From: Candidatus Nanopelagicales bacterium
GTDB taxonomy: Bacteria; Actinomycetota; Actinomycetes; S36-B12; CAIYMF01
Direction of reading: 5' to 3'
Assembly (NCBI GenBank): GCA_039812125.1
Contig: JBDHZV010000002.1
Span: forward strand, 1,877-65,876
DNA: 64,000 nt
Below the pieces are notes generated by a model. The model ran no database searches and was not told the DNA's origin. It was given only the letters and a program-made list of their open reading frames with translations. A program made the translations under genes and the position numbers. The stretch's first letter is position 1. Each line of letters starts with the position of its first letter. This document shows positions 1 to 64,000 of this stretch, one piece after another.

Positions 1-1097
1 CACAGCCCGCCGGTCCGGGCCAGCCCGATGAGCGTCGTCCACGTGCCGTCCGCGGCGAGCTCGGGCCAGAGCTCCAGCAGCCTGCGGCCCAGCCAGTCGG
101 TCGCGTCGGCGAGGTCCGGGGCGGCATCCACGACGCGCAGCTTCACGGCCCGGCCGGTGTCGTCGCGCACGACCTGGACCACGAGCCAGGGATCCAGGTG
201 CAGCGCCTGCAGGGCGGTGAGCCACCACAGCTCCGGATCGCGGGGACGTACCTGGGGCAGGGCGAGCCGGGCGACCCGGGTCACTGCCGCGCAGATGGCA
301 TCGCGCTGGGCACCGGTGAAGCCCCGGGCCTCGTCCCAGCTCAGGCCGACCACGCCAGCGACCGGGCCGTCGGGCGGATCCAGCACGACGGGGATCGCAG
401 CCGAGGCGCCGTACCAGGCCGCCACGCCGGCGACTGCCGGGAACTGCCGCAGCCGGGTGGCGCGGTCGACGTGGAACAGGGCGCGACGGTCCAGCACGGC
501 GCGCACCATCGGGAGCTCGCGCGAGGGCGGCATCGTGCGCCAGGCGCTGATGACGTCGGCCGGGACCCCGACCTGCCCGACAAGTCGCAGCGCCCCGTCC
601 AGCTCCGTGCGGTACAGCGTGACCTGAGCCACGTCATGGCTGGCCAGGACGTCGGCCAGCAGCTGTGCCGCCTCGTCGCCGTCTGCCGCGGCCCCGGCCA
701 CCGAGTCCAGCACCGTGGCCGCGACACGACCGCGCACCTCGACCGAGGACTGCAGCGCGCGCCACGCCGGCGAGGGGGCCCGGGACGCCGGGATGCGGCC
801 GGTCAGCACGTCGACGGCTCCCGGGGAGATCGCCGCCTGCTCCGGTGAGGCCAGCGCCACGACCATGCTGGCGACCTCGACCAGCCGGGCGTTGTGCTCC
901 TGGGACAGCCTGCGCAGCTGCAGGAACGCCTCGTCTGCGCTGATGCCCTCACGCTCCATGAGGACACCCTTGGCCTGCTCGATCACCGCCCGCAGCTGGG
1001 CGGAGGCGCGCAGCCCGGCGAGCTCGTCGCGCAGCGTTGACACGGTCACCTCGAGGGACTCGCCCCCGGTCTGCACGGCGCTCGCGCCCCCGCTCAT
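1..1097 (-). CDS. ANTAR domain regulator with GAF-like and PAS-like C-terminal regions (3' end runs off the window)
   Basis: My own translation of the reverse strand from the ATG at 1097 gives MSGGASAVQTGGESLEVTVSTLRDELAGLRASAQLRAVIEQAKGVLMEREGISADEAFLQLRRLSQEHNARLVEVA, a classic ANTAR helix pattern. This continues into about 290 more aa of globular, GAF-like sequence. It is missing from the ORF track because there is no stop inside the window. Confidence 0.6.
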   Translation of the reverse strand, partial: MSGGASAVQTGGESLEVTVSTLRDELAGLRASAQLRAVIEQAKGVLMEREGISADEAFLQLRRLSQEHNARLVEVASMVVALASPEQAAISPGAVDVLTGRIPASRAPSPAWRALQSSVEVRGRVAATVLDSVAGAAADGDEAAQLLADVLASHDVAQVTLYRTELDGALRLVGQVGVPADVISAWRTMPPSRELPMVRAVLDRRALFHVDRATRLRQFPAVAGVAAWYGASAAIPVVLDPPDGPVAGVVGLSWDEARGFTGAQRDAICAAVTRVARLALPQVRPRDPELWWLTALQALHLDPWLVVQVVRDDTGRAVKLRVVDAAPDLADATDWLGRRLLELWPELAADGTWTTLIGLARTGGL

Positions 1098-1426
1098 CCG
1101 GCCCACCCCTCGCGGTGCTCACCCAGATACCCTGGGTTCGGCCTGATGGCCCGTCCGGTGCGCCGCGCCCGACGCACCGGTACCGGTCCCCGTGGAACCG
1201 CGCCCGTCCGGCAGGAGCGGAACCATCGATCGCCTCGACCAGCGTTGAGGCTCCATCGTGCCATCGTCCCGGTGACCCCACAACATGGTCCGATACGCGG
1301 CTTGTGGGACCAAGGTCCGCCCAGGTCGGGCCGATCGCGGGGCGACGCCGGGGTGACGCCGGGCGACGATCGCTGCAGAACAGGGCGTCCGCCGGCCGCG
1401 GCGCCCCTCCGGAGGAGGTGGTCCAG

Positions 1427-1921
1427 GTGCACGGCGATCCGATGCGCCCCGGCATCCCCCTCCCGGCTGCGCCGCGCCCCGGCGCCCACGACGACACGGC
1501 CGGCGCGGCCCCGACCAACCAGGGCCCACCCGAGCCCCGCTCGCCGCGGGAGCCCGCCCGGGGCCGGACCGCAGCGCCCTCGCTGGGCATGCCCCTGGCG
1601 CCCGACGCCGATGCCGAGCGCACGGTCGTCCTGGTGGTCCACCGCGACCAGGCTGCCGTCGAGGCCCTGGCCCACGCACTGCGCCTGGAGGGGTTCACCG
1701 TCGAATGGGCGGGAAGCCCGGCCGTGGCCTGCGCCCTGCTCGATGACCTGGATCCGCAGCTGGTGCTGGCCGATCCGGTCACGTGCGGAGCGGCCGGGTA
1801 CGGCGAGCTGCGCACCCGGTGCCGGGTCCCTGTGGGCATGCTGGGCACCGAGTCGCTGCCGGGCACCATGCGGCTGCTCGGGGAGGTGCCGCGTCCGCGG
1901 CGCCGGGGCCCGGCCGACTAG
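1427..1921 (+). CDS. Hypothetical protein: Pro-rich N-terminus plus a degenerate receiver-like segment
   Basis: This is the C-terminal part of ORF 1037..1921. GGAGGAGG at 1411-1418 precedes GTG codons at 1418/1421/1427. The segment TVVLVVHRDQAAVEALAHALRLEGFTVEWAGSPAVACALLDDLDPQLVLADPV resembles REC beta1-beta3 but lacks the acidic DD pair. The start is uncertain. Confidence 0.3.
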   Translation: MHGDPMRPGIPLPAAPRPGAHDDTAGAAPTNQGPPEPRSPREPARGRTAAPSLGMPLAPDADAERTVVLVVHRDQAAVEALAHALRLEGFTVEWAGSPAVACALLDDLDPQLVLADPVTCGAAGYGELRTRCRVPVGMLGTESLPGTMRLLGEVPRPRRRGPAD

Positions 1922-3582
1922 GGCGAGGACGGCTGATCCGGCGCGGGCGGCCGGGCCGAGCGACGGCGGCGGCGGGCCCGCCTCAGCAGCACCACGACGA
2001 GCGACACGACCAGCACGAGGACTGCCAGGGTCGCGCCCAGCGACATCACCAGCCACCCCAGCAGCCCCAGCCGGGCTGCGTCGTGCTCCGGGGGGACCGG
2101 GCTGTCGGCCACGGCACCTGTCGGCCCGGCGGACACGTCGATGACGACGGCCAGCCCGGCATGGTCGCTCGGCAGGCACACCCCCCGGCCCGTGACCGGG
2201 TCGGCCAGCCCGGCGTCGGCGAGGAGCTGCGAGGAGCGCTGCGTGGTGGCGACCTGCTGCGGGGCGTCGCAGGACCAGGTCAGGCCCTGCGGCCACTGGT
2301 TGCCGACCAGCTCCGCCCGGGTGGGGTGGGCTGCGTTGCGGGTCAGCACGTAGTCCAACCGGTCGGTGAAGCCGGCGGGGTTGCCCTGCTCCAGGGCCAC
2401 CCGCAGCCGGTCGGGATCCGGTCCCGCGAGATCGGCCGCGGCGCCCCAGGTCCGGTTGGCCGCCGCCAGGGAGTCCGGGCCGGCATCCTGGTAGCCCGCC
2501 TGGACCAGCGTCCAGTAGGCGCTGCAGGTCGGATCGGCCGTGGCCGGGGTGGGTGCGGGCACCTGCGGAGGGCACGCCGCGCCAGCCTCCGGCTGACCCC
2601 CGGGGTTCGGCGAGCCCGGCGGTCGCGGGTCGCGTGGGTCGGAGTTGAGGTCCCCCATCACGACCAGGGGCAGCGTGGTCGTGGCCAGGTCCGCCACCAG
2701 TTGGCGCGCCTGGGCGGCCGCCGTCACCTCGCCCTCGGGTGCCCACAGCGACTCCAGGTGGGTGGCCACCAGGCGGACGGTCGTCCCGGCGACCGCCAGG
2801 TCGGCCCACGCGTAGCCCCGGTCGATCTGGAACGCCACCGGGACGACGGCGTAGCGGTCGTCGTACTCGCCGGTTCCGACGCGCAGCACCTGGTCGCGCA
2901 GGTCGGCACGGACCAGGACCGCGTCGGCGATGGTGAACCCGCATGCCGCGCTGTCCCGGCCGAACAGCGGCTGGAATGTCGCCGGGTCCGTGACGGTGGT
3001 CAGCCAGGGGATCGGCGGGATCTCGTAGCCCGGGTTCAGCGCAGCCGCGTCAGCCGATCCGGCGACGACGTAGCCGACGCCGGCGGCCTCGGTGGCGGCC
3101 AGGAACAGCTGGGTGAAGTCCAGCACGGTCACGGGGGATCGCCATGGCGCTGGCCGGCACGACCAGGTGGTCGCCTCCTGCAGCGCGATGGCCTCCGGCC
3201 GGACCGCGGCCGCCTCCTGCGCGAGCAGGGCCATCCGTTCCGCAGCGTCGGTGCGGGCGACCTGCTCCCACATGGTCTGGGCCGCTGCCGGCATGTCGGG
3301 CAGCAGGTCCAGGGCGACGCCGACGTCGGCGCCGAGGTACAGGTTGCGGGTCATCACGGTGATGGTCGGGTCGCCGGCCCGGTCCGGCGCGGGGGCGCGC
3401 GTGGTCGGCGCGGCGAGGGGAGGGGCCGCCGCCCCGGCGGGCACTGCCAGGGCCAGGCAGGCCAGGGCCAGGCTGGTCAGGGGCCGGCAGGTCAGGGGCC
3501 GGCAGGTCAGGGGCAGGCAGGTCAGGGGCAGGCGGGCCAGCGCACGGGCCGCTCCGGCCGCCCGCCAGTGTCCTGCTCGCAT
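1918..3582 (-). CDS. Endonuclease/exonuclease/phosphatase (EEP) family protein with a signal peptide and a C-terminal TM anchor
   Basis: ORF 1918..3738 trimmed to the ATG at 3582 (MRAGHWRAAGAARALA...). It has an EEP-like opening ITVMTRNLYLGADVG and later GDLNSDP. The C-terminus has a hydrophobic helix LGATLAVLVLVVSLVVVLL followed by RRARRRRR. Confidence 0.65.
   Translation of the reverse strand: MRAGHWRAAGAARALARLPLTCLPLTCRPLTCRPLTSLALACLALAVPAGAAAPPLAAPTTRAPAPDRAGDPTITVMTRNLYLGADVGVALDLLPDMPAAAQTMWEQVARTDAAERMALLAQEAAAVRPEAIALQEATTWSCRPAPWRSPVTVLDFTQLFLAATEAAGVGYVVAGSADAAALNPGYEIPPIPWLTTVTDPATFQPLFGRDSAACGFTIADAVLVRADLRDQVLRVGTGEYDDRYAVVPVAFQIDRGYAWADLAVAGTTVRLVATHLESLWAPEGEVTAAAQARQLVADLATTTLPLVVMGDLNSDPRDPRPPGSPNPGGQPEAGAACPPQVPAPTPATADPTCSAYWTLVQAGYQDAGPDSLAAANRTWGAAADLAGPDPDRLRVALEQGNPAGFTDRLDYVLTRNAAHPTRAELVGNQWPQGLTWSCDAPQQVATTQRSSQLLADAGLADPVTGRGVCLPSDHAGLAVVIDVSAGPTGAVADSPVPPEHDAARLGLLGWLVMSLGATLAVLVLVVSLVVVLLRRARRRRRSARPPAPDQPSSP
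3476..3535. repeat. 15-bp tandem repeat x4 (gtcaggggccggcag), in frame inside the signal-peptide region of the EEP gene
   Basis: Direct reading finds units at 3476-3490, 3491-3505, 3506-3520 and 3521-3535 with 1-2 substitutions. On the minus strand they translate as LPLTC LPLTC RPLTC RPLTS. Confidence 0.9.
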
Positions 3583-3727
3583 GGTCGGACCGTAGGCCAC
3601 CGCGGCCCCCGACGGGCTGCCCACCCCGCGGTCGCGGTCGCCGTCGCCGCCGTGGCCGCCACGCTGAGCCGTCACCCCCGTGGCGGCTGGCGGCCCTATG
3701 CTGCGGGTCTCGTCGGAAGGAGCACGC

Positions 3728-4207
3728 ATGTCGGACATCGATGCGCTCGTCGACCTGGCCGCCCGGGTCGCGGCCTACCGCGCGGCCACCGAGGAGTTCC
3801 TGGCCGTGGCCTCGGGCCTGGGCCAGGACCAGCTCGACAGCGTGCCGCCGGAGGCCGAGGGGTGGACGCCCCGGATGGTGGTGCACCATCTGGCGGACTC
3901 CGAGACGACGTCCTACGTGCGGCTGCGTCGGCTGCTCGCCGAGCCTGCGGGGACAGTGATCCAGGGCTACGACGAGGTGCGGTGGGCGCAGGTGCTGCAC
4001 TACGACCGCCCGGTGACGACGTCCCTGGCGGTCGTCCGCGCGGTGCGGGAGTCCAGCGCCGAGCTGCTGGACACGCTGTCCCCGGCGCACCTGCAGCGTC
4101 GTGGGCTGCACACCGAGTCGGGTCCGTACACGCTGGACGACTGGCTGCGGACGTACACGGCCCACCCCCGCGACCACGCCCAACAGATCCGCGCGGCGTT
4201 GGGCTGA
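3728..4207 (+). CDS. DinB-family (four-helix bundle, metal-binding) protein
   Basis: ORF 3680..4207 trimmed to the ATG at 3728, which is preceded by GGAAGGAG. WTPRMVVHHLADSE and YTAHPRDHAQQI give the His-containing helices typical of DinB_2-like proteins. Confidence 0.65.
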   Translation: MSDIDALVDLAARVAAYRAATEEFLAVASGLGQDQLDSVPPEAEGWTPRMVVHHLADSETTSYVRLRRLLAEPAGTVIQGYDEVRWAQVLHYDRPVTTSLAVVRAVRESSAELLDTLSPAHLQRRGLHTESGPYTLDDWLRTYTAHPRDHAQQIRAALG

Positions 4208-4277
4208 GGTCGCCGCCCGCCTCCACCGCCCACCGAGCCCCAGCCCAGCGCCGCGGGCTGGGAGAGCCGGCCTGGCC

Positions 4278-5081
4278 TCAGGCGGCCGTTGGCGTGACCG
4301 GGGTGGCGGCTGGTTGGCGGCCCTCCGGCAGCATCATGAGGGATGCGACCAGGAAGCAGGCGGCCCCCAGGAACGTGCCGCCGTTGGCCCACTGCAGGTT
4401 CACGAGGTCCCCGTCGGCCGTCACGTACGCCCCGACGGCCGAGACGCCGAAGAAGACCGATCCCCAGAGGTTCAGGGCGGTGATGTGCCAGTCGCGCTTG
4501 CCGGGACGCCATGAGAACCAGCGGTGACCGGCCTCGGCGAACGCGATCGCCGAGGAGACGAGGAAGCAGACCGACCCGATGGCATCGGGGCGCCACACGA
4601 CCCGGTCGACGGAGTCCGCCGGGACGTCGAGCAGCCCGGCGAAGGTGGTCGCGTTGAAGTAGAGGGTCCCGACGAACTGGATGAGCGTGGCCCAGTAGCC
4701 CATGAGTCGCGGTGTCCAGCCGAACCAGCGGTGACCGGCCTGGCGCACGACCTGGGCGTAGCTCAGGTACGCCGCGGTCGTGAAGAAGATCGACCCGATG
4801 AAGTACGTCATCGCCGTGGCCCGAGGCCCCACGGCTGCGTCATAGGCCGGGATCGGGCCGATGAGGAAGCAGGTGGAGCCGATGGCGAACAGCACGCCGA
4901 TCCACCAGGTGAGGGTCCGCTCGTCGGCCTTGCGGGACTGGCGGGCATGCCAGTGCCGCACGACGCCGTCGCGGTCCCGGAACGTCACGTGCGTGACGAA
5001 CGGGCGCGGACCCTCGACCTGGATGTCGGTCGCTCCGGCGGGCAGTCGGATCGGCAGCTGCCGGGACGATGCGGACCTCAA
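4278..5081 (-). CDS. Polytopic membrane protein with an internal duplication (YrhK-like)
   Basis: ORF 4278..5081 has about 6 predicted TM helices and two repeated halves, each containing GHRWF(G/S)W. Its TTG start overlaps the glutamate decarboxylase stop (TTGA at 5078-5081), which suggests co-translation. Confidence 0.6.
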   Translation of the reverse strand: MRSASSRQLPIRLPAGATDIQVEGPRPFVTHVTFRDRDGVVRHWHARQSRKADERTLTWWIGVLFAIGSTCFLIGPIPAYDAAVGPRATAMTYFIGSIFFTTAAYLSYAQVVRQAGHRWFGWTPRLMGYWATLIQFVGTLYFNATTFAGLLDVPADSVDRVVWRPDAIGSVCFLVSSAIAFAEAGHRWFSWRPGKRDWHITALNLWGSVFFGVSAVGAYVTADGDLVNLQWANGGTFLGAACFLVASLMMLPEGRQPAATPVTPTAA

Positions 5082-6472
5082 TGCCGGAACGACTCCGTGT
5101 GGCTCGGGTCAGCGGGCAGCTTGTCCGACAGGCCCTCCAGGAACTCGGTCGCCCGACGCAGGTCCTCCAGGAACAGGTCGGCGAGGTCGCGTCCGAACCC
5201 GTTGCGCACGACGACCCGCAGCCCGGACAGGTCTGTGAGGTTGTCCGGCAGCGAGTACGCGGGGACCTGCCAGCCCCGCTCGCGCATCTTGGCCGAGACG
5301 TCGTACACGGTGTAGTTGGTGACCTCGGGCTTGAGGCGGAAGAAGAAGACGGGCAGCTCGGAGCCGTCGGACAGCAGCTGGTAGGGGCCGAACTCGGCGA
5401 TGGCAGCGGACATGTACAGCGCGGTGTCCCGGCAGGACTGCTGGATCGCGCGGTAGCCCTCACGGCCGAGGCGGATGAAGTTGTAGTACTGCGCGATGAC
5501 CTGGGCCCCGGGCCGCGAGAAGTTCAGCGCGAAGGTGGGCATGTCGCCGCCCAGGTAGTTCACGTGGAACACGAGGTCCTCCGGCAGGTCCTCCGGCGTG
5601 CGCCAGATGACCCATCCCACTCCCGGGTACACCAGGCCGTACTTGTGCCCCGACGAGTTGATCGAGCGCACCCGGGACACCCGGAAGTCCCACTCCAGGT
5701 CCGGGTCGATGAACGGAGCGACGAAGCCGCCCGACGCGGCGTCCACGTGGACCGGAACATCCGGGCCCCCGGATGCCGCCAGCGCGTCGAGGGCGTCGGA
5801 GATCTCCTTGACCGGCTCGTACGAACCGTCGAAGGTCGAGCCGAGGATGGCGACCACCCCGATGGTGTTCTCGTCGACCAGCTTCAACGCCTCCTCGGCG
5901 TTGAGCTGCAGGCGGCCCTCCTCGATGGGCGCGTAGCGCGGCTCGACGTCCCAGTAGCGGCAGAACTTCTCCCACACGACCTGCACGTTGATGCCCATGA
6001 CCAGGTTGGGGCGGTCGGTCGGCAGCCCGGCGGCCTCGCGGCGCTGCCGCCAGCGCCACTTCAGGGCCAGCCCGCCGAGCATGACGGCCTCGCTGGACCC
6101 GGTCGTGGACGTCCCGGTGGCGTTCTCGTGGGCGGGGGAGTTCCACAGCTCGGAGATGATCCGCACGCACCGGCCCTCGATGGCCGCCGTCTGGGGGTAC
6201 TCGTCCTTGTCGATCATGTTCTTGTCGAGGGTCTCGGCGAACAGCCGATCGGCCTCCTCGTCCATGAACGTGGTGACGAACGTGGCCAGGTTCTGTCGCG
6301 AGTTGCCGTCCAGCATCAGCTCGTCGTGGAGCAGCCGGTAGGCGACGCGGGGATCGAGTCCGTCGTCGGGCAGGCGGTCCTTGGCGATCGAGATGGACTC
6401 ACCCGGACGGGCGTAGACGGGGGCGATGGCGAGGCGTTCGAGCTCGAGCAGCTCCTGCGAGTGGATGGCCAT
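5078..6472 (-). CDS. gadB: Glutamate decarboxylase (PLP-dependent)
   Basis: The 464-aa ORF contains NSRQNLATFVTTFMD, TGTSTTGSSEAVMLGG and the PLP-lysine motif SINSSGHKYGLVYPGVGWVIWR, which are characteristic of bacterial GAD. Confidence 0.95.
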   Translation of the reverse strand: MAIHSQELLELERLAIAPVYARPGESISIAKDRLPDDGLDPRVAYRLLHDELMLDGNSRQNLATFVTTFMDEEADRLFAETLDKNMIDKDEYPQTAAIEGRCVRIISELWNSPAHENATGTSTTGSSEAVMLGGLALKWRWRQRREAAGLPTDRPNLVMGINVQVVWEKFCRYWDVEPRYAPIEEGRLQLNAEEALKLVDENTIGVVAILGSTFDGSYEPVKEISDALDALAASGGPDVPVHVDAASGGFVAPFIDPDLEWDFRVSRVRSINSSGHKYGLVYPGVGWVIWRTPEDLPEDLVFHVNYLGGDMPTFALNFSRPGAQVIAQYYNFIRLGREGYRAIQQSCRDTALYMSAAIAEFGPYQLLSDGSELPVFFFRLKPEVTNYTVYDVSAKMRERGWQVPAYSLPDNLTDLSGLRVVVRNGFGRDLADLFLEDLRRATEFLEGLSDKLPADPSHTESFRH

Positions 6473-6524
6473 GGCCGCACGCTACCGGCGGGGACCGACA
6501 TGTGGGTAGTCCAGCGTGCAACCA

Positions 6525-7199
6525 TCAGGTCAGATGCTTGGTGGCCTCGCGGACGGACAGCCCAGCCATGCGGTCGCGGTTGGCCGCGACGAACGCCCTG
6601 ACCACATCCGGGTGCGTGCGGGCGGCATCGCGCAGCGCCCACCCGATCCCCTTGCGCAGGAAGAAGTCCCGCTGCGCGAGGTTGGCCCGGCAGGCGGCCA
6701 GGAGCAGGTCGAGGTCGAGGGCCTCGCGCCGGCCCACCTGGAACACCAGGGCGATCCGGCGCGCCCACAGCTCGTCGTCGTCGGCCCACGCCGCGATCGT
6801 GGGGTCCCACCCGGGTCGCAGCAGGGCGGTCCGGCCGATCACCCCTGCCCAGGAGTCGACGGTGTCCCACCAGGGCACCTGCAGGGCCAGGGCGCGCAGC
6901 GTCCCCAGCGCCGAGCCCGGGAGGCAGCGCCGGTGGCGGTCGACCAGGTCGACGGCCACGTAGGACAGCTCCCGCTCCGGGGCGCCCACGAGCTGCTCGG
7001 CGATGGACAGCAGGTCCACGGCGTCGGGGCCGGGGTCCACGGACCGGATCCAGGCTCGGGTGGCGGCCCGACGGGCCGGAGCGCCCACCCCCAGGAAGGG
7101 GGCCACGTGCTTCATGTAGGCCGCCATGGCGGGGGCGCGGTCGGGGTCGGCCACCCGGGCGAGCATGGATCGCACCTCGACGACGGGATCGGCCACGCC
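6525..7199 (-). CDS. DNA alkylation repair protein (AlkD-like HEAT-repeat family)
   Basis: The C-terminal 225 aa of ORF 6525..7397 contains YMKHVAPFLGV, LWARRIALV and RDFFLRKGIGWALRD, typical of the DNA_alkylation family. The start is set at a GTG near 7199 to avoid the divergent M13 peptidase gene. The start is uncertain. Confidence 0.65.
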   Translation of the reverse strand, partial: GVADPVVEVRSMLARVADPDRAPAMAAYMKHVAPFLGVGAPARRAATRAWIRSVDPGPDAVDLLSIAEQLVGAPERELSYVAVDLVDRHRRCLPGSALGTLRALALQVPWWDTVDSWAGVIGRTALLRPGWDPTIAAWADDDELWARRIALVFQVGRREALDLDLLLAACRANLAQRDFFLRKGIGWALRDAARTHPDVVRAFVAANRDRMAGLSVREATKHLT

Positions 7200-7296
7200 G
7201 CGATGCTGCCACGCCCTGGGCTCGCCGCGGGGCCCATCGGGCCGGTGTCGGGGGGTGGTGGCAGACTCGCGCCCACGCCACGACGACAGGAGGAGC

Positions 7297-9264
7297 ATGC
7301 GCTCGGGGATCGACCTACAGCACATCGACCCGGCGGTTCGTCCCCAGGACGACCTGTTCGGCCACGTGAACGGCCGGTGGATGGCCGAGACCCCCATCCC
7401 CGACGACCGTCCCGCCGACGGCGCCTTCTACGAGCTTCGCGACGCCGCCGAGGTGCACGTGCGCGCCCTCATCGAGGCTGCTGCCGCACGTGCCGAGCCG
7501 GGCAGTGTCGCGGCCAAGGTCGGCGCGCTGTTCGCGTCGTTCATGGACGAGGAGGGCATCGAGGCGCGCGGGCGTGCCCCGCTGGCAGGGGACCTGGCCG
7601 CGGTTGCGGCGATCCGGTCCACCGACCAGCTGGTGGCCGAGATGGCGCGACTGCAGCTCGACGGGGCCGTGGGTGGGCTGGTGGTTCCCTACGTGAACAC
7701 CGACGCGCGCGACTCCACGCACTACATCGTCTACCTGGAGCAGCACGGGCTGGGCCTGCCGGATGAGTCGTACTACCACCAGGAGTCGTTCGCACCCATC
7801 CGCGATGCCTACCGCAGTCACGTGGCGCGGATGCTGGTCCTCGGCGGCTGGTCACCGGACGAGGGCACCGCGCTGGCGGCGGCCCACCGGGTGATGGCCC
7901 TGGAGACCGCGGTGGCCGGGCACCACTGGAGCGCGGTCGAGACCCGGGACGCCGTGAAGTCCTACAACCGCAGGGCCGTGTCGGAGCTGGCGAGCCTGGC
8001 GCCGACCACGTCCGTGCTGGACTGGCTGCAGGCGACCGGCGCGCCGGCCGAGCACGTGCAGGAGGTCGTGGTCCGGCAACCGAGCTTCCTCGCGGCGGTG
8101 CCCGGGCTGCTGGCCGAGCAGCCGATCGAGGCCTGGCGCGACTGGCTGGCGTGGGGGGTGATCCGGTCCGCGGCGGCGCTGCTCGACCGCGAGATCGTCC
8201 AGGCCAACTTCTCCTTCTACGGCACGACGCTGAGCGGCATCCCGATGCTCAGGGAGCGCTGGAAGCGGGGGGTCTCGCTGGTCGAGGGCTCGCTGGGGGA
8301 GGCCGTCGGCGAGCTCTACGTCGCCGCGCACTTCCCGCCCGAGGCGAAGGGGCGGATGCTCTCACTCGTGGCCAACCTGGTGTCGGCCTACCGCGAGCGC
8401 CTGGAGGCCCTGCCGTGGATGGGCCCGGAGACTCGCCAGCGTGCGGTCGCCAAGCTCGACGCCTTCACGCCCAAGATCGGGTACCCGGACCGGTGGCGCA
8501 GCTACGACGGCCTGGAGATCGACGCCGCCGATCTCGTCGGCAACGTCCGTCGGGCAGCGCACCACGAGGCTGCGCGCGAATGGGGCAAGCTGGGCCAGCC
8601 GGTGGACCGCCTCGAGTGGTTCATGACGCCGCAGACGGTCAACGCCTACTACAACCCGGGGATGAACGAGATCGTGTTCCCCGCAGCCATCCTGCAGCCC
8701 CCGTTCTTCGACATGGAGGCCGACGACGCCGCCAACTACGGGGCCATCGGCGCGGTGATCGGCCACGAGATCGGGCACGGGTTCGACGACCAGGGGTCGA
8801 GGTTCGACGGGCAGGGCAACCTGGTCGACTGGTGGACCGAGGAGGACCGGGCCCGCTTCGACGAGCTCGCCGCCCGGCTGATCGCGCAGTACAACGGGTT
8901 CCAGCCAAGGGATCTCCCGGAGGGCAACACCGTCAACGGTGCCCTCACCGTGGGGGAGAACATCGGCGACCTCGGCGGGGTGGCCGTGGCGTACGAGGCC
9001 TACCGGCTCAGCCTGGCTGGGGCTGGTGCCCCCGTGCTGGACGGCCTGACCGGTGACCAGCGGTTCTTCCTCGGGTGGGCGCAGGCCTGGCGGGCGAACG
9101 TGCGCGAGGCTGAGGCGATCCGCCGGCTGACCGTCGACCCGCACTCCCCACCGGAGTTCCGGTGCAACGCGGTGTCGAACCTGGACGCCTTCCACGAGGC
9201 GTTCGGGGTTGGGCCCGGCGACGGCATGTGGCGGGACCCGGAGGACCGCATCGTCATCTGGTAG
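7297..9264 (+). CDS. M13 family zinc metalloendopeptidase (neprilysin/PepO-like)
   Basis: ORF 7126..9264 trimmed to the ATG at 7297 behind AGGAGGAG. It has the HEIGHGFD zinc motif, GENIGDLGG (ENxADxGG-type) and NAYYNP. Confidence 0.9.
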   Translation: MRSGIDLQHIDPAVRPQDDLFGHVNGRWMAETPIPDDRPADGAFYELRDAAEVHVRALIEAAAARAEPGSVAAKVGALFASFMDEEGIEARGRAPLAGDLAAVAAIRSTDQLVAEMARLQLDGAVGGLVVPYVNTDARDSTHYIVYLEQHGLGLPDESYYHQESFAPIRDAYRSHVARMLVLGGWSPDEGTALAAAHRVMALETAVAGHHWSAVETRDAVKSYNRRAVSELASLAPTTSVLDWLQATGAPAEHVQEVVVRQPSFLAAVPGLLAEQPIEAWRDWLAWGVIRSAAALLDREIVQANFSFYGTTLSGIPMLRERWKRGVSLVEGSLGEAVGELYVAAHFPPEAKGRMLSLVANLVSAYRERLEALPWMGPETRQRAVAKLDAFTPKIGYPDRWRSYDGLEIDAADLVGNVRRAAHHEAAREWGKLGQPVDRLEWFMTPQTVNAYYNPGMNEIVFPAAILQPPFFDMEADDAANYGAIGAVIGHEIGHGFDDQGSRFDGQGNLVDWWTEEDRARFDELAARLIAQYNGFQPRDLPEGNTVNGALTVGENIGDLGGVAVAYEAYRLSLAGAGAPVLDGLTGDQRFFLGWAQAWRANVREAEAIRRLTVDPHSPPEFRCNAVSNLDAFHEAFGVGPGDGMWRDPEDRIVIW

Positions 9265-9328
9265 GCGAGCCTGCACTGGCTGCGTGTCGCTGCCCGCCCC
9301 GTGCTGGTCGCGTGGCCACACTGGGGCA

Positions 9329-10234
9329 ATGGCCGAGCGACTTGCGCCCGAGCGCGCCCCCGAGCAGTCGCTGTCGCGACCGGAGCCGCAGCGGGGCGGG
9401 CGCCGTCGGTGGCCCGCCTGGCTGGCCCTGGGGACAGCCGGAGTGCTGGTTCTGGGTGCGATCACCGTGTTGGTCGGTCACCTCCTGCTGGTCGACCGGT
9501 CCGCGCGCGGGGTGCGAGCCAGTGCCCTGGTCCCGGACGGCCAGCCGGCCCGGGTGCTCGTCGTGCTGGCCAGGCCCGGTCAGGAGGTCGGGCTGGCGGG
9601 CACCCTGGAGGCCCTGGATCGCGCGGGGGCGACCGTGAGCGTGCTGTCGCTGACACGCGGCGAGGCCCAGGCCCCCCTCGTGGGGCAGTCCCCCGGCGCC
9701 CGCGGCGACCTGCGCGCCGAGGAGCTCGCCGACGCGGCGACGCAGGTCGGCGTCGACTCGGTCGCGACCGGGTCGCTGCCTGACGGTGGGCTGCTGGAGG
9801 CGGACGAGGCCGCCGTCACTGCGGTCATCTCCGGTGCGATCGCGGCATTCCGGCCGGCGATCCTGATCGCCGTCGACGACCTGACCGGCACGGACACGGA
9901 CTCCCAGGTCGTGGCCCGGTACGCCGTCGGTGCGGCGCAGGGCCCCGACGCCGGCGTCACCCGGGTGTGGTCGCTGACCCGGGCCCCCCGGGAGGCAGAC
10001 CTGGCCGCGGCGCTGGGCGCCCCGCGGGCCGCGAGCCTGCCCCGCGCCGACGTCGCCATCGACGTGGGCGACTCCGCGGTGCTCAAGGGCAGCGTGCTGG
10101 CCGCGCACGGGACCCAGAGCCCCGACCTCGCCGCGCGCACCTACCCGTACGCCGACCGGCTTCCGGCCTGGGCCTACTTCCGGTTCCTCGACCGGGAGGA
10201 GTTCGCCCTCGCCTGGGGTGAGCCGCTGCCCTGA
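9329..10234 (+). CDS. Membrane-anchored PIG-L/LmbE-like protein with degenerate catalytic motifs
   Basis: ORF 9209..10234 trimmed to the ATG at 9329. One TM helix ([25 protein letters not shown]) is followed by an LmbE-like fold whose zinc motifs are replaced (see findings). Confidence 0.55.
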
Positions 10235-10347
10235 CCCGATCCCCGGAGGGGCCGACCGGTCGGCGCGGGCTGCGTCGCTGCGCGGCATGGGACAATTCGA
10301 ATCCCGGGGTGCGCACTGGCGTGGCCTCTGCGACGAATCGAGGGACC

Positions 10348-12222
<1,875 letters not shown>

Positions 12223-12480
12223 CAGCGGCAGCCGCGGCCGTCACCCGGTGAAGGCTTTTCGTCGGATTTCGTGGGTCACCGGTGATTCGCCGGCCGATTC
12301 GCCCGTCTTCGGGACCTTTGGCGGGGACACCCCGTGTCGGTGATGGACGTGCGTACCTCTCACGCAGGGTAGTGTGTGCGCGTCTGAGGGGTCCCGTTAC
12401 CGATCCCCTGCGCGGAGCCTCCGCGTCCCGGGCCCGCAAGGACCGCGACCTGGGCGGCGTGTGACATCGAGAGGAGAACG

Positions 12481-14130
12481 ATGAGATTCCGTCACCGCGG
12501 AATGATGATCGGGGCTGTGGCCGTTGCGGGCGCACTGACCCTGTCTGCGTGTGGGTCCGACACCACCGATGACACCAGCAGCGCTGGTGGCGCCTCGGGC
12601 GGGACGTACTCCGTCGGCCTCGAGGTCCCGCAGGACCTGACGCCGAGCAACTGCTACGACCTCTACTGCGCGAACATCCTCCAGGGTGTGTTCACCGGCC
12701 TCTTCACGTTCGAGACCGACGGCGCCTCCATGAAGACGGTGGCCACGCCGCTGCTCAAGTCGGTCACCACCTCCGACAACGGCAAGACCTATGTCATCGA
12801 GATCAACCCGGGCAGCCGCTTCACCAACGGCGAGGAGGTCCAGGCCTCGACCTTCGTCGACACCTGGAACTTCACCGCCAACGGTGGCAACGGCCAGCAG
12901 CTCGGGTTCGTGTTCGGCCCCTCGCAGCTCAACGTCGAGGGCTATGCCGATGTGGCCGGCGAGAAGAGCACCGATGGCACCATGTCCGGCCTGAAGGCGA
13001 CCAGCGCCACGACCATCGAGGTCACGCTGGCCCAGCCGATCGGCCAGACGCTGTTCGAGAACTACGTTGCCGGCCCGCAGGTCCTGCCGATGCCCAGCGT
13101 GGCGTTCGCGGACATCAAGGCCTACAACAAGCAGCCGATCGGCAACGGTCCGTACATGCTCAAGGACGCGTGGGGCAACACCGGGGCGACGCTGGTGCGC
13201 AACCCGGACTACCCCTACACGCCGGGCAAGGCCGACCAGATCGACTTCAAGTTCTACGCCGACACGAACGCCGAGTGGGCGGACCTGCAGGCCAACACCC
13301 TCGACGTGATCTCGAACCTGCCGCAGCAGGCGCTGGGCCAGGCGTCGGCCGTGCTGGGTGACCGGTACATCAACCAGGCCGCGATGTCCTTCTCCTACGA
13401 GGCGTACCCCACGCAGGTGAAGGCGTTCCAGAACCGCGACGTGCGCGTCGCGCTGGCCAAGGCCGTCGACTGGGCCGAGATCAACAAGAAGCTGTACTAC
13501 GACACCCGCACCGTCGCGACGTCGTTCGGCCCGCCGAGCGTCCCGGGCGGCGGTACGGACATCTGCGGTGCTGACTGCACCTACGACGCGGCGGCAGCGA
13601 AGTCCATGCTCGAGGCGGCCGGCGGCCTCCCGGGCAACAAGGTGCAGGTCGCGGGCCTGGCCAACAGCCCGAACGAGGCGCCCAAGGCCGAGTGCAACAT
13701 GATCCAGAAGAACCTGGGCGTGGAGTGCACGGTCCGCGTGTTCGAGTCGTTCGGCGACATGCTCGACGCGTTCAACGCGCTGGGCGCCGATGACGAGGGC
13801 TTCATCCTCGGCCTGGGCTGGGGAGCGGACAACCCGACGCTGGCCAACATGATCGCCCCGATCTTCGGCACTGGGTCGGGCTCGAACTACACCGGGTACT
13901 CCAACCCCCAGTTCGACAAGCTGATCGCCGAGGGCAACCAGGCCCCCGACGAGCAGGCGGCCATCTCGAAGTGGCAGGAGGCCGAGAAGGTCCTGTACCA
14001 GGACTTCGCCGGTCATGCCACGCAGTGGCGCAACAACGTCGGCGGCTACTCGACCAACGTCTCCAACGTGAAGATCAACCCGGGTGGGTTCGTCAACATC
14101 ATGGAGATCACCGTCAACTCGGCCGGGTGA
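12481..14130 (+). CDS. ABC transporter substrate-binding lipoprotein, peptide/nickel family 5
   Basis: The ATG follows GAGAGGAGAA. It has a lipobox LTLSACGSD, family-5 SBP length and composition, and is followed by two permeases and ATPases. Confidence 0.9.
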   Translation: MRFRHRGMMIGAVAVAGALTLSACGSDTTDDTSSAGGASGGTYSVGLEVPQDLTPSNCYDLYCANILQGVFTGLFTFETDGASMKTVATPLLKSVTTSDNGKTYVIEINPGSRFTNGEEVQASTFVDTWNFTANGGNGQQLGFVFGPSQLNVEGYADVAGEKSTDGTMSGLKATSATTIEVTLAQPIGQTLFENYVAGPQVLPMPSVAFADIKAYNKQPIGNGPYMLKDAWGNTGATLVRNPDYPYTPGKADQIDFKFYADTNAEWADLQANTLDVISNLPQQALGQASAVLGDRYINQAAMSFSYEAYPTQVKAFQNRDVRVALAKAVDWAEINKKLYYDTRTVATSFGPPSVPGGGTDICGADCTYDAAAAKSMLEAAGGLPGNKVQVAGLANSPNEAPKAECNMIQKNLGVECTVRVFESFGDMLDAFNALGADDEGFILGLGWGADNPTLANMIAPIFGTGSGSNYTGYSNPQFDKLIAEGNQAPDEQAAISKWQEAEKVLYQDFAGHATQWRNNVGGYSTNVSNVKINPGGFVNIMEITVNSAG

Positions 14131-14177
14131 CGTCGATCCTCGCGATCGGGTCTCGCCCTATGCTGTGACCCACCATC

Positions 14178-14207
14178 GGGGGGACGTCCCTTCTGGGGCG
14201 TCCCCCC
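14178..14207 (+). terminator. Intercistronic stem-loop between the SBP gene and the first permease gene
   Basis: GGGGGGACGTCCC-TTCT-GGGGCGTCCCCCC forms about 13 pairs (one G-U) with a tetraloop. No U-tract follows. This is typical of partial terminators or mRNA stabilisers placed after SBP genes. Confidence 0.45.
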
Positions 14208-14250
14208 GTCGCCGTCCTGAGCCGCGACACGAGCAAGAGATGGGGTGCAC

Positions 14251-15174
14251 ATGGGTCGCTACGTGATCCGGCGCCTGCTCCAGATGATCCCGGTGTTCTT
14301 CGGGGTGACGTTCATCATGTACTTCCTGATGTTCGCCCTGGGGGACCCGATCAAGAACCTGGGCGCCGGCAAGCAGAAGAACCCGGCCTATGAGGCGTTC
14401 CTGCGCGATCAGTTCAACCTGGACGATCCCTTCGTCATCCAGTACCTGAAGTACATCAAGGGGATCTTCACCGGTGACTTCGGCTCGACGTTCGCGGGCA
14501 AGGCGGTGTCCGAGATCTTCCTGGAGCGGTGGCCGGTGACCCTGAAGCTGGGCCTCACGGCGTTCGTCATCGAGGTCGTGCTCGGCATCGGGATCGGCAT
14601 CATCGCCGCCCAGCGCAAGGAGGGCATCGTCGACAGGCTCTCGCTCGCGGGCACCCTGGTGGTCCTGTCGATCCCGGTCTTCGTGCTGGGGTTCACGGCC
14701 CAGTACATCTTCGGCGTGAAGCTCGGCTGGTTCCCGCCGTCGGGGATCTCGGACGGGTGGCCGATGAGCTACATCATGCCGGCCACCGTGCTGGCGGCAA
14801 TATCCCTGGCATACGTGCTGCGGCTGACCCGCTACAAGCTCCTGGAGACCTTCGGCGCGGACTTCATGCGCACCGCCCGGGCCAAGGGCCTGCCGTCGCG
14901 CACCATCCTGCGCAAGTACGGCCTGCGCAACTCGCTGATCCCCGTGGTCACCTTCCTCGGGGCCGACCTCGGAGCCCTGATCGCCGGTGCGGTCATCACG
15001 GAGGGCATCTTCAACCTGCCCGGCATCGGCAACCAGCTCTACGTGTCCATCCGCCTGCAGGAGGCGGCTGTCGTGGTCGGCATCGTGACGATCATCGTGA
15101 TCATCTTCCTGCTGATGAGCCTGCTCGTGGACATCCTGTACGCCTTCCTCGACCCGAGGATCCGCTATGAGTGA
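14251..15174 (+). CDS. ABC transporter permease (DppB/OppB-like)
   Basis: It opens with MGRYVIRRLLQMIPVFFGVTFIMYFL and has the EAA-like region FMRTARAKGL. The ATG is at 14251; the ORF track starts at the GTG at 14245. Confidence 0.9.
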   Translation: MGRYVIRRLLQMIPVFFGVTFIMYFLMFALGDPIKNLGAGKQKNPAYEAFLRDQFNLDDPFVIQYLKYIKGIFTGDFGSTFAGKAVSEIFLERWPVTLKLGLTAFVIEVVLGIGIGIIAAQRKEGIVDRLSLAGTLVVLSIPVFVLGFTAQYIFGVKLGWFPPSGISDGWPMSYIMPATVLAAISLAYVLRLTRYKLLETFGADFMRTARAKGLPSRTILRKYGLRNSLIPVVTFLGADLGALIAGAVITEGIFNLPGIGNQLYVSIRLQEAAVVVGIVTIIVIIFLLMSLLVDILYAFLDPRIRYE

Positions 15175-16111
15175 CAACACCCCCCAGGCTGAGCTGCTGC
15201 TCAGCACCGACCACGACGAGGCACGCCTGGCCCCGGACAGCCCCGGGCGGACCCGCACGCTGGCCGGAGACGCCTGGTACGACCTGCGCCACAACGGGGT
15301 GTTCTGGCTGGCCGCCGTGCTCCTGGTCTTCATCACCGGCATGGTGCTGTTCCCGGGGGTGTTCGCCGACGCGGAGAAGACCTCCTCGCTGTCCGGTGGC
15401 TGCGACCTGTCCGACTCGCTGCTGCCACCGAGCTCGCAGCACTGGTTCGGCACGGACCAGCAGGGCTGCGACGTCTACGCGCTCAGCGTGTTCGGGGCTC
15501 GCCCCAGCGTCATGGTGGGTGTGATCGCAGCCGTCGCGACCACCCTGATCGGCGCGCTGACCGGCCTGGTCTCCGGGTTCTTCGGCGGCAAGGTCGACTC
15601 GGTCATCTCCCGCATCGTCGACGTGTTCTACGGCCTGCCCCTGATCGTCGTGGGCATCGCGGTGCTGTCCGCGATCAGCCTGCCCGGGATCTGGGGGGTC
15701 GTGTTCGTGCTGTCCCTGCTGGGCTGGGTCGCCGCTGCCCGCATGGTCCGGGCGCAGACGATCGAGGCCAAGGGGCAGGACTACACCCTGGCGGCCCGGG
15801 CCCTGGGGGCCAGCAACACCCGGATCATGGGCCGGCACATCCTGCCCAACGCCATCGGGCCGAGCATCGTGCTCGCCGTGATCTCGCTCGGCGGATTCAT
15901 CGCCGCCGAGGCCACGTTCTCCTTCCTGGGCCTGGGCATCCGGCCCCCCCAGTTCTCGTGGGGGACGATCATCGCCTCATCCCAGGCCGTGTTCTTCCAG
16001 GCGCCCTGGACGCTGCTGTTCCCGTCGGTGTTCCTGAGCATGACCGTCCTGGCATTCATCCTCCTCGGCGACGCCGTCAGCGAGGCCCTCGACCCGAAGC
16101 TGCGGAGGTGA
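15167..16111 (+). CDS. ABC transporter permease (DppC/OppC-like)
   Basis: ATGAGTGA overlap with the upstream permease gene. WFGTDQQGCDVY and YTLAARALGASNTRIMGRHILPN are typical of the OppC family. Confidence 0.9.
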   Translation: MSDNTPQAELLLSTDHDEARLAPDSPGRTRTLAGDAWYDLRHNGVFWLAAVLLVFITGMVLFPGVFADAEKTSSLSGGCDLSDSLLPPSSQHWFGTDQQGCDVYALSVFGARPSVMVGVIAAVATTLIGALTGLVSGFFGGKVDSVISRIVDVFYGLPLIVVGIAVLSAISLPGIWGVVFVLSLLGWVAAARMVRAQTIEAKGQDYTLAARALGASNTRIMGRHILPNAIGPSIVLAVISLGGFIAAEATFSFLGLGIRPPQFSWGTIIASSQAVFFQAPWTLLFPSVFLSMTVLAFILLGDAVSEALDPKLRR

Positions 16112-17109
16112 TGATGGGCGAGGTTCTCCTCGAGGTCGAGGACCTGTTCGTGGAGTTCAGCACCCGGGACGGGGTGGCACGCGCCGTCAACGGCGTGTCC
16201 TTCACCGTCGAGCGGGGCCAGACGATCGCCATCCTCGGCGAGTCCGGCTCCGGCAAGTCGGTCACCGCCCAGGCCGTCATGGGCATCCTCGACACGCCAC
16301 CGGCCCGCATCGCGGGCGGTTCGATCCGGCTGCAGGGCCTGGAGCTCGTCGGGCTGCCCGAGGCCCAGTACCGCGAGATCCGCGGGCGCCAGATCGCGAT
16401 GATCTTCCAGGACGCGCTGTCGGCGCTCAACCCGGTCATCAGCGTGGGCGAGCAGATCGCCGAGATGTTCCGCATCCACCAGGGCCTGGATCGGCGCTCC
16501 GCCCGGGACCATGCGATCCAGGTGATGAAGCGCGTGCGGATCCCGGCCGCTGAGGAGCGGTTCTCCAACTACCCGCACGAGTTCTCCGGCGGCATGCGCC
16601 AGCGCATCATGATCGCGATGATGATCGCGCTCAAGCCCCTCGTGCTGATCGCGGACGAGCCGACGACGGCCCTCGACGTCACGGTCCAGGCCCAGATCAT
16701 GGACCTGCTGGCCGAGCTCAAGGAGGAGACCAACATGGGTCTCATCCTGATCACCCACGACCTGGGCGTCGTGGCCGACGTCTCGGAGCGGATCCTGGTG
16801 ATGTACGCCGGGCGGACCATGGAGCGCGGGTCGGTCGACGAGATCTACACCAACACCGCCAACCCGTACACGTACGGCCTGCTGCAGTCCATCCCCAAGA
16901 TCGACCAGAAGCTGTCCCGGCTGCCCGCGATCCCCGGCCTGCCCCCCAGCCTGTACCGCGTCCCCCCGGGGTGCGCGTTCAACCCGCGGTGCCCGAGGGC
17001 GACCGACCAGTGCCGCCAGGGCGACCCGCCCCCGCTCGAGATGGTCTCGCCCGACCACGCCAGCCGCTGCTGGTACGCGACGGAGGTGCTCGCCCATGGC
17101 ATCCAGTAG
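16111..17109 (+). CDS. ABC transporter ATP-binding protein (DppD/OppD-like)
   Basis: GTGATGATG overlap with the permease stop. Walker A GESGSGKS, signature FSGGMRQR, Walker B LIADEPTTALD, and an oligopeptide C-terminal Cys motif (CAFNPRCP...C). Confidence 0.9.
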   Translation: MMGEVLLEVEDLFVEFSTRDGVARAVNGVSFTVERGQTIAILGESGSGKSVTAQAVMGILDTPPARIAGGSIRLQGLELVGLPEAQYREIRGRQIAMIFQDALSALNPVISVGEQIAEMFRIHQGLDRRSARDHAIQVMKRVRIPAAEERFSNYPHEFSGGMRQRIMIAMMIALKPLVLIADEPTTALDVTVQAQIMDLLAELKEETNMGLILITHDLGVVADVSERILVMYAGRTMERGSVDEIYTNTANPYTYGLLQSIPKIDQKLSRLPAIPGLPPSLYRVPPGCAFNPRCPRATDQCRQGDPPPLEMVSPDHASRCWYATEVLAHGIQ

Positions 17110-18169
17110 CCCGACCCGGGTGATCGAGGCCACGGACCTCGTGCGGCACTACCCCATCACCCGGGGCATCGTGTTCAAGAAGCAGATCGGCACGGTGCGG
17201 GCCGTGGACGGGGTCAGCCTGCACCTCGACGCGGGGGAGACCCTGGCGATCGTGGGCGAGAGCGGGTGCGGGAAGTCCACCACCGGGCGGCTGCTGATGG
17301 GGCTGGAGCCACCGACGTCGGGGTCCATCCGCATCAACGGCGACGAGATCACCACGCTCAACGCGCGGGAGATGCGCGCCAAGCGACGCGACATCCAGAT
17401 CATCCTGCAGGACCCGTACACGTCGCTGAACCCCCGGATGACGGTCGGGTCGATCATCGGTGAGCCGTTCGACATCCATCCGGACGCGCTGCCGGCCGGG
17501 ACGACCAGGAAGGCGGCCGTGGCCGCCCTGATGGACCAGGTCGGGCTCAACCCCGAGTTCGTCAACCGCTACCCCCACCAGTTCTCCGGTGGGCAGCGCC
17601 AGCGGATCGGCGTCGCCCGCGCCCTGGCCCTCAAGCCGCGCATCATCGTCGCCGACGAGCCGGTCTCCGCCCTGGACGTCTCGGTGCAGGCCCAGGTCAT
17701 CAACCTGCTGTTCGACCTGCGCGACCAGCTCCAGCTGTCCTACGTCTTCATCAGCCACGACCTCGCGGTCGTGCGCCAGATCGCTGACCGCATCGCCGTC
17801 ATGTACCTGGGCAAGATCGTGGAGTCCGGGCCACAGGACCGGATGTACGGCGCCCCCGCGCACCCGTACACGCGTGCCCTGCTGTCGGCGGTCCCGCTGC
17901 CCGACCCTGAGGCCCAGCGAGCCCGCACCCGCATCGAGCTCGTCGGTGACGTGCCCAGCCCGGCCAACCCCCCGTCCGGCTGCCGGTTCCGCACCCGCTG
18001 CTGGAAGGCGCAGGACATCTGCGCCGCGCAGGAGCCGCTGCTGCGCGAGATCGCACCCGGCCAGCAGGTCGCCTGCCACTTCCCGGAGGAGGCGCAGGCG
18101 GGCTGGGAGGACAGCCGGGCCGTCGGCGGCGAGGTGCTGCCGGAGACGCAGGTGACCGGCTCGGACTGA
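17096..18169 (+). CDS. ABC transporter ATP-binding protein (DppF/OppF-like)
   Basis: Overlaps the upstream stop. Walker A GESGCGKST, signature FSGGQRQR, Walker B IVADEPVSALD, and the C-terminal motif GCRFRTRCWKAQDIC. Confidence 0.9.
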   Translation: MASSSPTRVIEATDLVRHYPITRGIVFKKQIGTVRAVDGVSLHLDAGETLAIVGESGCGKSTTGRLLMGLEPPTSGSIRINGDEITTLNAREMRAKRRDIQIILQDPYTSLNPRMTVGSIIGEPFDIHPDALPAGTTRKAAVAALMDQVGLNPEFVNRYPHQFSGGQRQRIGVARALALKPRIIVADEPVSALDVSVQAQVINLLFDLRDQLQLSYVFISHDLAVVRQIADRIAVMYLGKIVESGPQDRMYGAPAHPYTRALLSAVPLPDPEAQRARTRIELVGDVPSPANPPSGCRFRTRCWKAQDICAAQEPLLREIAPGQQVACHFPEEAQAGWEDSRAVGGEVLPETQVTGSD

Positions 18170-18264
18170 TCGCTCCCCGGCGGCGCTGCCCCGCGAGTCT
18201 CCCCACGATCGGGCGGGGCGGGGGGCAGGATGGAGCGCGTCGTCGTCGGCCCCGGGAGGTGCCC

Positions 18265-19263
18265 ATGTCCGATCGCCCCGAGCCGCTGCTGTCCGCCGTG
18301 GGCCTGGTGCGCGAGCTGCCGGTGCGGGCATGGTGGCAGCGCGGCCGCACCGGGGTCCTGGCTGTCGACGGCCTCGACCTGGAGGTGCACGAGCGCGAGG
18401 TCGTCGCCGTGACCGGCGTGGCGGGCTCGGGCAGGACGACGCTGGGCCGCCTGCTGTCCGGGGACCTGTCGCCCTCTGGAGGTCGGGTGCTCGTCGACGG
18501 GCAGGCCCTCGCGGACGCCCCGTCGGGCAGCGTGGTGCTGCTGCCCCTGCCCACTGCGGCACGACTGCCCCGCCGTGCGACTGCGGGTGCGCTGCTGTTC
18601 CCGGCCGACGGGTCGCTGTCGCGCGCCGCGCTGGTCGCCCAGCTGGCCGAGCGAGTGGGGGTGACCCCGGACCTCCTCGACCGCCGCATCGACCACCTGG
18701 CCTCCGACGAGCGTCGGGCAGTGCTCGTCGCCCTTGCGCTGGGAGCCCTCCCGCGCCTGGTCGTCCTGGACGGCGAGACCGACGTCGACCCCGGCCTGCG
18801 TGCGGGCATCCAGGGGGCCCTGGGGCTGCTGCGTGAGCAGGTCGGCACGGCTGTGGTCGTCCTGGCCGCTGCCGGGGAGCCGATGCCGCAGGCGGACCGC
18901 CTGGTCGTGCTCGACTCGGGGCGGATCGTGGAGGATGGCGCGCCGGGCGACCTCGCCCGCCAGGCGCTGCACCCGCTGTCCGACCGACTCCTGTCCGGTC
19001 CTCGCGACGCCACCGGTCCCGCGGCCGGGACGCCGGGACGGGCCGAGCAGGCCCCCACCGGCTGCGCCTATCGCGATCGCTGCGCCCTGGCCCAGGACGT
19101 CTGCGCTTCCGCCCGGCCCCGGCTGGAGCGCCCGCTCGGCGCGAGCCATCGGGTGGCCTGCCATTTCCCGCTGCACCTGCGGGTCCCGGACCCCGCAGGT
19201 CCGGGACGCGTGATCGTCCTGCCCGACGCCGAGCCCACGGCCTGGGAGTTCGCGCGCGACTGA
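18265..19263 (+). CDS. Degenerate third ABC ATPase-like protein
   Basis: ORF 18259..19263, ATG at 18265 behind GGGAGG. It has an NBD-like fold, but Walker A is GVAGSGRTT (Lys to Arg), the signature position reads LASDERR and Walker B reads LVVLDGETD. It retains the oligopeptide C-terminal Cys motif GCAYRDRCALAQDVC...VACHFP. Confidence 0.6.
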   Translation: MSDRPEPLLSAVGLVRELPVRAWWQRGRTGVLAVDGLDLEVHEREVVAVTGVAGSGRTTLGRLLSGDLSPSGGRVLVDGQALADAPSGSVVLLPLPTAARLPRRATAGALLFPADGSLSRAALVAQLAERVGVTPDLLDRRIDHLASDERRAVLVALALGALPRLVVLDGETDVDPGLRAGIQGALGLLREQVGTAVVVLAAAGEPMPQADRLVVLDSGRIVEDGAPGDLARQALHPLSDRLLSGPRDATGPAAGTPGRAEQAPTGCAYRDRCALAQDVCASARPRLERPLGASHRVACHFPLHLRVPDPAGPGRVIVLPDAEPTAWEFARD

Positions 19264-19354
19264 CCCGTGGGACCCGGGGCGGCTCGGGGTGGCGCACCTG
19301 CCGCGGCCGGTCGGACGCGCTGCCGGTGCGGCCGTGCCCCGCTAGCCTCGGCCC

Positions 19355-20251
19355 ATGCCCAGTCCCGCTCAAGTGCCCCTCCTGTTCGTCCACGCCCATC
19401 CCGACGACGAGACCATCGCCACCGGGGCGACGATGGCACGGTACGCGGCCGACCCCCGGGCGCACGTCACCCTGGTCACCTGCACCTCAGGGGAGGAGGG
19501 CGAGATCCTGGTCCCGGCGCTGGCCCACCTGGCAGCCGACCAGGACGACTCCCTGGGCGCGCACCGTCGCGGGGAGCTGGCTGCTGCGATGGCTGCCCTG
19601 GGGGTCACGGACTGGCGGTTGCTCGGGGGGGAGGGCCGCTACCGGGACTCCGGCATGATCGGCACCCCGCCCAACCAGCGGTCGGACTGCTTCTGGCGCG
19701 CCGACCTGCTGGAGGCCGCGTCACACCTGGTCGCAGTGATCCGGCAGGTGCGTCCTCGCGTCCTGGTCACCTACGACGAGGTCGGGGGATACGGCCACCC
19801 CGACCACATCCAGGCCCACCGGATCGCCACCTATGCCACCGCGCTGGCCGCGGCGCCGTCGTTCCGCGCGGACCTCGGTCCCGCGCACCGCATCGACAAG
19901 GTGTACTGGTCGGCGTTCCCCCGCTCGGTGCTGAGGGAGGGCATCGACGCGCTGCGCGCCGCCGGACAGACCACCGGGTTCGCCGCCATGGACCCCGACG
20001 ACCTGCCGTTCGCCGTCGACGACGCCCTGATCACCACGGCGATCGACGGCAGCAACGTCCATGCCGCCAAGCTCGCAGCGATGCGTGCCCACGCGACCCA
20101 GATCTCGGTGGCGGACGGGTTCTTCGCCCTGAGCAACAACCTGGGCTCGCCGGCCCTGAGCACGGAGTTCTTCCGGCTGGTGTCGGGCACGCCGGGCTCG
20201 CCCGGCCCGCACGGGTGGGAGACCGACCTGCTGGCCGGGCTCACCGGCTGA
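19355..20251 (+). CDS. mshB: N-acetyl-1-D-myo-inosityl-2-amino-2-deoxy-alpha-D-glucopyranoside deacetylase (mycothiol biosynthesis)
   Basis: [31 protein letters not shown] and [13 protein letters not shown] are the MshB/Mca zinc motifs. The length is 298 aa. Confidence 0.85.
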
Positions 20252-20272
20252 CCGGCGCGACGCCCGGGCCTG

Positions 20273-21016
20273 CTAGAGCTCGGCCACCGCCATGGCGGCC
20301 CCGGCGATGCCGGCCTGGTTCTCCAGCGTGGCCGGGACGAGCTCGGCGTTGATCGACAGCAGCGGCAGGAACTTCGCATGCTTGCGGCTGACCCCGCCGC
20401 CGACGATGATCAGGTCCGGCGAGAACAGGAAGTCCAGGGTCTCGTAGTAGCGCTGCAGGCGCGGTGCCCACTCCTTGTAGGTCAGGCCCTCACGCTCCTT
20501 GGCCGCAGCCGAGGCCCGGGTCTCGGCATCCACCCCGTCGACCTCCAGGTGGCCCAGCTCCGTGTTCGGGACCAGCTTGCCGTCCAGGAACATGGCCGAC
20601 CCGATGCCGGTGCCCAGGGTGGTCACGATCACGACCCCCTCGCGGCCCTTGCCCGCTCCGAAGTCCATCTCGGCCAGACCGGCGGCGTCGGCGTCGTTGA
20701 GGACGGCGACCTTCTGCCCGCAGCGCTGCGCCAGGATGCCGGCGAAGTCCACTCCGAGCCAGTGGCTGCCCAGGTTGGCCGCCGAGTGCAGCACGCCGTG
20801 CTTGACGATGCCGGGGAAGGTGCAGCCGAACGGGCCGTCCCAGTCACCCATGGCGACCACGTCCAGGACCGTCTGGACCACCTCGTCGATGTCGTACGAG
20901 CGCGGCGTGGGGATCTTGTACCGCTCGCTGGCCAGCTCCCCGGTGGCCAGGTCGACCCGCGCTCCCTTGATCCCGCTGCCGCCGATGTCCACGCCGAAGC
21001 CGATTCCTGGGGTCAT
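20273..21016 (-). CDS. ppgK: Polyphosphate glucokinase (ROK family)
   Basis: Only the last 247 codons of ORF 20273..22651 look real. They start at the ATG at 21016: MTPGIGFGVDIGGSGIKGARVDL..., then VLNDADAAGLAE and TLGTGIGSA. Confidence 0.85.
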   Translation of the reverse strand: MTPGIGFGVDIGGSGIKGARVDLATGELASERYKIPTPRSYDIDEVVQTVLDVVAMGDWDGPFGCTFPGIVKHGVLHSAANLGSHWLGVDFAGILAQRCGQKVAVLNDADAAGLAEMDFGAGKGREGVVIVTTLGTGIGSAMFLDGKLVPNTELGHLEVDGVDAETRASAAAKEREGLTYKEWAPRLQRYYETLDFLFSPDLIIVGGGVSRKHAKFLPLLSINAELVPATLENQAGIAGAAMAVAEL

Positions 21017-21193
21017 GGGGGGATTGTAGGGTCTGGGCTCCCGGCCACGCAGGCCGTGGCCGGTCCGACGGCGGGCCTGCTGCCCGGCGTGCCGACAGCC
21101 TGCCCGGGGCTGGCCGGCGACCGCGCGGGGGGTTGGTCCGATCGTGTGAAGTGGCCCGGTCCCGCTCAACCCGGCGGTCGCGCCTCCGGCACC

Positions 21194-23107
21194 ATGGCGG
21201 CACAGGAGGTCGTGCTGATGCCGATGCTGGACGATGCCGGGGCCGGTCGCATGCCATTGTCGGCAAGCGACGTGGGAGCGGCCCGGGAGCGCGCCCGCGC
21301 CCGCCGCCTGGGGTGGATCGCGCTGCTGCTGGCGCTCCCCGGCGCCTGGCTGTGGTTCCGCATCATCACCGGCGAACCGGTGGACGTCACGGCGCTGTCC
21401 CTGCCGCAGATCGACCCGTTCCTGCTGATCGTCTTCCTGTTCTTCGCCGTCATGGCCTTCTCGGTGCTCGGGATGACACTGTTCGCCGGTCGCAGCCCGC
21501 ACCTGACCGTGCGTCCCGAGCAGATCGACGTCCGCCTCGACGACGTCAAGGGCATCGACCCGGTCAAGGCCGACGTGGTGCGATCGCTGAACCTGTTCCT
21601 GGCCCATCGGGCCTTCCGCGACCAGATGGGCGGCACCCCCCGCCGCGGGCTGCTCTTCGAGGGCGCTCCCGGAACGGGCAAGACCTACCTGGCCAAGGCG
21701 ATGGCCGCCGAGGCCGGCGTGCCGTTCCTGTTCGTGTCCGCCACGAGCTTCCAGTCGATGTACTACGGGGCCACCGCCCGCAAGATCCGCTCCTACTTCA
21801 AGGCGCTGCGCCGGGCCGCCCGCCAGGAGGGCGGCGCCATCGGCTTCATCGAGGAGATCGACGCCATCGCCACCACCCGGCAGGGGATGGCCTCCGCGGC
21901 CACGGCCGTGGCCCCGACCACCACCGCGCCGCTGGCCTGCGGCGGCCTGTGCGGCCTGCCGGCCACGGGCAAGGCGCCCGGCGGTCCCGTGATCAACCGG
22001 GTGGTGTCCGAGGGCACCGGGGGCGTCGTCAACGAGCTGCTGGTGCAGATGCAGTCGTTCGACCAGCCGGACGGGTGGTCCCGGCTGACGGCCTGGGTGG
22101 TCGATCGCGTGAACCTGCTGCTGCCGGTCGGCCGGCAGCTGCGCCGCCCGGTCCCGGACCCCTCGACGATCCTGCTCATCGCGGCCACCAACCGGGCCGA
22201 CAACCTCGACCCGGCGCTGCTGCGCCCCGGCCGGTTCGATCGGCGGTTGACCTTCGAGCCGCCCACGCGCGCGGGCCGCCTCGAGCTGATCGAGCACGTC
22301 CTGGTCCGCCGGGCGCACGATCCGGAGCTGGACGACCCGGAGATCCGCGCCGGCATCGCCGCGGTGATGCAGGGCTACACCCCCGTGATGATCGAGCACG
22401 TCTTCGACGAGGCGCTGGTCAGCGCCCTGCGGTGCGGGCGGCACGCCATGAACCGCTCCGACGTCGAGACCGCCCGGCTGACCGAGGAGATCGGGCTGGG
22501 CCAGCCCGTGGCCTACACCTCCCACGAGGCGCGCCTGATCGCCACCCACGAGTCCGGGCACGCCGCGATGGCCCACCTGGTGGCGCCGCTGCGCCGACTC
22601 GAGGTCCTCAGCATGATCAAGCGCCGGGACGCCCTGGGCATGCTGGCCCACGGCGACTCCGAGGAGGTCTACACGCGGTCCTCGTCCGAGCTGCGGGCGC
22701 TGATCCAGATCGCCATGGGAGGCATGGTCGCCGAGGAGCTCTTCTTCGGCGACACGTCGACCGGTCCGGCCGGCGACCTGGCCTACGCGACCACTGTGGC
22801 CGCCCAGATGGTCGGAGCCTCGGGGATGGCCGGGTCGCTGATCAGCCTGTCAGCGGTGCAGCACGGCGTCCTGTCGGACTCCAACCTGGTCGGACGGGTG
22901 CTGGCTGACCCGGCGGGGCGGGAGGCGGTCGAGGCCATCCTCGACGAGCAGCGGGAGGTGGCCCGCAGGCTGCTGCGCAGCCACCGGCACGTCGTGGCGG
23001 CGCTGCGCGACGCCCTGCTGGAGCGCCACGAGCTGGTGGGCCGCGAGATCCTCGACGTCATCGAGGGCGCCGCGATCGACCTGCGCGACACGAGCCCCAC
23101 GCGATAG
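21194..23107 (+). CDS. FtsH-like AAA+ zinc metalloprotease paralogue with insertions in the AAA module
   Basis: Part of ORF 20378..23107, starting at the ATG at 21194. Two N-terminal TM helices, Walker A GAPGTGKTYLAKA, Walker B IGFIEEIDA, sensor-1 IAATNR, arginine finger LLRPGRFDR and protease motif HESGHA. Confidence 0.8.
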   Translation: MAAQEVVLMPMLDDAGAGRMPLSASDVGAARERARARRLGWIALLLALPGAWLWFRIITGEPVDVTALSLPQIDPFLLIVFLFFAVMAFSVLGMTLFAGRSPHLTVRPEQIDVRLDDVKGIDPVKADVVRSLNLFLAHRAFRDQMGGTPRRGLLFEGAPGTGKTYLAKAMAAEAGVPFLFVSATSFQSMYYGATARKIRSYFKALRRAARQEGGAIGFIEEIDAIATTRQGMASAATAVAPTTTAPLACGGLCGLPATGKAPGGPVINRVVSEGTGGVVNELLVQMQSFDQPDGWSRLTAWVVDRVNLLLPVGRQLRRPVPDPSTILLIAATNRADNLDPALLRPGRFDRRLTFEPPTRAGRLELIEHVLVRRAHDPELDDPEIRAGIAAVMQGYTPVMIEHVFDEALVSALRCGRHAMNRSDVETARLTEEIGLGQPVAYTSHEARLIATHESGHAAMAHLVAPLRRLEVLSMIKRRDALGMLAHGDSEEVYTRSSSELRALIQIAMGGMVAEELFFGDTSTGPAGDLAYATTVAAQMVGASGMAGSLISLSAVQHGVLSDSNLVGRVLADPAGREAVEAILDEQREVARRLLRSHRHVVAALRDALLERHELVGREILDVIEGAAIDLRDTSPTR

Positions 23108-23113
23108 GCGGGC

Positions 23114-24388
<1,275 letters not shown>

Positions 24389-24554
24389 GCGGATCCTCTC
24401 GACAAGGGCCACCACGTCGGCCGCAGATGCGGCACAGAATACCCAGAGGTGACGGGGCGGGCCCCCGGGCGAGGGGGTGGCCCTGTCGCGAAACCATGTG
24501 AGCGGTGCAGGGGGTGGCCGGCGTCCCGGCCGGCGGACGGTGTTCTATGTGCAC

Positions 24555-25199
24555 ATGCGCCTGGACCATGTCTCGTACGCCGCCCCTGCCGAGCACCTCG
24601 CCGACACCGTGCAGCGGATCGGGTCGGCCGTGGGCGCGTCGTTCGTCGACGGGGGCATCCACCCGCGGTTCGGGACCCGCAACTTCGTCCTGCCGCTGGC
24701 CGGCGGAACGTACATCGAGGTCGTGGCGGCGCTGGACCATCCCGCCGCGGAGTCGGCCCCGTTCGGCCGCGCGGTCGCGCGCCGGGCGGCCGAGGGTGGC
24801 GGCTGGCTCGGCTGGGTCGTCGCGGTCTCCGACATGGGCCGGGTGGAGGCCCGGCTCGGCCGCCCGGCGGTCCCCGGTCACCGGATCCGCCCGGACGGCT
24901 TCGACCTGACCTGGCGCCAGCTCGGCATCCTGGACACGATGGCCGATCCGCAGCTGCCCTACTTCGTGGCGTGGGACGTCGACCCGGCGCACCACCCGTC
25001 GGCCGGCGGGCACGACGCCGTCATCGCCGAACTGGAGATCGCCGGGTCGCCGGAGCGCATCTCGGCCTGGCTCGGCGAGCCGGCGAACCATCCCCTCGAC
25101 GAGGTCGAGGTCCACTGGCTCGACGAGTCCGACCCGGCCGGACCCGGCCTGGTCGCCGTCACCCTGCACACGCCGCGTGGTCCGGTGCGCGTCGACTGA
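24555..25199 (+). CDS. VOC/glyoxalase-like domain protein
   Basis: ORF 24477..25199 trimmed to the ATG at 24555. MRLDHVSYA... GTRNFVLPL.GGTYIEVV... LPYFVAWD matches the Glyoxalase-like (Glyoxalase_3) pattern as I recall it. Confidence 0.55.
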   Translation: MRLDHVSYAAPAEHLADTVQRIGSAVGASFVDGGIHPRFGTRNFVLPLAGGTYIEVVAALDHPAAESAPFGRAVARRAAEGGGWLGWVVAVSDMGRVEARLGRPAVPGHRIRPDGFDLTWRQLGILDTMADPQLPYFVAWDVDPAHHPSAGGHDAVIAELEIAGSPERISAWLGEPANHPLDEVEVHWLDESDPAGPGLVAVTLHTPRGPVRVD

Positions 25200-25227
25200 G
25201 TGCGACCCCGCAGGCCCGGGCGGCAGC

Positions 25228-26307
25228 TCAGGGCACCAGCCGCCCGGCAGCCGCCTCGACGCGCTCGTCGGTCGCGGTGAGCGCCACCCGCACGTGCTGG
25301 CCGCCTGCGCGGCCGTAGAACTCGCCGGGGGCCACGAGGATCCCCCGCTCGGCCAGCCAGTCGACGGTGTCCCAGCACGGCTCGTCCCGGGTCGCCCACA
25401 GGTACAGGCCGGCCTCGGAGTGCTCGATGCGCAGCCCCGCCTCCGTGAGCGCGGCGTGCAGGACCTCGCGTCGGGCCCGGTACCGGGCGCGCTGCTGCGC
25501 CACGTGCGTGTCATCGCCGAGCGCCGCGACGGCTGCGGCCTGCACCGGCCCGGGGACGATCATCCCGGCGTGCTTGCGCACCTCGAGCAGTTGCGCCACC
25601 ACGGTGGGGTCACCGGCGACGAATCCGAACCGGTAGCCCGCGAGGTTGGAGCGCTTCGACAGCGAGTGCAGCGCGAGCACGCCGGTCGGGTCGCCCCCGC
25701 ACACGGCCGGGTCCAGGACCGACACCGGCTGGGCGGTCCAGGGCAGCTCGAAGTAGCACTCGTCGGACACGACGAGGGCGCCGCGCGACCGGGCCCAGTC
25801 GACGACCTTGGCCATGTGCTCGGCCGGCAGCACCCGTCCGGTCGGGTTGCTGGGGGAGTTCAACCACACCAGGCGCACGGGGGCGGGCCCCACCGCGGTC
25901 AGCGCGTCCGTGGCCAGCACCTGCGCGCCGGCCAGGCGAGCGCCGACGTCGTAGGTCGGGTAGGCCAGCTCCGGGATGACGACGCGGTCGCGCGGCCCGA
26001 GACCCAGCAGGGTGGGCAGCCAGGCCACGAGCTCCTTCGTGCCGATGGTCGGCAGCACGTCCACGTCATCGGGGGCGTGCAGCACTCGTCCCACCCAGGT
26101 CCGGATCGCTGCGCGGGTGGCCGGAGCACCAGTGGTCAGCGGGTATCCGGGGGCGTTGCTCGCCGCCTCGAGCGCCCGCGCCACCACCGCGGGCGTGGGG
26201 TCGACGGGTGTGCCGATCGACAGGTCGACGATCCCGTCCGGGTGCTCCCGGGCGCGAGCGGCGTACGGCGCCAACCGGTCCCAGGGGAAGTCAGGCAGCG
26301 CTCTCAG
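25228..26307 (-). CDS. dapC: Succinyldiaminopimelate aminotransferase (actinobacterial DapC type, class I aminotransferase)
   Basis: LPDFPWDRLAPYAARAREHPDGIVDLSIGTPVDPTP, NSPSNPTG and SLSKRSNLAGYRFG (PLP lysine). It lies immediately downstream of fdxA, as in mycobacteria. The start codon is unresolved (see findings); 26307 is a CTG. Confidence 0.8.
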   Translation of the reverse strand: MRALPDFPWDRLAPYAARAREHPDGIVDLSIGTPVDPTPAVVARALEAASNAPGYPLTTGAPATRAAIRTWVGRVLHAPDDVDVLPTIGTKELVAWLPTLLGLGPRDRVVIPELAYPTYDVGARLAGAQVLATDALTAVGPAPVRLVWLNSPSNPTGRVLPAEHMAKVVDWARSRGALVVSDECYFELPWTAQPVSVLDPAVCGGDPTGVLALHSLSKRSNLAGYRFGFVAGDPTVVAQLLEVRKHAGMIVPGPVQAAAVAALGDDTHVAQQRARYRARREVLHAALTEAGLRIEHSEAGLYLWATRDEPCWDTVDWLAERGILVAPGEFYGRAGGQHVRVALTATDERVEAAAGRLVP

Positions 26308-26630
26308 TGGTCGTGCTCCTGAGGCGGCAGGGCCTTGACCAGCGGCACGTCGTTGGCGATCAGGCCCAGCTTGGCTGCCCCACCCGGGGAGCCGAGCTCG
26401 GTGAAGAAGTCCGCGTTGGCAGCCGTGTAGTCGCTCCACTCGGCCGGCACGTCGTCCTCGTAGAAGATCGCCTCCACGGGGCAGACAGGCTCGCACGCCC
26501 CGCAGTCCACGCACTCGTCGGGGTGGATGTAGAGCATCCGCTCGCCCTCGTAGATGCAGTCGACGGGGCATTCCTCGATGCAGGCCTTGTCCTTGAGGTC
26601 GACGCAGGGCAGGGCGATCACGTAGGTCAT
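26304..26630 (-). CDS. fdxA: 7Fe ferredoxin (3Fe-4S plus 4Fe-4S)
   Basis: MTYVIALPCVDLKDKACIEECPVDCIY...CVDCGACEPVCPVEAI has the canonical Cys spacing of actinobacterial FdxA/FdxC. Confidence 0.95.
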   Translation of the reverse strand: MTYVIALPCVDLKDKACIEECPVDCIYEGERMLYIHPDECVDCGACEPVCPVEAIFYEDDVPAEWSDYTAANADFFTELGSPGGAAKLGLIANDVPLVKALPPQEHDH

Positions 26631-26664
26631 CGGATCTCCAATCTCGTTCCGGCTGGGCCGAATC

Positions 26665-28443
26665 CTATTGGGTGGCGTCCCCGGTGTCGTCCGTCGGTTC
26701 CGGCTTGGGGGTGGGCTTCGGGGTCGGCTTGGGTCCGCAGATCACGTGGGGGGTGGGCTTGTACGTCGTCGGCCAGGTCTCGGTGCGCACCGCCCGGCCG
26801 TCCGACCAGAGCCGTCGGGTCACGGCGATGGAGAACCCCTGGACCCCCTCCGAGGGCACGCAGCCGGCCTTGTCGTCGTACACGGTGGTGAACCCCGTGT
26901 AGCTGTGCCGCGGCGTGAAGCTCGCCGTGACCTTGTCGTACTTCTTGGTGCCCCACATCGTGACCCGCACGCCGTCGTTGTACCGCGTCGCGGTGATGAG
27001 CACGCCATGACCGGTGTCGTTCCTCATCCGCAGGTCCAGCGCGCCCCACGCCACGGTGGCCTCCAGGCCGGCCTGGTAGCGGCTGATGTACAGGCCGTGG
27101 GCGTGCTGCTCGACCCGCTCGAGGCCGGCGTGGAACCCGGCGGTCCAGGTGGCGGTCGTGATGATGGACACCCCGCCGCCGAGCTCCTCACGGAACCGGC
27201 CCCCCGAGATGATGAACCCCGTGGTGTACCCGTTGGCGACGGTGCGCTCCTTGACGGTGTCGTTCATCGAGAACGTCTCGCCGGGCCGGATGATGGTGCC
27301 GTTGAGGTACTGGGCAGCCCGCCCGACGTTCTGGTAGCGGTACGCGGCAGGCGGGAACCACTGCCGGAACGACGAGAGCTTCTCCGTGATGCCCAGTTCC
27401 TTGGCGTCCGCGGTGGTGAACTCCGGGTCGCTGGCGGTGACCGCGACCGTGGCCACCCTGGCCCGGGTGTCGGTCTCGGAGAGCACCGGCAGCAGGGCGC
27501 CGGACAGGTCGTCGGGATCGACCGCGCGGCCGGCCCTGGACGGGACCACGACCGGCTTGTCCTTCACGATCTTGAAGGAGGCATCCCGGCCGGGGCGCTC
27601 CAGGGATCCCAGGTCGTCCGCCAGGGCGGCCCGCAGCGCGGCGCCGTCCAGGGCGGGCTCCAGGGTGCCGTCCGCCACGGCGAAGGTCAGGGCATCGGCG
27701 ATCACCCGGGCCGGGACCACCACCTCCTTCTTCGCGATCGTCACCGTCACCGGTGCGGCCACCGCAGGCTGTGCGACCCCGGACAGGACCTCCTCGGCGC
27801 GCTCGGCCGAGACGGTGGGCTGGACCGTCGTCATGGGCAGGGCCAGCGAGGTCGAGCGCGGGTCGAGGTAGCCCTCGGCGACGACGGCCGTCGCGGCCGC
27901 GAGGTCCAGGGAGCTGCCGGGCTTGCCCGGCTGCAGCGTGGCGACCGCCTTCTTCGAGTACGTGATCGTCGGCTCGGTCGCCGGGACGTCGGCGACGGTG
28001 GCCAGCCCGTCGAGAGCCTGGCCGAGCGCCTCGGTGTTGACGCGGGTCTCCGGCTCGACCTCGACCTGGCCGCTCAGGTGCCGCACCAGGGTCACGGGGT
28101 TGAGGATGAGCCCGGAGGCTCGCTCGACCGTGGCCTGCCAGTCCGGGGCCAGCCCGACAGCAGCGGGGTCCAGCTCGGTGGTGGTCTCCCCGGCGGTGAC
28201 GGGGATGGGTGCCGCCGCCGTCGTGGCGAGCTCGGACTCCAGGGTCTGCACGGCCTCCTGCTGGCTGCGGCCCCCGATGTCGACGCCGAGGACCGTCGTG
28301 CCCTGCGGCACCGGGCCCGAGACGGCGGCGACGGCGGCGAGGTATCCCGCGACGAGCAGGGCGGCGGCCAGCACGAGGGTGATCCACAGTCCGCGATGTC
28401 GGCGGCCGGGGCGATCCCCGGAGTTGGTCGTGGCATCGGTCAC
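26665..28443 (-). CDS. VanW/YoaR-like protein with an N-terminal TM anchor
   Basis: GTG start, one TM helix (LWITLVLAAALLVAGYLAAV), a long extracytoplasmic region, then a VanW-like segment (RPGETFSMNDTV..GYTTGFIISGGRF) and a C-terminal PTPKPTPKPEPT tail. Confidence 0.75.
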   Translation of the reverse strand: MTDATTNSGDRPGRRHRGLWITLVLAAALLVAGYLAAVAAVSGPVPQGTTVLGVDIGGRSQQEAVQTLESELATTAAAPIPVTAGETTTELDPAAVGLAPDWQATVERASGLILNPVTLVRHLSGQVEVEPETRVNTEALGQALDGLATVADVPATEPTITYSKKAVATLQPGKPGSSLDLAAATAVVAEGYLDPRSTSLALPMTTVQPTVSAERAEEVLSGVAQPAVAAPVTVTIAKKEVVVPARVIADALTFAVADGTLEPALDGAALRAALADDLGSLERPGRDASFKIVKDKPVVVPSRAGRAVDPDDLSGALLPVLSETDTRARVATVAVTASDPEFTTADAKELGITEKLSSFRQWFPPAAYRYQNVGRAAQYLNGTIIRPGETFSMNDTVKERTVANGYTTGFIISGGRFREELGGGVSIITTATWTAGFHAGLERVEQHAHGLYISRYQAGLEATVAWGALDLRMRNDTGHGVLITATRYNDGVRVTMWGTKKYDKVTASFTPRHSYTGFTTVYDDKAGCVPSEGVQGFSIAVTRRLWSDGRAVRTETWPTTYKPTPHVICGPKPTPKPTPKPEPTDDTGDATQ

Positions 28444-28471
28444 AGCACCAAGGGTAGGTGCTTGCGCAGCG

Positions 28472-28963
28472 TCAGGGTGCCAGGCTCCGGTACCGGGAGG
28501 CGAAGTAGACGGTGGGCGGGACCTCGGAGGTGGGCAGGTGCACGTCGGTGACCCGCCCGATCACGACGTCGTGGTCGCCGGCACGGATCACCTGCTCGGT
28601 GGCCAGCTCCAGCCCGGACAGCATCGCGTCGAGCAGGACCGCGCCGTTGCCGCCCCGATGGTGCGGGAAGGGGTCCAGCTGGCCGTCGAGCGGTCGGCCG
28701 CGGGTGGCGAACCAGCGGGCGGTGCCCTGGCCCCCCTCGGGCAGGAACCCCACCGCCCAGGTCCCCGAGCCCAGGATCGCCTCGTGGAACCGGGTGTCGC
28801 GCTGGACGCACACCAGGGCCATCACCGGGTCGAGGGAGACCGAGGCGAACGAGTTGGCCGTCATGGCGTGGTCGTGCCCCTGCCAGGTCGTGGTCACGAT
28901 CGCGATGCCGGTCGCGTACCGGGAGGCGGCCCGGCGGAACGCCTCGGGCGTCGGCTCGGTCAT
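28472..28963 (-). CDS. Flavin reductase-like (FMN-binding split barrel) protein
   Basis: ORF 28472..29026 trimmed to the ATG at 28963. FRRAASRYATGIAIVTT...AMTANSFASVSLDPVMALVCV is the typical flavin_reduct motif. Confidence 0.8.
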   Translation of the reverse strand: MTEPTPEAFRRAASRYATGIAIVTTTWQGHDHAMTANSFASVSLDPVMALVCVQRDTRFHEAILGSGTWAVGFLPEGGQGTARWFATRGRPLDGQLDPFPHHRGGNGAVLLDAMLSGLELATEQVIRAGDHDVVIGRVTDVHLPTSEVPPTVYFASRYRSLAP

Positions 28964-28970
28964 CGTCAGC

Positions 28971-29360
28971 TCAGGCCTGCTCGGAGGGTGCCGGCGCGGA
29001 GGTCGCAGGCTCGTGCTGGCGGGCAACGACCAGCGGGAAGGCGCTGGCGGCCGCGAGCAGCATCGATGCGCCCACCAGGTACGCGAGCTGCCGGGTGCCG
29101 CTGGTCAGCACGAGGTCGCCTCCGGGGGTGCGGGTGGCCATCCCGAGGGTGGCGGCCAGCCAGCCCGCCGACAGGGCGAGCGCGCCCCACCGGCTGCCCA
29201 CCCACCAGGCGCACGCCCGGGCGACCAGCACCAGGGCGACCACGACCAGGACCATGCCGGTGGGCAGCAGCAGGCCCGCCACCTGGGTCTGGCGGGCCTG
29301 GAGCAGGGCGCCCACGACCCCGAGGAACGCACCGAGCAGCACCAGGGCGACGGCGCGCAT
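28971..29360 (-). CDS. Small integral membrane protein (4 predicted TM helices)
   Basis: Part of ORF 28971..29546, from the ATG at 29360 (MRAVALVLLGAFLGVVGALL...). It sits 9 nt after the dapD stop. Hydrophobic helices, no recognisable family. Confidence 0.5.
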   Translation of the reverse strand: MRAVALVLLGAFLGVVGALLQARQTQVAGLLLPTGMVLVVVALVLVARACAWWVGSRWGALALSAGWLAATLGMATRTPGGDLVLTSGTRQLAYLVGASMLLAAASAFPLVVARQHEPATSAPAPSEQA

Positions 29361-29368
29361 CCGGGCGC

Positions 29369-30307
29369 CTAGTTGGCGTGCAGGTGGGCGGCCAGGCCCC
29401 CCCAGTGCCCGGTGCGCGGGGTGGCCTCCAGGGCGCCCGTGACCGAGTTGCGCCGGAACAGCAGGTCGGCGACCCCGGACAGCTCGCGGCCCTTGACGAC
29501 GGTGCCGTCGGGCAGCGTGATCTTGGATCCGGCCGTCACGTAGCACCCGGCCTCGACCACCGAGCGGTCGCCCAGGGAGATCCCGATGCCGGCGTTGGCG
29601 CCGATGAGCGCGCCCTCGCCGACGGTGACCTGCTGTCGCCCGCCACCCGAGAGCGTCCCCATGATCGAGGCGCCGCCCCCGACGTCGGAGCCGGGCCCGA
29701 CGACGACACCGGCGGAGATGCGGCCCTCGACCATCGAGGGCCCCAGTGTGCCGGCGTTGAAGTTGCAGAAGCCCTCGTGCATCACCGTCGTGCCCTCGGC
29801 CAGGTGGGCCCCGAGCCGGACGCGATCAGCGTCGGCGATGCGCACCCCGGCCGGGACCACGTAGTCCACCATGCGCGGGAACTTGTCGACCGAGAGCACC
29901 GTGAGGGCGACCTCCGCGACCCGGGCCCGCATCCGCACCTCGGCCAGGTCCCCGACGGCGACCGGGCCCAGTGAGGTCCAGGCCACGTTGGGCAGCACCC
30001 CGAAGATGCCCTCGACGTTGATCGTGCGGGGCTGGACCAGCCGGTGGGACAGCAGGTGCAGCCGCAGGTAGGCGTCGGCGACGTCGGCCGGGGCTGCGGA
30101 GAGGTCGGCGATCCTGGTCGTGATCACCCGGGTGACCACCCCACGGATGGGGTCGTCCGCGCAGGCATCGGCCAGGTGGGGCAGGTCTGTCGGGTCGGCC
30201 GACAGCGCCGGCGCGGGGTACCAGACGTCGAGGATCGGGGCGTCCTCGCCGGTCCCGGCGTAGGTGGCGATCCCGTGGGCCGATGCGGGCAGGGTGAGCA
30301 GCTCCAT
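29369..30307 (-). CDS. dapD: 2,3,4,5-tetrahydropyridine-2,6-dicarboxylate N-succinyltransferase
   Basis: The last 312 codons of ORF 29369..30715, from the ATG at 30307. Left-handed beta-helix hexapeptide region ([24 protein letters not shown]...[24 protein letters not shown]). It is divergent from dapE, as in mycobacteria. Confidence 0.85.
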
Positions 30308-30350
30308 GGGTCGATAGCGTAGGGGGAGCCGATCCGGATGGGAGACCGAC

Positions 30351-31421
30351 ATGGCCCTGGACCCTGCGGGGGACCTCGTGACGCTGCTGGCCGACCTGGT
30401 CGACATCCCCAGCGTGAGCAGGTCGGAGGCCGCCATCGCAGACGCGATCCAGCAGTGCCTGGCCCCGCTGGGGCACCTGGCCGTGGAGCGCGACGGCAAC
30501 TGCCTGGTGGCGCGCACCGACCTGGGCCGGGCTGAGCGGGTCCTGGTGTGCGGGCACATCGACACGGTGCCCGAGGCAGCCAACCTGCCGCACCGGCTGG
30601 AGGTGGTCGACGGCGAGCAGCGCCTGGCGGGTCTGGGGGCCTGCGACATGAAGGGTGGGGTCGCGGTGCTCCTGGCGCTGGCCGCGACAGTGGCCGCCCC
30701 GGTCCACGACGTCACCTACGTGCTCTACGACAGCGAGGAGATCGAGGAGCGGTTCAACGGGCTCAAGCGCCTGGCGCAGACCCGTCCCGAGCTGCTGGAG
30801 GGCGACTTCGCGATCCTCATGGAGCCCTCCGTCGCGGGCGTGGAGGCCGGGTGCCAGGGAACGCTGCGCGCCGAGGTGCGCACGACCGGGCGGCGGGCCC
30901 ACAGCGCCCGGTCCTGGCTGGGCGTGAATGCGATCCACGAGGCTGCCGACGTGCTCGCCCGGTTGGCGGAGTACGTGCCCGCCCGGGTCATGATCGACGG
31001 GCTGGAGTACCGGGAGGGGCTCAACGCTGTCCTGATCTCCGGTGGCGTGGCAGGCAACGTGATCCCCGACGAGTGCGTCGTCACGGTGAACTACCGGTTC
31101 GCGCCCTCGGTGCGCCCCGAGCAGGCGATCAGCCACCTCACCACCGTGTTCGAGGGGTTCGACGTGCGGATCGTCGACGTCGCCGCCGGGGCCCTGCCGG
31201 GGCTGTCGCATCCGGCGGCCTCGGCGTTCGTCGCCCTGACCGGGTCCGAGCCCCGACCGAAGTACGGGTGGACCGACGTCGCTCGGTTCTCGGCGCTGGG
31301 CATCCCCGCCGTCAACTACGGGCCCGGCGACCCCTCGCTGGCGCACACCAGGGAGGAGTACGTGCCGACGAGCCAGGTCCGCCAGACCTATGAGGTCCTG
31401 CGGGCCTGGCTCGTCGGGTAG
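30351..31421 (+). CDS. dapE: Succinyl-diaminopimelate desuccinylase (M20 family)
   Basis: [16 protein letters not shown] and EPS...GCQGT motifs, 356 aa, adjacent to dapD. Confidence 0.9.
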
Positions 31422-31444
31422 GGCGGCCGGGCTCCGGCCTCGCG

Positions 31445-31990
31445 TCAGGAGGCCTTGACGGCCGACACGTCGAGCTGGATGCGGATGGCGTCGCTGACCA
31501 GGACGCCTCCGGCCTCGAGGGCCACGTTCCAGGTCAGGCCGAAGTCCTTGCGGCTGATCTGGGTCTCGCCCTCGAAGCCTGCGCGGACGTTCCCGAACGG
31601 GTCGGTGGCGACCCCGGTGGGCTCGAAGGGGATCTCCACGGGGCGCGTGACGCCCTTGATGGTCAGGTCGCCGAGCAGGACGAACGACGCGCCGTCCTGC
31701 TTGACCACCGTCGAGGCGAAGGTCATCTCGGGGTTGTTCGCGACGTCGAAGAAGTCCGGGCTGCGCAGGTGGGCATCGCGGTCCGCCGAGCCGGTGCTGA
31801 CCGACTCGAGGGCCACCGTGACGCTGGCCGTGGAGGACGCCGGCTCGTCGGCGTCGATGACCAGGGTTCCGGAGAACGTGTCGAAGGAGCCGCGCACCTT
31901 CGTGACCATGGCGTGGCGGGCGACGAAGCCCAGCCGCGAGTGGCTGGGGTCGATGGTCCAGGTGCCGGCGTAGGCGCTGTAGTCGGTCAT
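31445..31990 (-). CDS. YceI family polyisoprenoid-binding protein
   Basis: ATG at 31990 behind GAGGAGCGAGC. WTIDPSHSRLGFVARHAMVTKVRGSF and LTIKGVTRPV are YceI hallmarks. Confidence 0.85.
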   Translation of the reverse strand: MTDYSAYAGTWTIDPSHSRLGFVARHAMVTKVRGSFDTFSGTLVIDADEPASSTASVTVALESVSTGSADRDAHLRSPDFFDVANNPEMTFASTVVKQDGASFVLLGDLTIKGVTRPVEIPFEPTGVATDPFGNVRAGFEGETQISRKDFGLTWNVALEAGGVLVSDAIRIQLDVSAVKAS

Positions 31991-32118
31991 GCTCGCTCCT
32001 CGGTTCGATGGGACACGCGTGCCTCGGGGGGACACGCTGGTTGAAGGTTCAACGAGATAATTGAAGCTTGAAGCAACGCTCCCGTCAAGTCGGGTCCCGC
32101 CGGGATAGCGTGTCGGGC

Positions 32119-32913
32119 ATGGCTGACAGCGACGAGGCGGGCGTCCAGCGCCGCACCAAGGGGCCGGTGACCCTGCGCCGCCGGCAGGTCAACGGCACGA
32201 CCACCGACCAACGGCTGCTGGACACCCGGGACTCCGGCGACTGGGTCCACACCGACCCATGGCGGGTGCTGCGGATCCAGGCCGAGTTCGTCGAGGGCTT
32301 CGGTGCCCTGGCGACCCTGGGGCCGGCAATCAGCGTCTTCGGGTCGGCGCGCACCCCCGAGGGGCACCCGGAGTACGAGCGGGCCCGTGAGACGGCGCGC
32401 CGGCTCGCGGCCGCGGGCTACGCGGTGATCACCGGCGGCGGCCCCGGGATCATGGCCGCGGCCAACCGGGGGGCGTGGGAGGCGGGCGGGACCTCGGTCG
32501 GCCTGGGCATCGAGCTGCCCTTCGAGCAGGTGATGAACGAGTGGGTCGACCTCGGGATCAACTTCCGCTACTTCTTCGCCCGCAAGACCATGTTCGTCAA
32601 GTACGCCCAGGGCTTCGTGGTCTTCCCCGGCGGCTTCGGCACGATCGACGAGCTCTTCGAGTCGCTGACCCTGGCCCAGACCGGCAAGGTCACCGCGTTC
32701 CCGATCATCCTGGTGGGCCGCGCCTACTGGGCCGGCCTGCTGGACTGGCTGCGGGGCACGATGGCGGTCGACGGCAAGATCTCGCCGGGCGACGTCGACC
32801 TGGTGCACGTCACCGACGACCCCGAGGACGTCGTGCGGGTGCTGCGCGAGGCCGCGGCCGCCCGGGCCGAGCAGCACGGCCGGCCGGCCGGCCGGGTCGG
32901 GGACGGCACCTGA
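32119..32913 (+). CDS. LOG family (TIGR00730) nucleotide phosphoribohydrolase
   Basis: GGGPGIMAAANRGA and the PGGFGTIDELFE (PGGxGTxxE) motif. The ATG is at 32119; the ORF track starts at the TTG at 32068. Confidence 0.85.
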   Translation: MADSDEAGVQRRTKGPVTLRRRQVNGTTTDQRLLDTRDSGDWVHTDPWRVLRIQAEFVEGFGALATLGPAISVFGSARTPEGHPEYERARETARRLAAAGYAVITGGGPGIMAAANRGAWEAGGTSVGLGIELPFEQVMNEWVDLGINFRYFFARKTMFVKYAQGFVVFPGGFGTIDELFESLTLAQTGKVTAFPIILVGRAYWAGLLDWLRGTMAVDGKISPGDVDLVHVTDDPEDVVRVLREAAAARAEQHGRPAGRVGDGT

Positions 32914-32946
32914 GCCCCCCACTGCGGGGCATCCACCGGCCGGGGC

Positions 32947-33813
32947 TCACGCCAGCCCGCGCCGGCTCACCGCCGGCTGGCGGGTGCCGGCGATGGTGCG
33001 CTCCATGTCCAGGGCCTGCAGGGTCTCCACCACGTCGTGGGCGCGGTACACCCGGGCGCCGAGCATCGAGCTGACTGTCGTGGCCGCGAGCGTCCCGACC
33101 AGGCGGCTGGCGGGGTCCGCGATGCCCAGCGACTCGCCCACGAAGTCCTTGCGCGACAGCGACACCAGCACCGGCCACCCGGTGGCGACCATCTGCCCCA
33201 GCTCGCGGGTCGCGATCAGGGAGTGTCGGGTGTTCTTGCCGAAGTCGTGGCCCGGGTCGATCATCACCCGGTCGGGCGCGACGCCCAGTGAGACGGCGCG
33301 CTCGGCCTCGGCGAGCGTGCGGCGCAGGATGTCGGCCATGACGTCGGGGTAGCCGACCCGGTGCGGCCTGGTCCGCGGGGCCTGCCCGCCGGTGTGCGTG
33401 CAGACCAGGCCGGCCCCGTGCTCGGCCGCCACCGCGGCGAGCTCCGGGTCGACGCCGCCCCAGGCGTCGTTGAGGATGTCCGCCCCGGCGGCGCACACCG
33501 CGGCGCCCACCTCGGCGCGCCAGGTGTCCACCGAGATCGTCAGGTCGGGATGCTGCTGGCGGACCTGGGCGACCAGGTCCACCGTTCGCGCCCGCTCCTC
33601 GCGGGCATCCACCTCGTCGCCGGGGCCCGCCTTCACCCCGCCGATGTCGACGATTCGGGCCCCCTGGGCCACCACGGTGGCCACGCGCTCCAGCGCCGCC
33701 TGCAGCCCGTAGGTGGCCCCGCGGTCGAAGAACGAGTCCGGCGTGCGGTTGACGATCGCCATGACGACGCGGTCGTCGGGGCCCACCGCCCCGTGCCGCA
33801 GCTGCAGGTCCAT
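32947..33813 (-). CDS. folP: Dihydropteroate synthase (FolP/FolP2-like)
   Basis: The last 288 codons of ORF 32947..34692, from the ATG at 33813. VMAIVNRTPDSFFD, IVDIGG, DILNDAWGG, MIDPGHDFGK and VLVSLSRK. Confidence 0.9.
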   Translation of the reverse strand: MDLQLRHGAVGPDDRVVMAIVNRTPDSFFDRGATYGLQAALERVATVVAQGARIVDIGGVKAGPGDEVDAREERARTVDLVAQVRQQHPDLTISVDTWRAEVGAAVCAAGADILNDAWGGVDPELAAVAAEHGAGLVCTHTGGQAPRTRPHRVGYPDVMADILRRTLAEAERAVSLGVAPDRVMIDPGHDFGKNTRHSLIATRELGQMVATGWPVLVSLSRKDFVGESLGIADPASRLVGTLAATTVSSMLGARVYRAHDVVETLQALDMERTIAGTRQPAVSRRGLA

Positions 33814-33827
33814 GGGAGGATCCTGCC

Positions 33828-34115
33828 GTGCTGATCGTGTTCGTGCTCGTGGCGATCGCCGTGGTGGCCGCGGTCGCCGTGCTGGTGGCCCGGGACCGGC
33901 CGGTGCTCGCCGACGATCCCACCCCGGGCCGGCCGCTGCGCTGGCCCGAGACCCCACCCACGGCCCAGGACGTGGCGTCGGTCCGGTTCGCCGTGGCCGT
34001 CCGGGGGTACCGGATGGACCAGGTCGACCGGGTGCTCGACGACCTGGCCCGGGCCCTCGAGCATCGCGACCGGGTGATCGAGGCCCTGCAGGCACCGCCG
34101 GACCGCGAGCCGTGA
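33828..34115 (+). CDS. Small membrane protein with a DivIVA-type domain
   Basis: GTG start, N-terminal TM helix LIVFVLVAIAVVAAVAVLV, then FAVAVRGYRMDQVDRVLDDL, which resembles the short DivIVA domain (RGYxxxEVDxFL). Confidence 0.6.
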   Translation: MLIVFVLVAIAVVAAVAVLVARDRPVLADDPTPGRPLRWPETPPTAQDVASVRFAVAVRGYRMDQVDRVLDDLARALEHRDRVIEALQAPPDREP

Positions 34116-34573
34116 CCCGCCGCGTCCGGCTGGCACACAGTGTGGTCGTGGCAGCCTCCGCGCAGGAGTGCTTCGACGCCCTCGTCGACTGGCCCGCCCA
34201 GGGACGGTGGATGATGCTGACCGCTGTCACCGCCGACGGCCCGGCGGCCGGCCCGGGTGGGCGGCTGACCGCAGTGACCGGCCGGGGCCGGGTGGCGCTG
34301 GTGGACACCATGGAGATCACGGGGTGGGATCGGCCCCGTCGGGTCGAGGTCCTGCACACCGGCCGGGTGGTGCGCGGACCCGGCGCCATGGAGGTGCTGC
34401 CGCTTCCCGACGGGCGCACCCGGGTGGTCTGGAGCGAGGACCTGGAGCTGCCGCTGGGAGCCGTCGGCCGGGCCGGCTTCGCCGTGTTGCGCCCGCTCGT
34501 GGCGCTCGGCGTGACGCGCAGCCTGGCCCGGTTCGCCGCCCTGGTGGCCGCCGGGCAGATCGGCTCCGGCTGA
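34112..34573 (+). CDS. SRPBCC (polyketide cyclase/START-like) family protein
   Basis: The GTG at 34112 overlaps the upstream stop (GTGA). VRLAHSVVVAASAQECFDALVDWPAQGRWM is a typical SRPBCC opening. Confidence 0.6.
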   Translation: MTRRVRLAHSVVVAASAQECFDALVDWPAQGRWMMLTAVTADGPAAGPGGRLTAVTGRGRVALVDTMEITGWDRPRRVEVLHTGRVVRGPGAMEVLPLPDGRTRVVWSEDLELPLGAVGRAGFAVLRPLVALGVTRSLARFAALVAAGQIGSG

Positions 34574-34673
34574 CCCCCGTCGGTGCGTGGGATCCCCCGA
34601 ATCCCCCGCCATGGGGGATAATGCCCCCAGCGGACCAGAGCGGGGACGCTGGCCAACGGAAAGGGGTTCGCAG

Positions 34674-34841
34674 ATGGCGGCCATGAAGCCACGCACGGGT
34701 GACGGCCCGCTGGAGGTGACCAAGGAGGGCCGCGGAATCGTCATGCGCGTCCCCCTGGAGGGCGGCGGCCGCCTTGTCGTCGAGCTCTCGGCCGACGAGG
34801 CGCGTGACCTCGGCAGCCAGCTCTCCGAGGTTGCCGGCTAG
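34674..34841 (+). CDS. DUF3117 small conserved actinobacterial protein
   Basis: MAAMKPRTGDGPLEVTKEGRGIVMRVPLEGGGRLVVELSADEARDLGSQL is nearly the sequence I recall for the mycobacterial Rv1211 family. The ATG is at 34674, within ORF 34587..34841. Confidence 0.85.
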   Translation: MAAMKPRTGDGPLEVTKEGRGIVMRVPLEGGGRLVVELSADEARDLGSQLSEVAG

Positions 34842-34942
34842 CTCCTCCAGCGCATCGGGAACCCCGCAACCCCCGTCCGATGACGGTACGGTTGCGGGGT
34901 TCTTCGTCGTCCGGAAGGGGTCGCGTGGCCGATCAGCCACTC

Positions 34943-36423
<1,481 letters not shown>

Positions 36424-36427
<4 letters not shown>

Positions 36428-37095
36428 CTGCCCGGGGCGCGGTCCCGGAGCACGGCGACGAGCAGGCCGTCGCCGACCGGCAGCAGGGCCGGGGTCAGCC
36501 GCTCGTCGCCGCGGATCGCGGCGACCACGGCCCGCAGGTCCACCGTCTGCGGGTCACGCTGGGCGGGGTCCGCGACCTTGTCGTGCCACAGGGTGTTGTC
36601 CAGGACCACCGCGCCCCCCGGGCGCAGCAGCCGCAGGGCCTGCTCCAGGCAGGCCGCGTACTCGGACTTGTCGCCGTCGATGAACACCAGGTCGTACCCG
36701 GAGTCGGTCAGGCGGGGCAGGACCTCGAGCGCCCGCCCCGTGATCAGCCGCGCCCGCGACGGCGCGATCCCGGACGCGGTGAACGTGGCCCGGGCCACCC
36801 GCTGGTGCTCGGCCTCGACGTCGACGCTGGTCAGGATCCCGTCCGGGCGCATCCCGCGCAGCAGGGCCAGTCCGGAGACCCCGGCCCCGGTGCCGACCTC
36901 GACCACGTGGTGCGCGCCCAGCAGGGCCGCGATGACGGTCAGCGCGGTGGCCGCGCCCTGGCCGACTGCTGGGCACCCGAGCTCCTCGGCGCGCATCCGG
37001 GCCTCGGCGACGACGTCGTCCTCCGCCAGCCAGTGCTCGGCGAAGCTCCAGCTGGCGGTGCTCGGGGGGGTCACGGCGGCGCACATCGGCGGCAC
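36424..37095 (-). CDS. Class I SAM-dependent O-methyltransferase (caffeoyl-CoA OMT-like)
   Basis: VVEVGTGAGVSGLALL (motif I), YDLVFIDGDK and LRPGGAVVLDNTLW. Confidence 0.85.
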
Positions 37096-37243
37096 CCTTT
37101 CGTCGCGGGGCGTGTGGGGCCCAAGCGTAACGGCCGGGATCGAACCGGGACGCCATGGCGCCGGGCCCTTCCCGGGTGCGGCGATTACCGGACCCGAACG
37201 TTGCCCGGACCGGGGCTGCGGGCGCCATCCCTACAGTGCTGGT

Positions 37244-38734
37244 GTGACGACGACGCGCGATGATGGCCCCATGGACGACAGCCGCCCCGCCGAGCGCCCC
37301 GACGGCGAATCCCAGCCCCAGCCCAGCGGCTGGGACCCGGGCCCCGACTCCGGACCGGCGGCCCAGGGGTGGGAGCAGCCCACCGCCTGGCAGGCGCCCT
37401 ACGGAAGCGGCGAGGCCAGCTACGCCGCCCCCGACGCTGCGGCGACGGCCCAGCAGCAGCCCTTCGGCTACGAGGCCCCGCAGGCGCCGGCGCCGACCTG
37501 GGACCCCGCCACCTCCACCTGGGTGCAGCACCCCCAGCCCGGAGCCCACGGCTGGACCCAGGGGCAGCAGGGCCAGCCCGGTGGCTACGCCGGCTGGTCG
37601 GACACCTCCGTCCTGCCCCCCGCGGGCGGCGCGGGTGCGCCCGCACCGGCTGCCGCGGCCGACCGCCCCCGGCGATCCCGAACCCTCCCGGTCCTGGCCA
37701 TGGCCGCCCTCGTCGGGCTGCTCGCCGGGGGCGTCGGCGGGTACGTGGGCGCGCAGGCCGGCGACAGCTCGGGTCCCGGCACGTCGGTGACGCTGCCGCA
37801 GGCGGCCTCGGGCACGTCCCAGCGCCCCGACGGCTCGATCGCGGCGATCGCGGCGAAGGTCAGCCCGGCGGTGGTCTCGATCGCCGTGTCCGACCAGAGC
37901 GGCGAGGGGACCGGCTCCGGGTTCGTCATCCGCACGGACGGCTACATCCTGACCAACAACCACGTCGTGGAGTCCGCGGTGGACGGCGGCACCATCAAGG
38001 TGGACTTCCCGGATGGCCGCTCGTTCGACGCCACAGTCGTCGGCCGCGACCAGTCCTACGACCTGGCCGTGATCAAGGTGGACGCCTCCGACCTGCCGGC
38101 CGTCACGCTGGGCAACTCCGACGACCTCGTGGTCGGCGACACGGCGATCGCCATCGGCAGCCCGCTGGGGCTGGACGGCACCGTCACCGCCGGGATCATC
38201 AGCGCGCTGAACCGCCCGGTCACGGCCGGTGGGCAGGGGGAGACCTCCTTCATCAACGCGATCCAGACCGACGCGGCCATCAACCCCGGCAACTCCGGCG
38301 GCGCCCTGCTCAACTCGGCAGGCGCGGTCATCGGGGTCAACTCGGCCATCGCCACGCTCGGGGACGGCAGTGGCCAGAGCGGGTCGATCGGCCTGGGCTT
38401 CGCGATCCCCATCAACCAGGCCAAGCGGATCGCCGAGGAGCTCATCGGCACGGGGAAGTCGACCAAGCCGATCATCGGCGTGACCCTGGACCTGCAGTAC
38501 GCCGGCGAGGGTGCCAAGGTGCGGACCGTCACAGCCGGCGGACCGGCCGACAAGGCCGGCATCGAGGACGGCGACGTGATCGTGAAGTTCGACGGTGACC
38601 CCGTGGCGGACTCCACGCAGCTGGTCGTCGACATCCGGGCCAAGAACCCCGGGGACGCGGTGGAGCTGACCGTCGAGCGCGGCGGCGACACCAAGGAGAT
38701 CACCGTGACGCTCGGCTCGGACTCGTCGCAGTAG
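37244..38734 (+). CDS. htrA: HtrA/PepD-like trypsin-fold serine protease with a PDZ domain and a long Pro/Gln-rich N-terminus
   Basis: Part of ORF 36578..38734. Catalytic triad contexts are TNNHVV, YDLAVIKV and GNSGGAL. One TM helix (LPVLAMAALVGLLAGGVGGYV) and a C-terminal PDZ domain. The start is the GTG at 37244 or the ATG at 37271. Confidence 0.85.
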   Translation: MTTTRDDGPMDDSRPAERPDGESQPQPSGWDPGPDSGPAAQGWEQPTAWQAPYGSGEASYAAPDAAATAQQQPFGYEAPQAPAPTWDPATSTWVQHPQPGAHGWTQGQQGQPGGYAGWSDTSVLPPAGGAGAPAPAAAADRPRRSRTLPVLAMAALVGLLAGGVGGYVGAQAGDSSGPGTSVTLPQAASGTSQRPDGSIAAIAAKVSPAVVSIAVSDQSGEGTGSGFVIRTDGYILTNNHVVESAVDGGTIKVDFPDGRSFDATVVGRDQSYDLAVIKVDASDLPAVTLGNSDDLVVGDTAIAIGSPLGLDGTVTAGIISALNRPVTAGGQGETSFINAIQTDAAINPGNSGGALLNSAGAVIGVNSAIATLGDGSGQSGSIGLGFAIPINQAKRIAEELIGTGKSTKPIIGVTLDLQYAGEGAKVRTVTAGGPADKAGIEDGDVIVKFDGDPVADSTQLVVDIRAKNPGDAVELTVERGGDTKEITVTLGSDSSQ

Positions 38735-38755
38735 CGCGCGACGTAGGCTGGGGCG

Positions 38756-39292
38756 GTGCTGTTCGACATCGGTCTGGGGGAGTTGCTGCTCATCGCGGTG
38801 CTGGCCCTGCTCGTGTTCGGACCGGACCGCCTCCCGCGCGCCGCGGCCGATGCCGCCAAGCTGCTGCGCCAGGTCCGCACGGCGGCGACGTCGGCTCGCC
38901 GGGACCTGGTCGATGCGGCCGGGCTCGACGGCCAGGACGAGCTCTCGAGCGCCCTGCGCGACCTGAAGGACCTGGACCCGCGCCGGGTCCTGGGCAGCAT
39001 CCTCGACGACCCCGGGGTGCAGGCCCCGGACGCCGCTGCGGGGCCGGCCTCGGCCCGTCCCGCCGGTTCGCAGCCCGGCGCACCACAGACCCCCGGGGCA
39101 GCACGGCAGGCCGCCAACCCCGGGCCCACTGCTGGGTCGGGGACCGGACCGGGGTCGGCTGGTCCCGTCCTCGACCCAGCTCGTGGCGGCGACCGGACAC
39201 CAGCTCCGGCGGCGGGGCAGCCCTCGGCAGGGACCGGACCGGGTGCCGCCAGCGCCGACGACGTGGGTGCCGTGGACCAGGACTGGACCTAG
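38756..39292 (+). CDS. tatB: Sec-independent protein translocase subunit TatB
   Basis: (M)LFDIGLGELLLIAVLALLVFGPDRLPRAA is the Tat A/B N-terminal motif. It has a low-complexity C-terminus and follows htrA, as in mycobacteria. Confidence 0.8.
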   Translation: MLFDIGLGELLLIAVLALLVFGPDRLPRAAADAAKLLRQVRTAATSARRDLVDAAGLDGQDELSSALRDLKDLDPRRVLGSILDDPGVQAPDAAAGPASARPAGSQPGAPQTPGAARQAANPGPTAGSGTGPGSAGPVLDPARGGDRTPAPAAGQPSAGTGPGAASADDVGAVDQDWT

Positions 39293-39324
39293 TGCGTGGT
39301 GCTGCGCCACCCAGTCCCCCCGGT

Positions 39325-39405
39325 CCGGTCAGGACCGGGCAGCGGGGGTGAGGCCCAGCCGGGTCGCGGCCCGGTCAGGACCGGGTAGCGGGGGTGAGGC
39401 CCAGC
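39325..39405. repeat. Direct duplication of the mrp 3' end (35-bp copies, 46-bp period)
   Basis: ccggtcaggaccgggCagcgggggtgaggcccagc at 39325-39359 versus ccggtcaggaccgggTagcgggggtgaggcccagc at 39371-39405. The second copy contains the mrp stop codon. Confidence 0.9.
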
Positions 39406-40505
39406 GACATCCCGGACAGGCCGCGAGGGCGCCGGCCCAGGCGGGTCGCGACGCCGCGCAGCACCTCAGCGGCCGGGGAGGTGGGCTCGGCCAGGACCAG
39501 CGGCTCGCCGTTGTCGCCGCCCTCGCGCAGTCGCACGTCGAAGGGCACCCGGCCCAGCAGCGGCACGTCGGCGCCCAGCTCCCCCGAGAGCACGGCTGCC
39601 ACGGTGGCCCCGCCACCGGCGCCGAAGATGTCGACGACCTCACCGCAGTGGGGGCAGGGGAAGCCGCTCATGTTCTCGATCACCCCGGCGACGCGCTGCT
39701 GGGTCTCGCGCGCCACCATGCCGGCGCGCACCGCCACCTCGGCGGCCGCCGTCTGCGGTGTGGTGACGACGACGATCTCGGCCGAGGGCAGCAGCTTGGC
39801 AGCGGAGATGGCCACGTCCCCGGTCCCCGGGGGCAGGTCCAGCAGCAGCACGTCGAGGTCGCCCCACCAGACGTCGGCGAGGAACTGCTCGAGCGCCCGG
39901 TGCAGCATGGGACCGCGCCAGGTCACCGGCTCGATGACGCCGCCACGCTTGAAGGGCAGGATCGAGATGACCCGGACGCCGCGTGCGACCGGCGGCATGA
40001 TCAGGCCCTCGACCCGGGTCGGCAGGCCGGTCACGCCGAGCATCCGCGGGATGCTGTGGCCGTACACGTCGGCGTCCACCACGCCCACGGCCAGGCCCTG
40101 GGCGGCCATCGAGACGGCCAGGTTGGCGGTGACCGAGGACTTGCCGACGCCGCCCTTGCCCGACGCGATCAGGTACACGCGGGTCAGCGAACCGGGCTGT
40201 GCGAACGGGATCTCCCGCTGGGGCCCACCGAGGTGCTCGCGCAGGGCCCGGCGCTGCTCATCGCTCATGACGTCCAGCGCAACGGTGACCTCGGTGACGC
40301 CCGCCAGGCCCGCCACCGCGGCGGTGACGCGGGAGGTGATCTCGTCGCGCATCGGGCACCCCGCGACGGTGAGGTACACCTCGACGTGCACCGCGCCACC
40401 GGTGATCGTGATGTCCTTGACCATCCCGAGCTCGGTGATGGGGCGGTGGATCTCGGGGTCCTGGACCCCGGCGAGGGCGGACTCGACCTGTTCACGCGTG
40501 GGCAT
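39375..40505 (-). CDS. mrp: Mrp/ApbC/NBP35 family Fe-S cluster carrier ATPase
   Basis: N-terminal DUF59-like domain (VQDPEIHRPITELGMV), deviant Walker A SGKGGVGKSSVT and the CPHCGE cluster-binding motif. Confidence 0.9.
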   Translation of the reverse strand: MPTREQVESALAGVQDPEIHRPITELGMVKDITITGGAVHVEVYLTVAGCPMRDEITSRVTAAVAGLAGVTEVTVALDVMSDEQRRALREHLGGPQREIPFAQPGSLTRVYLIASGKGGVGKSSVTANLAVSMAAQGLAVGVVDADVYGHSIPRMLGVTGLPTRVEGLIMPPVARGVRVISILPFKRGGVIEPVTWRGPMLHRALEQFLADVWWGDLDVLLLDLPPGTGDVAISAAKLLPSAEIVVVTTPQTAAAEVAVRAGMVARETQQRVAGVIENMSGFPCPHCGEVVDIFGAGGGATVAAVLSGELGADVPLLGRVPFDVRLREGGDNGEPLVLAEPTSPAAEVLRGVATRLGRRPRGLSGMSLGLTPATRS

Positions 40506-40572
40506 GGGTCAACCCTATGTCCGATCCCGCGGCGGTGATCCCACCCCTGGGGGCCCGACCGCCGATGGGACG

Positions 40573-43008
40573 CTACTGCCAGATCCGGGCGAGGTAGTCG
40601 CGAACGGCGCGGTCCGACGAGAAGTACCCGGCGCGGGCGGTGTTGCGGATCGACCGCGCGGTCCACGCCGCTGGGTCGGCCCACAGGGCGTCGGCGCGCT
40701 CCTGGGCATCGAGGTAGGACCGGTAGTCGGCCAGGACCAGGTACTCGTCGTGCACCAGGAGGCTCTCCACGATGGGTCGGAACAGCCCGGCCTCCCCGTG
40801 CGGGGAGTAGAACCCTGAGGAGATCTCGTCGAGCACGGCGCGCAGCTCGTCGTCGGCGACGTAGAGCGACGCGGGGTTGTACCCGGCAGCCTTGCGGGCC
40901 ACCACCTCGTCCTCGCGCAGCCCGAACCGCAGGAACGCGTCGTCGCCCACGAGCTCGCGGATCTCCACGTTGGCACCGTCGAGGGTGCCGATCGTCAGGG
41001 CCCCGTTCAGCGCCAGCTTCATGTTCCCGGTCCCGGAGGCCTCCCTGCCCGCAAGCGAGATCTGCTCGGACAGGTCGGCGGCGGGGATGATCCGCTCGGC
41101 AAGGGTGACGTTGTAGTTCGCCGGGAACACGATGGACAGCCGTCCCGCCGCGGCCGGGTCGGCGGCGATGGTGGCCCCGACCTGGTTGATCAGCCGGATG
41201 ATCAGCTTGGCCATCTGGTAGCCGGGCGCGGCCTTGGCGCCGAACAGCACCACCCGGGGCGTGCTGACGCCGCCCGGGTCCAGCCGCAGCCGGCGGTACA
41301 GCGTCGCCACGTGCAGCAGCTTGAGCATCTGGCGCTTGTACTCGTGCAGGCGCTTGATCATGACGTCGTACATCGGCCCGACGGGCACCTCCCGGCCGCT
41401 GCGCTGCTCCAGCAGCGCGGCCAGGGCCTGCTTGTTGGCCCGCTTGACGGCCCGCCAGCGGTCCTGGAAGGAGGGGTCGTCGGCCAGCGGCTCGAGCTCG
41501 CCCAGCCGCTCCAGGTCGGCCAGCCAGCCGTCGCCGATCGCCTCGGTGATCAGGGCGGACAGGCGGGGGTTGGCCAGCTGCAGGAACCGTCGTGGGGTCA
41601 CCCCGTTGGTCACGTTGGTGAACCGTTCGGGCCACAGCTCGGCGAAGTCGCGCAGCACGGTGTCGCGCAGCAGCTGCGAGTGCAGGCCGGCCACCCCGTT
41701 GACGTGGGCGCTGCCGATCGCGGCCAGGTGGGCCATGCGCACCATGCGCTCGGGACCCTCCTGGATGATCGACATGCGGGACACCCGGGCCCCGTCGCCG
41801 GGGAAGGCCTGCTCCACCTGGCGCAGGAAGCGGGTGTTGATCGCATAGATGATCTCCAGGTGCCGCGGCAGCAGCCACGCCATGAGGTCCACCGACCAGC
41901 GCTCCAGCGCCTCGGGGAGCAGGGTGTGGCAGGTGTAGTGGAACGTGCGCCGGGTGATCTCCCACGCCGCGTCGAAGCCCAGCCCCCGCTCGTCGACCAA
42001 CAGCCGCATGAGCTCCGGGATGGCGATGACCGGGTGGGTGTCGTTGAGCTGGATGGCCACCCGCTGCGGGATCTCGTCGAGCCCGACCCCCTCGCTGTCG
42101 CCGATGCGCAGCAGGTCGGCCAGCGAGCACGCCGTGAAGAAGTACTGCTGGCGCAGCCGCAGCTCCTTGCCCGCCGGGGTCGAGTCCTCGGGGTAGAGCA
42201 CGCGCGAGATGTTCTCGCTCATCGACTGCTGGCGGACCGCCTCGATGTAGTCCCCGGCGTTGAACACCTGCAGGTTGAACTGCGAGGAACCGCGGGCCTT
42301 CCACAGCCGCAGGGAGTTGACGACGTGGTTGCGGTACCCCGGGACGAGCAGGTTGTGGGGCACCCCCAGCACCTTCTCGGCCGGCAGCCACGCACGGCGG
42401 CCGGTGTCCGGGTCGTCGACGACGTGCCCTGCGAAGCCGACCTCCACAGCGTGCTCGCGCTGACCGAACATCCACGGGTTGTCGTGGTCGAGCCACTGGT
42501 CGGGCCGCTCCACCTGGCGACCGTCCTCGAAGGACTGCTCGAAGATCCCGTACTCGTAGCAGATCCCGTACCCGACGGCCGGGCGGCCCAGGGTGGCCAG
42601 GGAGTCGGCGAAGCAGGCTGCCAACCGGCCCAGGCCGCCGTTGCCGAGCCCGGGCTCCACCTCGAGGTCGGCCACGTCGTCCAGGTCGATCCCCAGCCCG
42701 GACATCGCCTCGCGGGCCACGTCGGCCAGCCCCGTGGCCAGCAGCGCGTTGCCCAGCTGCCGGCCCATCAGGTACTCCGCCGACAGGTACACGACCGTCC
42801 TGGCCCCGGTCGAGCCGCGGGTCCGCACGGTGTCCAGCCAGTCGGCCATCAGGCGGTCGCGCACCGTGTGGGCAAGGGCGGAGTACACGTCGCCCCGGCC
42901 GGCCCGCTCCAGGTCCACCGCTCGATCCAGGTGCAGGTGCTCGAGGAACCGGGCGGCGAACTGCTCCGAGGTGGTGCCCGGGCCGGTGGGGGTGGCGGGG
43001 TCGGTCAT
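40573..43008 (-). CDS. glgP: Glycogen/alpha-glucan phosphorylase
   Basis: About 810 aa. EASGTGNMKLALNGALTIGTLDGANVEI (PLP lysine motif), LGNGGLGRLAACF and HEYKRQ. The ATG at 43008 is preferred over the ORF-track start at 43047. Confidence 0.95.
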   Translation of the reverse strand: MTDPATPTGPGTTSEQFAARFLEHLHLDRAVDLERAGRGDVYSALAHTVRDRLMADWLDTVRTRGSTGARTVVYLSAEYLMGRQLGNALLATGLADVAREAMSGLGIDLDDVADLEVEPGLGNGGLGRLAACFADSLATLGRPAVGYGICYEYGIFEQSFEDGRQVERPDQWLDHDNPWMFGQREHAVEVGFAGHVVDDPDTGRRAWLPAEKVLGVPHNLLVPGYRNHVVNSLRLWKARGSSQFNLQVFNAGDYIEAVRQQSMSENISRVLYPEDSTPAGKELRLRQQYFFTACSLADLLRIGDSEGVGLDEIPQRVAIQLNDTHPVIAIPELMRLLVDERGLGFDAAWEITRRTFHYTCHTLLPEALERWSVDLMAWLLPRHLEIIYAINTRFLRQVEQAFPGDGARVSRMSIIQEGPERMVRMAHLAAIGSAHVNGVAGLHSQLLRDTVLRDFAELWPERFTNVTNGVTPRRFLQLANPRLSALITEAIGDGWLADLERLGELEPLADDPSFQDRWRAVKRANKQALAALLEQRSGREVPVGPMYDVMIKRLHEYKRQMLKLLHVATLYRRLRLDPGGVSTPRVVLFGAKAAPGYQMAKLIIRLINQVGATIAADPAAAGRLSIVFPANYNVTLAERIIPAADLSEQISLAGREASGTGNMKLALNGALTIGTLDGANVEIRELVGDDAFLRFGLREDEVVARKAAGYNPASLYVADDELRAVLDEISSGFYSPHGEAGLFRPIVESLLVHDEYLVLADYRSYLDAQERADALWADPAAWTARSIRNTARAGYFSSDRAVRDYLARIWQ

Positions 43009-43060
43009 GGGTGCGCCTGCCTCACGTCGGTCGACGACCCCGCCCACGGTACGCCCCGGC

Positions 43061-43591
43061 TCAGCCCCGAGGGTCGTCGCCGGGAGCGGGTCGCCGCGAC
43101 GCCGACTCCTCGGACAGCAGTGCCGTCAGCTCCTCGGCCAGGTCGCGGACCTCGCCGCGCAGGAAGTCCCGGGTCGCCAGGTCGCCCGTGGCGATCCGGA
43201 TGCTGGCGATCTCCCGGGTCAGGTACTCGGTGTCGGCGACCAGGCGCTCGGTGAGGTTGCGGTCCTCCTGGTACTGGACCCGGTCCCGGTCGGCCTGTCG
43301 GTTCTGCGCGAGCAGGATCAGGGGAGCGGCGTACGAGGCCTGCAGCGACAGCAGCAGGGTCAGGAAGATGAAGGGGTACGGGTCGAACCGCAGGTCGGGC
43401 GGGGCCAGCGTGTTCCACAGCAGCCACACGGTCACGAACACCGTCATCCACCCGAGGAACCGGGCGGAGCCGATGAACCGGGCGATGCGCTCGCTCAGCC
43501 GCCCGAACAGCTCCGGGTCGTACTGGGGTCGCAGCGACCTGCCGCGGGGTCGGGGCTGGTCCAGGCGGACGCGGGAGGTCGGTCGTGCCAC
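43061..43591 (-). CDS. DUF1003 membrane protein
   Basis: GSARFLGWMTVFVTVWLLWN...FDPYPFIFLTLLLSLQASYAAPLILLAQNRQADRDR matches the DUF1003 pattern. It starts 3 nt after the upstream stop. Confidence 0.8.
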   Translation of the reverse strand: MARPTSRVRLDQPRPRGRSLRPQYDPELFGRLSERIARFIGSARFLGWMTVFVTVWLLWNTLAPPDLRFDPYPFIFLTLLLSLQASYAAPLILLAQNRQADRDRVQYQEDRNLTERLVADTEYLTREIASIRIATGDLATRDFLRGEVRDLAEELTALLSEESASRRPAPGDDPRG

Positions 43592-43594
43592 GGC

Positions 43595-44860
43595 CTACTC
43601 CTCGTCCTCGGGCTCGGCGTCGATGTCGCGCCAGTCCTCGGGGAGCATGTGGTCGATGACGTCGTCGACCGTCACCGCCCCGAGCAGGCGGTCCCGCTCG
43701 TCGACGACCGGCAGCGCGACCAGGTTGTAGGTGGCGAAGTACCGGGTGACAGTCGACAGCGGGGCCTGCGGTCCCACGGGCTCGAGACTGGTGTCGACGA
43801 CGGCCGAGACCAGCCGGGACGGCGGCTCGCGCAGCAGCCGCTGGAAGTGCGCGACGCCGAGGAACTTCCCCGACGGGGTGTCCAGCGGAGGACGCACGAC
43901 GTAGACCTGCGCCGCCAGCGACGGGGAGACCTCCGGGTTGCGCACGCGGGCCAGGGCCTCGGCCACCGTCGCGTCCGGGGGCAGCATGATCGGCTCCGGG
44001 TTCATCAGGCCGCCGGCCGTGTAGTCGCCGTACGACAGCAGCCGGCGCAGGTCCTCGGCGTCGTCGGGCTCCATCTCCTTGAGGAACTGCTCGGCCTGCT
44101 CGGGGGTCAGCTCGGACAGCAGGTCCGCGGCGTCGTCGGGCTCCATCTCCTCGAGGACGTCCGCGGCCCGCTCGATGCCCAGCTCCGTCAGGATCTGGAC
44201 GCGGTCGTCCTCGGGCAGCTCCTCGAGGACGTCGGCCAGGCGCTGGTCGTCGAGGTTGCGGGCGACCTCGAGGCGGCGCTTGCCGGGCAGGTCCTGCAGG
44301 ACGTTGGCCAGGTCGGCCGGGCCGAGCTCGTCCATCGTGGCCAGCAGGCTGTCGGTGCCCTGGTCCCCCGGCTGCGGGGCGATCGACAGCCCGTCGACGG
44401 CCGACCAGTCGACTGTGGTGGCCTGGGCCCGGCGGCGGAACCCGCGGTGCGGGGCCGCCACGTGCAGCTTGGTGATCCGCCAGTCCTTGTTGCGGTCCAG
44501 CTCCAGCCCGGCGTCCACCACGGTGACCGTCTCGCCGGTGGCGCGGACCACGACCGCCCGGTCCAGCAGCTCGCCGATGACCAGGGTCTCGCCGGGCCGC
44601 TGCTCGAAGCGACGCAGGTCCAGCCGCGCGCGAGCGACGACCTGCCCGGCGTCGATGGAGGTGACCCGCGTCATGGGCAGGAAGATCCGCCGGCGCGGGG
44701 GCACCTCCATGACCAGGCCCAGGACCCGCGGGGGCTCCCGGTCGTGGCGCAGGGTGACCACCAGGTCGCGGACCTTGCCCAGTGGGTCGCCCGCGGGGTC
44801 GAAGACCCCGATCCCGGACAGGTGCGAGACGAACACCCGAGGTCCGCCGACTCCTGTCAC
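43595..44860 (-). CDS. Soluble MgtE-N plus CBS-pair protein with an N-terminal PRC-barrel-like region (no MgtE membrane domain)
   Basis: An acidic MgtE_N-like helical repeat (LADVLEELPEDDRVQILTELGIERAADVLEEMEPDDAADLLSEL) is followed by two CBS-like segments. The start is uncertain (GTG at 44860 or 44836); the ORF-track start at 44908 would overlap the divergent EamA gene. Confidence 0.75.
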   Translation of the reverse strand: MTGVGGPRVFVSHLSGIGVFDPAGDPLGKVRDLVVTLRHDREPPRVLGLVMEVPPRRRIFLPMTRVTSIDAGQVVARARLDLRRFEQRPGETLVIGELLDRAVVVRATGETVTVVDAGLELDRNKDWRITKLHVAAPHRGFRRRAQATTVDWSAVDGLSIAPQPGDQGTDSLLATMDELGPADLANVLQDLPGKRRLEVARNLDDQRLADVLEELPEDDRVQILTELGIERAADVLEEMEPDDAADLLSELTPEQAEQFLKEMEPDDAEDLRRLLSYGDYTAGGLMNPEPIMLPPDATVAEALARVRNPEVSPSLAAQVYVVRPPLDTPSGKFLGVAHFQRLLREPPSRLVSAVVDTSLEPVGPQAPLSTVTRYFATYNLVALPVVDERDRLLGAVTVDDVIDHMLPEDWRDIDAEPEDEE

Positions 44861-44895
44861 AGGGGTGAGGCTACTGCCGGGGATATGGTCCCGAC

Positions 44896-45822
44896 GTGAT
44901 CGACGCACCCGGTCCCGCGCTGGCCCGCCCCCCGGTGCGGGACCTGTGGCTGCTGGCCCTGGCGGTGCTCGCGATCTCCACCTCCGGGCCGGTGATCGCG
45001 GCGTGCACGGCGCCGGCGCTGGCCATCGCGTTCTGGCGCACCGCCCTCGGCTCGGCGCTGACCGGTGGCTGGCTGCTGGTCGGCGACCGTGGGGCGCTGC
45101 GGGCCGCCGCCCCGGCCCAGTGGCGGCTCATGGCCCTGGCCGGGGTGCTGCTCGGGGCCCACTTCGCCACCTGGGTGCCCAGCCTGCGGTTCACCACGGT
45201 CGCCTCCTCGACCGCCCTGGTGGCCACCCAGCCGGTGTGGGCCGCGCTGGTCGCGCGCTGGCGCGGGGTCCGGATCGCGCGGTCGGCATGGGTGGGGATC
45301 GGGGTGTCGCTGGGCGGGGTGCTCGTGCTCACCGGCGTCGACGTCAGCCTCGACCCGCGGGCGCTCGTGGGCGACGGGCTGGCGCTGGCGGGGGCGGTGC
45401 TGGCCGCCCTGTACGTGACCGTGGGGGAGCAGGCCCGCCAGTCGGTGTCGACTGCCGCCTACACGACGGTGTGCTACGGGGTCGCCGCGGTCAGCCTGAT
45501 CCCCCTGCTGGTGCTGCTGCGGGTGCCCCTGGCGGGCTGGTCGGCGCGCGACTGGGGGCTGATCGCGGTGCTCACACTGGGTGCCCAGCTGCTCGGTCAC
45601 ACCCTGGTCAACCGCGTGCTGGCCACGACATCGGCCACGGTCGTGTCGCTGGCCATCCTGTTCGAGATGCCGGGATCCACGCTGATCGCGGCGGGCTGGC
45701 TCGGCCAGCGGCCGCCGCTGGCGATCCTGCCGGCGGTCCTGCTGCTGCTCGGCGGGCTGGCCCTGGTGATCCGCTCGACGACCGGACCGCGCGACGAGCC
45801 GACGGAGACCATCCCCGGCTGA
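44896..45822 (+). CDS. EamA/DMT family transporter
   Basis: About 10 TM helices in two EamA-like halves, 308 aa, GTG start. Confidence 0.75.
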   Translation: MIDAPGPALARPPVRDLWLLALAVLAISTSGPVIAACTAPALAIAFWRTALGSALTGGWLLVGDRGALRAAAPAQWRLMALAGVLLGAHFATWVPSLRFTTVASSTALVATQPVWAALVARWRGVRIARSAWVGIGVSLGGVLVLTGVDVSLDPRALVGDGLALAGAVLAALYVTVGEQARQSVSTAAYTTVCYGVAAVSLIPLLVLLRVPLAGWSARDWGLIAVLTLGAQLLGHTLVNRVLATTSATVVSLAILFEMPGSTLIAAGWLGQRPPLAILPAVLLLLGGLALVIRSTTGPRDEPTETIPG

Positions 45823-45830
45823 TCCGCCCC

Positions 45831-45906
45831 GCCGAACCCGGGCCCCGCCGAACCCGGGCCCCGCCGAACCCGGGCCCCGCCGAACCCCGGCCCCGCCGAA
45901 GCGCCC
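45831..45906. repeat. 16-bp intergenic tandem repeat, about 4.7 copies (gccgaacccgggcccc)
   Basis: Units at 45831-46, 45847-62, 45863-78 and 45879-94 (one substitution), plus a partial unit at 45895-906. The array lies between the EamA stop and the citE-like start. Confidence 0.9.
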
Positions 45907-45953
45907 ACGGCGTGGGCGATCGCTAGTGTGGGGGGCGACTGATCGGAGTCCCC

Positions 45954-46922
45954 ATGGTCCCGTCCGCACGCCCCCTGCGCTCCCGTCGCTCCAACCTCGC
46001 CGTGCCCGGCAGCAGCCCCAAGATGCTGGACAAGGCTCGCGGCCTGCCCGCCGACCAGGTCTTCATGGACCTCGAGGACGCGGTCGCCCCGCTGGCCAAG
46101 CCCGACGCGCGGCACACCATCGTGGCCGCGCTGAACGAGGGGGGCTACGAGGGCAAGGTGCGCACCGTGCGGGTCAACGACTGGACCACGCCGTGGACCT
46201 ATCGCGACGTCGTGACGGTCGTCGAGGGGGCGGGGGCGAACCTGGACTGCATCATGCTGCCCAAGGTGCAGACCCCGGAGCAGGTCGTCATGCTCGACAC
46301 CCTGCTCACCCAGATCGAGCGCACGATGGGCTACGAGGTGGGACGCATCGGCATCGAGGCCCAGATCGAGAACGCCCTGGGACTGGTCAACGTGGACGCG
46401 ATCGCGGCGGCCTCGCCGCGCGTCGAGACCGTCATCTTCGGTCCGGCCGACTTCATGGCCAGCATCAACATGAAGTCCCTGGTCGTCGGCGAGCAGCCAC
46501 CCGGCTACGACGTGGGCGACGCCTACCACTACATCCTCATGCGGATCCTGATGGCGGCCCGCGCCCACGACCGGCAGGCCATCGACGGGCCCTACCTGCA
46601 GATCCGGGACGTGGACGGGTTCCGCCGGGTCGCCGGGCGCTCCGCGGCGCTGGGATTCGACGGCAAGTGGGTGCTGCACCCGGGCCAGCTCGAGGCGGCC
46701 AACGAGGTGTACTCCCCGCGCCAGGAGGACTACGACCACGCCGAGCTCATCCTGGACGCCTATGACCACGCCACGTCCGCGGCCGGTGGCGCCCGCGGCG
46801 CGGTGATGCTCGGCGACGAGATGATCGACGAGGCCTCCCGCAAGATGGCGCTGGTGATCGCGGCCAAGGGCCGCGCTGCCGGCATGGCCCGCCGGTCGGC
46901 CTTCACCCCTGCGCAGGGCTGA
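45954..46922 (+). CDS. HpcH/HpaI aldolase / citrate lyase beta-like (CitE family) acyl-CoA lyase
   Basis: RRSNLAVPGSSPKMLDKA, DQVFMDLEDAV, IMLPKV and FGPADF are CitE-family motifs. Confidence 0.8.
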   Translation: MVPSARPLRSRRSNLAVPGSSPKMLDKARGLPADQVFMDLEDAVAPLAKPDARHTIVAALNEGGYEGKVRTVRVNDWTTPWTYRDVVTVVEGAGANLDCIMLPKVQTPEQVVMLDTLLTQIERTMGYEVGRIGIEAQIENALGLVNVDAIAAASPRVETVIFGPADFMASINMKSLVVGEQPPGYDVGDAYHYILMRILMAARAHDRQAIDGPYLQIRDVDGFRRVAGRSAALGFDGKWVLHPGQLEAANEVYSPRQEDYDHAELILDAYDHATSAAGGARGAVMLGDEMIDEASRKMALVIAAKGRAAGMARRSAFTPAQG

Positions 46923-47009
46923 GCCGGCTGCCCGTCCCGCGTCCCACCGCGCGGAATGCCGAGCGGCGGGGCGATACTGGCCAGTAACAACGGGCGAGCA
47001 GGAGGCGGC

Positions 47010-48215
47010 ATGGGGCGGCTGGCGCAGACCGAGGGCCTGACCGAGGATCAGCGCGACATCCTCGCGGCGGTCCGCGACTTCGTCGACAACGAGGTCATCC
47101 CGAACGCGCAGCGCCTCGAGCACGACGACGAGTACCCCACGGAGATCGTCGAGGGCATGAAGGAGATGGGGATCTTCGGGCTCATGATCCCCGAGGAGTA
47201 CGGCGGACTGGGGCAGTCGCTGCTGACCTACGCGCTGTGCGTGGAGGAGATCGCGCGGGGCTGGATGTCGGTCAGCGGGATCGTCAACACCCATTTCATC
47301 GTCGCGTGGATGGTCATGCAGCACGGCACCGCGGCCCAGCGCGCCGACCTGCTGCCGCGGATGGCCACCGGCGAGCTGCGGGGGGCGTTCTCCATGTCGG
47401 AGCCGCACTGCGGGTCCGACGTCGCCGCGATCACCTCCCGGGCGGTCCCCGACGGCTCCGGGGGCTACCTGCTGTCCGGGCAGAAGATGTGGCTGACCAA
47501 CGGCGGGTCCTCCTCGCTGGTCGCGGTGCTGGTGCGCACCGACGCCGACGGCGACCCGCAGGACCCGGTGTACCGCCGGATGTCGACGTTCCTCGTGGAG
47601 AAGCCCGCGGGGTTCGGCGAGGTGCTGCCCGGCCTGACCATCCCGGGCAAGATCGCCAAGATGGGCTACAAGGGCGTCGACACCACCGAGATGGTCATGG
47701 ACGGCCTCGCCCTTCCCGCGACGGCCCTGCTCGGCGGGGCTGCGGGCCGCGGCTTCTACCAGATGATGGACGGCGTCGAGGTGGGCCGGGTCAACGTCGC
47801 CGCCCGGGCCTGCGGCGTCGCCGCGCGGGCCTTCGAGCTCGGCGTGGCCTACGCCCAGCAGCGCTCCGCGTTCGGCAAGCCGATCGCCGAGCACCAGGCG
47901 GTGTCGTTCCGGCTGGCCGACATGGCGGTCAAGGTCGAGGCCGCCCACCAGATGATGGTCCGCGCGGCGCGGACCAAGGACTCCGGCCAGCGCAACGACC
48001 TCGAGGCGGGCATGGCCAAGTACCTGGCCAGCGAGTTCTGCAAGGAGGTGGTCGAGGACTCGTTCCGGATCCACGGCGGCTACGGCTACGCCAAGGAGTA
48101 CGAGATCGAGCGGCTCTACCGGGAGGCACCCATGCTGCTGATCGGCGAGGGCACGGCCGACATCCAGCGCATGATCATCGCGCGGCGGCTGCTGGAGGAG
48201 TACCGCGAGCGCTGA
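47010..48215 (+). CDS. Acyl-CoA dehydrogenase
   Basis: ATG at 47010 behind GAGCAGGAGG. FSMSEPHCGSDVAA, GQKMWLTNG and FRIHGGYGYAKEYEIERLYREAPMLLIGEGTADIQR. Confidence 0.9.
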   Translation: MGRLAQTEGLTEDQRDILAAVRDFVDNEVIPNAQRLEHDDEYPTEIVEGMKEMGIFGLMIPEEYGGLGQSLLTYALCVEEIARGWMSVSGIVNTHFIVAWMVMQHGTAAQRADLLPRMATGELRGAFSMSEPHCGSDVAAITSRAVPDGSGGYLLSGQKMWLTNGGSSSLVAVLVRTDADGDPQDPVYRRMSTFLVEKPAGFGEVLPGLTIPGKIAKMGYKGVDTTEMVMDGLALPATALLGGAAGRGFYQMMDGVEVGRVNVAARACGVAARAFELGVAYAQQRSAFGKPIAEHQAVSFRLADMAVKVEAAHQMMVRAARTKDSGQRNDLEAGMAKYLASEFCKEVVEDSFRIHGGYGYAKEYEIERLYREAPMLLIGEGTADIQRMIIARRLLEEYRER

Positions 48216-48332
48216 GCCGGCCCCGTGGCGCCCCCGGTTGGGGGACGCGGCTCGGCACGAGGACGTCCGAGGGTGCATCATTCCCCCCGGTGGCCCTTTC
48301 CCGTGGCCCGGAACTGGAGGTCGCGCGCGCCG

Positions 48333-49433
48333 ATGAGCGTCATGGCCAACGTCATCCACGGCGACGAGGCCGTCAGCTTCGACGAGGCACTGCGGACGCA
48401 GGCGTCGTCGTGCGCCGGTCTGGGCTCGACCCTGTCGCACGACGTCCTGCTCGCCCTGATCGACCTGGCGGCACCCGGGGGCGAGCTGTACGGGATGTTC
48501 GCTGAGTGGCGCTCGGTGCGCGGCGGCGACCTCGTCGGCCTGCGGCTGCTGGCCGCGGCGCACCGCATCGTGCTGACCCGACGCTCGCCCCGGCTGGCGG
48601 CGCACTACCCGACCACCGGCGGGGTCGCCCCGGTCGACGACGCGGGCCGGGAGGACCTGCGCGCCGCGCTGGCCGAGGCGTTCCTGCACCATCCCGGCGC
48701 GGTCGAGGACTCACTGCGCCGGATCCCGCAGACCAACGAGACCGGCCGGGGACTGCCGCTTCGCGGCGCCCTCTCGCGGGTCGCGGCCGCTCATGGCCAC
48801 CCGATCCGGCTGCACGAGCTCGCGGCGTCCGCCGGGCTGAACCTGCGCGCCGACGCGATGCCGTGGGCGCAGATCCCGATGGCCCCCCCGATCCGGATCG
48901 TCGAACGGTCCGGCTGCGACCTGCACCCGCTGGACGTGACCAACCCCGAGGACCGGTTGACCCTGGCCTGCTACGTCTGGGGCGACGACCTGGCCCGCTT
49001 CGAGCGGCTGCGGACCTCGTTCGCGCTGGCCCAGCGGATCCCGGCCACGATCAAGGCCATGCCCGCCGGGGCCTACATGGCGGCGCTGACCCACGCGGAG
49101 CCGGTGCCGCGCCAGACGCTGGTGATCTGGCACTCGGCCACCTGGTTCTACCTGGACCGGCAGTCCCGCGCCGAGATCCGCTCGGCGGTACGGCGGCTGG
49201 GGCACCGGGCCACCCCGACCAGCCCCGTCGTGCACCTGTCCTGGGAGTGGATGCGCGACTCGAGCGACCCGGCCCGCTCGTACGCCCTGATCGGGCGGTC
49301 CTGGCCGGCGGCGGGGGCATGGGCGCCGTGGCGGGCGGGCACGTCGGTGCAGCTGGGCACCGGTCCGGCCCACGGCATGCCGGTGCGCTGGAGTGAGCCG
49401 CGGCCGCTGTCCGCCGATCCGCTGGAGGCCTGA
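48333..49433 (+). CDS. DUF2332-like protein
   Basis: Part of ORF 48225..49433, from the ATG at 48333. The FDEALRTQASSCAGLGSTLS opening and LVIWHSATWFYL near the C-terminus match my recollection of DUF2332. Function is unknown. Confidence 0.5.
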   Translation: MSVMANVIHGDEAVSFDEALRTQASSCAGLGSTLSHDVLLALIDLAAPGGELYGMFAEWRSVRGGDLVGLRLLAAAHRIVLTRRSPRLAAHYPTTGGVAPVDDAGREDLRAALAEAFLHHPGAVEDSLRRIPQTNETGRGLPLRGALSRVAAAHGHPIRLHELAASAGLNLRADAMPWAQIPMAPPIRIVERSGCDLHPLDVTNPEDRLTLACYVWGDDLARFERLRTSFALAQRIPATIKAMPAGAYMAALTHAEPVPRQTLVIWHSATWFYLDRQSRAEIRSAVRRLGHRATPTSPVVHLSWEWMRDSSDPARSYALIGRSWPAAGAWAPWRAGTSVQLGTGPAHGMPVRWSEPRPLSADPLEA

Positions 49434-49478
49434 GCCACACCCGCCGGGTCGTCACGACCCCTCGCGGGGGCGAGCGGG

Positions 49479-49913
49479 TCAGACCGGGAGGTCCAGCCAG
49501 ACCACCTTGCTGTGCCCCGTGGTGCGCCAGCCCCAGCGCGCCGAGAGCTTGTCCACCAGCTCCATGCCACGACCGCCCTCGTCGTCGGGGCGAGCGGTGC
49601 GCGGGGCCACCTGTCGGTCGATCGCCGAATCCGCCACCTCGAGACGCAGGAAGCCGTCGCGCACATAGGCCCGCACGTCGATCGGGCCGCCGGCGTGGCG
49701 CACGGCGTTGGTGACCAGCTCCGAGGCCAGCAGCTCGGCGTCGTCGGTGAGCTGGGGCAGGTGGGCGGCCGTCAGGAAGCGGGCGACGGCGTGACGAGCC
49801 TCTCGTGGTGCGCGGGCATCAGGGGAGAGGATCTCGTGCAGGGCCATGCCGGTGAGATACCCACCGGTTCGGGGATCCACACCTGGCTCGTGCGGCGCCG
49901 CCGCGTCAGGCAT
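49479..49913 (-). CDS. HATPase_c_2 (RsbW/SpoIIAB-like) serine kinase / anti-sigma-type ATP-binding protein
   Basis: N-box ELVTNAVRHAG and G-box DDEGGRGMELVDKLSARWG. The ATG at 49913 overlaps the upstream hydrolase stop (ATGCCTGA). Confidence 0.65.
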   Translation of the reverse strand: MPDAAAPHEPGVDPRTGGYLTGMALHEILSPDARAPREARHAVARFLTAAHLPQLTDDAELLASELVTNAVRHAGGPIDVRAYVRDGFLRLEVADSAIDRQVAPRTARPDDEGGRGMELVDKLSARWGWRTTGHSKVVWLDLPV

Positions 49914-50787
49914 CGACGTGGGCCATCCCAGCCGCGTGGCTGAAGATGTCGTGCAGGACGGTCGCCGCGAGCCGGGGGTCCTCGGCTGCCGGACTGTGCC
50001 CGACACCGGGCAGCAGGTGCCACGGGACGGCCAGCCGGATGGCCATCCGCTCCTGCTCGTCCGGTGGCCATGCGTCGTCGCGCTCGCCGGTCACCACCGC
50101 GCTCGGCAGCCCGGCCGTGGCCAGGGCGGCGGCCGCGAGCTCGGTGCGGTCCGGGGCGGTCATCAGGATCGTCGCGAAGTCGGCCAGCGCGTCCGGGTCG
50201 TTGGCGAGGAACCGGCGCCGCACGAACGTGGCGACGTCGTCGCTGGGCGGGGTCCAGCCGCCGGCCCGGTCCGCGGCCTCCTTCTGCTGCCAGATCGCCG
50301 TCATCGGCAGCACCCCGATCGCCTGCGACAGCGCCTGCAGGGACGGCCAGGTCGCTGCGGGCACGGGCCCCGGCCCGCTGCACAGCAGCGTCCAGGACGC
50401 CAGCCCGGACGTGTCGGCCAGCACGACCTCACGGGTCACCAGCCCGCCCATGGAGTGCCCGACCAGGTGCACGCCGCGCCCGTCGTCGAGGCGGTCGATC
50501 TCGGCGCGCACCGACTGCGCCAGCGCGGCCGGGGTGTGCGACCCCCGCGGTCCGAGGCCCGGGAAGCCCGCCTGGCCCGGCAGGTCCATCGCGGCGGCGC
50601 GCCACCCCAGCGCCGCCAGGGGCGCGAGCACCGCCAGGAAGTCCTCCTTGGACCCGGTGAACCCCGGGACCAGCAGGGCGGTGCCGTGCGACGGCGCGGG
50701 CTCGGCCAGCAGCGTCGGCACCGGCCACTCCGGGGGCTCGGAAAGCGCCACGCCGTCGGGCATGGCGATGAAGGGCGGGGTGCTCAT
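49906..50787 (-). CDS. Alpha/beta hydrolase
   Basis: The last 293 codons of ORF 49906..51405, from the ATG at 50787. Nucleophile elbow GHSMGG, HG-like LVPGFTGS and a C-terminal GVGHSP. Confidence 0.75.
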   Translation of the reverse strand: MSTPPFIAMPDGVALSEPPEWPVPTLLAEPAPSHGTALLVPGFTGSKEDFLAVLAPLAALGWRAAAMDLPGQAGFPGLGPRGSHTPAALAQSVRAEIDRLDDGRGVHLVGHSMGGLVTREVVLADTSGLASWTLLCSGPGPVPAATWPSLQALSQAIGVLPMTAIWQQKEAADRAGGWTPPSDDVATFVRRRFLANDPDALADFATILMTAPDRTELAAAALATAGLPSAVVTGERDDAWPPDEQERMAIRLAVPWHLLPGVGHSPAAEDPRLAATVLHDIFSHAAGMAHVDA

Positions 50788-50832
50788 GGTGTGCACAATA
50801 GAGCCGCAGCCGCCGACCGCGCAGGGGTGCCC

Positions 50833-51624
50833 ATGACGCGCACGATCGCAGTAGCCAACCAGAAGGGCGGCGTCGCCAAGACCACCACCGTGGCCTCGAC
50901 GGGTGCCGCGCTCGTCGAGCTGGGCCAGCGGGTGCTGCTCGTGGACCTCGACCCGCAGGCGTGCCTGACGTTCTCGCTGGGCCTGGACCCCGAGGCGCTC
51001 GGCATCTCGGTGCACGACGTGCTGCTCGGCAGGGTGGCCGCCGGGGCGGCCATCGTGCCCACGGACGAGGGCATCGACCTGCTGCCGGCCACGATCGACC
51101 TGGCGGGCACGGAGGCCCAGCTGCTGACCCGCACCGGCCGCGAGTTCGCCCTGCGCGCGGCCCTGGCCGACGTCACCTCCGACTACGACACGATCCTGCT
51201 GGACTGCTCCCCGTCGCTGGGGGTGCTCACCATCAACGCGCTGACGGCCGCTGACGAGGTGCTCATCCCGCTGCAGTGCGAGACCCTGTCGCACCGCGGG
51301 GTGGGTCAGCTGCTGGACACGATCGGCGACGTCCGCAGGATCACCAACCGCGACCTGACGGTGCTCGGCGTCCTGCCGACGCTGTACGACGCCCGAACCA
51401 CGCACGCCCGGGCGGTCCTAGCCGACATCTCCGACCGGTACGGCCTGCCCGTCCTGGTGCCGCCGATCCCGCGCTCCATCCGGTTCGCGGAAGCCCCTGC
51501 CGCCGGCCGCTCCGTGCTGTCGGGCAGCCGGTTCCGGGGAGCCCAGGCGTACCGCGAGCTGGCCCAGGGGCTGGTCGACGGCAGCGCCGTGAGCGTGGCT
51601 GCCGCGGCTGGGGCCGGAGCATGA
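50833..51624 (+). CDS. ParA/Soj-like ATPase (orphan, not at a par locus)
   Basis: ATG at 50833. Deviant Walker A NQKGGVAKTT, then LLVDLDPQ and ILLDCSPSLG. Confidence 0.85.
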   Translation: MTRTIAVANQKGGVAKTTTVASTGAALVELGQRVLLVDLDPQACLTFSLGLDPEALGISVHDVLLGRVAAGAAIVPTDEGIDLLPATIDLAGTEAQLLTRTGREFALRAALADVTSDYDTILLDCSPSLGVLTINALTAADEVLIPLQCETLSHRGVGQLLDTIGDVRRITNRDLTVLGVLPTLYDARTTHARAVLADISDRYGLPVLVPPIPRSIRFAEAPAAGRSVLSGSRFRGAQAYRELAQGLVDGSAVSVAAAAGAGA

Positions 51625-51917
51625 CCACCTCGTTCGACCGGGTCCGCACCCGCACCGGCAGTGGGGGACCCGGTCCCACCGTGGACGCCCAGGGCAAGGC
51701 GGCGCTGTTCAGCCACTCGCCGGTGGCGCCCTCGTGGGGCCGGACGCTGGTGGTCACGTGCTCGGCCTGCCACGGCTCGACCTGCGTGTCCTACCTGCAC
51801 GCGCTGACCCTCGCGCTGCCCAGCCTGCACCTGCTGGTCGTCCGTCGGGACTACCCGTCGTGGATGCGCTGCCCGTCGTGCGGCCGGCGCACCTGGGTCA
51901 GCCTGCGGTTCTGCTGA
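51621..51917 (+). CDS. Small CxxC...CxxC (zinc-ribbon-like) protein translationally coupled to the ParA-like gene
   Basis: ATGA overlap with the ParA stop. The 98-aa product contains CSACHGSTC and CPSCGRR about 40 residues apart. This is the last part of ORF 51276..51917. Confidence 0.45.
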   Translation: MTTSFDRVRTRTGSGGPGPTVDAQGKAALFSHSPVAPSWGRTLVVTCSACHGSTCVSYLHALTLALPSLHLLVVRRDYPSWMRCPSCGRRTWVSLRFC

Positions 51918-51961
51918 GCCGCAGGCTCCCCTTCGGTCGGCAGGCCGGGCCCGCGGTGGCC

Positions 51962-53479
51962 CTACGACTCGGACGCGGGGCTGGCCGGGGCGCCGCCCTG
52001 GCCGCTCTGGGCCTGGTCCCCGACCGCCGCCCCACCGCGGGTGCGCCGCCGCTGGCGCGGCCGGCGCCGCCGGGGCCGCTCCTCCTTGCTCGGCGGGGCC
52101 TCGACCTCGCGGGACTCCTTCGGGCCATGGCCGATCGTCTGGCCGTGGTGGTGGGAGTGCCCGCTGCGCTGATGGCCGCGGCCCCGGGCGGCCGCTGGAG
52201 CCCGACCCCCGAGGTCCTCGACCTCCTCGGCGTCCAGTCCGGCGTGCGTGCGGGCAGCCCTCGGCAGGGTGCCGGCCGTGCCCGCGGGGATCCCCAGCCC
52301 GGCGTACAGGTGCTCGGAGGTGTGGTAGGTCTCCACCGGCTCGTGGAACGGCAGCCCCAGGGCCCGGTTGATCAGCTGCCAGCGGGGCACGTCCTCCCAG
52401 TCCACGAACGTGATCGCCACGCCCGAGGCGCCGGCCCGACCGGTCCGGCCCACCCGGTGCAGGTAGGTCTTCTCGTCGTCCGGGCACTCGTAGTTGATCA
52501 CGTGGGTCACGCCCTCGACGTCGATGCCACGCGCGGCGACGTCCGTCGCGACCAGGATGTCGACCTTGCCGTTGCGGAACGCGCGCAGCGCCTGCTCCCG
52601 GGCGCCCTGGCCGAGGTCACCGTGCACCGCGCCGGCGGCGAAGCCGCGCTCGGTGAGGTCATCGGCGACCGCTTGGGCGCGCCGCTTGGTGCGGCAGAAG
52701 ATCATGGACGGGCCGTGGCCGTCGGCCTGCATGACCCGGGCCAGGATCTCCACCTTGTTCAACGGGTGGACCCGCCAGACGTGCTGCTCGATCGCGTCCA
52801 CGGTGGCGGAGTCGTCATCCGGGCTGATCGCGCGGATGTGGGTGGGCGTCGACATGTACCGGCGGGCCAGCGTGATGATCTGCCCGGGCATGGTCGCCGA
52901 GAACAGCATGGTCTGGCGGGTGGCCGACAGCATCGACACGATCCGCTCGACATCGGGCAGGAACCCCATGTCCAGCATCTCGTCGGCCTCGTCGAGGACC
53001 AGGACGGACACGTGGCCCAGGACCAGGTGCCGCTGCCGGGCCAGGTCGATCAGGCGGCCCGGGGTCCCCACGACGACGTCGACGCCCTTGGTCAGGGCGT
53101 CGACCTGGGGCTCGTACGCCCGCCCGCCGTACACGGCGAGCACGCGGGCGCCCAGCCGGGCCCCGGCCTGCTGCAGGTCGCTGGTGACCTGCACGCACAG
53201 CTCACGGGTCGGCACGACGACGAGGGCCTTGGGGGCGCGCTGCTGGGCCTCGGGGAGCGAGGTGTACGCGTCGGTGCCCGGCGTGGCGATCCGCTGCAGC
53301 AGCGGGATCCCGAACCCCAGGGTCTTGCCGGTGCCGGTCTTGGCCTGGCCGATCAGGTCGCGGCCCTCGAGGGCCTGCGGGATGCACATCTCCTGGATCG
53401 GGAACGCATCGGTGATGCCGACGGCCGCGAGCGCGTCGGCGACGGGCGCGACGACGCCCAGTTCGGTGAAGGTGCTCAA
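51962..53479 (-). CDS. rhlE: DEAD-box ATP-dependent RNA helicase (RhlE-like)
   Basis: Q-motif FPIQ, AKTGTGKT, PTRELC, DEAD, SAT and HRVGRTGRAG, with a basic Arg-rich C-terminal tail. Confidence 0.95.
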   Translation of the reverse strand: MSTFTELGVVAPVADALAAVGITDAFPIQEMCIPQALEGRDLIGQAKTGTGKTLGFGIPLLQRIATPGTDAYTSLPEAQQRAPKALVVVPTRELCVQVTSDLQQAGARLGARVLAVYGGRAYEPQVDALTKGVDVVVGTPGRLIDLARQRHLVLGHVSVLVLDEADEMLDMGFLPDVERIVSMLSATRQTMLFSATMPGQIITLARRYMSTPTHIRAISPDDDSATVDAIEQHVWRVHPLNKVEILARVMQADGHGPSMIFCRTKRRAQAVADDLTERGFAAGAVHGDLGQGAREQALRAFRNGKVDILVATDVAARGIDVEGVTHVINYECPDDEKTYLHRVGRTGRAGASGVAITFVDWEDVPRWQLINRALGLPFHEPVETYHTSEHLYAGLGIPAGTAGTLPRAARTHAGLDAEEVEDLGGRAPAAARGRGHQRSGHSHHHGQTIGHGPKESREVEAPPSKEERPRRRRPRQRRRTRGGAAVGDQAQSGQGGAPASPASES

Positions 53480-53544
53480 ATCTCTCCTCAGTAGTGGCCC
53501 CAGCGTACCGTCACGGGCTGGCGGGGACGGGATACCTTTCCGCC

Positions 53545-54225
53545 ATGGCCTCCCCGTCGCGTCCCGACCTGTCCGAACCGGCCTATCGGCAGGGTGTCGT
53601 CGAGCTGCTGGCCCTGCTCGGCTGCGGGGAGTACCTGGCCTTCGAGCGGCTCGTGTCCGAGGCGGCGCTGGCCCCCACCCTGACCCAGCGGGTCCGGATG
53701 GCCCACATCGCCGAGGGCGAGCTGGCCCACTTCCGGATCCTGCGCGACCGGCTCGCGGAGATGGGGGAGGACCCCGAGGCGGTCATGACCGTGTTCCTTG
53801 GCCCGCTGGAGCGCTACCACCGCACCACGGCCCCCTCGGACTGGCTGGAGGGACTGGTGAAGGCGTACGTGGGCGACTCGATCGCCTCGGACTTCTACCG
53901 CCACATCGCCAGCTCGCTGGACGAGCAGACCGAGCGGATCGTGCTGGAGGTGTGCGCCGAGCTCGGCCAGACCGGGGTGGTCGTCGAGGAGGTCCGCGCC
54001 GCGATCGCCGCCGACCCCCGGGTCGCCGGGCGGCTGGCGCTGTGGGGCCGTCGCCTGCTCGGCGAGATGCTGTCGCAGGCGCAGACCGTGGCGGCCGAGC
54101 GCGACGCGCTCAGCGGGTTGATCCTGGGCGACGGCCAGCGCCCCGCCATCGAGCTGGACGGCCTGTTCGAGGGGCTGACCGCGGCGCACGTGGCCCGGAT
54201 GGGCGCGCTCGGCCTGGCGGCCTAG
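53545..54225 (+). CDS. Ferritin-like fold protein (function unknown)
   Basis: ATG at 53545. Helical, with E...EYLAFERL and EGELAHFRIL (ExxH-like) pairs suggesting a di-iron four-helix bundle. Confidence 0.5.
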   Translation: MASPSRPDLSEPAYRQGVVELLALLGCGEYLAFERLVSEAALAPTLTQRVRMAHIAEGELAHFRILRDRLAEMGEDPEAVMTVFLGPLERYHRTTAPSDWLEGLVKAYVGDSIASDFYRHIASSLDEQTERIVLEVCAELGQTGVVVEEVRAAIAADPRVAGRLALWGRRLLGEMLSQAQTVAAERDALSGLILGDGQRPAIELDGLFEGLTAAHVARMGALGLAA

Positions 54226-54249
54226 CGAGCTCCGCCTCCCGGGCGCCGG

Positions 54250-54474
54250 TCAGATCGTGCCGAAGCCGACCCGCCGGGTCTCCGCCGCGGCGATCTCGAC
54301 GTAGGCCAGCCGGTCGGCCGGGACCACCACGCGATGACCCTTCTCGTCGACGAGCACGAGCACCGGGCCGCCGGTCAGGGCCGCCTCGACCTTCGCCGAC
54401 ACCCCCTCGGGGGTGTCGTTCACGTCGATCACGAGCTCGCGGGCGGCCTGCTGGACGCCGATGCGCACCTCCAT
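54250..54474 (-). CDS. DUF3107 small protein
   Basis: MEVRIGVQQAARELVIDVNDTPEGVSAKVEAALTGGPVLVLVDEKGHRVVVPADRLAYVEI matches the DUF3107 (mycobacterial TB9.4-like) family as I recall it. Confidence 0.8.
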   Translation of the reverse strand: MEVRIGVQQAARELVIDVNDTPEGVSAKVEAALTGGPVLVLVDEKGHRVVVPADRLAYVEIAAAETRRVGFGTI

Positions 54475-54483
54475 GGGTGCCTC

Positions 54484-55104
54484 CTAGGGGTTCTGGGGGG
54501 ACAGGGGGAAGCCGGAGATGCCCCGCCAGGCCAGCGCCGTCATGGCGCGCGCGGCCTCGGACTGGGAGATCGTGCCCGGCGAGTGCAGCCAGCGACGCGC
54601 CGCGGTCTGGGCCATGCCGGTCAGGCCGGCGCCGAGCATCATCGCCCGCTCCTCGTCGAGGCCCGTGTCCTCGATGATGACGGCGGCGATCATCTCGGCG
54701 CACTTCTCGTTGGTGCGGGCCACCCGGCGCGAGACCTCGAGCACGTTGGTGAGGTCGGACTCGAAGATCAGCCGGAAGCCGCCCGACTCCTCGGCCACGA
54801 ACGAGAAGTACGCCTCGAAGGTCGCGTGCACGCGCCGCTTGTTCTCGTGGGTGGAGGCCAGCGCCGCCCGCACCGAGGTGATCAGCCGCTCGCTGATCTC
54901 GTCGAGCACCGCGAGGTAGAGCTCGAGCTTGCCCGGGAAGTGCTGGTACAGGACGGGCTTGGAGACCCCGGCGAGCTCGGCGATCGTGTCCATCCCGGCG
55001 GCGTGGTAGCCCTGCTGGACGAAGGCCTCGCGCGCCGCCCCGAGCAGCTGGGCGCGGCGCTCCTGGCGGGGCAGCCGGCCCGGTCGGTCGGTGGTCAGCG
55101 ACAT
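54484..55104 (-). CDS. TetR family transcriptional regulator
   Basis: N-terminal HTH AREAFVQQGYHAAGMDTIAELAGVSKPVLYQHFPGK. Confidence 0.9.
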   Translation of the reverse strand: MSLTTDRPGRLPRQERRAQLLGAAREAFVQQGYHAAGMDTIAELAGVSKPVLYQHFPGKLELYLAVLDEISERLITSVRAALASTHENKRRVHATFEAYFSFVAEESGGFRLIFESDLTNVLEVSRRVARTNEKCAEMIAAVIIEDTGLDEERAMMLGAGLTGMAQTAARRWLHSPGTISQSEAARAMTALAWRGISGFPLSPQNP

Positions 55105-55199
55105 GGGGGGAATAGTAGACCCAGCGTCGCGAGTGGGCGCCGGGCCGCGGCCACGGCTGCTCCGGCGCGCGGTCGGGTCCCGGCGTAGGCTGCCGGCTC

Positions 55200-56096
55200 G
55201 TGACCGTGCTGCCCGTTCCCCCTCCCGTCGACCAGGTGGACACCAAGGCCGGACCTGTCGCGGTGCGGCGCACCCCAGTGCGCGGCGACGGTCCCCATGA
55301 GCCGGCCGTGCTGGTCCACGGCCTCGGAGGGAACTCGCTGAACTGGGTCGACCTTGCAGACCGGCTGGCCGATCGGCTGGACTGCGTGTCGCTGGACCTG
55401 CCCGGCTTCGGGGGATCCGAGCCGCCCCGCGACGGCGACTACTCGCTGGCTGGGCATGCCCGCGCTGTCGCGGCGCTCACCGAGGCCGTGTTCCCGGGCC
55501 GGCCGGTGCACCTGTTCGGCAACTCGATGGGCGGGTCGATCGCGGTCGAGCTGGCGGCGCGTTCCCCGCACCTGGTGCGCACCCTGTGCCTGCTGTCCCC
55601 GGCCCTGCCCGCCCGCATGCCGCGCCGCACCAACGTGCACATCCCGGTGATGGCGGTGCCGCGGGTGGGCGATGCGCTGTTCGGCAGGTACCAGAGCGTG
55701 GACGTCGCCCGGCGGGTGCAGGCCACCTATGACCTGTGCTTCGCCGTGCCGGCGCGGCTGCACGAGCAGCGCCGGGCCGAGGCGGAGGAGGAGATGCGCC
55801 GGCGCGACGGCCTGCCCTGGGTTCGTGAGGCGTTCGTCGGGTCGGTGCAGGGGCTGCTGGCGACCTACGTCGACCGCAGTCCCGACCGGCCCTGGCAGCT
55901 CGCACGGCGGGTCCAGGCGCCGACCCTGCTGATCTATGGCAGGAAGGACAAGCTCGTGGACGCCCGTGCCGCGCATCGAGCCACGACGGCGTTCCGGTCG
56001 GCGCACGTGGTGGTGCTGCCGGACGCCGGGCACATCGCCCAGGTCGAGCGCCCGGAGGTCGTGGCCCGGATGTGGCAGGACGTGCTCGGAGGCTGA
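55200..56096 (+). CDS. Alpha/beta hydrolase
   Basis: VLVHGLGGNSLNW, nucleophile elbow GNSMGG and C-terminal DAGHIAQVERPE. Confidence 0.85.
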   Translation: MTVLPVPPPVDQVDTKAGPVAVRRTPVRGDGPHEPAVLVHGLGGNSLNWVDLADRLADRLDCVSLDLPGFGGSEPPRDGDYSLAGHARAVAALTEAVFPGRPVHLFGNSMGGSIAVELAARSPHLVRTLCLLSPALPARMPRRTNVHIPVMAVPRVGDALFGRYQSVDVARRVQATYDLCFAVPARLHEQRRAEAEEEMRRRDGLPWVREAFVGSVQGLLATYVDRSPDRPWQLARRVQAPTLLIYGRKDKLVDARAAHRATTAFRSAHVVVLPDAGHIAQVERPEVVARMWQDVLGG

Positions 56097-56231
56097 TCCG
56101 GGGCGCTGGGCCGTTCGGGTGGTCGCGCGTCGTCGCGCGGCGCAGCCGTGGCGGGTCGCCCGGGTCGCTCGCTACCGTGGGTCACGACCTGTTCCTGGAG
56201 AGTGATCGCTCGGCACGGGGGTGCGAACGGG

Positions 56232-57437
56232 ATGGCGAGGCTCGGCTCTGTGGTCCAGCGGTTCCCACCACGCGTCCTGGACGGCGTCGGGGTCGGGATC
56301 CTGGCCGCGGTGCTGGTCGCGATGCAGCCGGCCATGGCGCAGTCCCAGGCCGGCGACCTGCAGGTCTACCACCTTGCCGTGCGACGTCTGCTCACCGACG
56401 ACGTCTACCACCACGGCTACCCCGACTGGCCCTTCACCTACCCGCCCAGCGCCCTGGTGCTCCTCGGCTTCGCCGGCCTGCCCTGGCCGGTGGCCCGTGG
56501 ACTCATGCTCACGCTGTCGGTGGCGGCGTGCGCGGTCACCATGACCCTGACCATTCGGGCGGCTGCACCGGGGAGCCGATGGGTGCGCCCCGGGCCGGTG
56601 GCGGTGGCCACCGCACTCATGCTGCTCTCCCCAGCCGTCGTGGTCGGGACCTGGCTGGGACAGGCTGCCCCGGTGGTGCTGGGGCTGTCGGCGGTCGCGG
56701 CCTACGGCCACCGGCCCACTCGTGACGGCATCGTCATCGCAGTGGCGGCGGCCATCAAGCTGACGCCTGCCCTGTTCGTCGTGCACTGGGCGTTGACGGG
56801 TCGGCGTCGCCACGTGCTCCGTGCGAGTGTGGCATTCGCCGTGATCACGGGGGCAACGGCGCTGGTCATGCCGCGCTCGTCGTGGTGGTACTTCGGGCAG
56901 GGCGGCATGCTGCGCGCTGCGCAGGACTACGACAGCCCCAGCAACCAGGCGATCTCCGGGACCCTGGCCCGGCTCGGGCTGGACTCCGCAGCAGGGCGTG
57001 GCCTTGCCGTCGTGCTGGCGCTGCTCGCCCTGCCCTGGGCCCTGCTGGTGGCCCGCCGGCTGCACCGGGCGGGCCGGAGCGCGGTAGCGATCCCCCTGGT
57101 GGGCGTCTGGTCCGGGCTGGCCGCCCCGCTGGCGTGGATCCACGCCTTCGGCTGGTGGGTCCCGCTCGCGGTGGGGGCGGGGATGACAGCGGTGGGCCGC
57201 AGGGACCGGGCGGCTGCGCTGCTGGCCCTGCTCGGGCCGCTGGTCATGTACCTGGGACCCTGGGGGGCGCCGGGCACGGACGGTGCAGTCACGGCCCTCT
57301 GGTGCGCCAACAACCTCATCGTGGGCGTCATCGTGACGCTGCTGCTGCAGGGCCCGGTGCGCGGCGAGCCCACCCGGCCCGCCGCCGAGCCGGCAGGTCC
57401 CGGGCAGCGGGCGCGGGCCGCGGTGGGCCCGGCCTAG
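56232..57437 (+). CDS. GT87/DUF2029 family polyprenol-phosphate-sugar-dependent glycosyltransferase (PimE-like), copy a
   Basis: GDLQVYHLAVRRLL...FTYPPSALVLL and AAAIKLTPALFV are the DxxVY / FTYPP / KLTP hallmarks of GT87. Polytopic. The ATG at 56232 is uncertain. Confidence 0.75.
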   Translation: MARLGSVVQRFPPRVLDGVGVGILAAVLVAMQPAMAQSQAGDLQVYHLAVRRLLTDDVYHHGYPDWPFTYPPSALVLLGFAGLPWPVARGLMLTLSVAACAVTMTLTIRAAAPGSRWVRPGPVAVATALMLLSPAVVVGTWLGQAAPVVLGLSAVAAYGHRPTRDGIVIAVAAAIKLTPALFVVHWALTGRRRHVLRASVAFAVITGATALVMPRSSWWYFGQGGMLRAAQDYDSPSNQAISGTLARLGLDSAAGRGLAVVLALLALPWALLVARRLHRAGRSAVAIPLVGVWSGLAAPLAWIHAFGWWVPLAVGAGMTAVGRRDRAAALLALLGPLVMYLGPWGAPGTDGAVTALWCANNLIVGVIVTLLLQGPVRGEPTRPAAEPAGPGQRARAAVGPA

Positions 57438-57608
57438 TCGATCCGGCCGCACCGAGCCCGCGGCCGCAACGGGCGGGGGCATGGCCCCGCGAGCGGGGCT
57501 GGGCTCAACTTCGAGCCGGCGCGGCCGATCGGAGGAGCGGGTCCCCAGCGGGGGGCCGCGACGCGTGGTCGCGTCGGTCGTCCCGGCGACCCCGGAGGAG
57601 GGCAGCCC

Positions 57609-58775
57609 GTGCCGAGCGTGCCCGCTCGCGGTGACGTGGTCGGGGTCGGCCTGTACCTGGCCGCGGTCGCGCTCGTGGCCGGCGTGCTGCGCGACGTGCG
57701 GGCGCCGGACCTGCAGGTCTACCACCTGGCGCTGGAGCACCTCGGGGCCGACGACGTGTACCGCCACCTCTACCCCGACATCACCGCGCCCTACACCTAT
57801 CCGCCCTCCGCCCTGGTGCTGTTGGCCTGGCTGGCAGTCCCGTTGGCAGCAGGGCGGGTGCTGATGGTCGTGGCGACGGCGGTGTCGGTGTGGCTGACGT
57901 CGGCCGTGGTGGTCCGGACCGCGGCGCAGGGCAGCCCATGGGACCGCGCCGGGATCGTCGGTGCCGTGTCGGCCGTCACCCTGCTGTCCTTGCCGCTGTT
58001 CCTCGCCGCCGGGCTGGGTCAGGCGGCGCCGGTCGTCATGGGCATCTCGGCGTGGGGGATGCTGGGTGCGCGCACGCGCTGGCGGGGCGCCTGGGTGGGC
58101 GCCGCTGCGGCACTGAAGCTGACTCCGGCCGCGTTCGCCCTGCACTGGTGGTCGACCGGCCGGCGCCGGGACTGCCTTGTCGCCGGTGCCGCATTCCTGG
58201 CCTGGACGGCGCTCGGGTGGTGGGCGATGCCCGCCTCGTCACGGTGGTACTTCCGTGACGGCGGCGTCCTGCGCGCCCCGCAGGACTACACGAACGTGAG
58301 CAACCAGGCCCTGTCCGGCATCGCAGCGCGCGCCGGCTGGGGGTCGCCCCCTGCGGGCGTGGCCGTGCTGGCGGTCAGCGCGGCGCTGCTGGTGGCCGGG
58401 CTGCTCGTCGCCCGACGGGCCCACGACGCTGGCTGGGACGCGGCCGCCGTGGCCCTGGTGGGACTCTGGTCGGGGGTGTGCGCACCGCTGGCATGGATCC
58501 ACGCCTTCGGCTGGTGGGTCCCGCTGGCCGCGGCGATCGCCCTGCACGGACGCACCCGCCGGGACGTCCTCGTCGCCGTCGTGACGACGCTCTGGCCGGC
58601 GGCCCTGCTCGTGGTCCCGACTGGCCCGGGCCCGTCGATCGGCAGTGCGTGGTACCCCCTCGGGGTGGTGCTGGTGACCACCTGGCTGTGGCGTCGCCTG
58701 CCGGCGCGCGCGGCGGGGCGCCGGGGCCCCTCCGTCGGGCAGCCCCGGCAGGCGCTCACCGGGGCTCCCGCGTGA
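57609..58775 (+). CDS. GT87/DUF2029 family glycosyltransferase, copy b (paralogue of copy a)
   Basis: PDLQVYHLALEHL...YTYPPSALVLL and AAALKLTPAAFAL. The GTG start follows GGAGGAGGG. It is collinear with copy a, including the C-terminal WIHAFGWWVPLA. Confidence 0.75.
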   Translation: MPSVPARGDVVGVGLYLAAVALVAGVLRDVRAPDLQVYHLALEHLGADDVYRHLYPDITAPYTYPPSALVLLAWLAVPLAAGRVLMVVATAVSVWLTSAVVVRTAAQGSPWDRAGIVGAVSAVTLLSLPLFLAAGLGQAAPVVMGISAWGMLGARTRWRGAWVGAAAALKLTPAAFALHWWSTGRRRDCLVAGAAFLAWTALGWWAMPASSRWYFRDGGVLRAPQDYTNVSNQALSGIAARAGWGSPPAGVAVLAVSAALLVAGLLVARRAHDAGWDAAAVALVGLWSGVCAPLAWIHAFGWWVPLAAAIALHGRTRRDVLVAVVTTLWPAALLVVPTGPGPSIGSAWYPLGVVLVTTWLWRRLPARAAGRRGPSVGQPRQALTGAPA

Positions 58776-60148
58776 CCCCCCGGGACCGGGCGCTGCCGTG
58801 GCTCATGGGATGGCTGGTCCTGCTGCCGGTGGTCGTGCTGCGCGCGGGCACCCTGGCGGAGTCCGACACGTTCTGGCAGGTCCGCACCGGGCTGGACATC
58901 CTGGCTTGGGGCCGGATGCCGCACGTGGACGCGTACTCCTGGACCGCGGCCGGGGCAGCGTGGACGCCCAACTCCTGGGGCTTCGACGTCCTGCTGGGCG
59001 TGGCACATCGGGTCGGGGGCCTGCCGGCGGTCGCCGTGGTGGCCGCAGCCCTGGCGTGGGTGGTGCTCGGCATGGTCCTGGTGCTGGCCCGCGAGCTGGG
59101 CGCCCACGTCGTCCCGGCGGTGGCCGGGGCGCTGTCCGCCGGGGTGATCCTGGTCGGGTGGCTCTCGGCGCGCCCCCAGCTGGTGGACTACGCCGCGGTC
59201 CTGGGCCTGGTCCTGCTGGCTCGGGCGGTGTCCGTCGGGCGGTCCCCGGGGGTGGCCGCAGCCGCGATCGTCGCCGTGATGCTCGTGTGGATGAACCTGC
59301 ACAGCGCCGCGATGCTCGGTGTGGTCCTGGTCGCCGCGGCGGCCGGTGCGGCGGCGACCGCTGGGCAGTCCCGGGCGGCGGGGCTGCTGGTGGCCACGGC
59401 TGTGGCCGGGGGAGCCGCGTGCCTGGTCACTCCGTACGGAACCGAGCTGATCCGGCACGCCTGGACAGTGCACCAGCAGTCCGTGGGGGTGGTCGACGAG
59501 TGGGCCCGGTTCGACCCGAGCGACGCCAGCCAGGTCGTGGTCCTCGCCGCAGGGCTGACGGCGCTGGGCGTCGCCCTGCGGCGCGCAGAGCGGGTCGTCG
59601 TCGCCGCACTTGCCGTGCTGGCGGTGGCTTCGCTCCCGGCTCAGCGCCTGCTGCCCCTCCTGCTGCTGGTGGCCGTACCCACCCTGGCCGCGGGTGCCTC
59701 CTCAGCCCGGGTGCTGGCATACCTGCGATCCCGGAGGCGCGTGCTGGTGCCCGCTGCGGTGGTCGGGGTCGCCCTGCTGGGCGGGGTGGCCGCCCCCGCC
59801 CTGGGTCACCTGGGGCGACCGGACCCCTCGATCTACCCGACCAGGGTCGCGGCTGCGATCCCGATCGGGTGCGACGTCTACGTCCCGTACCTCGTCGGCG
59901 GGTACCTGATCCTGGCCCGGCCCGACGTGCGGGTCTCGATCGACTCGCGCAACGACCTCCATGGTGCCGTGGCGGTCCTTCGCGCCGAGCGGGGACTGAC
60001 CGGGGCGGCCGGGGTCCCGGCGATCGTGGGGGCCGCGGGCTGCGTCCTGGTGCCCCCCGGCAGCGGGCTGGCGGCCCTCCTGGCTGCCGATCCCGGATGG
60101 ACCCGGGTGGCTGCGGAACCGGCCGGGGTGCTCTACGCGAGGGCGTGA
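58772..60148 (+). CDS. Unassigned polytopic membrane protein with a C-terminal extracytoplasmic domain (GT-C-like?), copy 1
   Basis: The GTG at 58772 overlaps the copy-b stop (GTGA). SDTFWQVRTGLDILAWG in the first loop, more than 10 TM helices, and the C-terminal motif VSIDSRNDLHG. Paralogue of 61290..62744. Confidence 0.6.
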   Translation: MTPRDRALPWLMGWLVLLPVVVLRAGTLAESDTFWQVRTGLDILAWGRMPHVDAYSWTAAGAAWTPNSWGFDVLLGVAHRVGGLPAVAVVAAALAWVVLGMVLVLARELGAHVVPAVAGALSAGVILVGWLSARPQLVDYAAVLGLVLLARAVSVGRSPGVAAAAIVAVMLVWMNLHSAAMLGVVLVAAAAGAAATAGQSRAAGLLVATAVAGGAACLVTPYGTELIRHAWTVHQQSVGVVDEWARFDPSDASQVVVLAAGLTALGVALRRAERVVVAALAVLAVASLPAQRLLPLLLLVAVPTLAAGASSARVLAYLRSRRRVLVPAAVVGVALLGGVAAPALGHLGRPDPSIYPTRVAAAIPIGCDVYVPYLVGGYLILARPDVRVSIDSRNDLHGAVAVLRAERGLTGAAGVPAIVGAAGCVLVPPGSGLAALLAADPGWTRVAAEPAGVLYARA

Positions 60149-61293
60149 GTGCCGGTCGCGTCCTCCGGCAGCGGGGCGCCCGAGCGGGGCGCGTTGTGGC
60201 GGCGCAGGTGCGCCAGGACGGCCACCAGCCCCACGAGCAGCAGCACCAGCCGAACGGTCTGGATGGTCAGGCCGACCCACCCGCCGGCCAGGAAGCTGGG
60301 GTAGCCGGTGGGGTAGAGCAGCTGGGCAGCCAGCGCGGTTCCTGCCAGGGGCAGCAGGACGGTGCGCGGGACCCGGGTGTGGGCCTGTGCCAGGGCGCAC
60401 AGCCCCAGCACCCAGATGTCGAACTGCGGGGACAGCACACGACTGGTCACCAGCAGGACCAGCACGACCAGCAGGGACACCAGTGCCGCCGTCCCGGTGT
60501 CGGCGGCCGGAACCCGCAGCCATGCCCAGGCCAGCACCACCAGGGCGGCGGCCACCCCCAGCGGCAGCAGCCACCGGGCCACCAGGTCGGCGGCGCTGTG
60601 GGCGACCTCGGTGGCGCCGTTGCGGAACACCAGGTCGACCGGAGCGCCGAGGGTCCGGGCGAGCATGAACGGCCAGGCGGCGACGGACTCGACCTGCAGT
60701 CCGCGGGCCTCCTGGTTGCCCACGAACGACGGGCTCGCGACCAGCGCCCGGGCCACCAGCGCGGTCGCCGCGTAGGCGGCTGCCGCGGCCAGCGCCCGGC
60801 GGACCACGGCCCCGCGAGGTGCCGAGACCAGCAGCCCGGGCCAGAGCTTCAGGCTGGCCCCGAGGCCCAGGAGCAGCCCGGAGCGGGTCGCCACCGGCGC
60901 CGTCAGCCCGAGCACGGCGACCAGGGTGACCAGCGTGTCCAGGCGGGTGAGCATCATCGGGCCCACCAGCAGCCCGGCCAGGGCCCACAGCAGCGCCCCG
61001 CGGGTCCGCACCAGCCGCGCCATCAGCACCGCGTCGCTGCCGACGATGACCACGAGCAGCGCCGCGAACGAGTGCTGGGTGAGCCCGGCGGCCGCGAGCA
61101 CCAGGGCCACGCCGGGCGGGTACTGCCAGGCGTCGGTGCTGATGGTCGTCCCGTGGGCGAGTGCGTCGGACCACAGGGCGAACAGGTGCAGGTCGGACGG
61201 GACGTAGTCGCCCCCGGGCAGCCCAAGGGTCAGGATCGCGACCAGCCGGGCGGCCAGCCACACGGCCCACGTGGTGGTGGGACGCAGGATCAT
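60133..61293 (-). CDS. GT87/DUF2029-like glycosyltransferase, divergent copy c
   Basis: The last 386 codons of ORF 60133..62493, from the ATG at 61293 (ATGA overlap with the upstream gene). DLHLFALWSDAL...WQYPPGVALVLA and GASLKLWPGLLV. Confidence 0.6.
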   Translation of the reverse strand: MILRPTTTWAVWLAARLVAILTLGLPGGDYVPSDLHLFALWSDALAHGTTISTDAWQYPPGVALVLAAAGLTQHSFAALLVVIVGSDAVLMARLVRTRGALLWALAGLLVGPMMLTRLDTLVTLVAVLGLTAPVATRSGLLLGLGASLKLWPGLLVSAPRGAVVRRALAAAAAYAATALVARALVASPSFVGNQEARGLQVESVAAWPFMLARTLGAPVDLVFRNGATEVAHSAADLVARWLLPLGVAAALVVLAWAWLRVPAADTGTAALVSLLVVLVLLVTSRVLSPQFDIWVLGLCALAQAHTRVPRTVLLPLAGTALAAQLLYPTGYPSFLAGGWVGLTIQTVRLVLLLVGLVAVLAHLRRHNAPRSGAPLPEDATGTHALA

Positions 61294-62744
61294 GGCCCGG
61301 TCGGTGCCGACAGCAGCACGTAGCCGTTCTCGGCGCCCTGCTGCGACCAGCCCCGCTCGGCGACCAGGACATGGGCCAGCGGGGCGTCCTGCTTGAGCAG
61401 CGCCACGGTCGGGTCCAGCCGGTCCAGCATCGACTCCCAGGGGCCCTTGAGCAGGGCCAGGTCGGTGTAGTCCTGGATGTACTGGGCCCCGTACCGATCG
61501 GTCCGGCCGTCGATGCCGACCCGGGTCGCCCCGCCCCCGAACGACAGCACGATCCCGGCCAGGTTGTAGTCGTTGAGGACCCGCTGCCCCGCCGGCAGCT
61601 CGGCGATGCGGCCCGCGAGGTCGTAGGGGTAGGTGGTCGTGGGCAGCTGCGGCTGGCCCGGGACTGTGGCCAGGCCCAGGGCGGCCAGGACCGCAGCCAG
61701 TGCGATGCCGGCCCGTGCCGACCACGCGGGCTCCGGCCGACGGCCGAACCGGGGGTATGCCTGGTCCATGCGGTGCGCGATGAGCGGGATCAGCATCAGC
61801 ATGGCCACGACGAGGTTGCGCCAGGCCATCCAGCCGAAGACGAACAGGCTCACCGTCGCCAGCACCTCGCTGCGCGGCACCCGCCCGTGCCCGGACCAGG
61901 CGACCAGGACCACGACCCACAGCAGCAGGCTCAGGATCCCGATGTCCTCGGTGGGGGTGACCGCCTCCCACTCGGAGATGACGTCGGTCGCGCGGGCGAA
62001 CCGCAGCACCGCCGTGATGTTGCTCGGGCCGGCAGGGCTGAGGGCCCCGACGGCCAGGGCTGCCACGGACAGGCCCAGGGCGCGCAGCGCCGACCGGTCG
62101 CGCAGCCCGTGGTCCAGCCATCGCCCGAGGGCCACCAGTGCCAGCGCGGCGGGAGCCAGGATCCAGCCGCCGTGCCAGTTCGCCCACACGACGGTCAGGG
62201 GCAGCAGGACCCACCAGCGGGGCAGTCGCCCGCGCACCAGCCCGGTGACGATGACCCCGCCGAGGGCTGCGGCCCCGACGTAGGTGGCCTGCTGGGTCCG
62301 CTCCTGGGCGTACGCGGCGACGGCGACGACCCCCACCACGTAGGGGAAGGCCGCCAGGACCGGGGGGCGGTGGCGCAGCGTGGTGGCCGCCAGGATGGCC
62401 AGGACCAGGGCGGCCGAGAGGGTGCGGTAGGCCGCGAAGGCGGCCCAGCCGCCCACCTCGTACAGCCCGTGGAAGAGCAGCTCGCCCAGCCACTGGGTGG
62501 AGACCCAGGGCAGCGGGTCGGGGGCGAAGGACCAGCCGTCGCCGATCCCGGCGGGTGAGGACCCGGAGGCCAGCTCGCGCCCGGCGAGGACGTGCCAGTA
62601 GACGTCGACGTCGCGGAAGGACCCCTTCGCGACGAGCATGAGGGCCAGCCCGGTGATGGCGCCGAGGATGACCGCGAACGGCAGGCCGGGCCGGACGGAC
62701 GCGCGGGGCGGCGCGGGGGCCTCTGCGGTGTCGATGGCGGTCAC
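61290..62744 (-). CDS. Unassigned polytopic membrane protein with a C-terminal extracytoplasmic domain (GT-C-like?), copy 2
   Basis: RDVDVYWHVLAGRELASG in the first loop, VWANWHGG, ISEWEAV and VGIDGRTDRYG align motif for motif with 58772..60148. Confidence 0.6.
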   Translation of the reverse strand: MTAIDTAEAPAPPRASVRPGLPFAVILGAITGLALMLVAKGSFRDVDVYWHVLAGRELASGSSPAGIGDGWSFAPDPLPWVSTQWLGELLFHGLYEVGGWAAFAAYRTLSAALVLAILAATTLRHRPPVLAAFPYVVGVVAVAAYAQERTQQATYVGAAALGGVIVTGLVRGRLPRWWVLLPLTVVWANWHGGWILAPAALALVALGRWLDHGLRDRSALRALGLSVAALAVGALSPAGPSNITAVLRFARATDVISEWEAVTPTEDIGILSLLLWVVVLVAWSGHGRVPRSEVLATVSLFVFGWMAWRNLVVAMLMLIPLIAHRMDQAYPRFGRRPEPAWSARAGIALAAVLAALGLATVPGQPQLPTTTYPYDLAGRIAELPAGQRVLNDYNLAGIVLSFGGGATRVGIDGRTDRYGAQYIQDYTDLALLKGPWESMLDRLDPTVALLKQDAPLAHVLVAERGWSQQGAENGYVLLSAPTGP

Positions 62745-62807
62745 GGTAGCAGTACCTCCTGTGCTGGGCCGGTGCTCGAGCTCGTGTCCGGCTCCCCGGG
62801 ACGTGCA

Positions 62808-62842
62808 GTCGGGCGGGGCGCCCTGGGGCAGCCCCGCCCGAC
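62808..62842 (-). terminator. GC-rich hairpin 14 nt downstream of the second flp gene
   Basis: gtcgggcggggc / gccccgcccgac is a perfect 12-bp inverted repeat with an 11-nt loop. There is no U-tract, as is common in actinobacteria. Confidence 0.45.
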
Positions 62843-62855
62843 GTGGCCGAACAGG

Positions 62856-63065
62856 TCAGCCGTTGGCGGACAGGCAGCTGCCTGCCTTGTTGAAGACCCG
62901 TCCGATGCCGCCCGAGAGGAAGACCACGGCGGCGATGAGCACCACGGCGATGAGGGCGACCAGGAGGCCGTACTCCACCATCGTGGCGCCCTCGTCCTTG
63001 CGGGCGATCCGGCGGCCGAACTCACGGACGCGGACCTCGAGGTCGGTGTAGGTGCGAACCAGCAT
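62856..63065 (-). CDS. flp: Flp/Fap family type IVb (Tad) pilin, copy 2
   Basis: 69 aa. Leader MLVRTYTDLEVRVREFGRRIARKDEG, then ATMVEYGLLVALIAVVLIAAVVFL, i.e. the G/xxxxEY Flp processing motif plus a hydrophobic helix. RBS AAGGAGGAG. Confidence 0.85.
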   Translation of the reverse strand: MLVRTYTDLEVRVREFGRRIARKDEGATMVEYGLLVALIAVVLIAAVVFLSGGIGRVFNKAGSCLSANG

Positions 63066-63097
63066 GACTGCTCCTCCTTGGGTGCTCGTCGCGACTG

Positions 63098-63307
63098 TCA
63101 GCCGTTGGCGGACAGGCAGCTGCCGGCCTTGTTGAAGACGCGGCCGATGCCGCCGGACAGGAAGACCACGGCGGCGATGAGCACGATCGCGATGAGGGCG
63201 ACCAGGAGGCCGTACTCCACCATCGTGGCGCCCTCGTCCTTGCGGGCGATCCGGCGGCCGAACTCACGGACGCGGACCTCGAGGTCGGTGTAGGTGCGAA
63301 CCAGCAT
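63098..63307 (-). CDS. flp: Flp/Fap family type IVb (Tad) pilin, copy 1
   Basis: Identical to copy 2 apart from one residue (Ile for Val). The ATG is at 63307 behind GAAGGGA. The ORF-track start at 63424 adds an implausible extension. Confidence 0.85.
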   Translation of the reverse strand: MLVRTYTDLEVRVREFGRRIARKDEGATMVEYGLLVALIAIVLIAAVVFLSGGIGRVFNKAGSCLSANG

Positions 63308-63694
63308 TTCCAATCCCTTCTGTTGTCCCGTGGTGCCGGGCGGCCCAAACGGATTCTGTTCCCCCAGTCCCGGTCCCCCGACGGGCGACGACCGAGATTG
63401 CCTGGTTACTTGGATAATAGGCATCCGGCGCCAAGAAATGCGGGAAACAGTCCGAAGTTGGGCCGAATAGGTGAATGCGTGTGGTGGCCGAATCCACGCG
63501 TCGATCGGGGCTCTCGTCGCGAGATTCTCACACAGCGTCGCGGCGGTATGCGCCTTTGGCGGGGGTATTCCGGGCTCGTGGTGTGCGTGGGCTTCGTTTC
63601 TGTGCTCGACGCGTGGGCACCGGAGCGGAATGCGTCACCCACGGTGAGCGAATGGTGGTCCGATGTCCCCTGAAATGTCCCCGAGCCCCGCGAG

Positions 63695-63811
63695 GAATGC
63701 GTCCCCACTTCAGGGGACGCATTCGCCGCCGGCGCATTCCTGACCGGAATCCCGGGAATGCGCCGGACGGGTGACAGGGGCCCCTGGCCGCGGCCTGAGC
63801 CCCCCTGTCAC
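63695..63811. other. Three consecutive perfect inverted repeats downstream of tadC and upstream of flp
   Basis: 63695-63724 (12-bp arms gaatgcgtcccc/ggggacgcattc, 6-nt loop). 63729-63766 (12-bp arms ccggcgcattcc/ggaatgcgccgg, 14-nt loop). 63771-63811 (10-bp arms gtgacagggg/cccctgtcac, 21-nt loop). Confidence 0.8.
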
Positions 63812-63832
63812 CCGCCTCGTGGCAGCGTGGCG

Positions 63833-64000
63833 TCAGCTGCCGCCCAGCTGGTCGTAGATGCTCAGGGCGGCCGGGCCCAGGATGATGATGAAGATCGCGG
63901 GCATGATGCCCAGCATCACCGGGAACACCATCTTCACGGGCAGCTTCATGGCCTGCTCCTCGATGCGCTGCGAGCGCTTGAGCCGCATCTCCGCGGTCTG
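63833..64000 (-). CDS. tadC: Type II secretion system F-domain protein, TadC/TadB-like (C-terminal end only; 5' part is outside the window)
   Basis: My reverse-strand translation gives ...QTAEMRLKRSQRIEEQAMKLPVKMVFPVMLGIMPAIFIIILGPAALSIYDQLGGS*, the characteristic last helix region of T2SSF/TadB-C proteins. Flp genes lie downstream. Confidence 0.6.
   Translation of the reverse strand, partial: QTAEMRLKRSQRIEEQAMKLPVKMVFPVMLGIMPAIFIIILGPAALSIYDQLGGS

Follow-up and report, generated by a model that had tools for sequence, protein, structure and literature searches.

The window analyzed here is a 64,000-nt stretch of DNA whose minus strand carries, in order, the 3′ end of a tadC-like gene, a 525-nt spacer, two flp genes, a hairpin, and the genes for two proteins that are called X and Y below (Table 1). 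This is the order given for positions 60133-64000 in the original prediction, and every element is present where it was placed. Overlooked at that time were three plus-strand genes that converge on Y, namely GT87a, GT87b and X2, the last of which has a counterpart in locus L082; none of the three has a pilin gene of its own in the window. Five GT-C genes lie within 6.6 kb, and three of them are GT87. A flanking block of abhydrolase, TetR, DUF3107, ferritin and DEAD helicase genes is syntenic in the closest relatives.

Table 1. Genes and other features of the pilin locus and of the genes that converge on it
Feature	Coordinates	Strand	Remarks
tadC-like (T2SSF) gene, 3′ end	63833..64000	-	weak PF00482 match, E 0.0033; phmmer to relatives
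Non-coding tadC-flp spacer, 525 nt	63308..63832	-	no ORF with family support
flp copy 1, 69-aa Flp/Fap prepilin	63098..63307	-	PF04964 45.9 bits
flp copy 2 (flp2), 69 aa	62856..63065	-	PF04964 46.7 bits
GC-rich hairpin, flp2-X gap	62808..62842	-	12-bp stem and 3 further pairs, no U tract
X, 484-aa polytopic GT-C-fold protein, candidate Flp-associated glycosyltransferase	61290..62744	-	
Y, 386-aa GT87 (PimE-like) mannosyltransferase homologue	60133..61293	-	PF09594 26.9 bits
X2, 447-aa X paralogue	58805..60148	+	X-family HMM 136 bits, HMM positions 13-479; L089 gene call
GT87b	57609..58775	+	PF09594 89.6 bits
GT87a	56232..57437	+	PF09594 94.5 bits; 401-aa gene call in L089 (start from there)

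The tadC reading frame continues past the window end, and the remainder of the tad locus lies outside the window. The fragment matches the TadC ORFs of L082, L012, L085, L004 and L087 in phmmer comparisons (E 6e-20 to 1e-12), and in the relatives examined RcpC, TadZ, TadA and TadB precede it, the order before flp being rcpC-tadZ-tadA-tadB-tadC. The earlier remark that nothing with a TadE-like N-terminus is visible was correct, in that scanning every ORF of the window for the motif turns up just the two Flp proteins and a search of X and Y with PF07811 gives no match. The accompanying expectation that TadE/TadF genes should follow flp is a weak premise, however; it was drawn solely from Bifidobacterium, and in L083 TadE is encoded ahead of rcpC-tadZ-tadA on the opposite strand. 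In the present case the tad locus runs off the window edge.

The two flp genes form a 242-bp tandem duplication (96% identical) whose products differ at one residue (I41V). Both exceed the curated PF04964 cut-off of 32.2 bits, both lie near a tad gene (the tadC 3′ end 525 nt upstream), and the Tad-type prepilin processing pattern of a Gly-ending leader, xxxxEY and a hydrophobic helix is present (KDEG/ATMVEYGLLVALIAVVLIAAVVF). Cleavage at the predicted TadV site (G/ATMVEY) would give a 43-aa mature Flp, the same peptide that had been proposed before. The tails of Flp proteins linked to X genes are Ser/Thr-rich, and the actinobacterial ones usually have a Cys...Cys loop; the window's Flp tail has merely two or three candidate serines and is without the Cys pair that is usual in its relatives. 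No N-x-S/T sequon is found in the X-linked Flp tails, so N-glycosylation is unlikely.

The spacer between tadC and flp presumably holds the pilin promoter and leader. Its GC content falls to 65-68%, it aligns poorly with the corresponding spacer of L082, and it contains neither an Rfam match nor a sigma-70-type consensus. At the other end of the flp pair, flp2 and X are 111 nt apart, with a strong hairpin between them (the RNA fold of 62745-62860 has an energy of -61.4 kcal/mol, z = -2.24 relative to shuffled sequences). This hairpin, possibly an attenuator or a transcript-stabilising element, is not kept in relatives; in L082, L083, L085 and L009 flp and X overlap or are 5-15 nt apart, which makes co-transcription very likely there, and the coupling is looser in the window.

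The X gene has a GTG start with AGGAGG about 10 nt before it. Its product has no Pfam or NCBIfam match at E ≤ 0.1, including the profiles of the curated GT-C families (GT39, GT66, GT83, GT87 and others), and no PDB sequence match at E ≤ 10; eight diverse homologues have no Pfam or NCBIfam match even at E ≤ 1, and alignment of X with GT87 gives an hhalign probability of 5%. The predicted structure is far more informative. The AlphaFold (AF2) model (pLDDT 93.8, pTM 0.91) is that of a GT-C-fold membrane protein whose C-terminal part is an alpha/beta domain of about 110 amino acids, and its best 24 Foldseek matches in the PDB are all GT-C enzymes (E 1e-6 to 3e-2), with the protein-modifying STT3, PglB and DPY19 in the lead, followed by AftA, ArnT and AftD. 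The homologues compared, 99 in number and drawn from six or more phyla, retain D45 in 93 cases and D47 in 96, and R149, N189, H191, E258, R309 and D412-G-R414 each in at least 93. The two aspartates directly follow the first predicted helix (residues 23-40) and, judging from the fold, would occupy the first extracytoplasmic loop; conservation of this kind would suit a catalyst. Clustered at 50% identity, the family falls into about 36,500 groups; neither Pfam nor NCBIfam has a model for it, and we know of no characterised member.

Y overlaps X by an ATGA motif and is translationally coupled to it. A search with GT-C profiles, suggested earlier for both proteins, recognizes Y and not X, and the match of Y to PF09594 is a marginal one (cut-off 25 bits). 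PF09594 is present in most Y homologues, among them the identical P0097, and several are named "glycosyltransferase 87 family protein" by NCBI. The AF2 model of Y (pLDDT 93.2) has as its best PDB matches PimE (9dm7_A and 9dm5; 19-20% identity, TM 0.55-0.62) and then GPI mannosyltransferase I. Pfam, homologue annotation and the PimE-like predicted fold therefore support Y as a GT-C enzyme of the GT87 type, and the original view that both proteins after flp are GT-C-like is upheld, for X by its predicted fold. Y belongs to a distinct subfamily, its identity to the two other GT87 proteins in the window being only about 21%, and a nearly invariant residue in its loop 1, D34, is consistent with catalysis. 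PimE itself acts in phosphatidylinositol mannoside synthesis. An orthologue of Y follows X in L082, L005, L007 and L085.

The neighbourhood of X was surveyed in other genomes. In the Actinomycetota 16 of the 19 assessable loci have flp immediately before X in the same orientation; in the Acidobacteriota X is followed by flp (13 loci; in the annotated locus L020 rcpC, a secretin gene and tadZABC come after the pair); and in Bradyrhizobium and its relatives the two genes are divergent and 260-470 bp apart (about 20 loci). The adjacency is kept in three phyla despite three gene orders and unrelated flanks, and in the roughly 1.5 Mb of flanking sequence that was sampled none of the 59 Flp ORFs is farther than 1.6 kb from an X gene. 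These observations support a flp-X linkage that is not a local accident and that recurs in Actinomycetota, Acidobacteriota and Alphaproteobacteria. The three Flp-linked clades of X follow phylum lines, so the independent flp-X associations may number only three. Some of the pairs stand apart from tad genes, among them the orphan pair of L084, which has none within 10 kb, and those of Bradyrhizobium L055 and L040. GT87 genes accompany X in eight actinobacterial loci and in 12 of the 13 acidobacterial ones, and there are Nanopelagicales loci in which flp and X occur without any GT87 gene. In L040 flp is divergent from an operon of X, GT87, an unknown gene, GT2 and a methyltransferase gene.

The co-occurrence of flp and X that had been anticipated among relatives does not hold everywhere. 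The actinobacterial X orthologues of L005, L007 and L086 have no adjacent flp, and the first two of these loci retain X and Y nonetheless. The Chloroflexi homologues are lone genes with no Flp nearby, and distant plasmid homologues (in Phyllobacterium, Pararhizobium and Azospira) lie in GT2-methyltransferase-GtrA-X operons, likewise with no Flp nearby. Orthologues without a tad/flp neighbourhood, which the original prediction had named as counting against it, are thus in part a reality, in that three actinobacterial loci have no adjacent flp and whole clades have no Flp nearby, and the X family as a whole is not pilin-specific.

Several known systems resemble parts of this arrangement. In group IV Pseudomonas aeruginosa the gene immediately after pilA is tfpW, whose GT-C product arabinosylates the pilin, O-glycosylating it on Ser/Thr with a polyprenyl-phosphate-linked sugar made by mycobacterial-type enzymes (bioRxiv 10.1101/2020.04.19.049825). 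Both TfpW and, by its predicted fold, X are polytopic GT-C proteins encoded directly after a major pilin gene, with acidic residues in the first loop outside the cytoplasm and a C-terminal domain on that side of the membrane. However, TfpW has 646 amino acids, a DDX motif and a C-terminal domain of the TPR type, whereas X has 484, a small alpha/beta C-terminal domain and a D-x-D motif, and TfpW modifies a type IVa pilin that includes a globular domain, whereas the partner of X is a 43-aa Flp (type IVc/Tad) with a short tail. Compared by domain features, X should not be classed with the TfpW family, in that Pfam finds no TPR match in it and it does not show the large periplasmic TPR domain and proline-rich Emb-like motif of TfpW.

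In mycobacterial O-mannosylation polyprenyl-phosphate-mannose is the donor from which a GT-C enzyme mannosylates Ser/Thr in a protein segment exposed at the membrane, and alpha-1,2-mannose is then added by an enzyme of the GT87 type. This two-enzyme logic of actinobacterial O-mannosylation (Pmt and a PimE-type GT87) is like that of the X-Y pair, but Pmt (GT39) works generally, in a process coupled to Sec export, and its gene does not adjoin that of any particular substrate, and X has no GT39/PMT sequence match in Pfam and only a weak fold match (6p25_B, E 0.2). The best structural matches of X are to STT3/PglB/AglB (GT66; E 1e-6 to 6e-5, TM about 0.5-0.57 on the query). Like X as proposed here, these GT-C enzymes act on proteins at the surface of the membrane, and in archaea AglB attaches N-glycans to pilins and archaellins. 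They have no sequence similarity to X, which is without a WWDYG-type motif and a large C-terminal domain. The layout of three-component periplasmic glycosylation (GtrA, a GtrB-like GT2 and a GT-C protein) is seen in the operons of the distant X homologues, and the L040 X operon beside flp carries GT2 and methyltransferase genes; no GT2 or GtrA homologue was found near X in the window, where housekeeping pathways would have to supply the donor. To our knowledge, Gtr-type systems modify O-antigen or other glycans and not pilins. Y, finally, has the PF09594 match and fold of the PimE group but, unlike PimE, is coupled to another GT-C gene in a pilin locus.

It seems somewhat probable that the substrate of X is the C-terminal tail of Flp, which faces outward and would receive a polyprenyl-phosphate-linked sugar, and that Y extends the resulting glycan. 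Of the Flp glycosylation module first predicted, the GT-C folds and the recurrent flp-X link stand, but we infer that X is catalytic, that the pilin is its acceptor, which donor and site it uses, and what Y does. The module would consist of a pilin and its modifying enzyme, with the two flp genes supplying the Tad-pilus subunit. X would draw the sugar from a polyprenyl-phosphate-linked donor at the outer face of the cytoplasmic membrane; this type of donor is suggested by the GT2/GtrA/X operons of distant homologues and in actinobacteria would most likely be polyprenyl-phosphate-mannose. The sugar would be joined to a Ser or Thr in the outward C-terminal tail, about 20 residues long, of the membrane-embedded Flp (S37 or S40 are candidates in the window's mature Flp), before or during the feeding of the pilin into the Tad machine. 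By analogy with other GT87 enzymes the PimE-like Y could then lengthen the glycan by alpha-1,2-mannose from the same lipid donor, and the hairpin after flp2 may keep pilin transcripts far above the enzyme transcripts.

The main rival reading, which we think unlikely, is that these genes form an envelope-glycan module co-regulated with the pili and that the sugar acceptor is something other than the pilin. Together with the two other GT87 proteins, X, Y and X2 would build or decorate a glycan linked to lipid or to the wall, which in actinobacteria would be a lipoglycan resembling lipomannan and elsewhere a polysaccharide of the surface or one serving adhesion, and the pilin gene would lie beside them because pili and glycan act jointly in adhesion under common regulation. 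The window does resemble an envelope-glycan cluster, since X2 and two extra GT87 genes without a pilin of their own are part of its crowd of GT-C genes. The best structural match of Y is PimE, and all characterised GT87 members that we know of (PimE, Rv2181, MptC) modify lipid-linked mannans and not proteins; the X homologues of the GT2-methyltransferase-GtrA-X operons and the Chloroflexi, and the X-Y pairs of L005 and L007, manage without Flp. On the other hand, the conserved neighbour of X is the pilin gene and not the tad machinery, as in the orphan flp-X pairs of L084, L055 and L040, and the adjacency persists though the gene order changes from phylum to phylum. Overlapping flp and X frames, as in several relatives, are the usual mark of enzyme-substrate or complex partners, and from the Nanopelagicales flp-X loci that have no GT87 gene it appears that X needs no surrounding glycan-building set.

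The adjacency to flp implies a functional link and not necessarily enzyme action on Flp, and X could be a non-catalytic GT-C-fold binder of the pilin transmembrane helix or of lipid, serving as a pilin chaperone, a membrane reservoir, or a Tad-pilus assembly or anchoring factor. There is precedent in PIG-U, a non-catalytic GT-C-like subunit of GPI transamidase, chains of which are among the fold matches of Y. This we consider improbable, as the loop-1 Asp pair and several buried Arg, His and Glu residues of X are near-invariant in about 100 sequences from many phyla, which fits an active site better; X also co-occurs with sugar-activating GT2, GtrA and GT87 genes, and its best fold matches are catalytic subunits. 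Chance juxtaposition, in which flp would end the tad operon (the hairpin that follows flp2 could stop transcription completely) and X-Y would be an unrelated cluster kept in place by synteny within one actinobacterial lineage, as the flanking block shared by the closest relatives might suggest, is very improbable and is largely refuted by the cross-phylum survey, in which the adjacency recurs with unrelated flanks and in three orientations and every one of the 59 Flp ORFs is close to an X gene.

Glycosylation of Tad pilins is not without precedent, contrary to what was originally supposed; Flp1 of Aggregatibacter actinomycetemcomitans is reported to be glycosylated, in a statement of PMC6182317 that cites Inoue et al. 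(2000) and names no enzyme. The enzyme is indeed missing from the literature, in which we found no published one that glycosylates Tad (Flp) pilins. Tad pilins are not generally glycosylated, since no glycan density is visible by cryo-EM in the Tad pilus of Caulobacter (PMC10710030). With a predicted GT-C fold and genes that adjoin those of Flp in three phyla, the X family is the first candidate enzyme for adding sugars to Tad (Flp) pili. We tentatively suggest, at slightly less than even confidence, that X founds a new and very large GT-C family whose Flp-linked clades in Actinomycetota, Acidobacteriota and Alphaproteobacteria are dedicated Tad-pilin O-glycosyltransferases. If this is true, it would be the first case of a GT87 enzyme acting on a protein-linked glycan, and Tad-pilus glycosylation would be a widespread, genetically encoded trait with its enzymes identified.

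The minus-strand gene order originally predicted, tadC followed by two tandem Flp/Fap pilin genes (flp1 and flp2), a hairpin, and genes for a 484-aa polytopic protein (X) and a 386-aa GT87-like protein (Y), is borne out, coordinates included, by the ORF listing and a reading of the sequence (table below). The ORF cut by the window end has a weak Pfam T2SSF match and resembles the TadC genes of relatives (E 6e-20 to 1e-12), and by this similarity it is TadC. The 525-nt spacer between it and flp1 has a GC content of 65-68% (vs about 75%) and several inverted GC-rich segments. A structured RNA or riboswitch was considered here and rejected, as an Rfam search of the spacer gave no match and there is little conservation relative to the spacer of L082 (one of the comparison loci, designated by L-numbers, that carry relatives of X). 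The flp copies form a 242-bp tandem duplication (96% identical) whose products differ at one residue; these score 46.7 and 45.9 bits on the Pfam Flp_Fap profile (PF04964; cut-off 32.2), and both carry the processing motif G|ATMVEY, giving a 43-aa mature peptide. TadE/TadF pseudopilin genes had been expected after flp, but this does not hold for the lineage; the TadE gene of L083 is found upstream of rcpC and on the other strand.

Features of the window and of plasmid operons that carry homologues of X
Feature	Coordinates	Strand	Basis
tadC 3' end	stops at 63833, ORF runs off window end	-	weak T2SSF match and similarity to relatives' TadC
tadC-flp spacer	63308-63832	-	525 nt without supported gene
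flp copy 1	63307-63098	-	69 aa, Pfam Flp_Fap above cut-off
flp copy 2	63065-62856	-	Pfam Flp_Fap above cut-off
Hairpin	62808-62842	-	12 + 3 bp fold, no U tract, between flp2 and X
X	62744-61290	-	484-aa ORF, no Pfam/NCBIfam match
Y	61293-60133	-	386-aa ORF, ATGA overlap with X
GT87 gene	56232-57437	+	clear GT87, converges on Y
GT87 gene	57609-58775	+	clear GT87, converges on Y
X2	58805-60148	+	X paralogue, converges on Y
GT2-methyltransferase-GtrA-X operons	L094 4802-8461; L097 3809-7464; L096 2104-7437		plasmid annotation

The original prediction missed the plus-strand trio at 56232-60148 (two GT87 genes and X2), with which the total comes to five genes for enzymes of the GT-C class (membrane glycosyltransferases) in 6.6 kb. 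L082 has the same convergent set, comprising a GT87 gene, an X2-like gene, and a gene for an unassigned 620-aa protein. Adjoining the glycosyltransferase cluster at ∼50000-56096 are genes for an alpha/beta hydrolase, TetR, DUF3107, a ferritin-like protein, a DEAD helicase and a ParA-like ATPase; this block is syntenic among the closest relatives (L083, L084 and L089) and marks the chromosomal site of the tad/flp/GT-C region. Exact-protein look-ups for X and Y return only short Logan contigs broken within the duplicated flp, and every such contig with X begins in the second flp copy (L001, L089 and L090). The duplication breaks short-read assemblies, so Tad loci with duplicated pilin genes are likely split in metagenomes and flp-X adjacency undercounted.

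Protein X has no Pfam or NCBIfam match, eight of its diverse homologues have no Pfam match at E ≤ 1, and a profile of the family found nothing among PDB sequences. The family thus has no curated model, and its members are named "hypothetical protein" in public sources. It is very large; among 1.84 billion cluster representatives, its profile recovers 36,498 at E ≤ 1e-3 and 11,305 at E ≤ 1e-30. The AlphaFold2 model of X (39 homologues; pLDDT 93.8, pTM 0.91) predicts a polytopic helical domain followed by an alpha/beta domain of ∼110 residues, and all of its 24 best Foldseek matches in the PDB are GT-C glycosyltransferases, which include STT3 (of yeast and human OST), PglB, the C-mannosyltransferase DPY19, AftA, ArnT, AftD, ALG3/ALG9, and EmbB. 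In a comparison of 99 family members that represent at least six phyla, residues D45, D47, W50, G55, S72, W80, W85, R149, W187, N189, H191, P237, E258, R309, D412-G-R414, and W466 are kept in at least 90%. GT-C enzymes have a catalytic acidic motif in the loop after the first helix, and D45 and D47 of X sit in the loop directly after its first helix. X is very probably a GT-C-fold enzyme. That it might be a divergent GT87 protein was rejected, since hhalign against a GT87 alignment gave a probability of 5% and its best fold matches differ from those of Y. Y itself is a GT87 enzyme; it just passes the GT87 profile PF09594 (26.9; cut-off 25), PF09594 is also found in its homologues, several of which NCBI names GT87, and its model (pLDDT 93.2) best matches PimE (9dm7 and 9dm5) and then GPI mannosyltransferase I. 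The GT-C assignment first made for both downstream proteins thus stands for Y by profile and PimE-like fold, and for X by predicted fold but not by sequence profile.

Relatives of X were surveyed at 80 genomic loci, on gene-called metagenomic contigs, and on three extra metagenome contigs. Six-frame ORFs of the surveyed loci were scanned with an iterated Flp profile, and neighbors were called by targeted HMM searches (Flp, GT87, GT2, and methyltransferase), which replaced unsupervised clustering of ORFs around X because shadow ORFs in high-GC DNA left it too noisy to use. Among the Actinomycetota, 19 loci extend far enough upstream of X to be judged, and 16 of them carry one or two flp genes immediately ahead of it on the same strand; these span Nanopelagicales, Micrococcales, Frankiaceae, and unclassified lineages. 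The flp stop and X start overlap or are 5-15 nt apart in L082, L083, L085, and L009; the flp-X pair of L084 is an orphan, with tad genes absent within 10 kb, and in L087 flp-X is followed by a second Flp-like gene and there is no GT87 gene. The three exceptions are L086, where X lies in an unrelated housekeeping context, L007, and L005, where X-Y directly follows genes for a kinase and response regulator, the pair that precedes flp in L085 and L087. Close relatives from metagenomes, three short loci only, have flp upstream of X in 3/3. At L012 (9625-11245; a long-read MAG), X is broken up among several frames and the second flp ORF continues into it, which reflects either assembly indel errors or a pseudogene.

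The TadB proteins of relatives are VWA domains fused to T2SSF, and at several loci a KaiC/DnaB_C-like ATPase, a HisKA_3 histidine kinase, and a LuxR-type response regulator are encoded between tadC and flp (TadB fusions and regulators: L082 1088-3055; L087 2921-4960 and 5934-9474; L085 5822-9252; L005 8124-9943). This suggests that these genes form a dedicated regulatory unit of the pilin genes.

Outside the Actinomycetota the arrangement differs in detail. In Acidobacteriota (Terriglobia), X is followed 190-350 bp later by a pilin gene in 13 loci; at L020 these two are succeeded by rcpC, a secretin gene, tadZ, tadA, tadB, and tadC, and X is closely preceded by three GT87 genes. With 17 bits on PF04964, this pilin (11665-11838 in L020, and in 12 other loci) falls short of the 32.2 cut-off and is assigned by a G|QDIAEY motif and operon position; standard annotation probably misses Tad pilins of this kind. 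In Bradyrhizobium and other Alphaproteobacteria (∼20 loci), an Flp gene (79 bits) is divergent from X with 260-470 bp between them. A GT87 gene follows X in L055, and the L040 operon divergent from flp contains X, a GT87 gene, an unassigned gene, and genes for a GT2 glycosyltransferase and a methyltransferase, with a second X paralogue converging on it. All 59 Flp ORFs detected in ∼1.5 Mb of flanking DNA lie within 1.6 kb of an X gene; a low-sensitivity tblastn search of plasmids with a 54-aa Flp gave five records. By sequence clustering, the three Flp-linked groups of X are separate clades along phylum lines, separated by clades without Flp (e.g. Chloroflexi), so the association is either ancient or repeatedly gained, and strictly independent flp-X associations may be as few as three. 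Within each Flp-linked clade the adjacency persists while the flanking genes change. The proposed co-occurrence of flp with X thus recurs among relatives in Actinomycetota, Acidobacteriota, and Alphaproteobacteria, and a functional link between X and Flp is likely.

In Phyllobacterium, Pararhizobium, and Azospira, plasmid-borne homologues of X close operons that are annotated as GT2, SAM methyltransferase, and GtrA and in which no Flp gene is present; the Azospira operon contains X twice and belongs to a conjugative IncP plasmid. In Gtr-type systems, a sugar is first loaded on polyprenyl phosphate by GT2; after flipping by GtrA, a GT-C enzyme passes it to an external acceptor. The plasmid operons share this layout of three-component periplasmic glycosylation systems, which supports X as a candidate GT-C transferase of a Gtr-type pathway that would use a polyprenyl-monophosphate sugar. 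No GT2 or GtrA gene was found near X in the window. Polyprenyl-phosphate-mannose is the donor of GT87 enzymes, and we infer that in an actinobacterium this housekeeping pool would most likely serve X as well.

The five GT-C genes could instead build an envelope lipoglycan or polysaccharide and be merely co-regulated with the pili. Characterized GT87 enzymes do have lipid-linked substrates, the window does hold extra X2 and GT87 genes, and some X homologues do occur without Flp; however, what is conserved beside X is the pilin gene, orphan ones included, and not the tad machinery, and in Nanopelagicales flp-X is retained without any GT87 gene, which makes this reading rather unlikely. X could in principle bind the pilin without being catalytic, but its invariant acidic and basic residues, and its occurrence alongside sugar-activating genes, make this quite improbable. 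Chance juxtaposition of flp and X is effectively excluded by the cross-phylum survey.

We lean, with some reserve, toward Flp itself as the acceptor of X. Type IV prepilins have their leader in the cytoplasm and a short C-terminal tail outside, which should place the Flp tail at the membrane surface, the location of GT-C active sites. X would move a sugar onto Ser/Thr of this tail, and the Tad machine would assemble the glycosylated Flp into a glycan-coated filament; that Y would lengthen the pilin-linked glycan is a more tentative suggestion. The hairpin between flp2 and X, which is specific to the source organism, may attenuate transcription such that pilin mRNA greatly exceeds enzyme mRNA. 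X-linked Flp tails are Ser/Thr-rich (KFTSISTSLK in Bradyrhizobium and VFSNVASSIQ in acidobacteria), and most actinobacterial ones have a Ser/Thr-rich Cys-x(6-14)-Cys loop, e.g. TESCISSSSTSC or STCIAGGSPTTAGC (L003, L004, L006, L008, L009, L010, L085, L087, and L098-L100). This loop recalls the disulfide loop of type IVa pilins. The tail of the window Flp (NKAGSCLSANG) is shorter and poorer, with only one Cys and two or three Ser. N-glycosylation by an OST-like enzyme was rejected as unlikely, since no N-x-S/T sequon is present in the X-linked Flp tails; O-linkage is likelier for the same reason, despite the best fold matches being OST subunits.

Actinobacterial protein O-mannosylation employs Pmt and a PimE-type enzyme, and the X-Y pair resembles this combination, although X is not a GT39 protein. 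The closest known system to flp-X is that of group IV Pseudomonas aeruginosa, in which tfpW, a GT-C gene directly after pilA, is required for O-arabinosylation of the pilin (bioRxiv 10.1101/2020.04.19.049825). X and TfpW are alike in layout and predicted fold, but X is much shorter, has no C-terminal TPR domain, and accompanies a pilin of the Tad type instead of type IVa; the two are compared here by layout, fold, and domains, and X should not be filed in the TfpW family. We know of no enzyme tied to any Flp pilin, and the literature search found no paper connecting a tad/flp locus or Flp/Tad pilins with a GT-C or GT87 enzyme. Glycosylation of A. actinomycetemcomitans Flp1 has been described (Inoue et al. 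2000, as cited in PMC6182317), and no glycan was seen on the Caulobacter Tad pilus by cryo-EM (PMC10710030).

The original proposal of a module for Flp glycosylation or a pilus-coupled envelope glycan is thus supported in part, and considerably strengthened by the comparative evidence. Pilin glycosylation by a pilin-adjacent GT-C enzyme is known already; what would be new is the enzyme family and the pilin class, to the extent that Flp, as seems somewhat the better bet, is the acceptor. Tad/Flp pili are among the most widespread bacterial adhesion organelles, with roles in biofilms, host colonization, surface sensing, and phage attack. The module is found in Bradyrhizobium strains that are culturable and genetically tractable, with B. 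lupini BA2, B. yuanmingense CCBAU 10071, and B. japonicum SZCCT0153 among the culturable carriers, so the idea is directly testable, and its interest lies in naming testable candidate genes in culturable bacteria. If X does glycosylate Flp, a family of tens of thousands of "hypothetical protein" clusters would gain a function and GT87 enzymes a new substrate class, and a defined gene pair would make it possible to tune pilus surface chemistry and, along with it, phage susceptibility, adhesion, and immune recognition.
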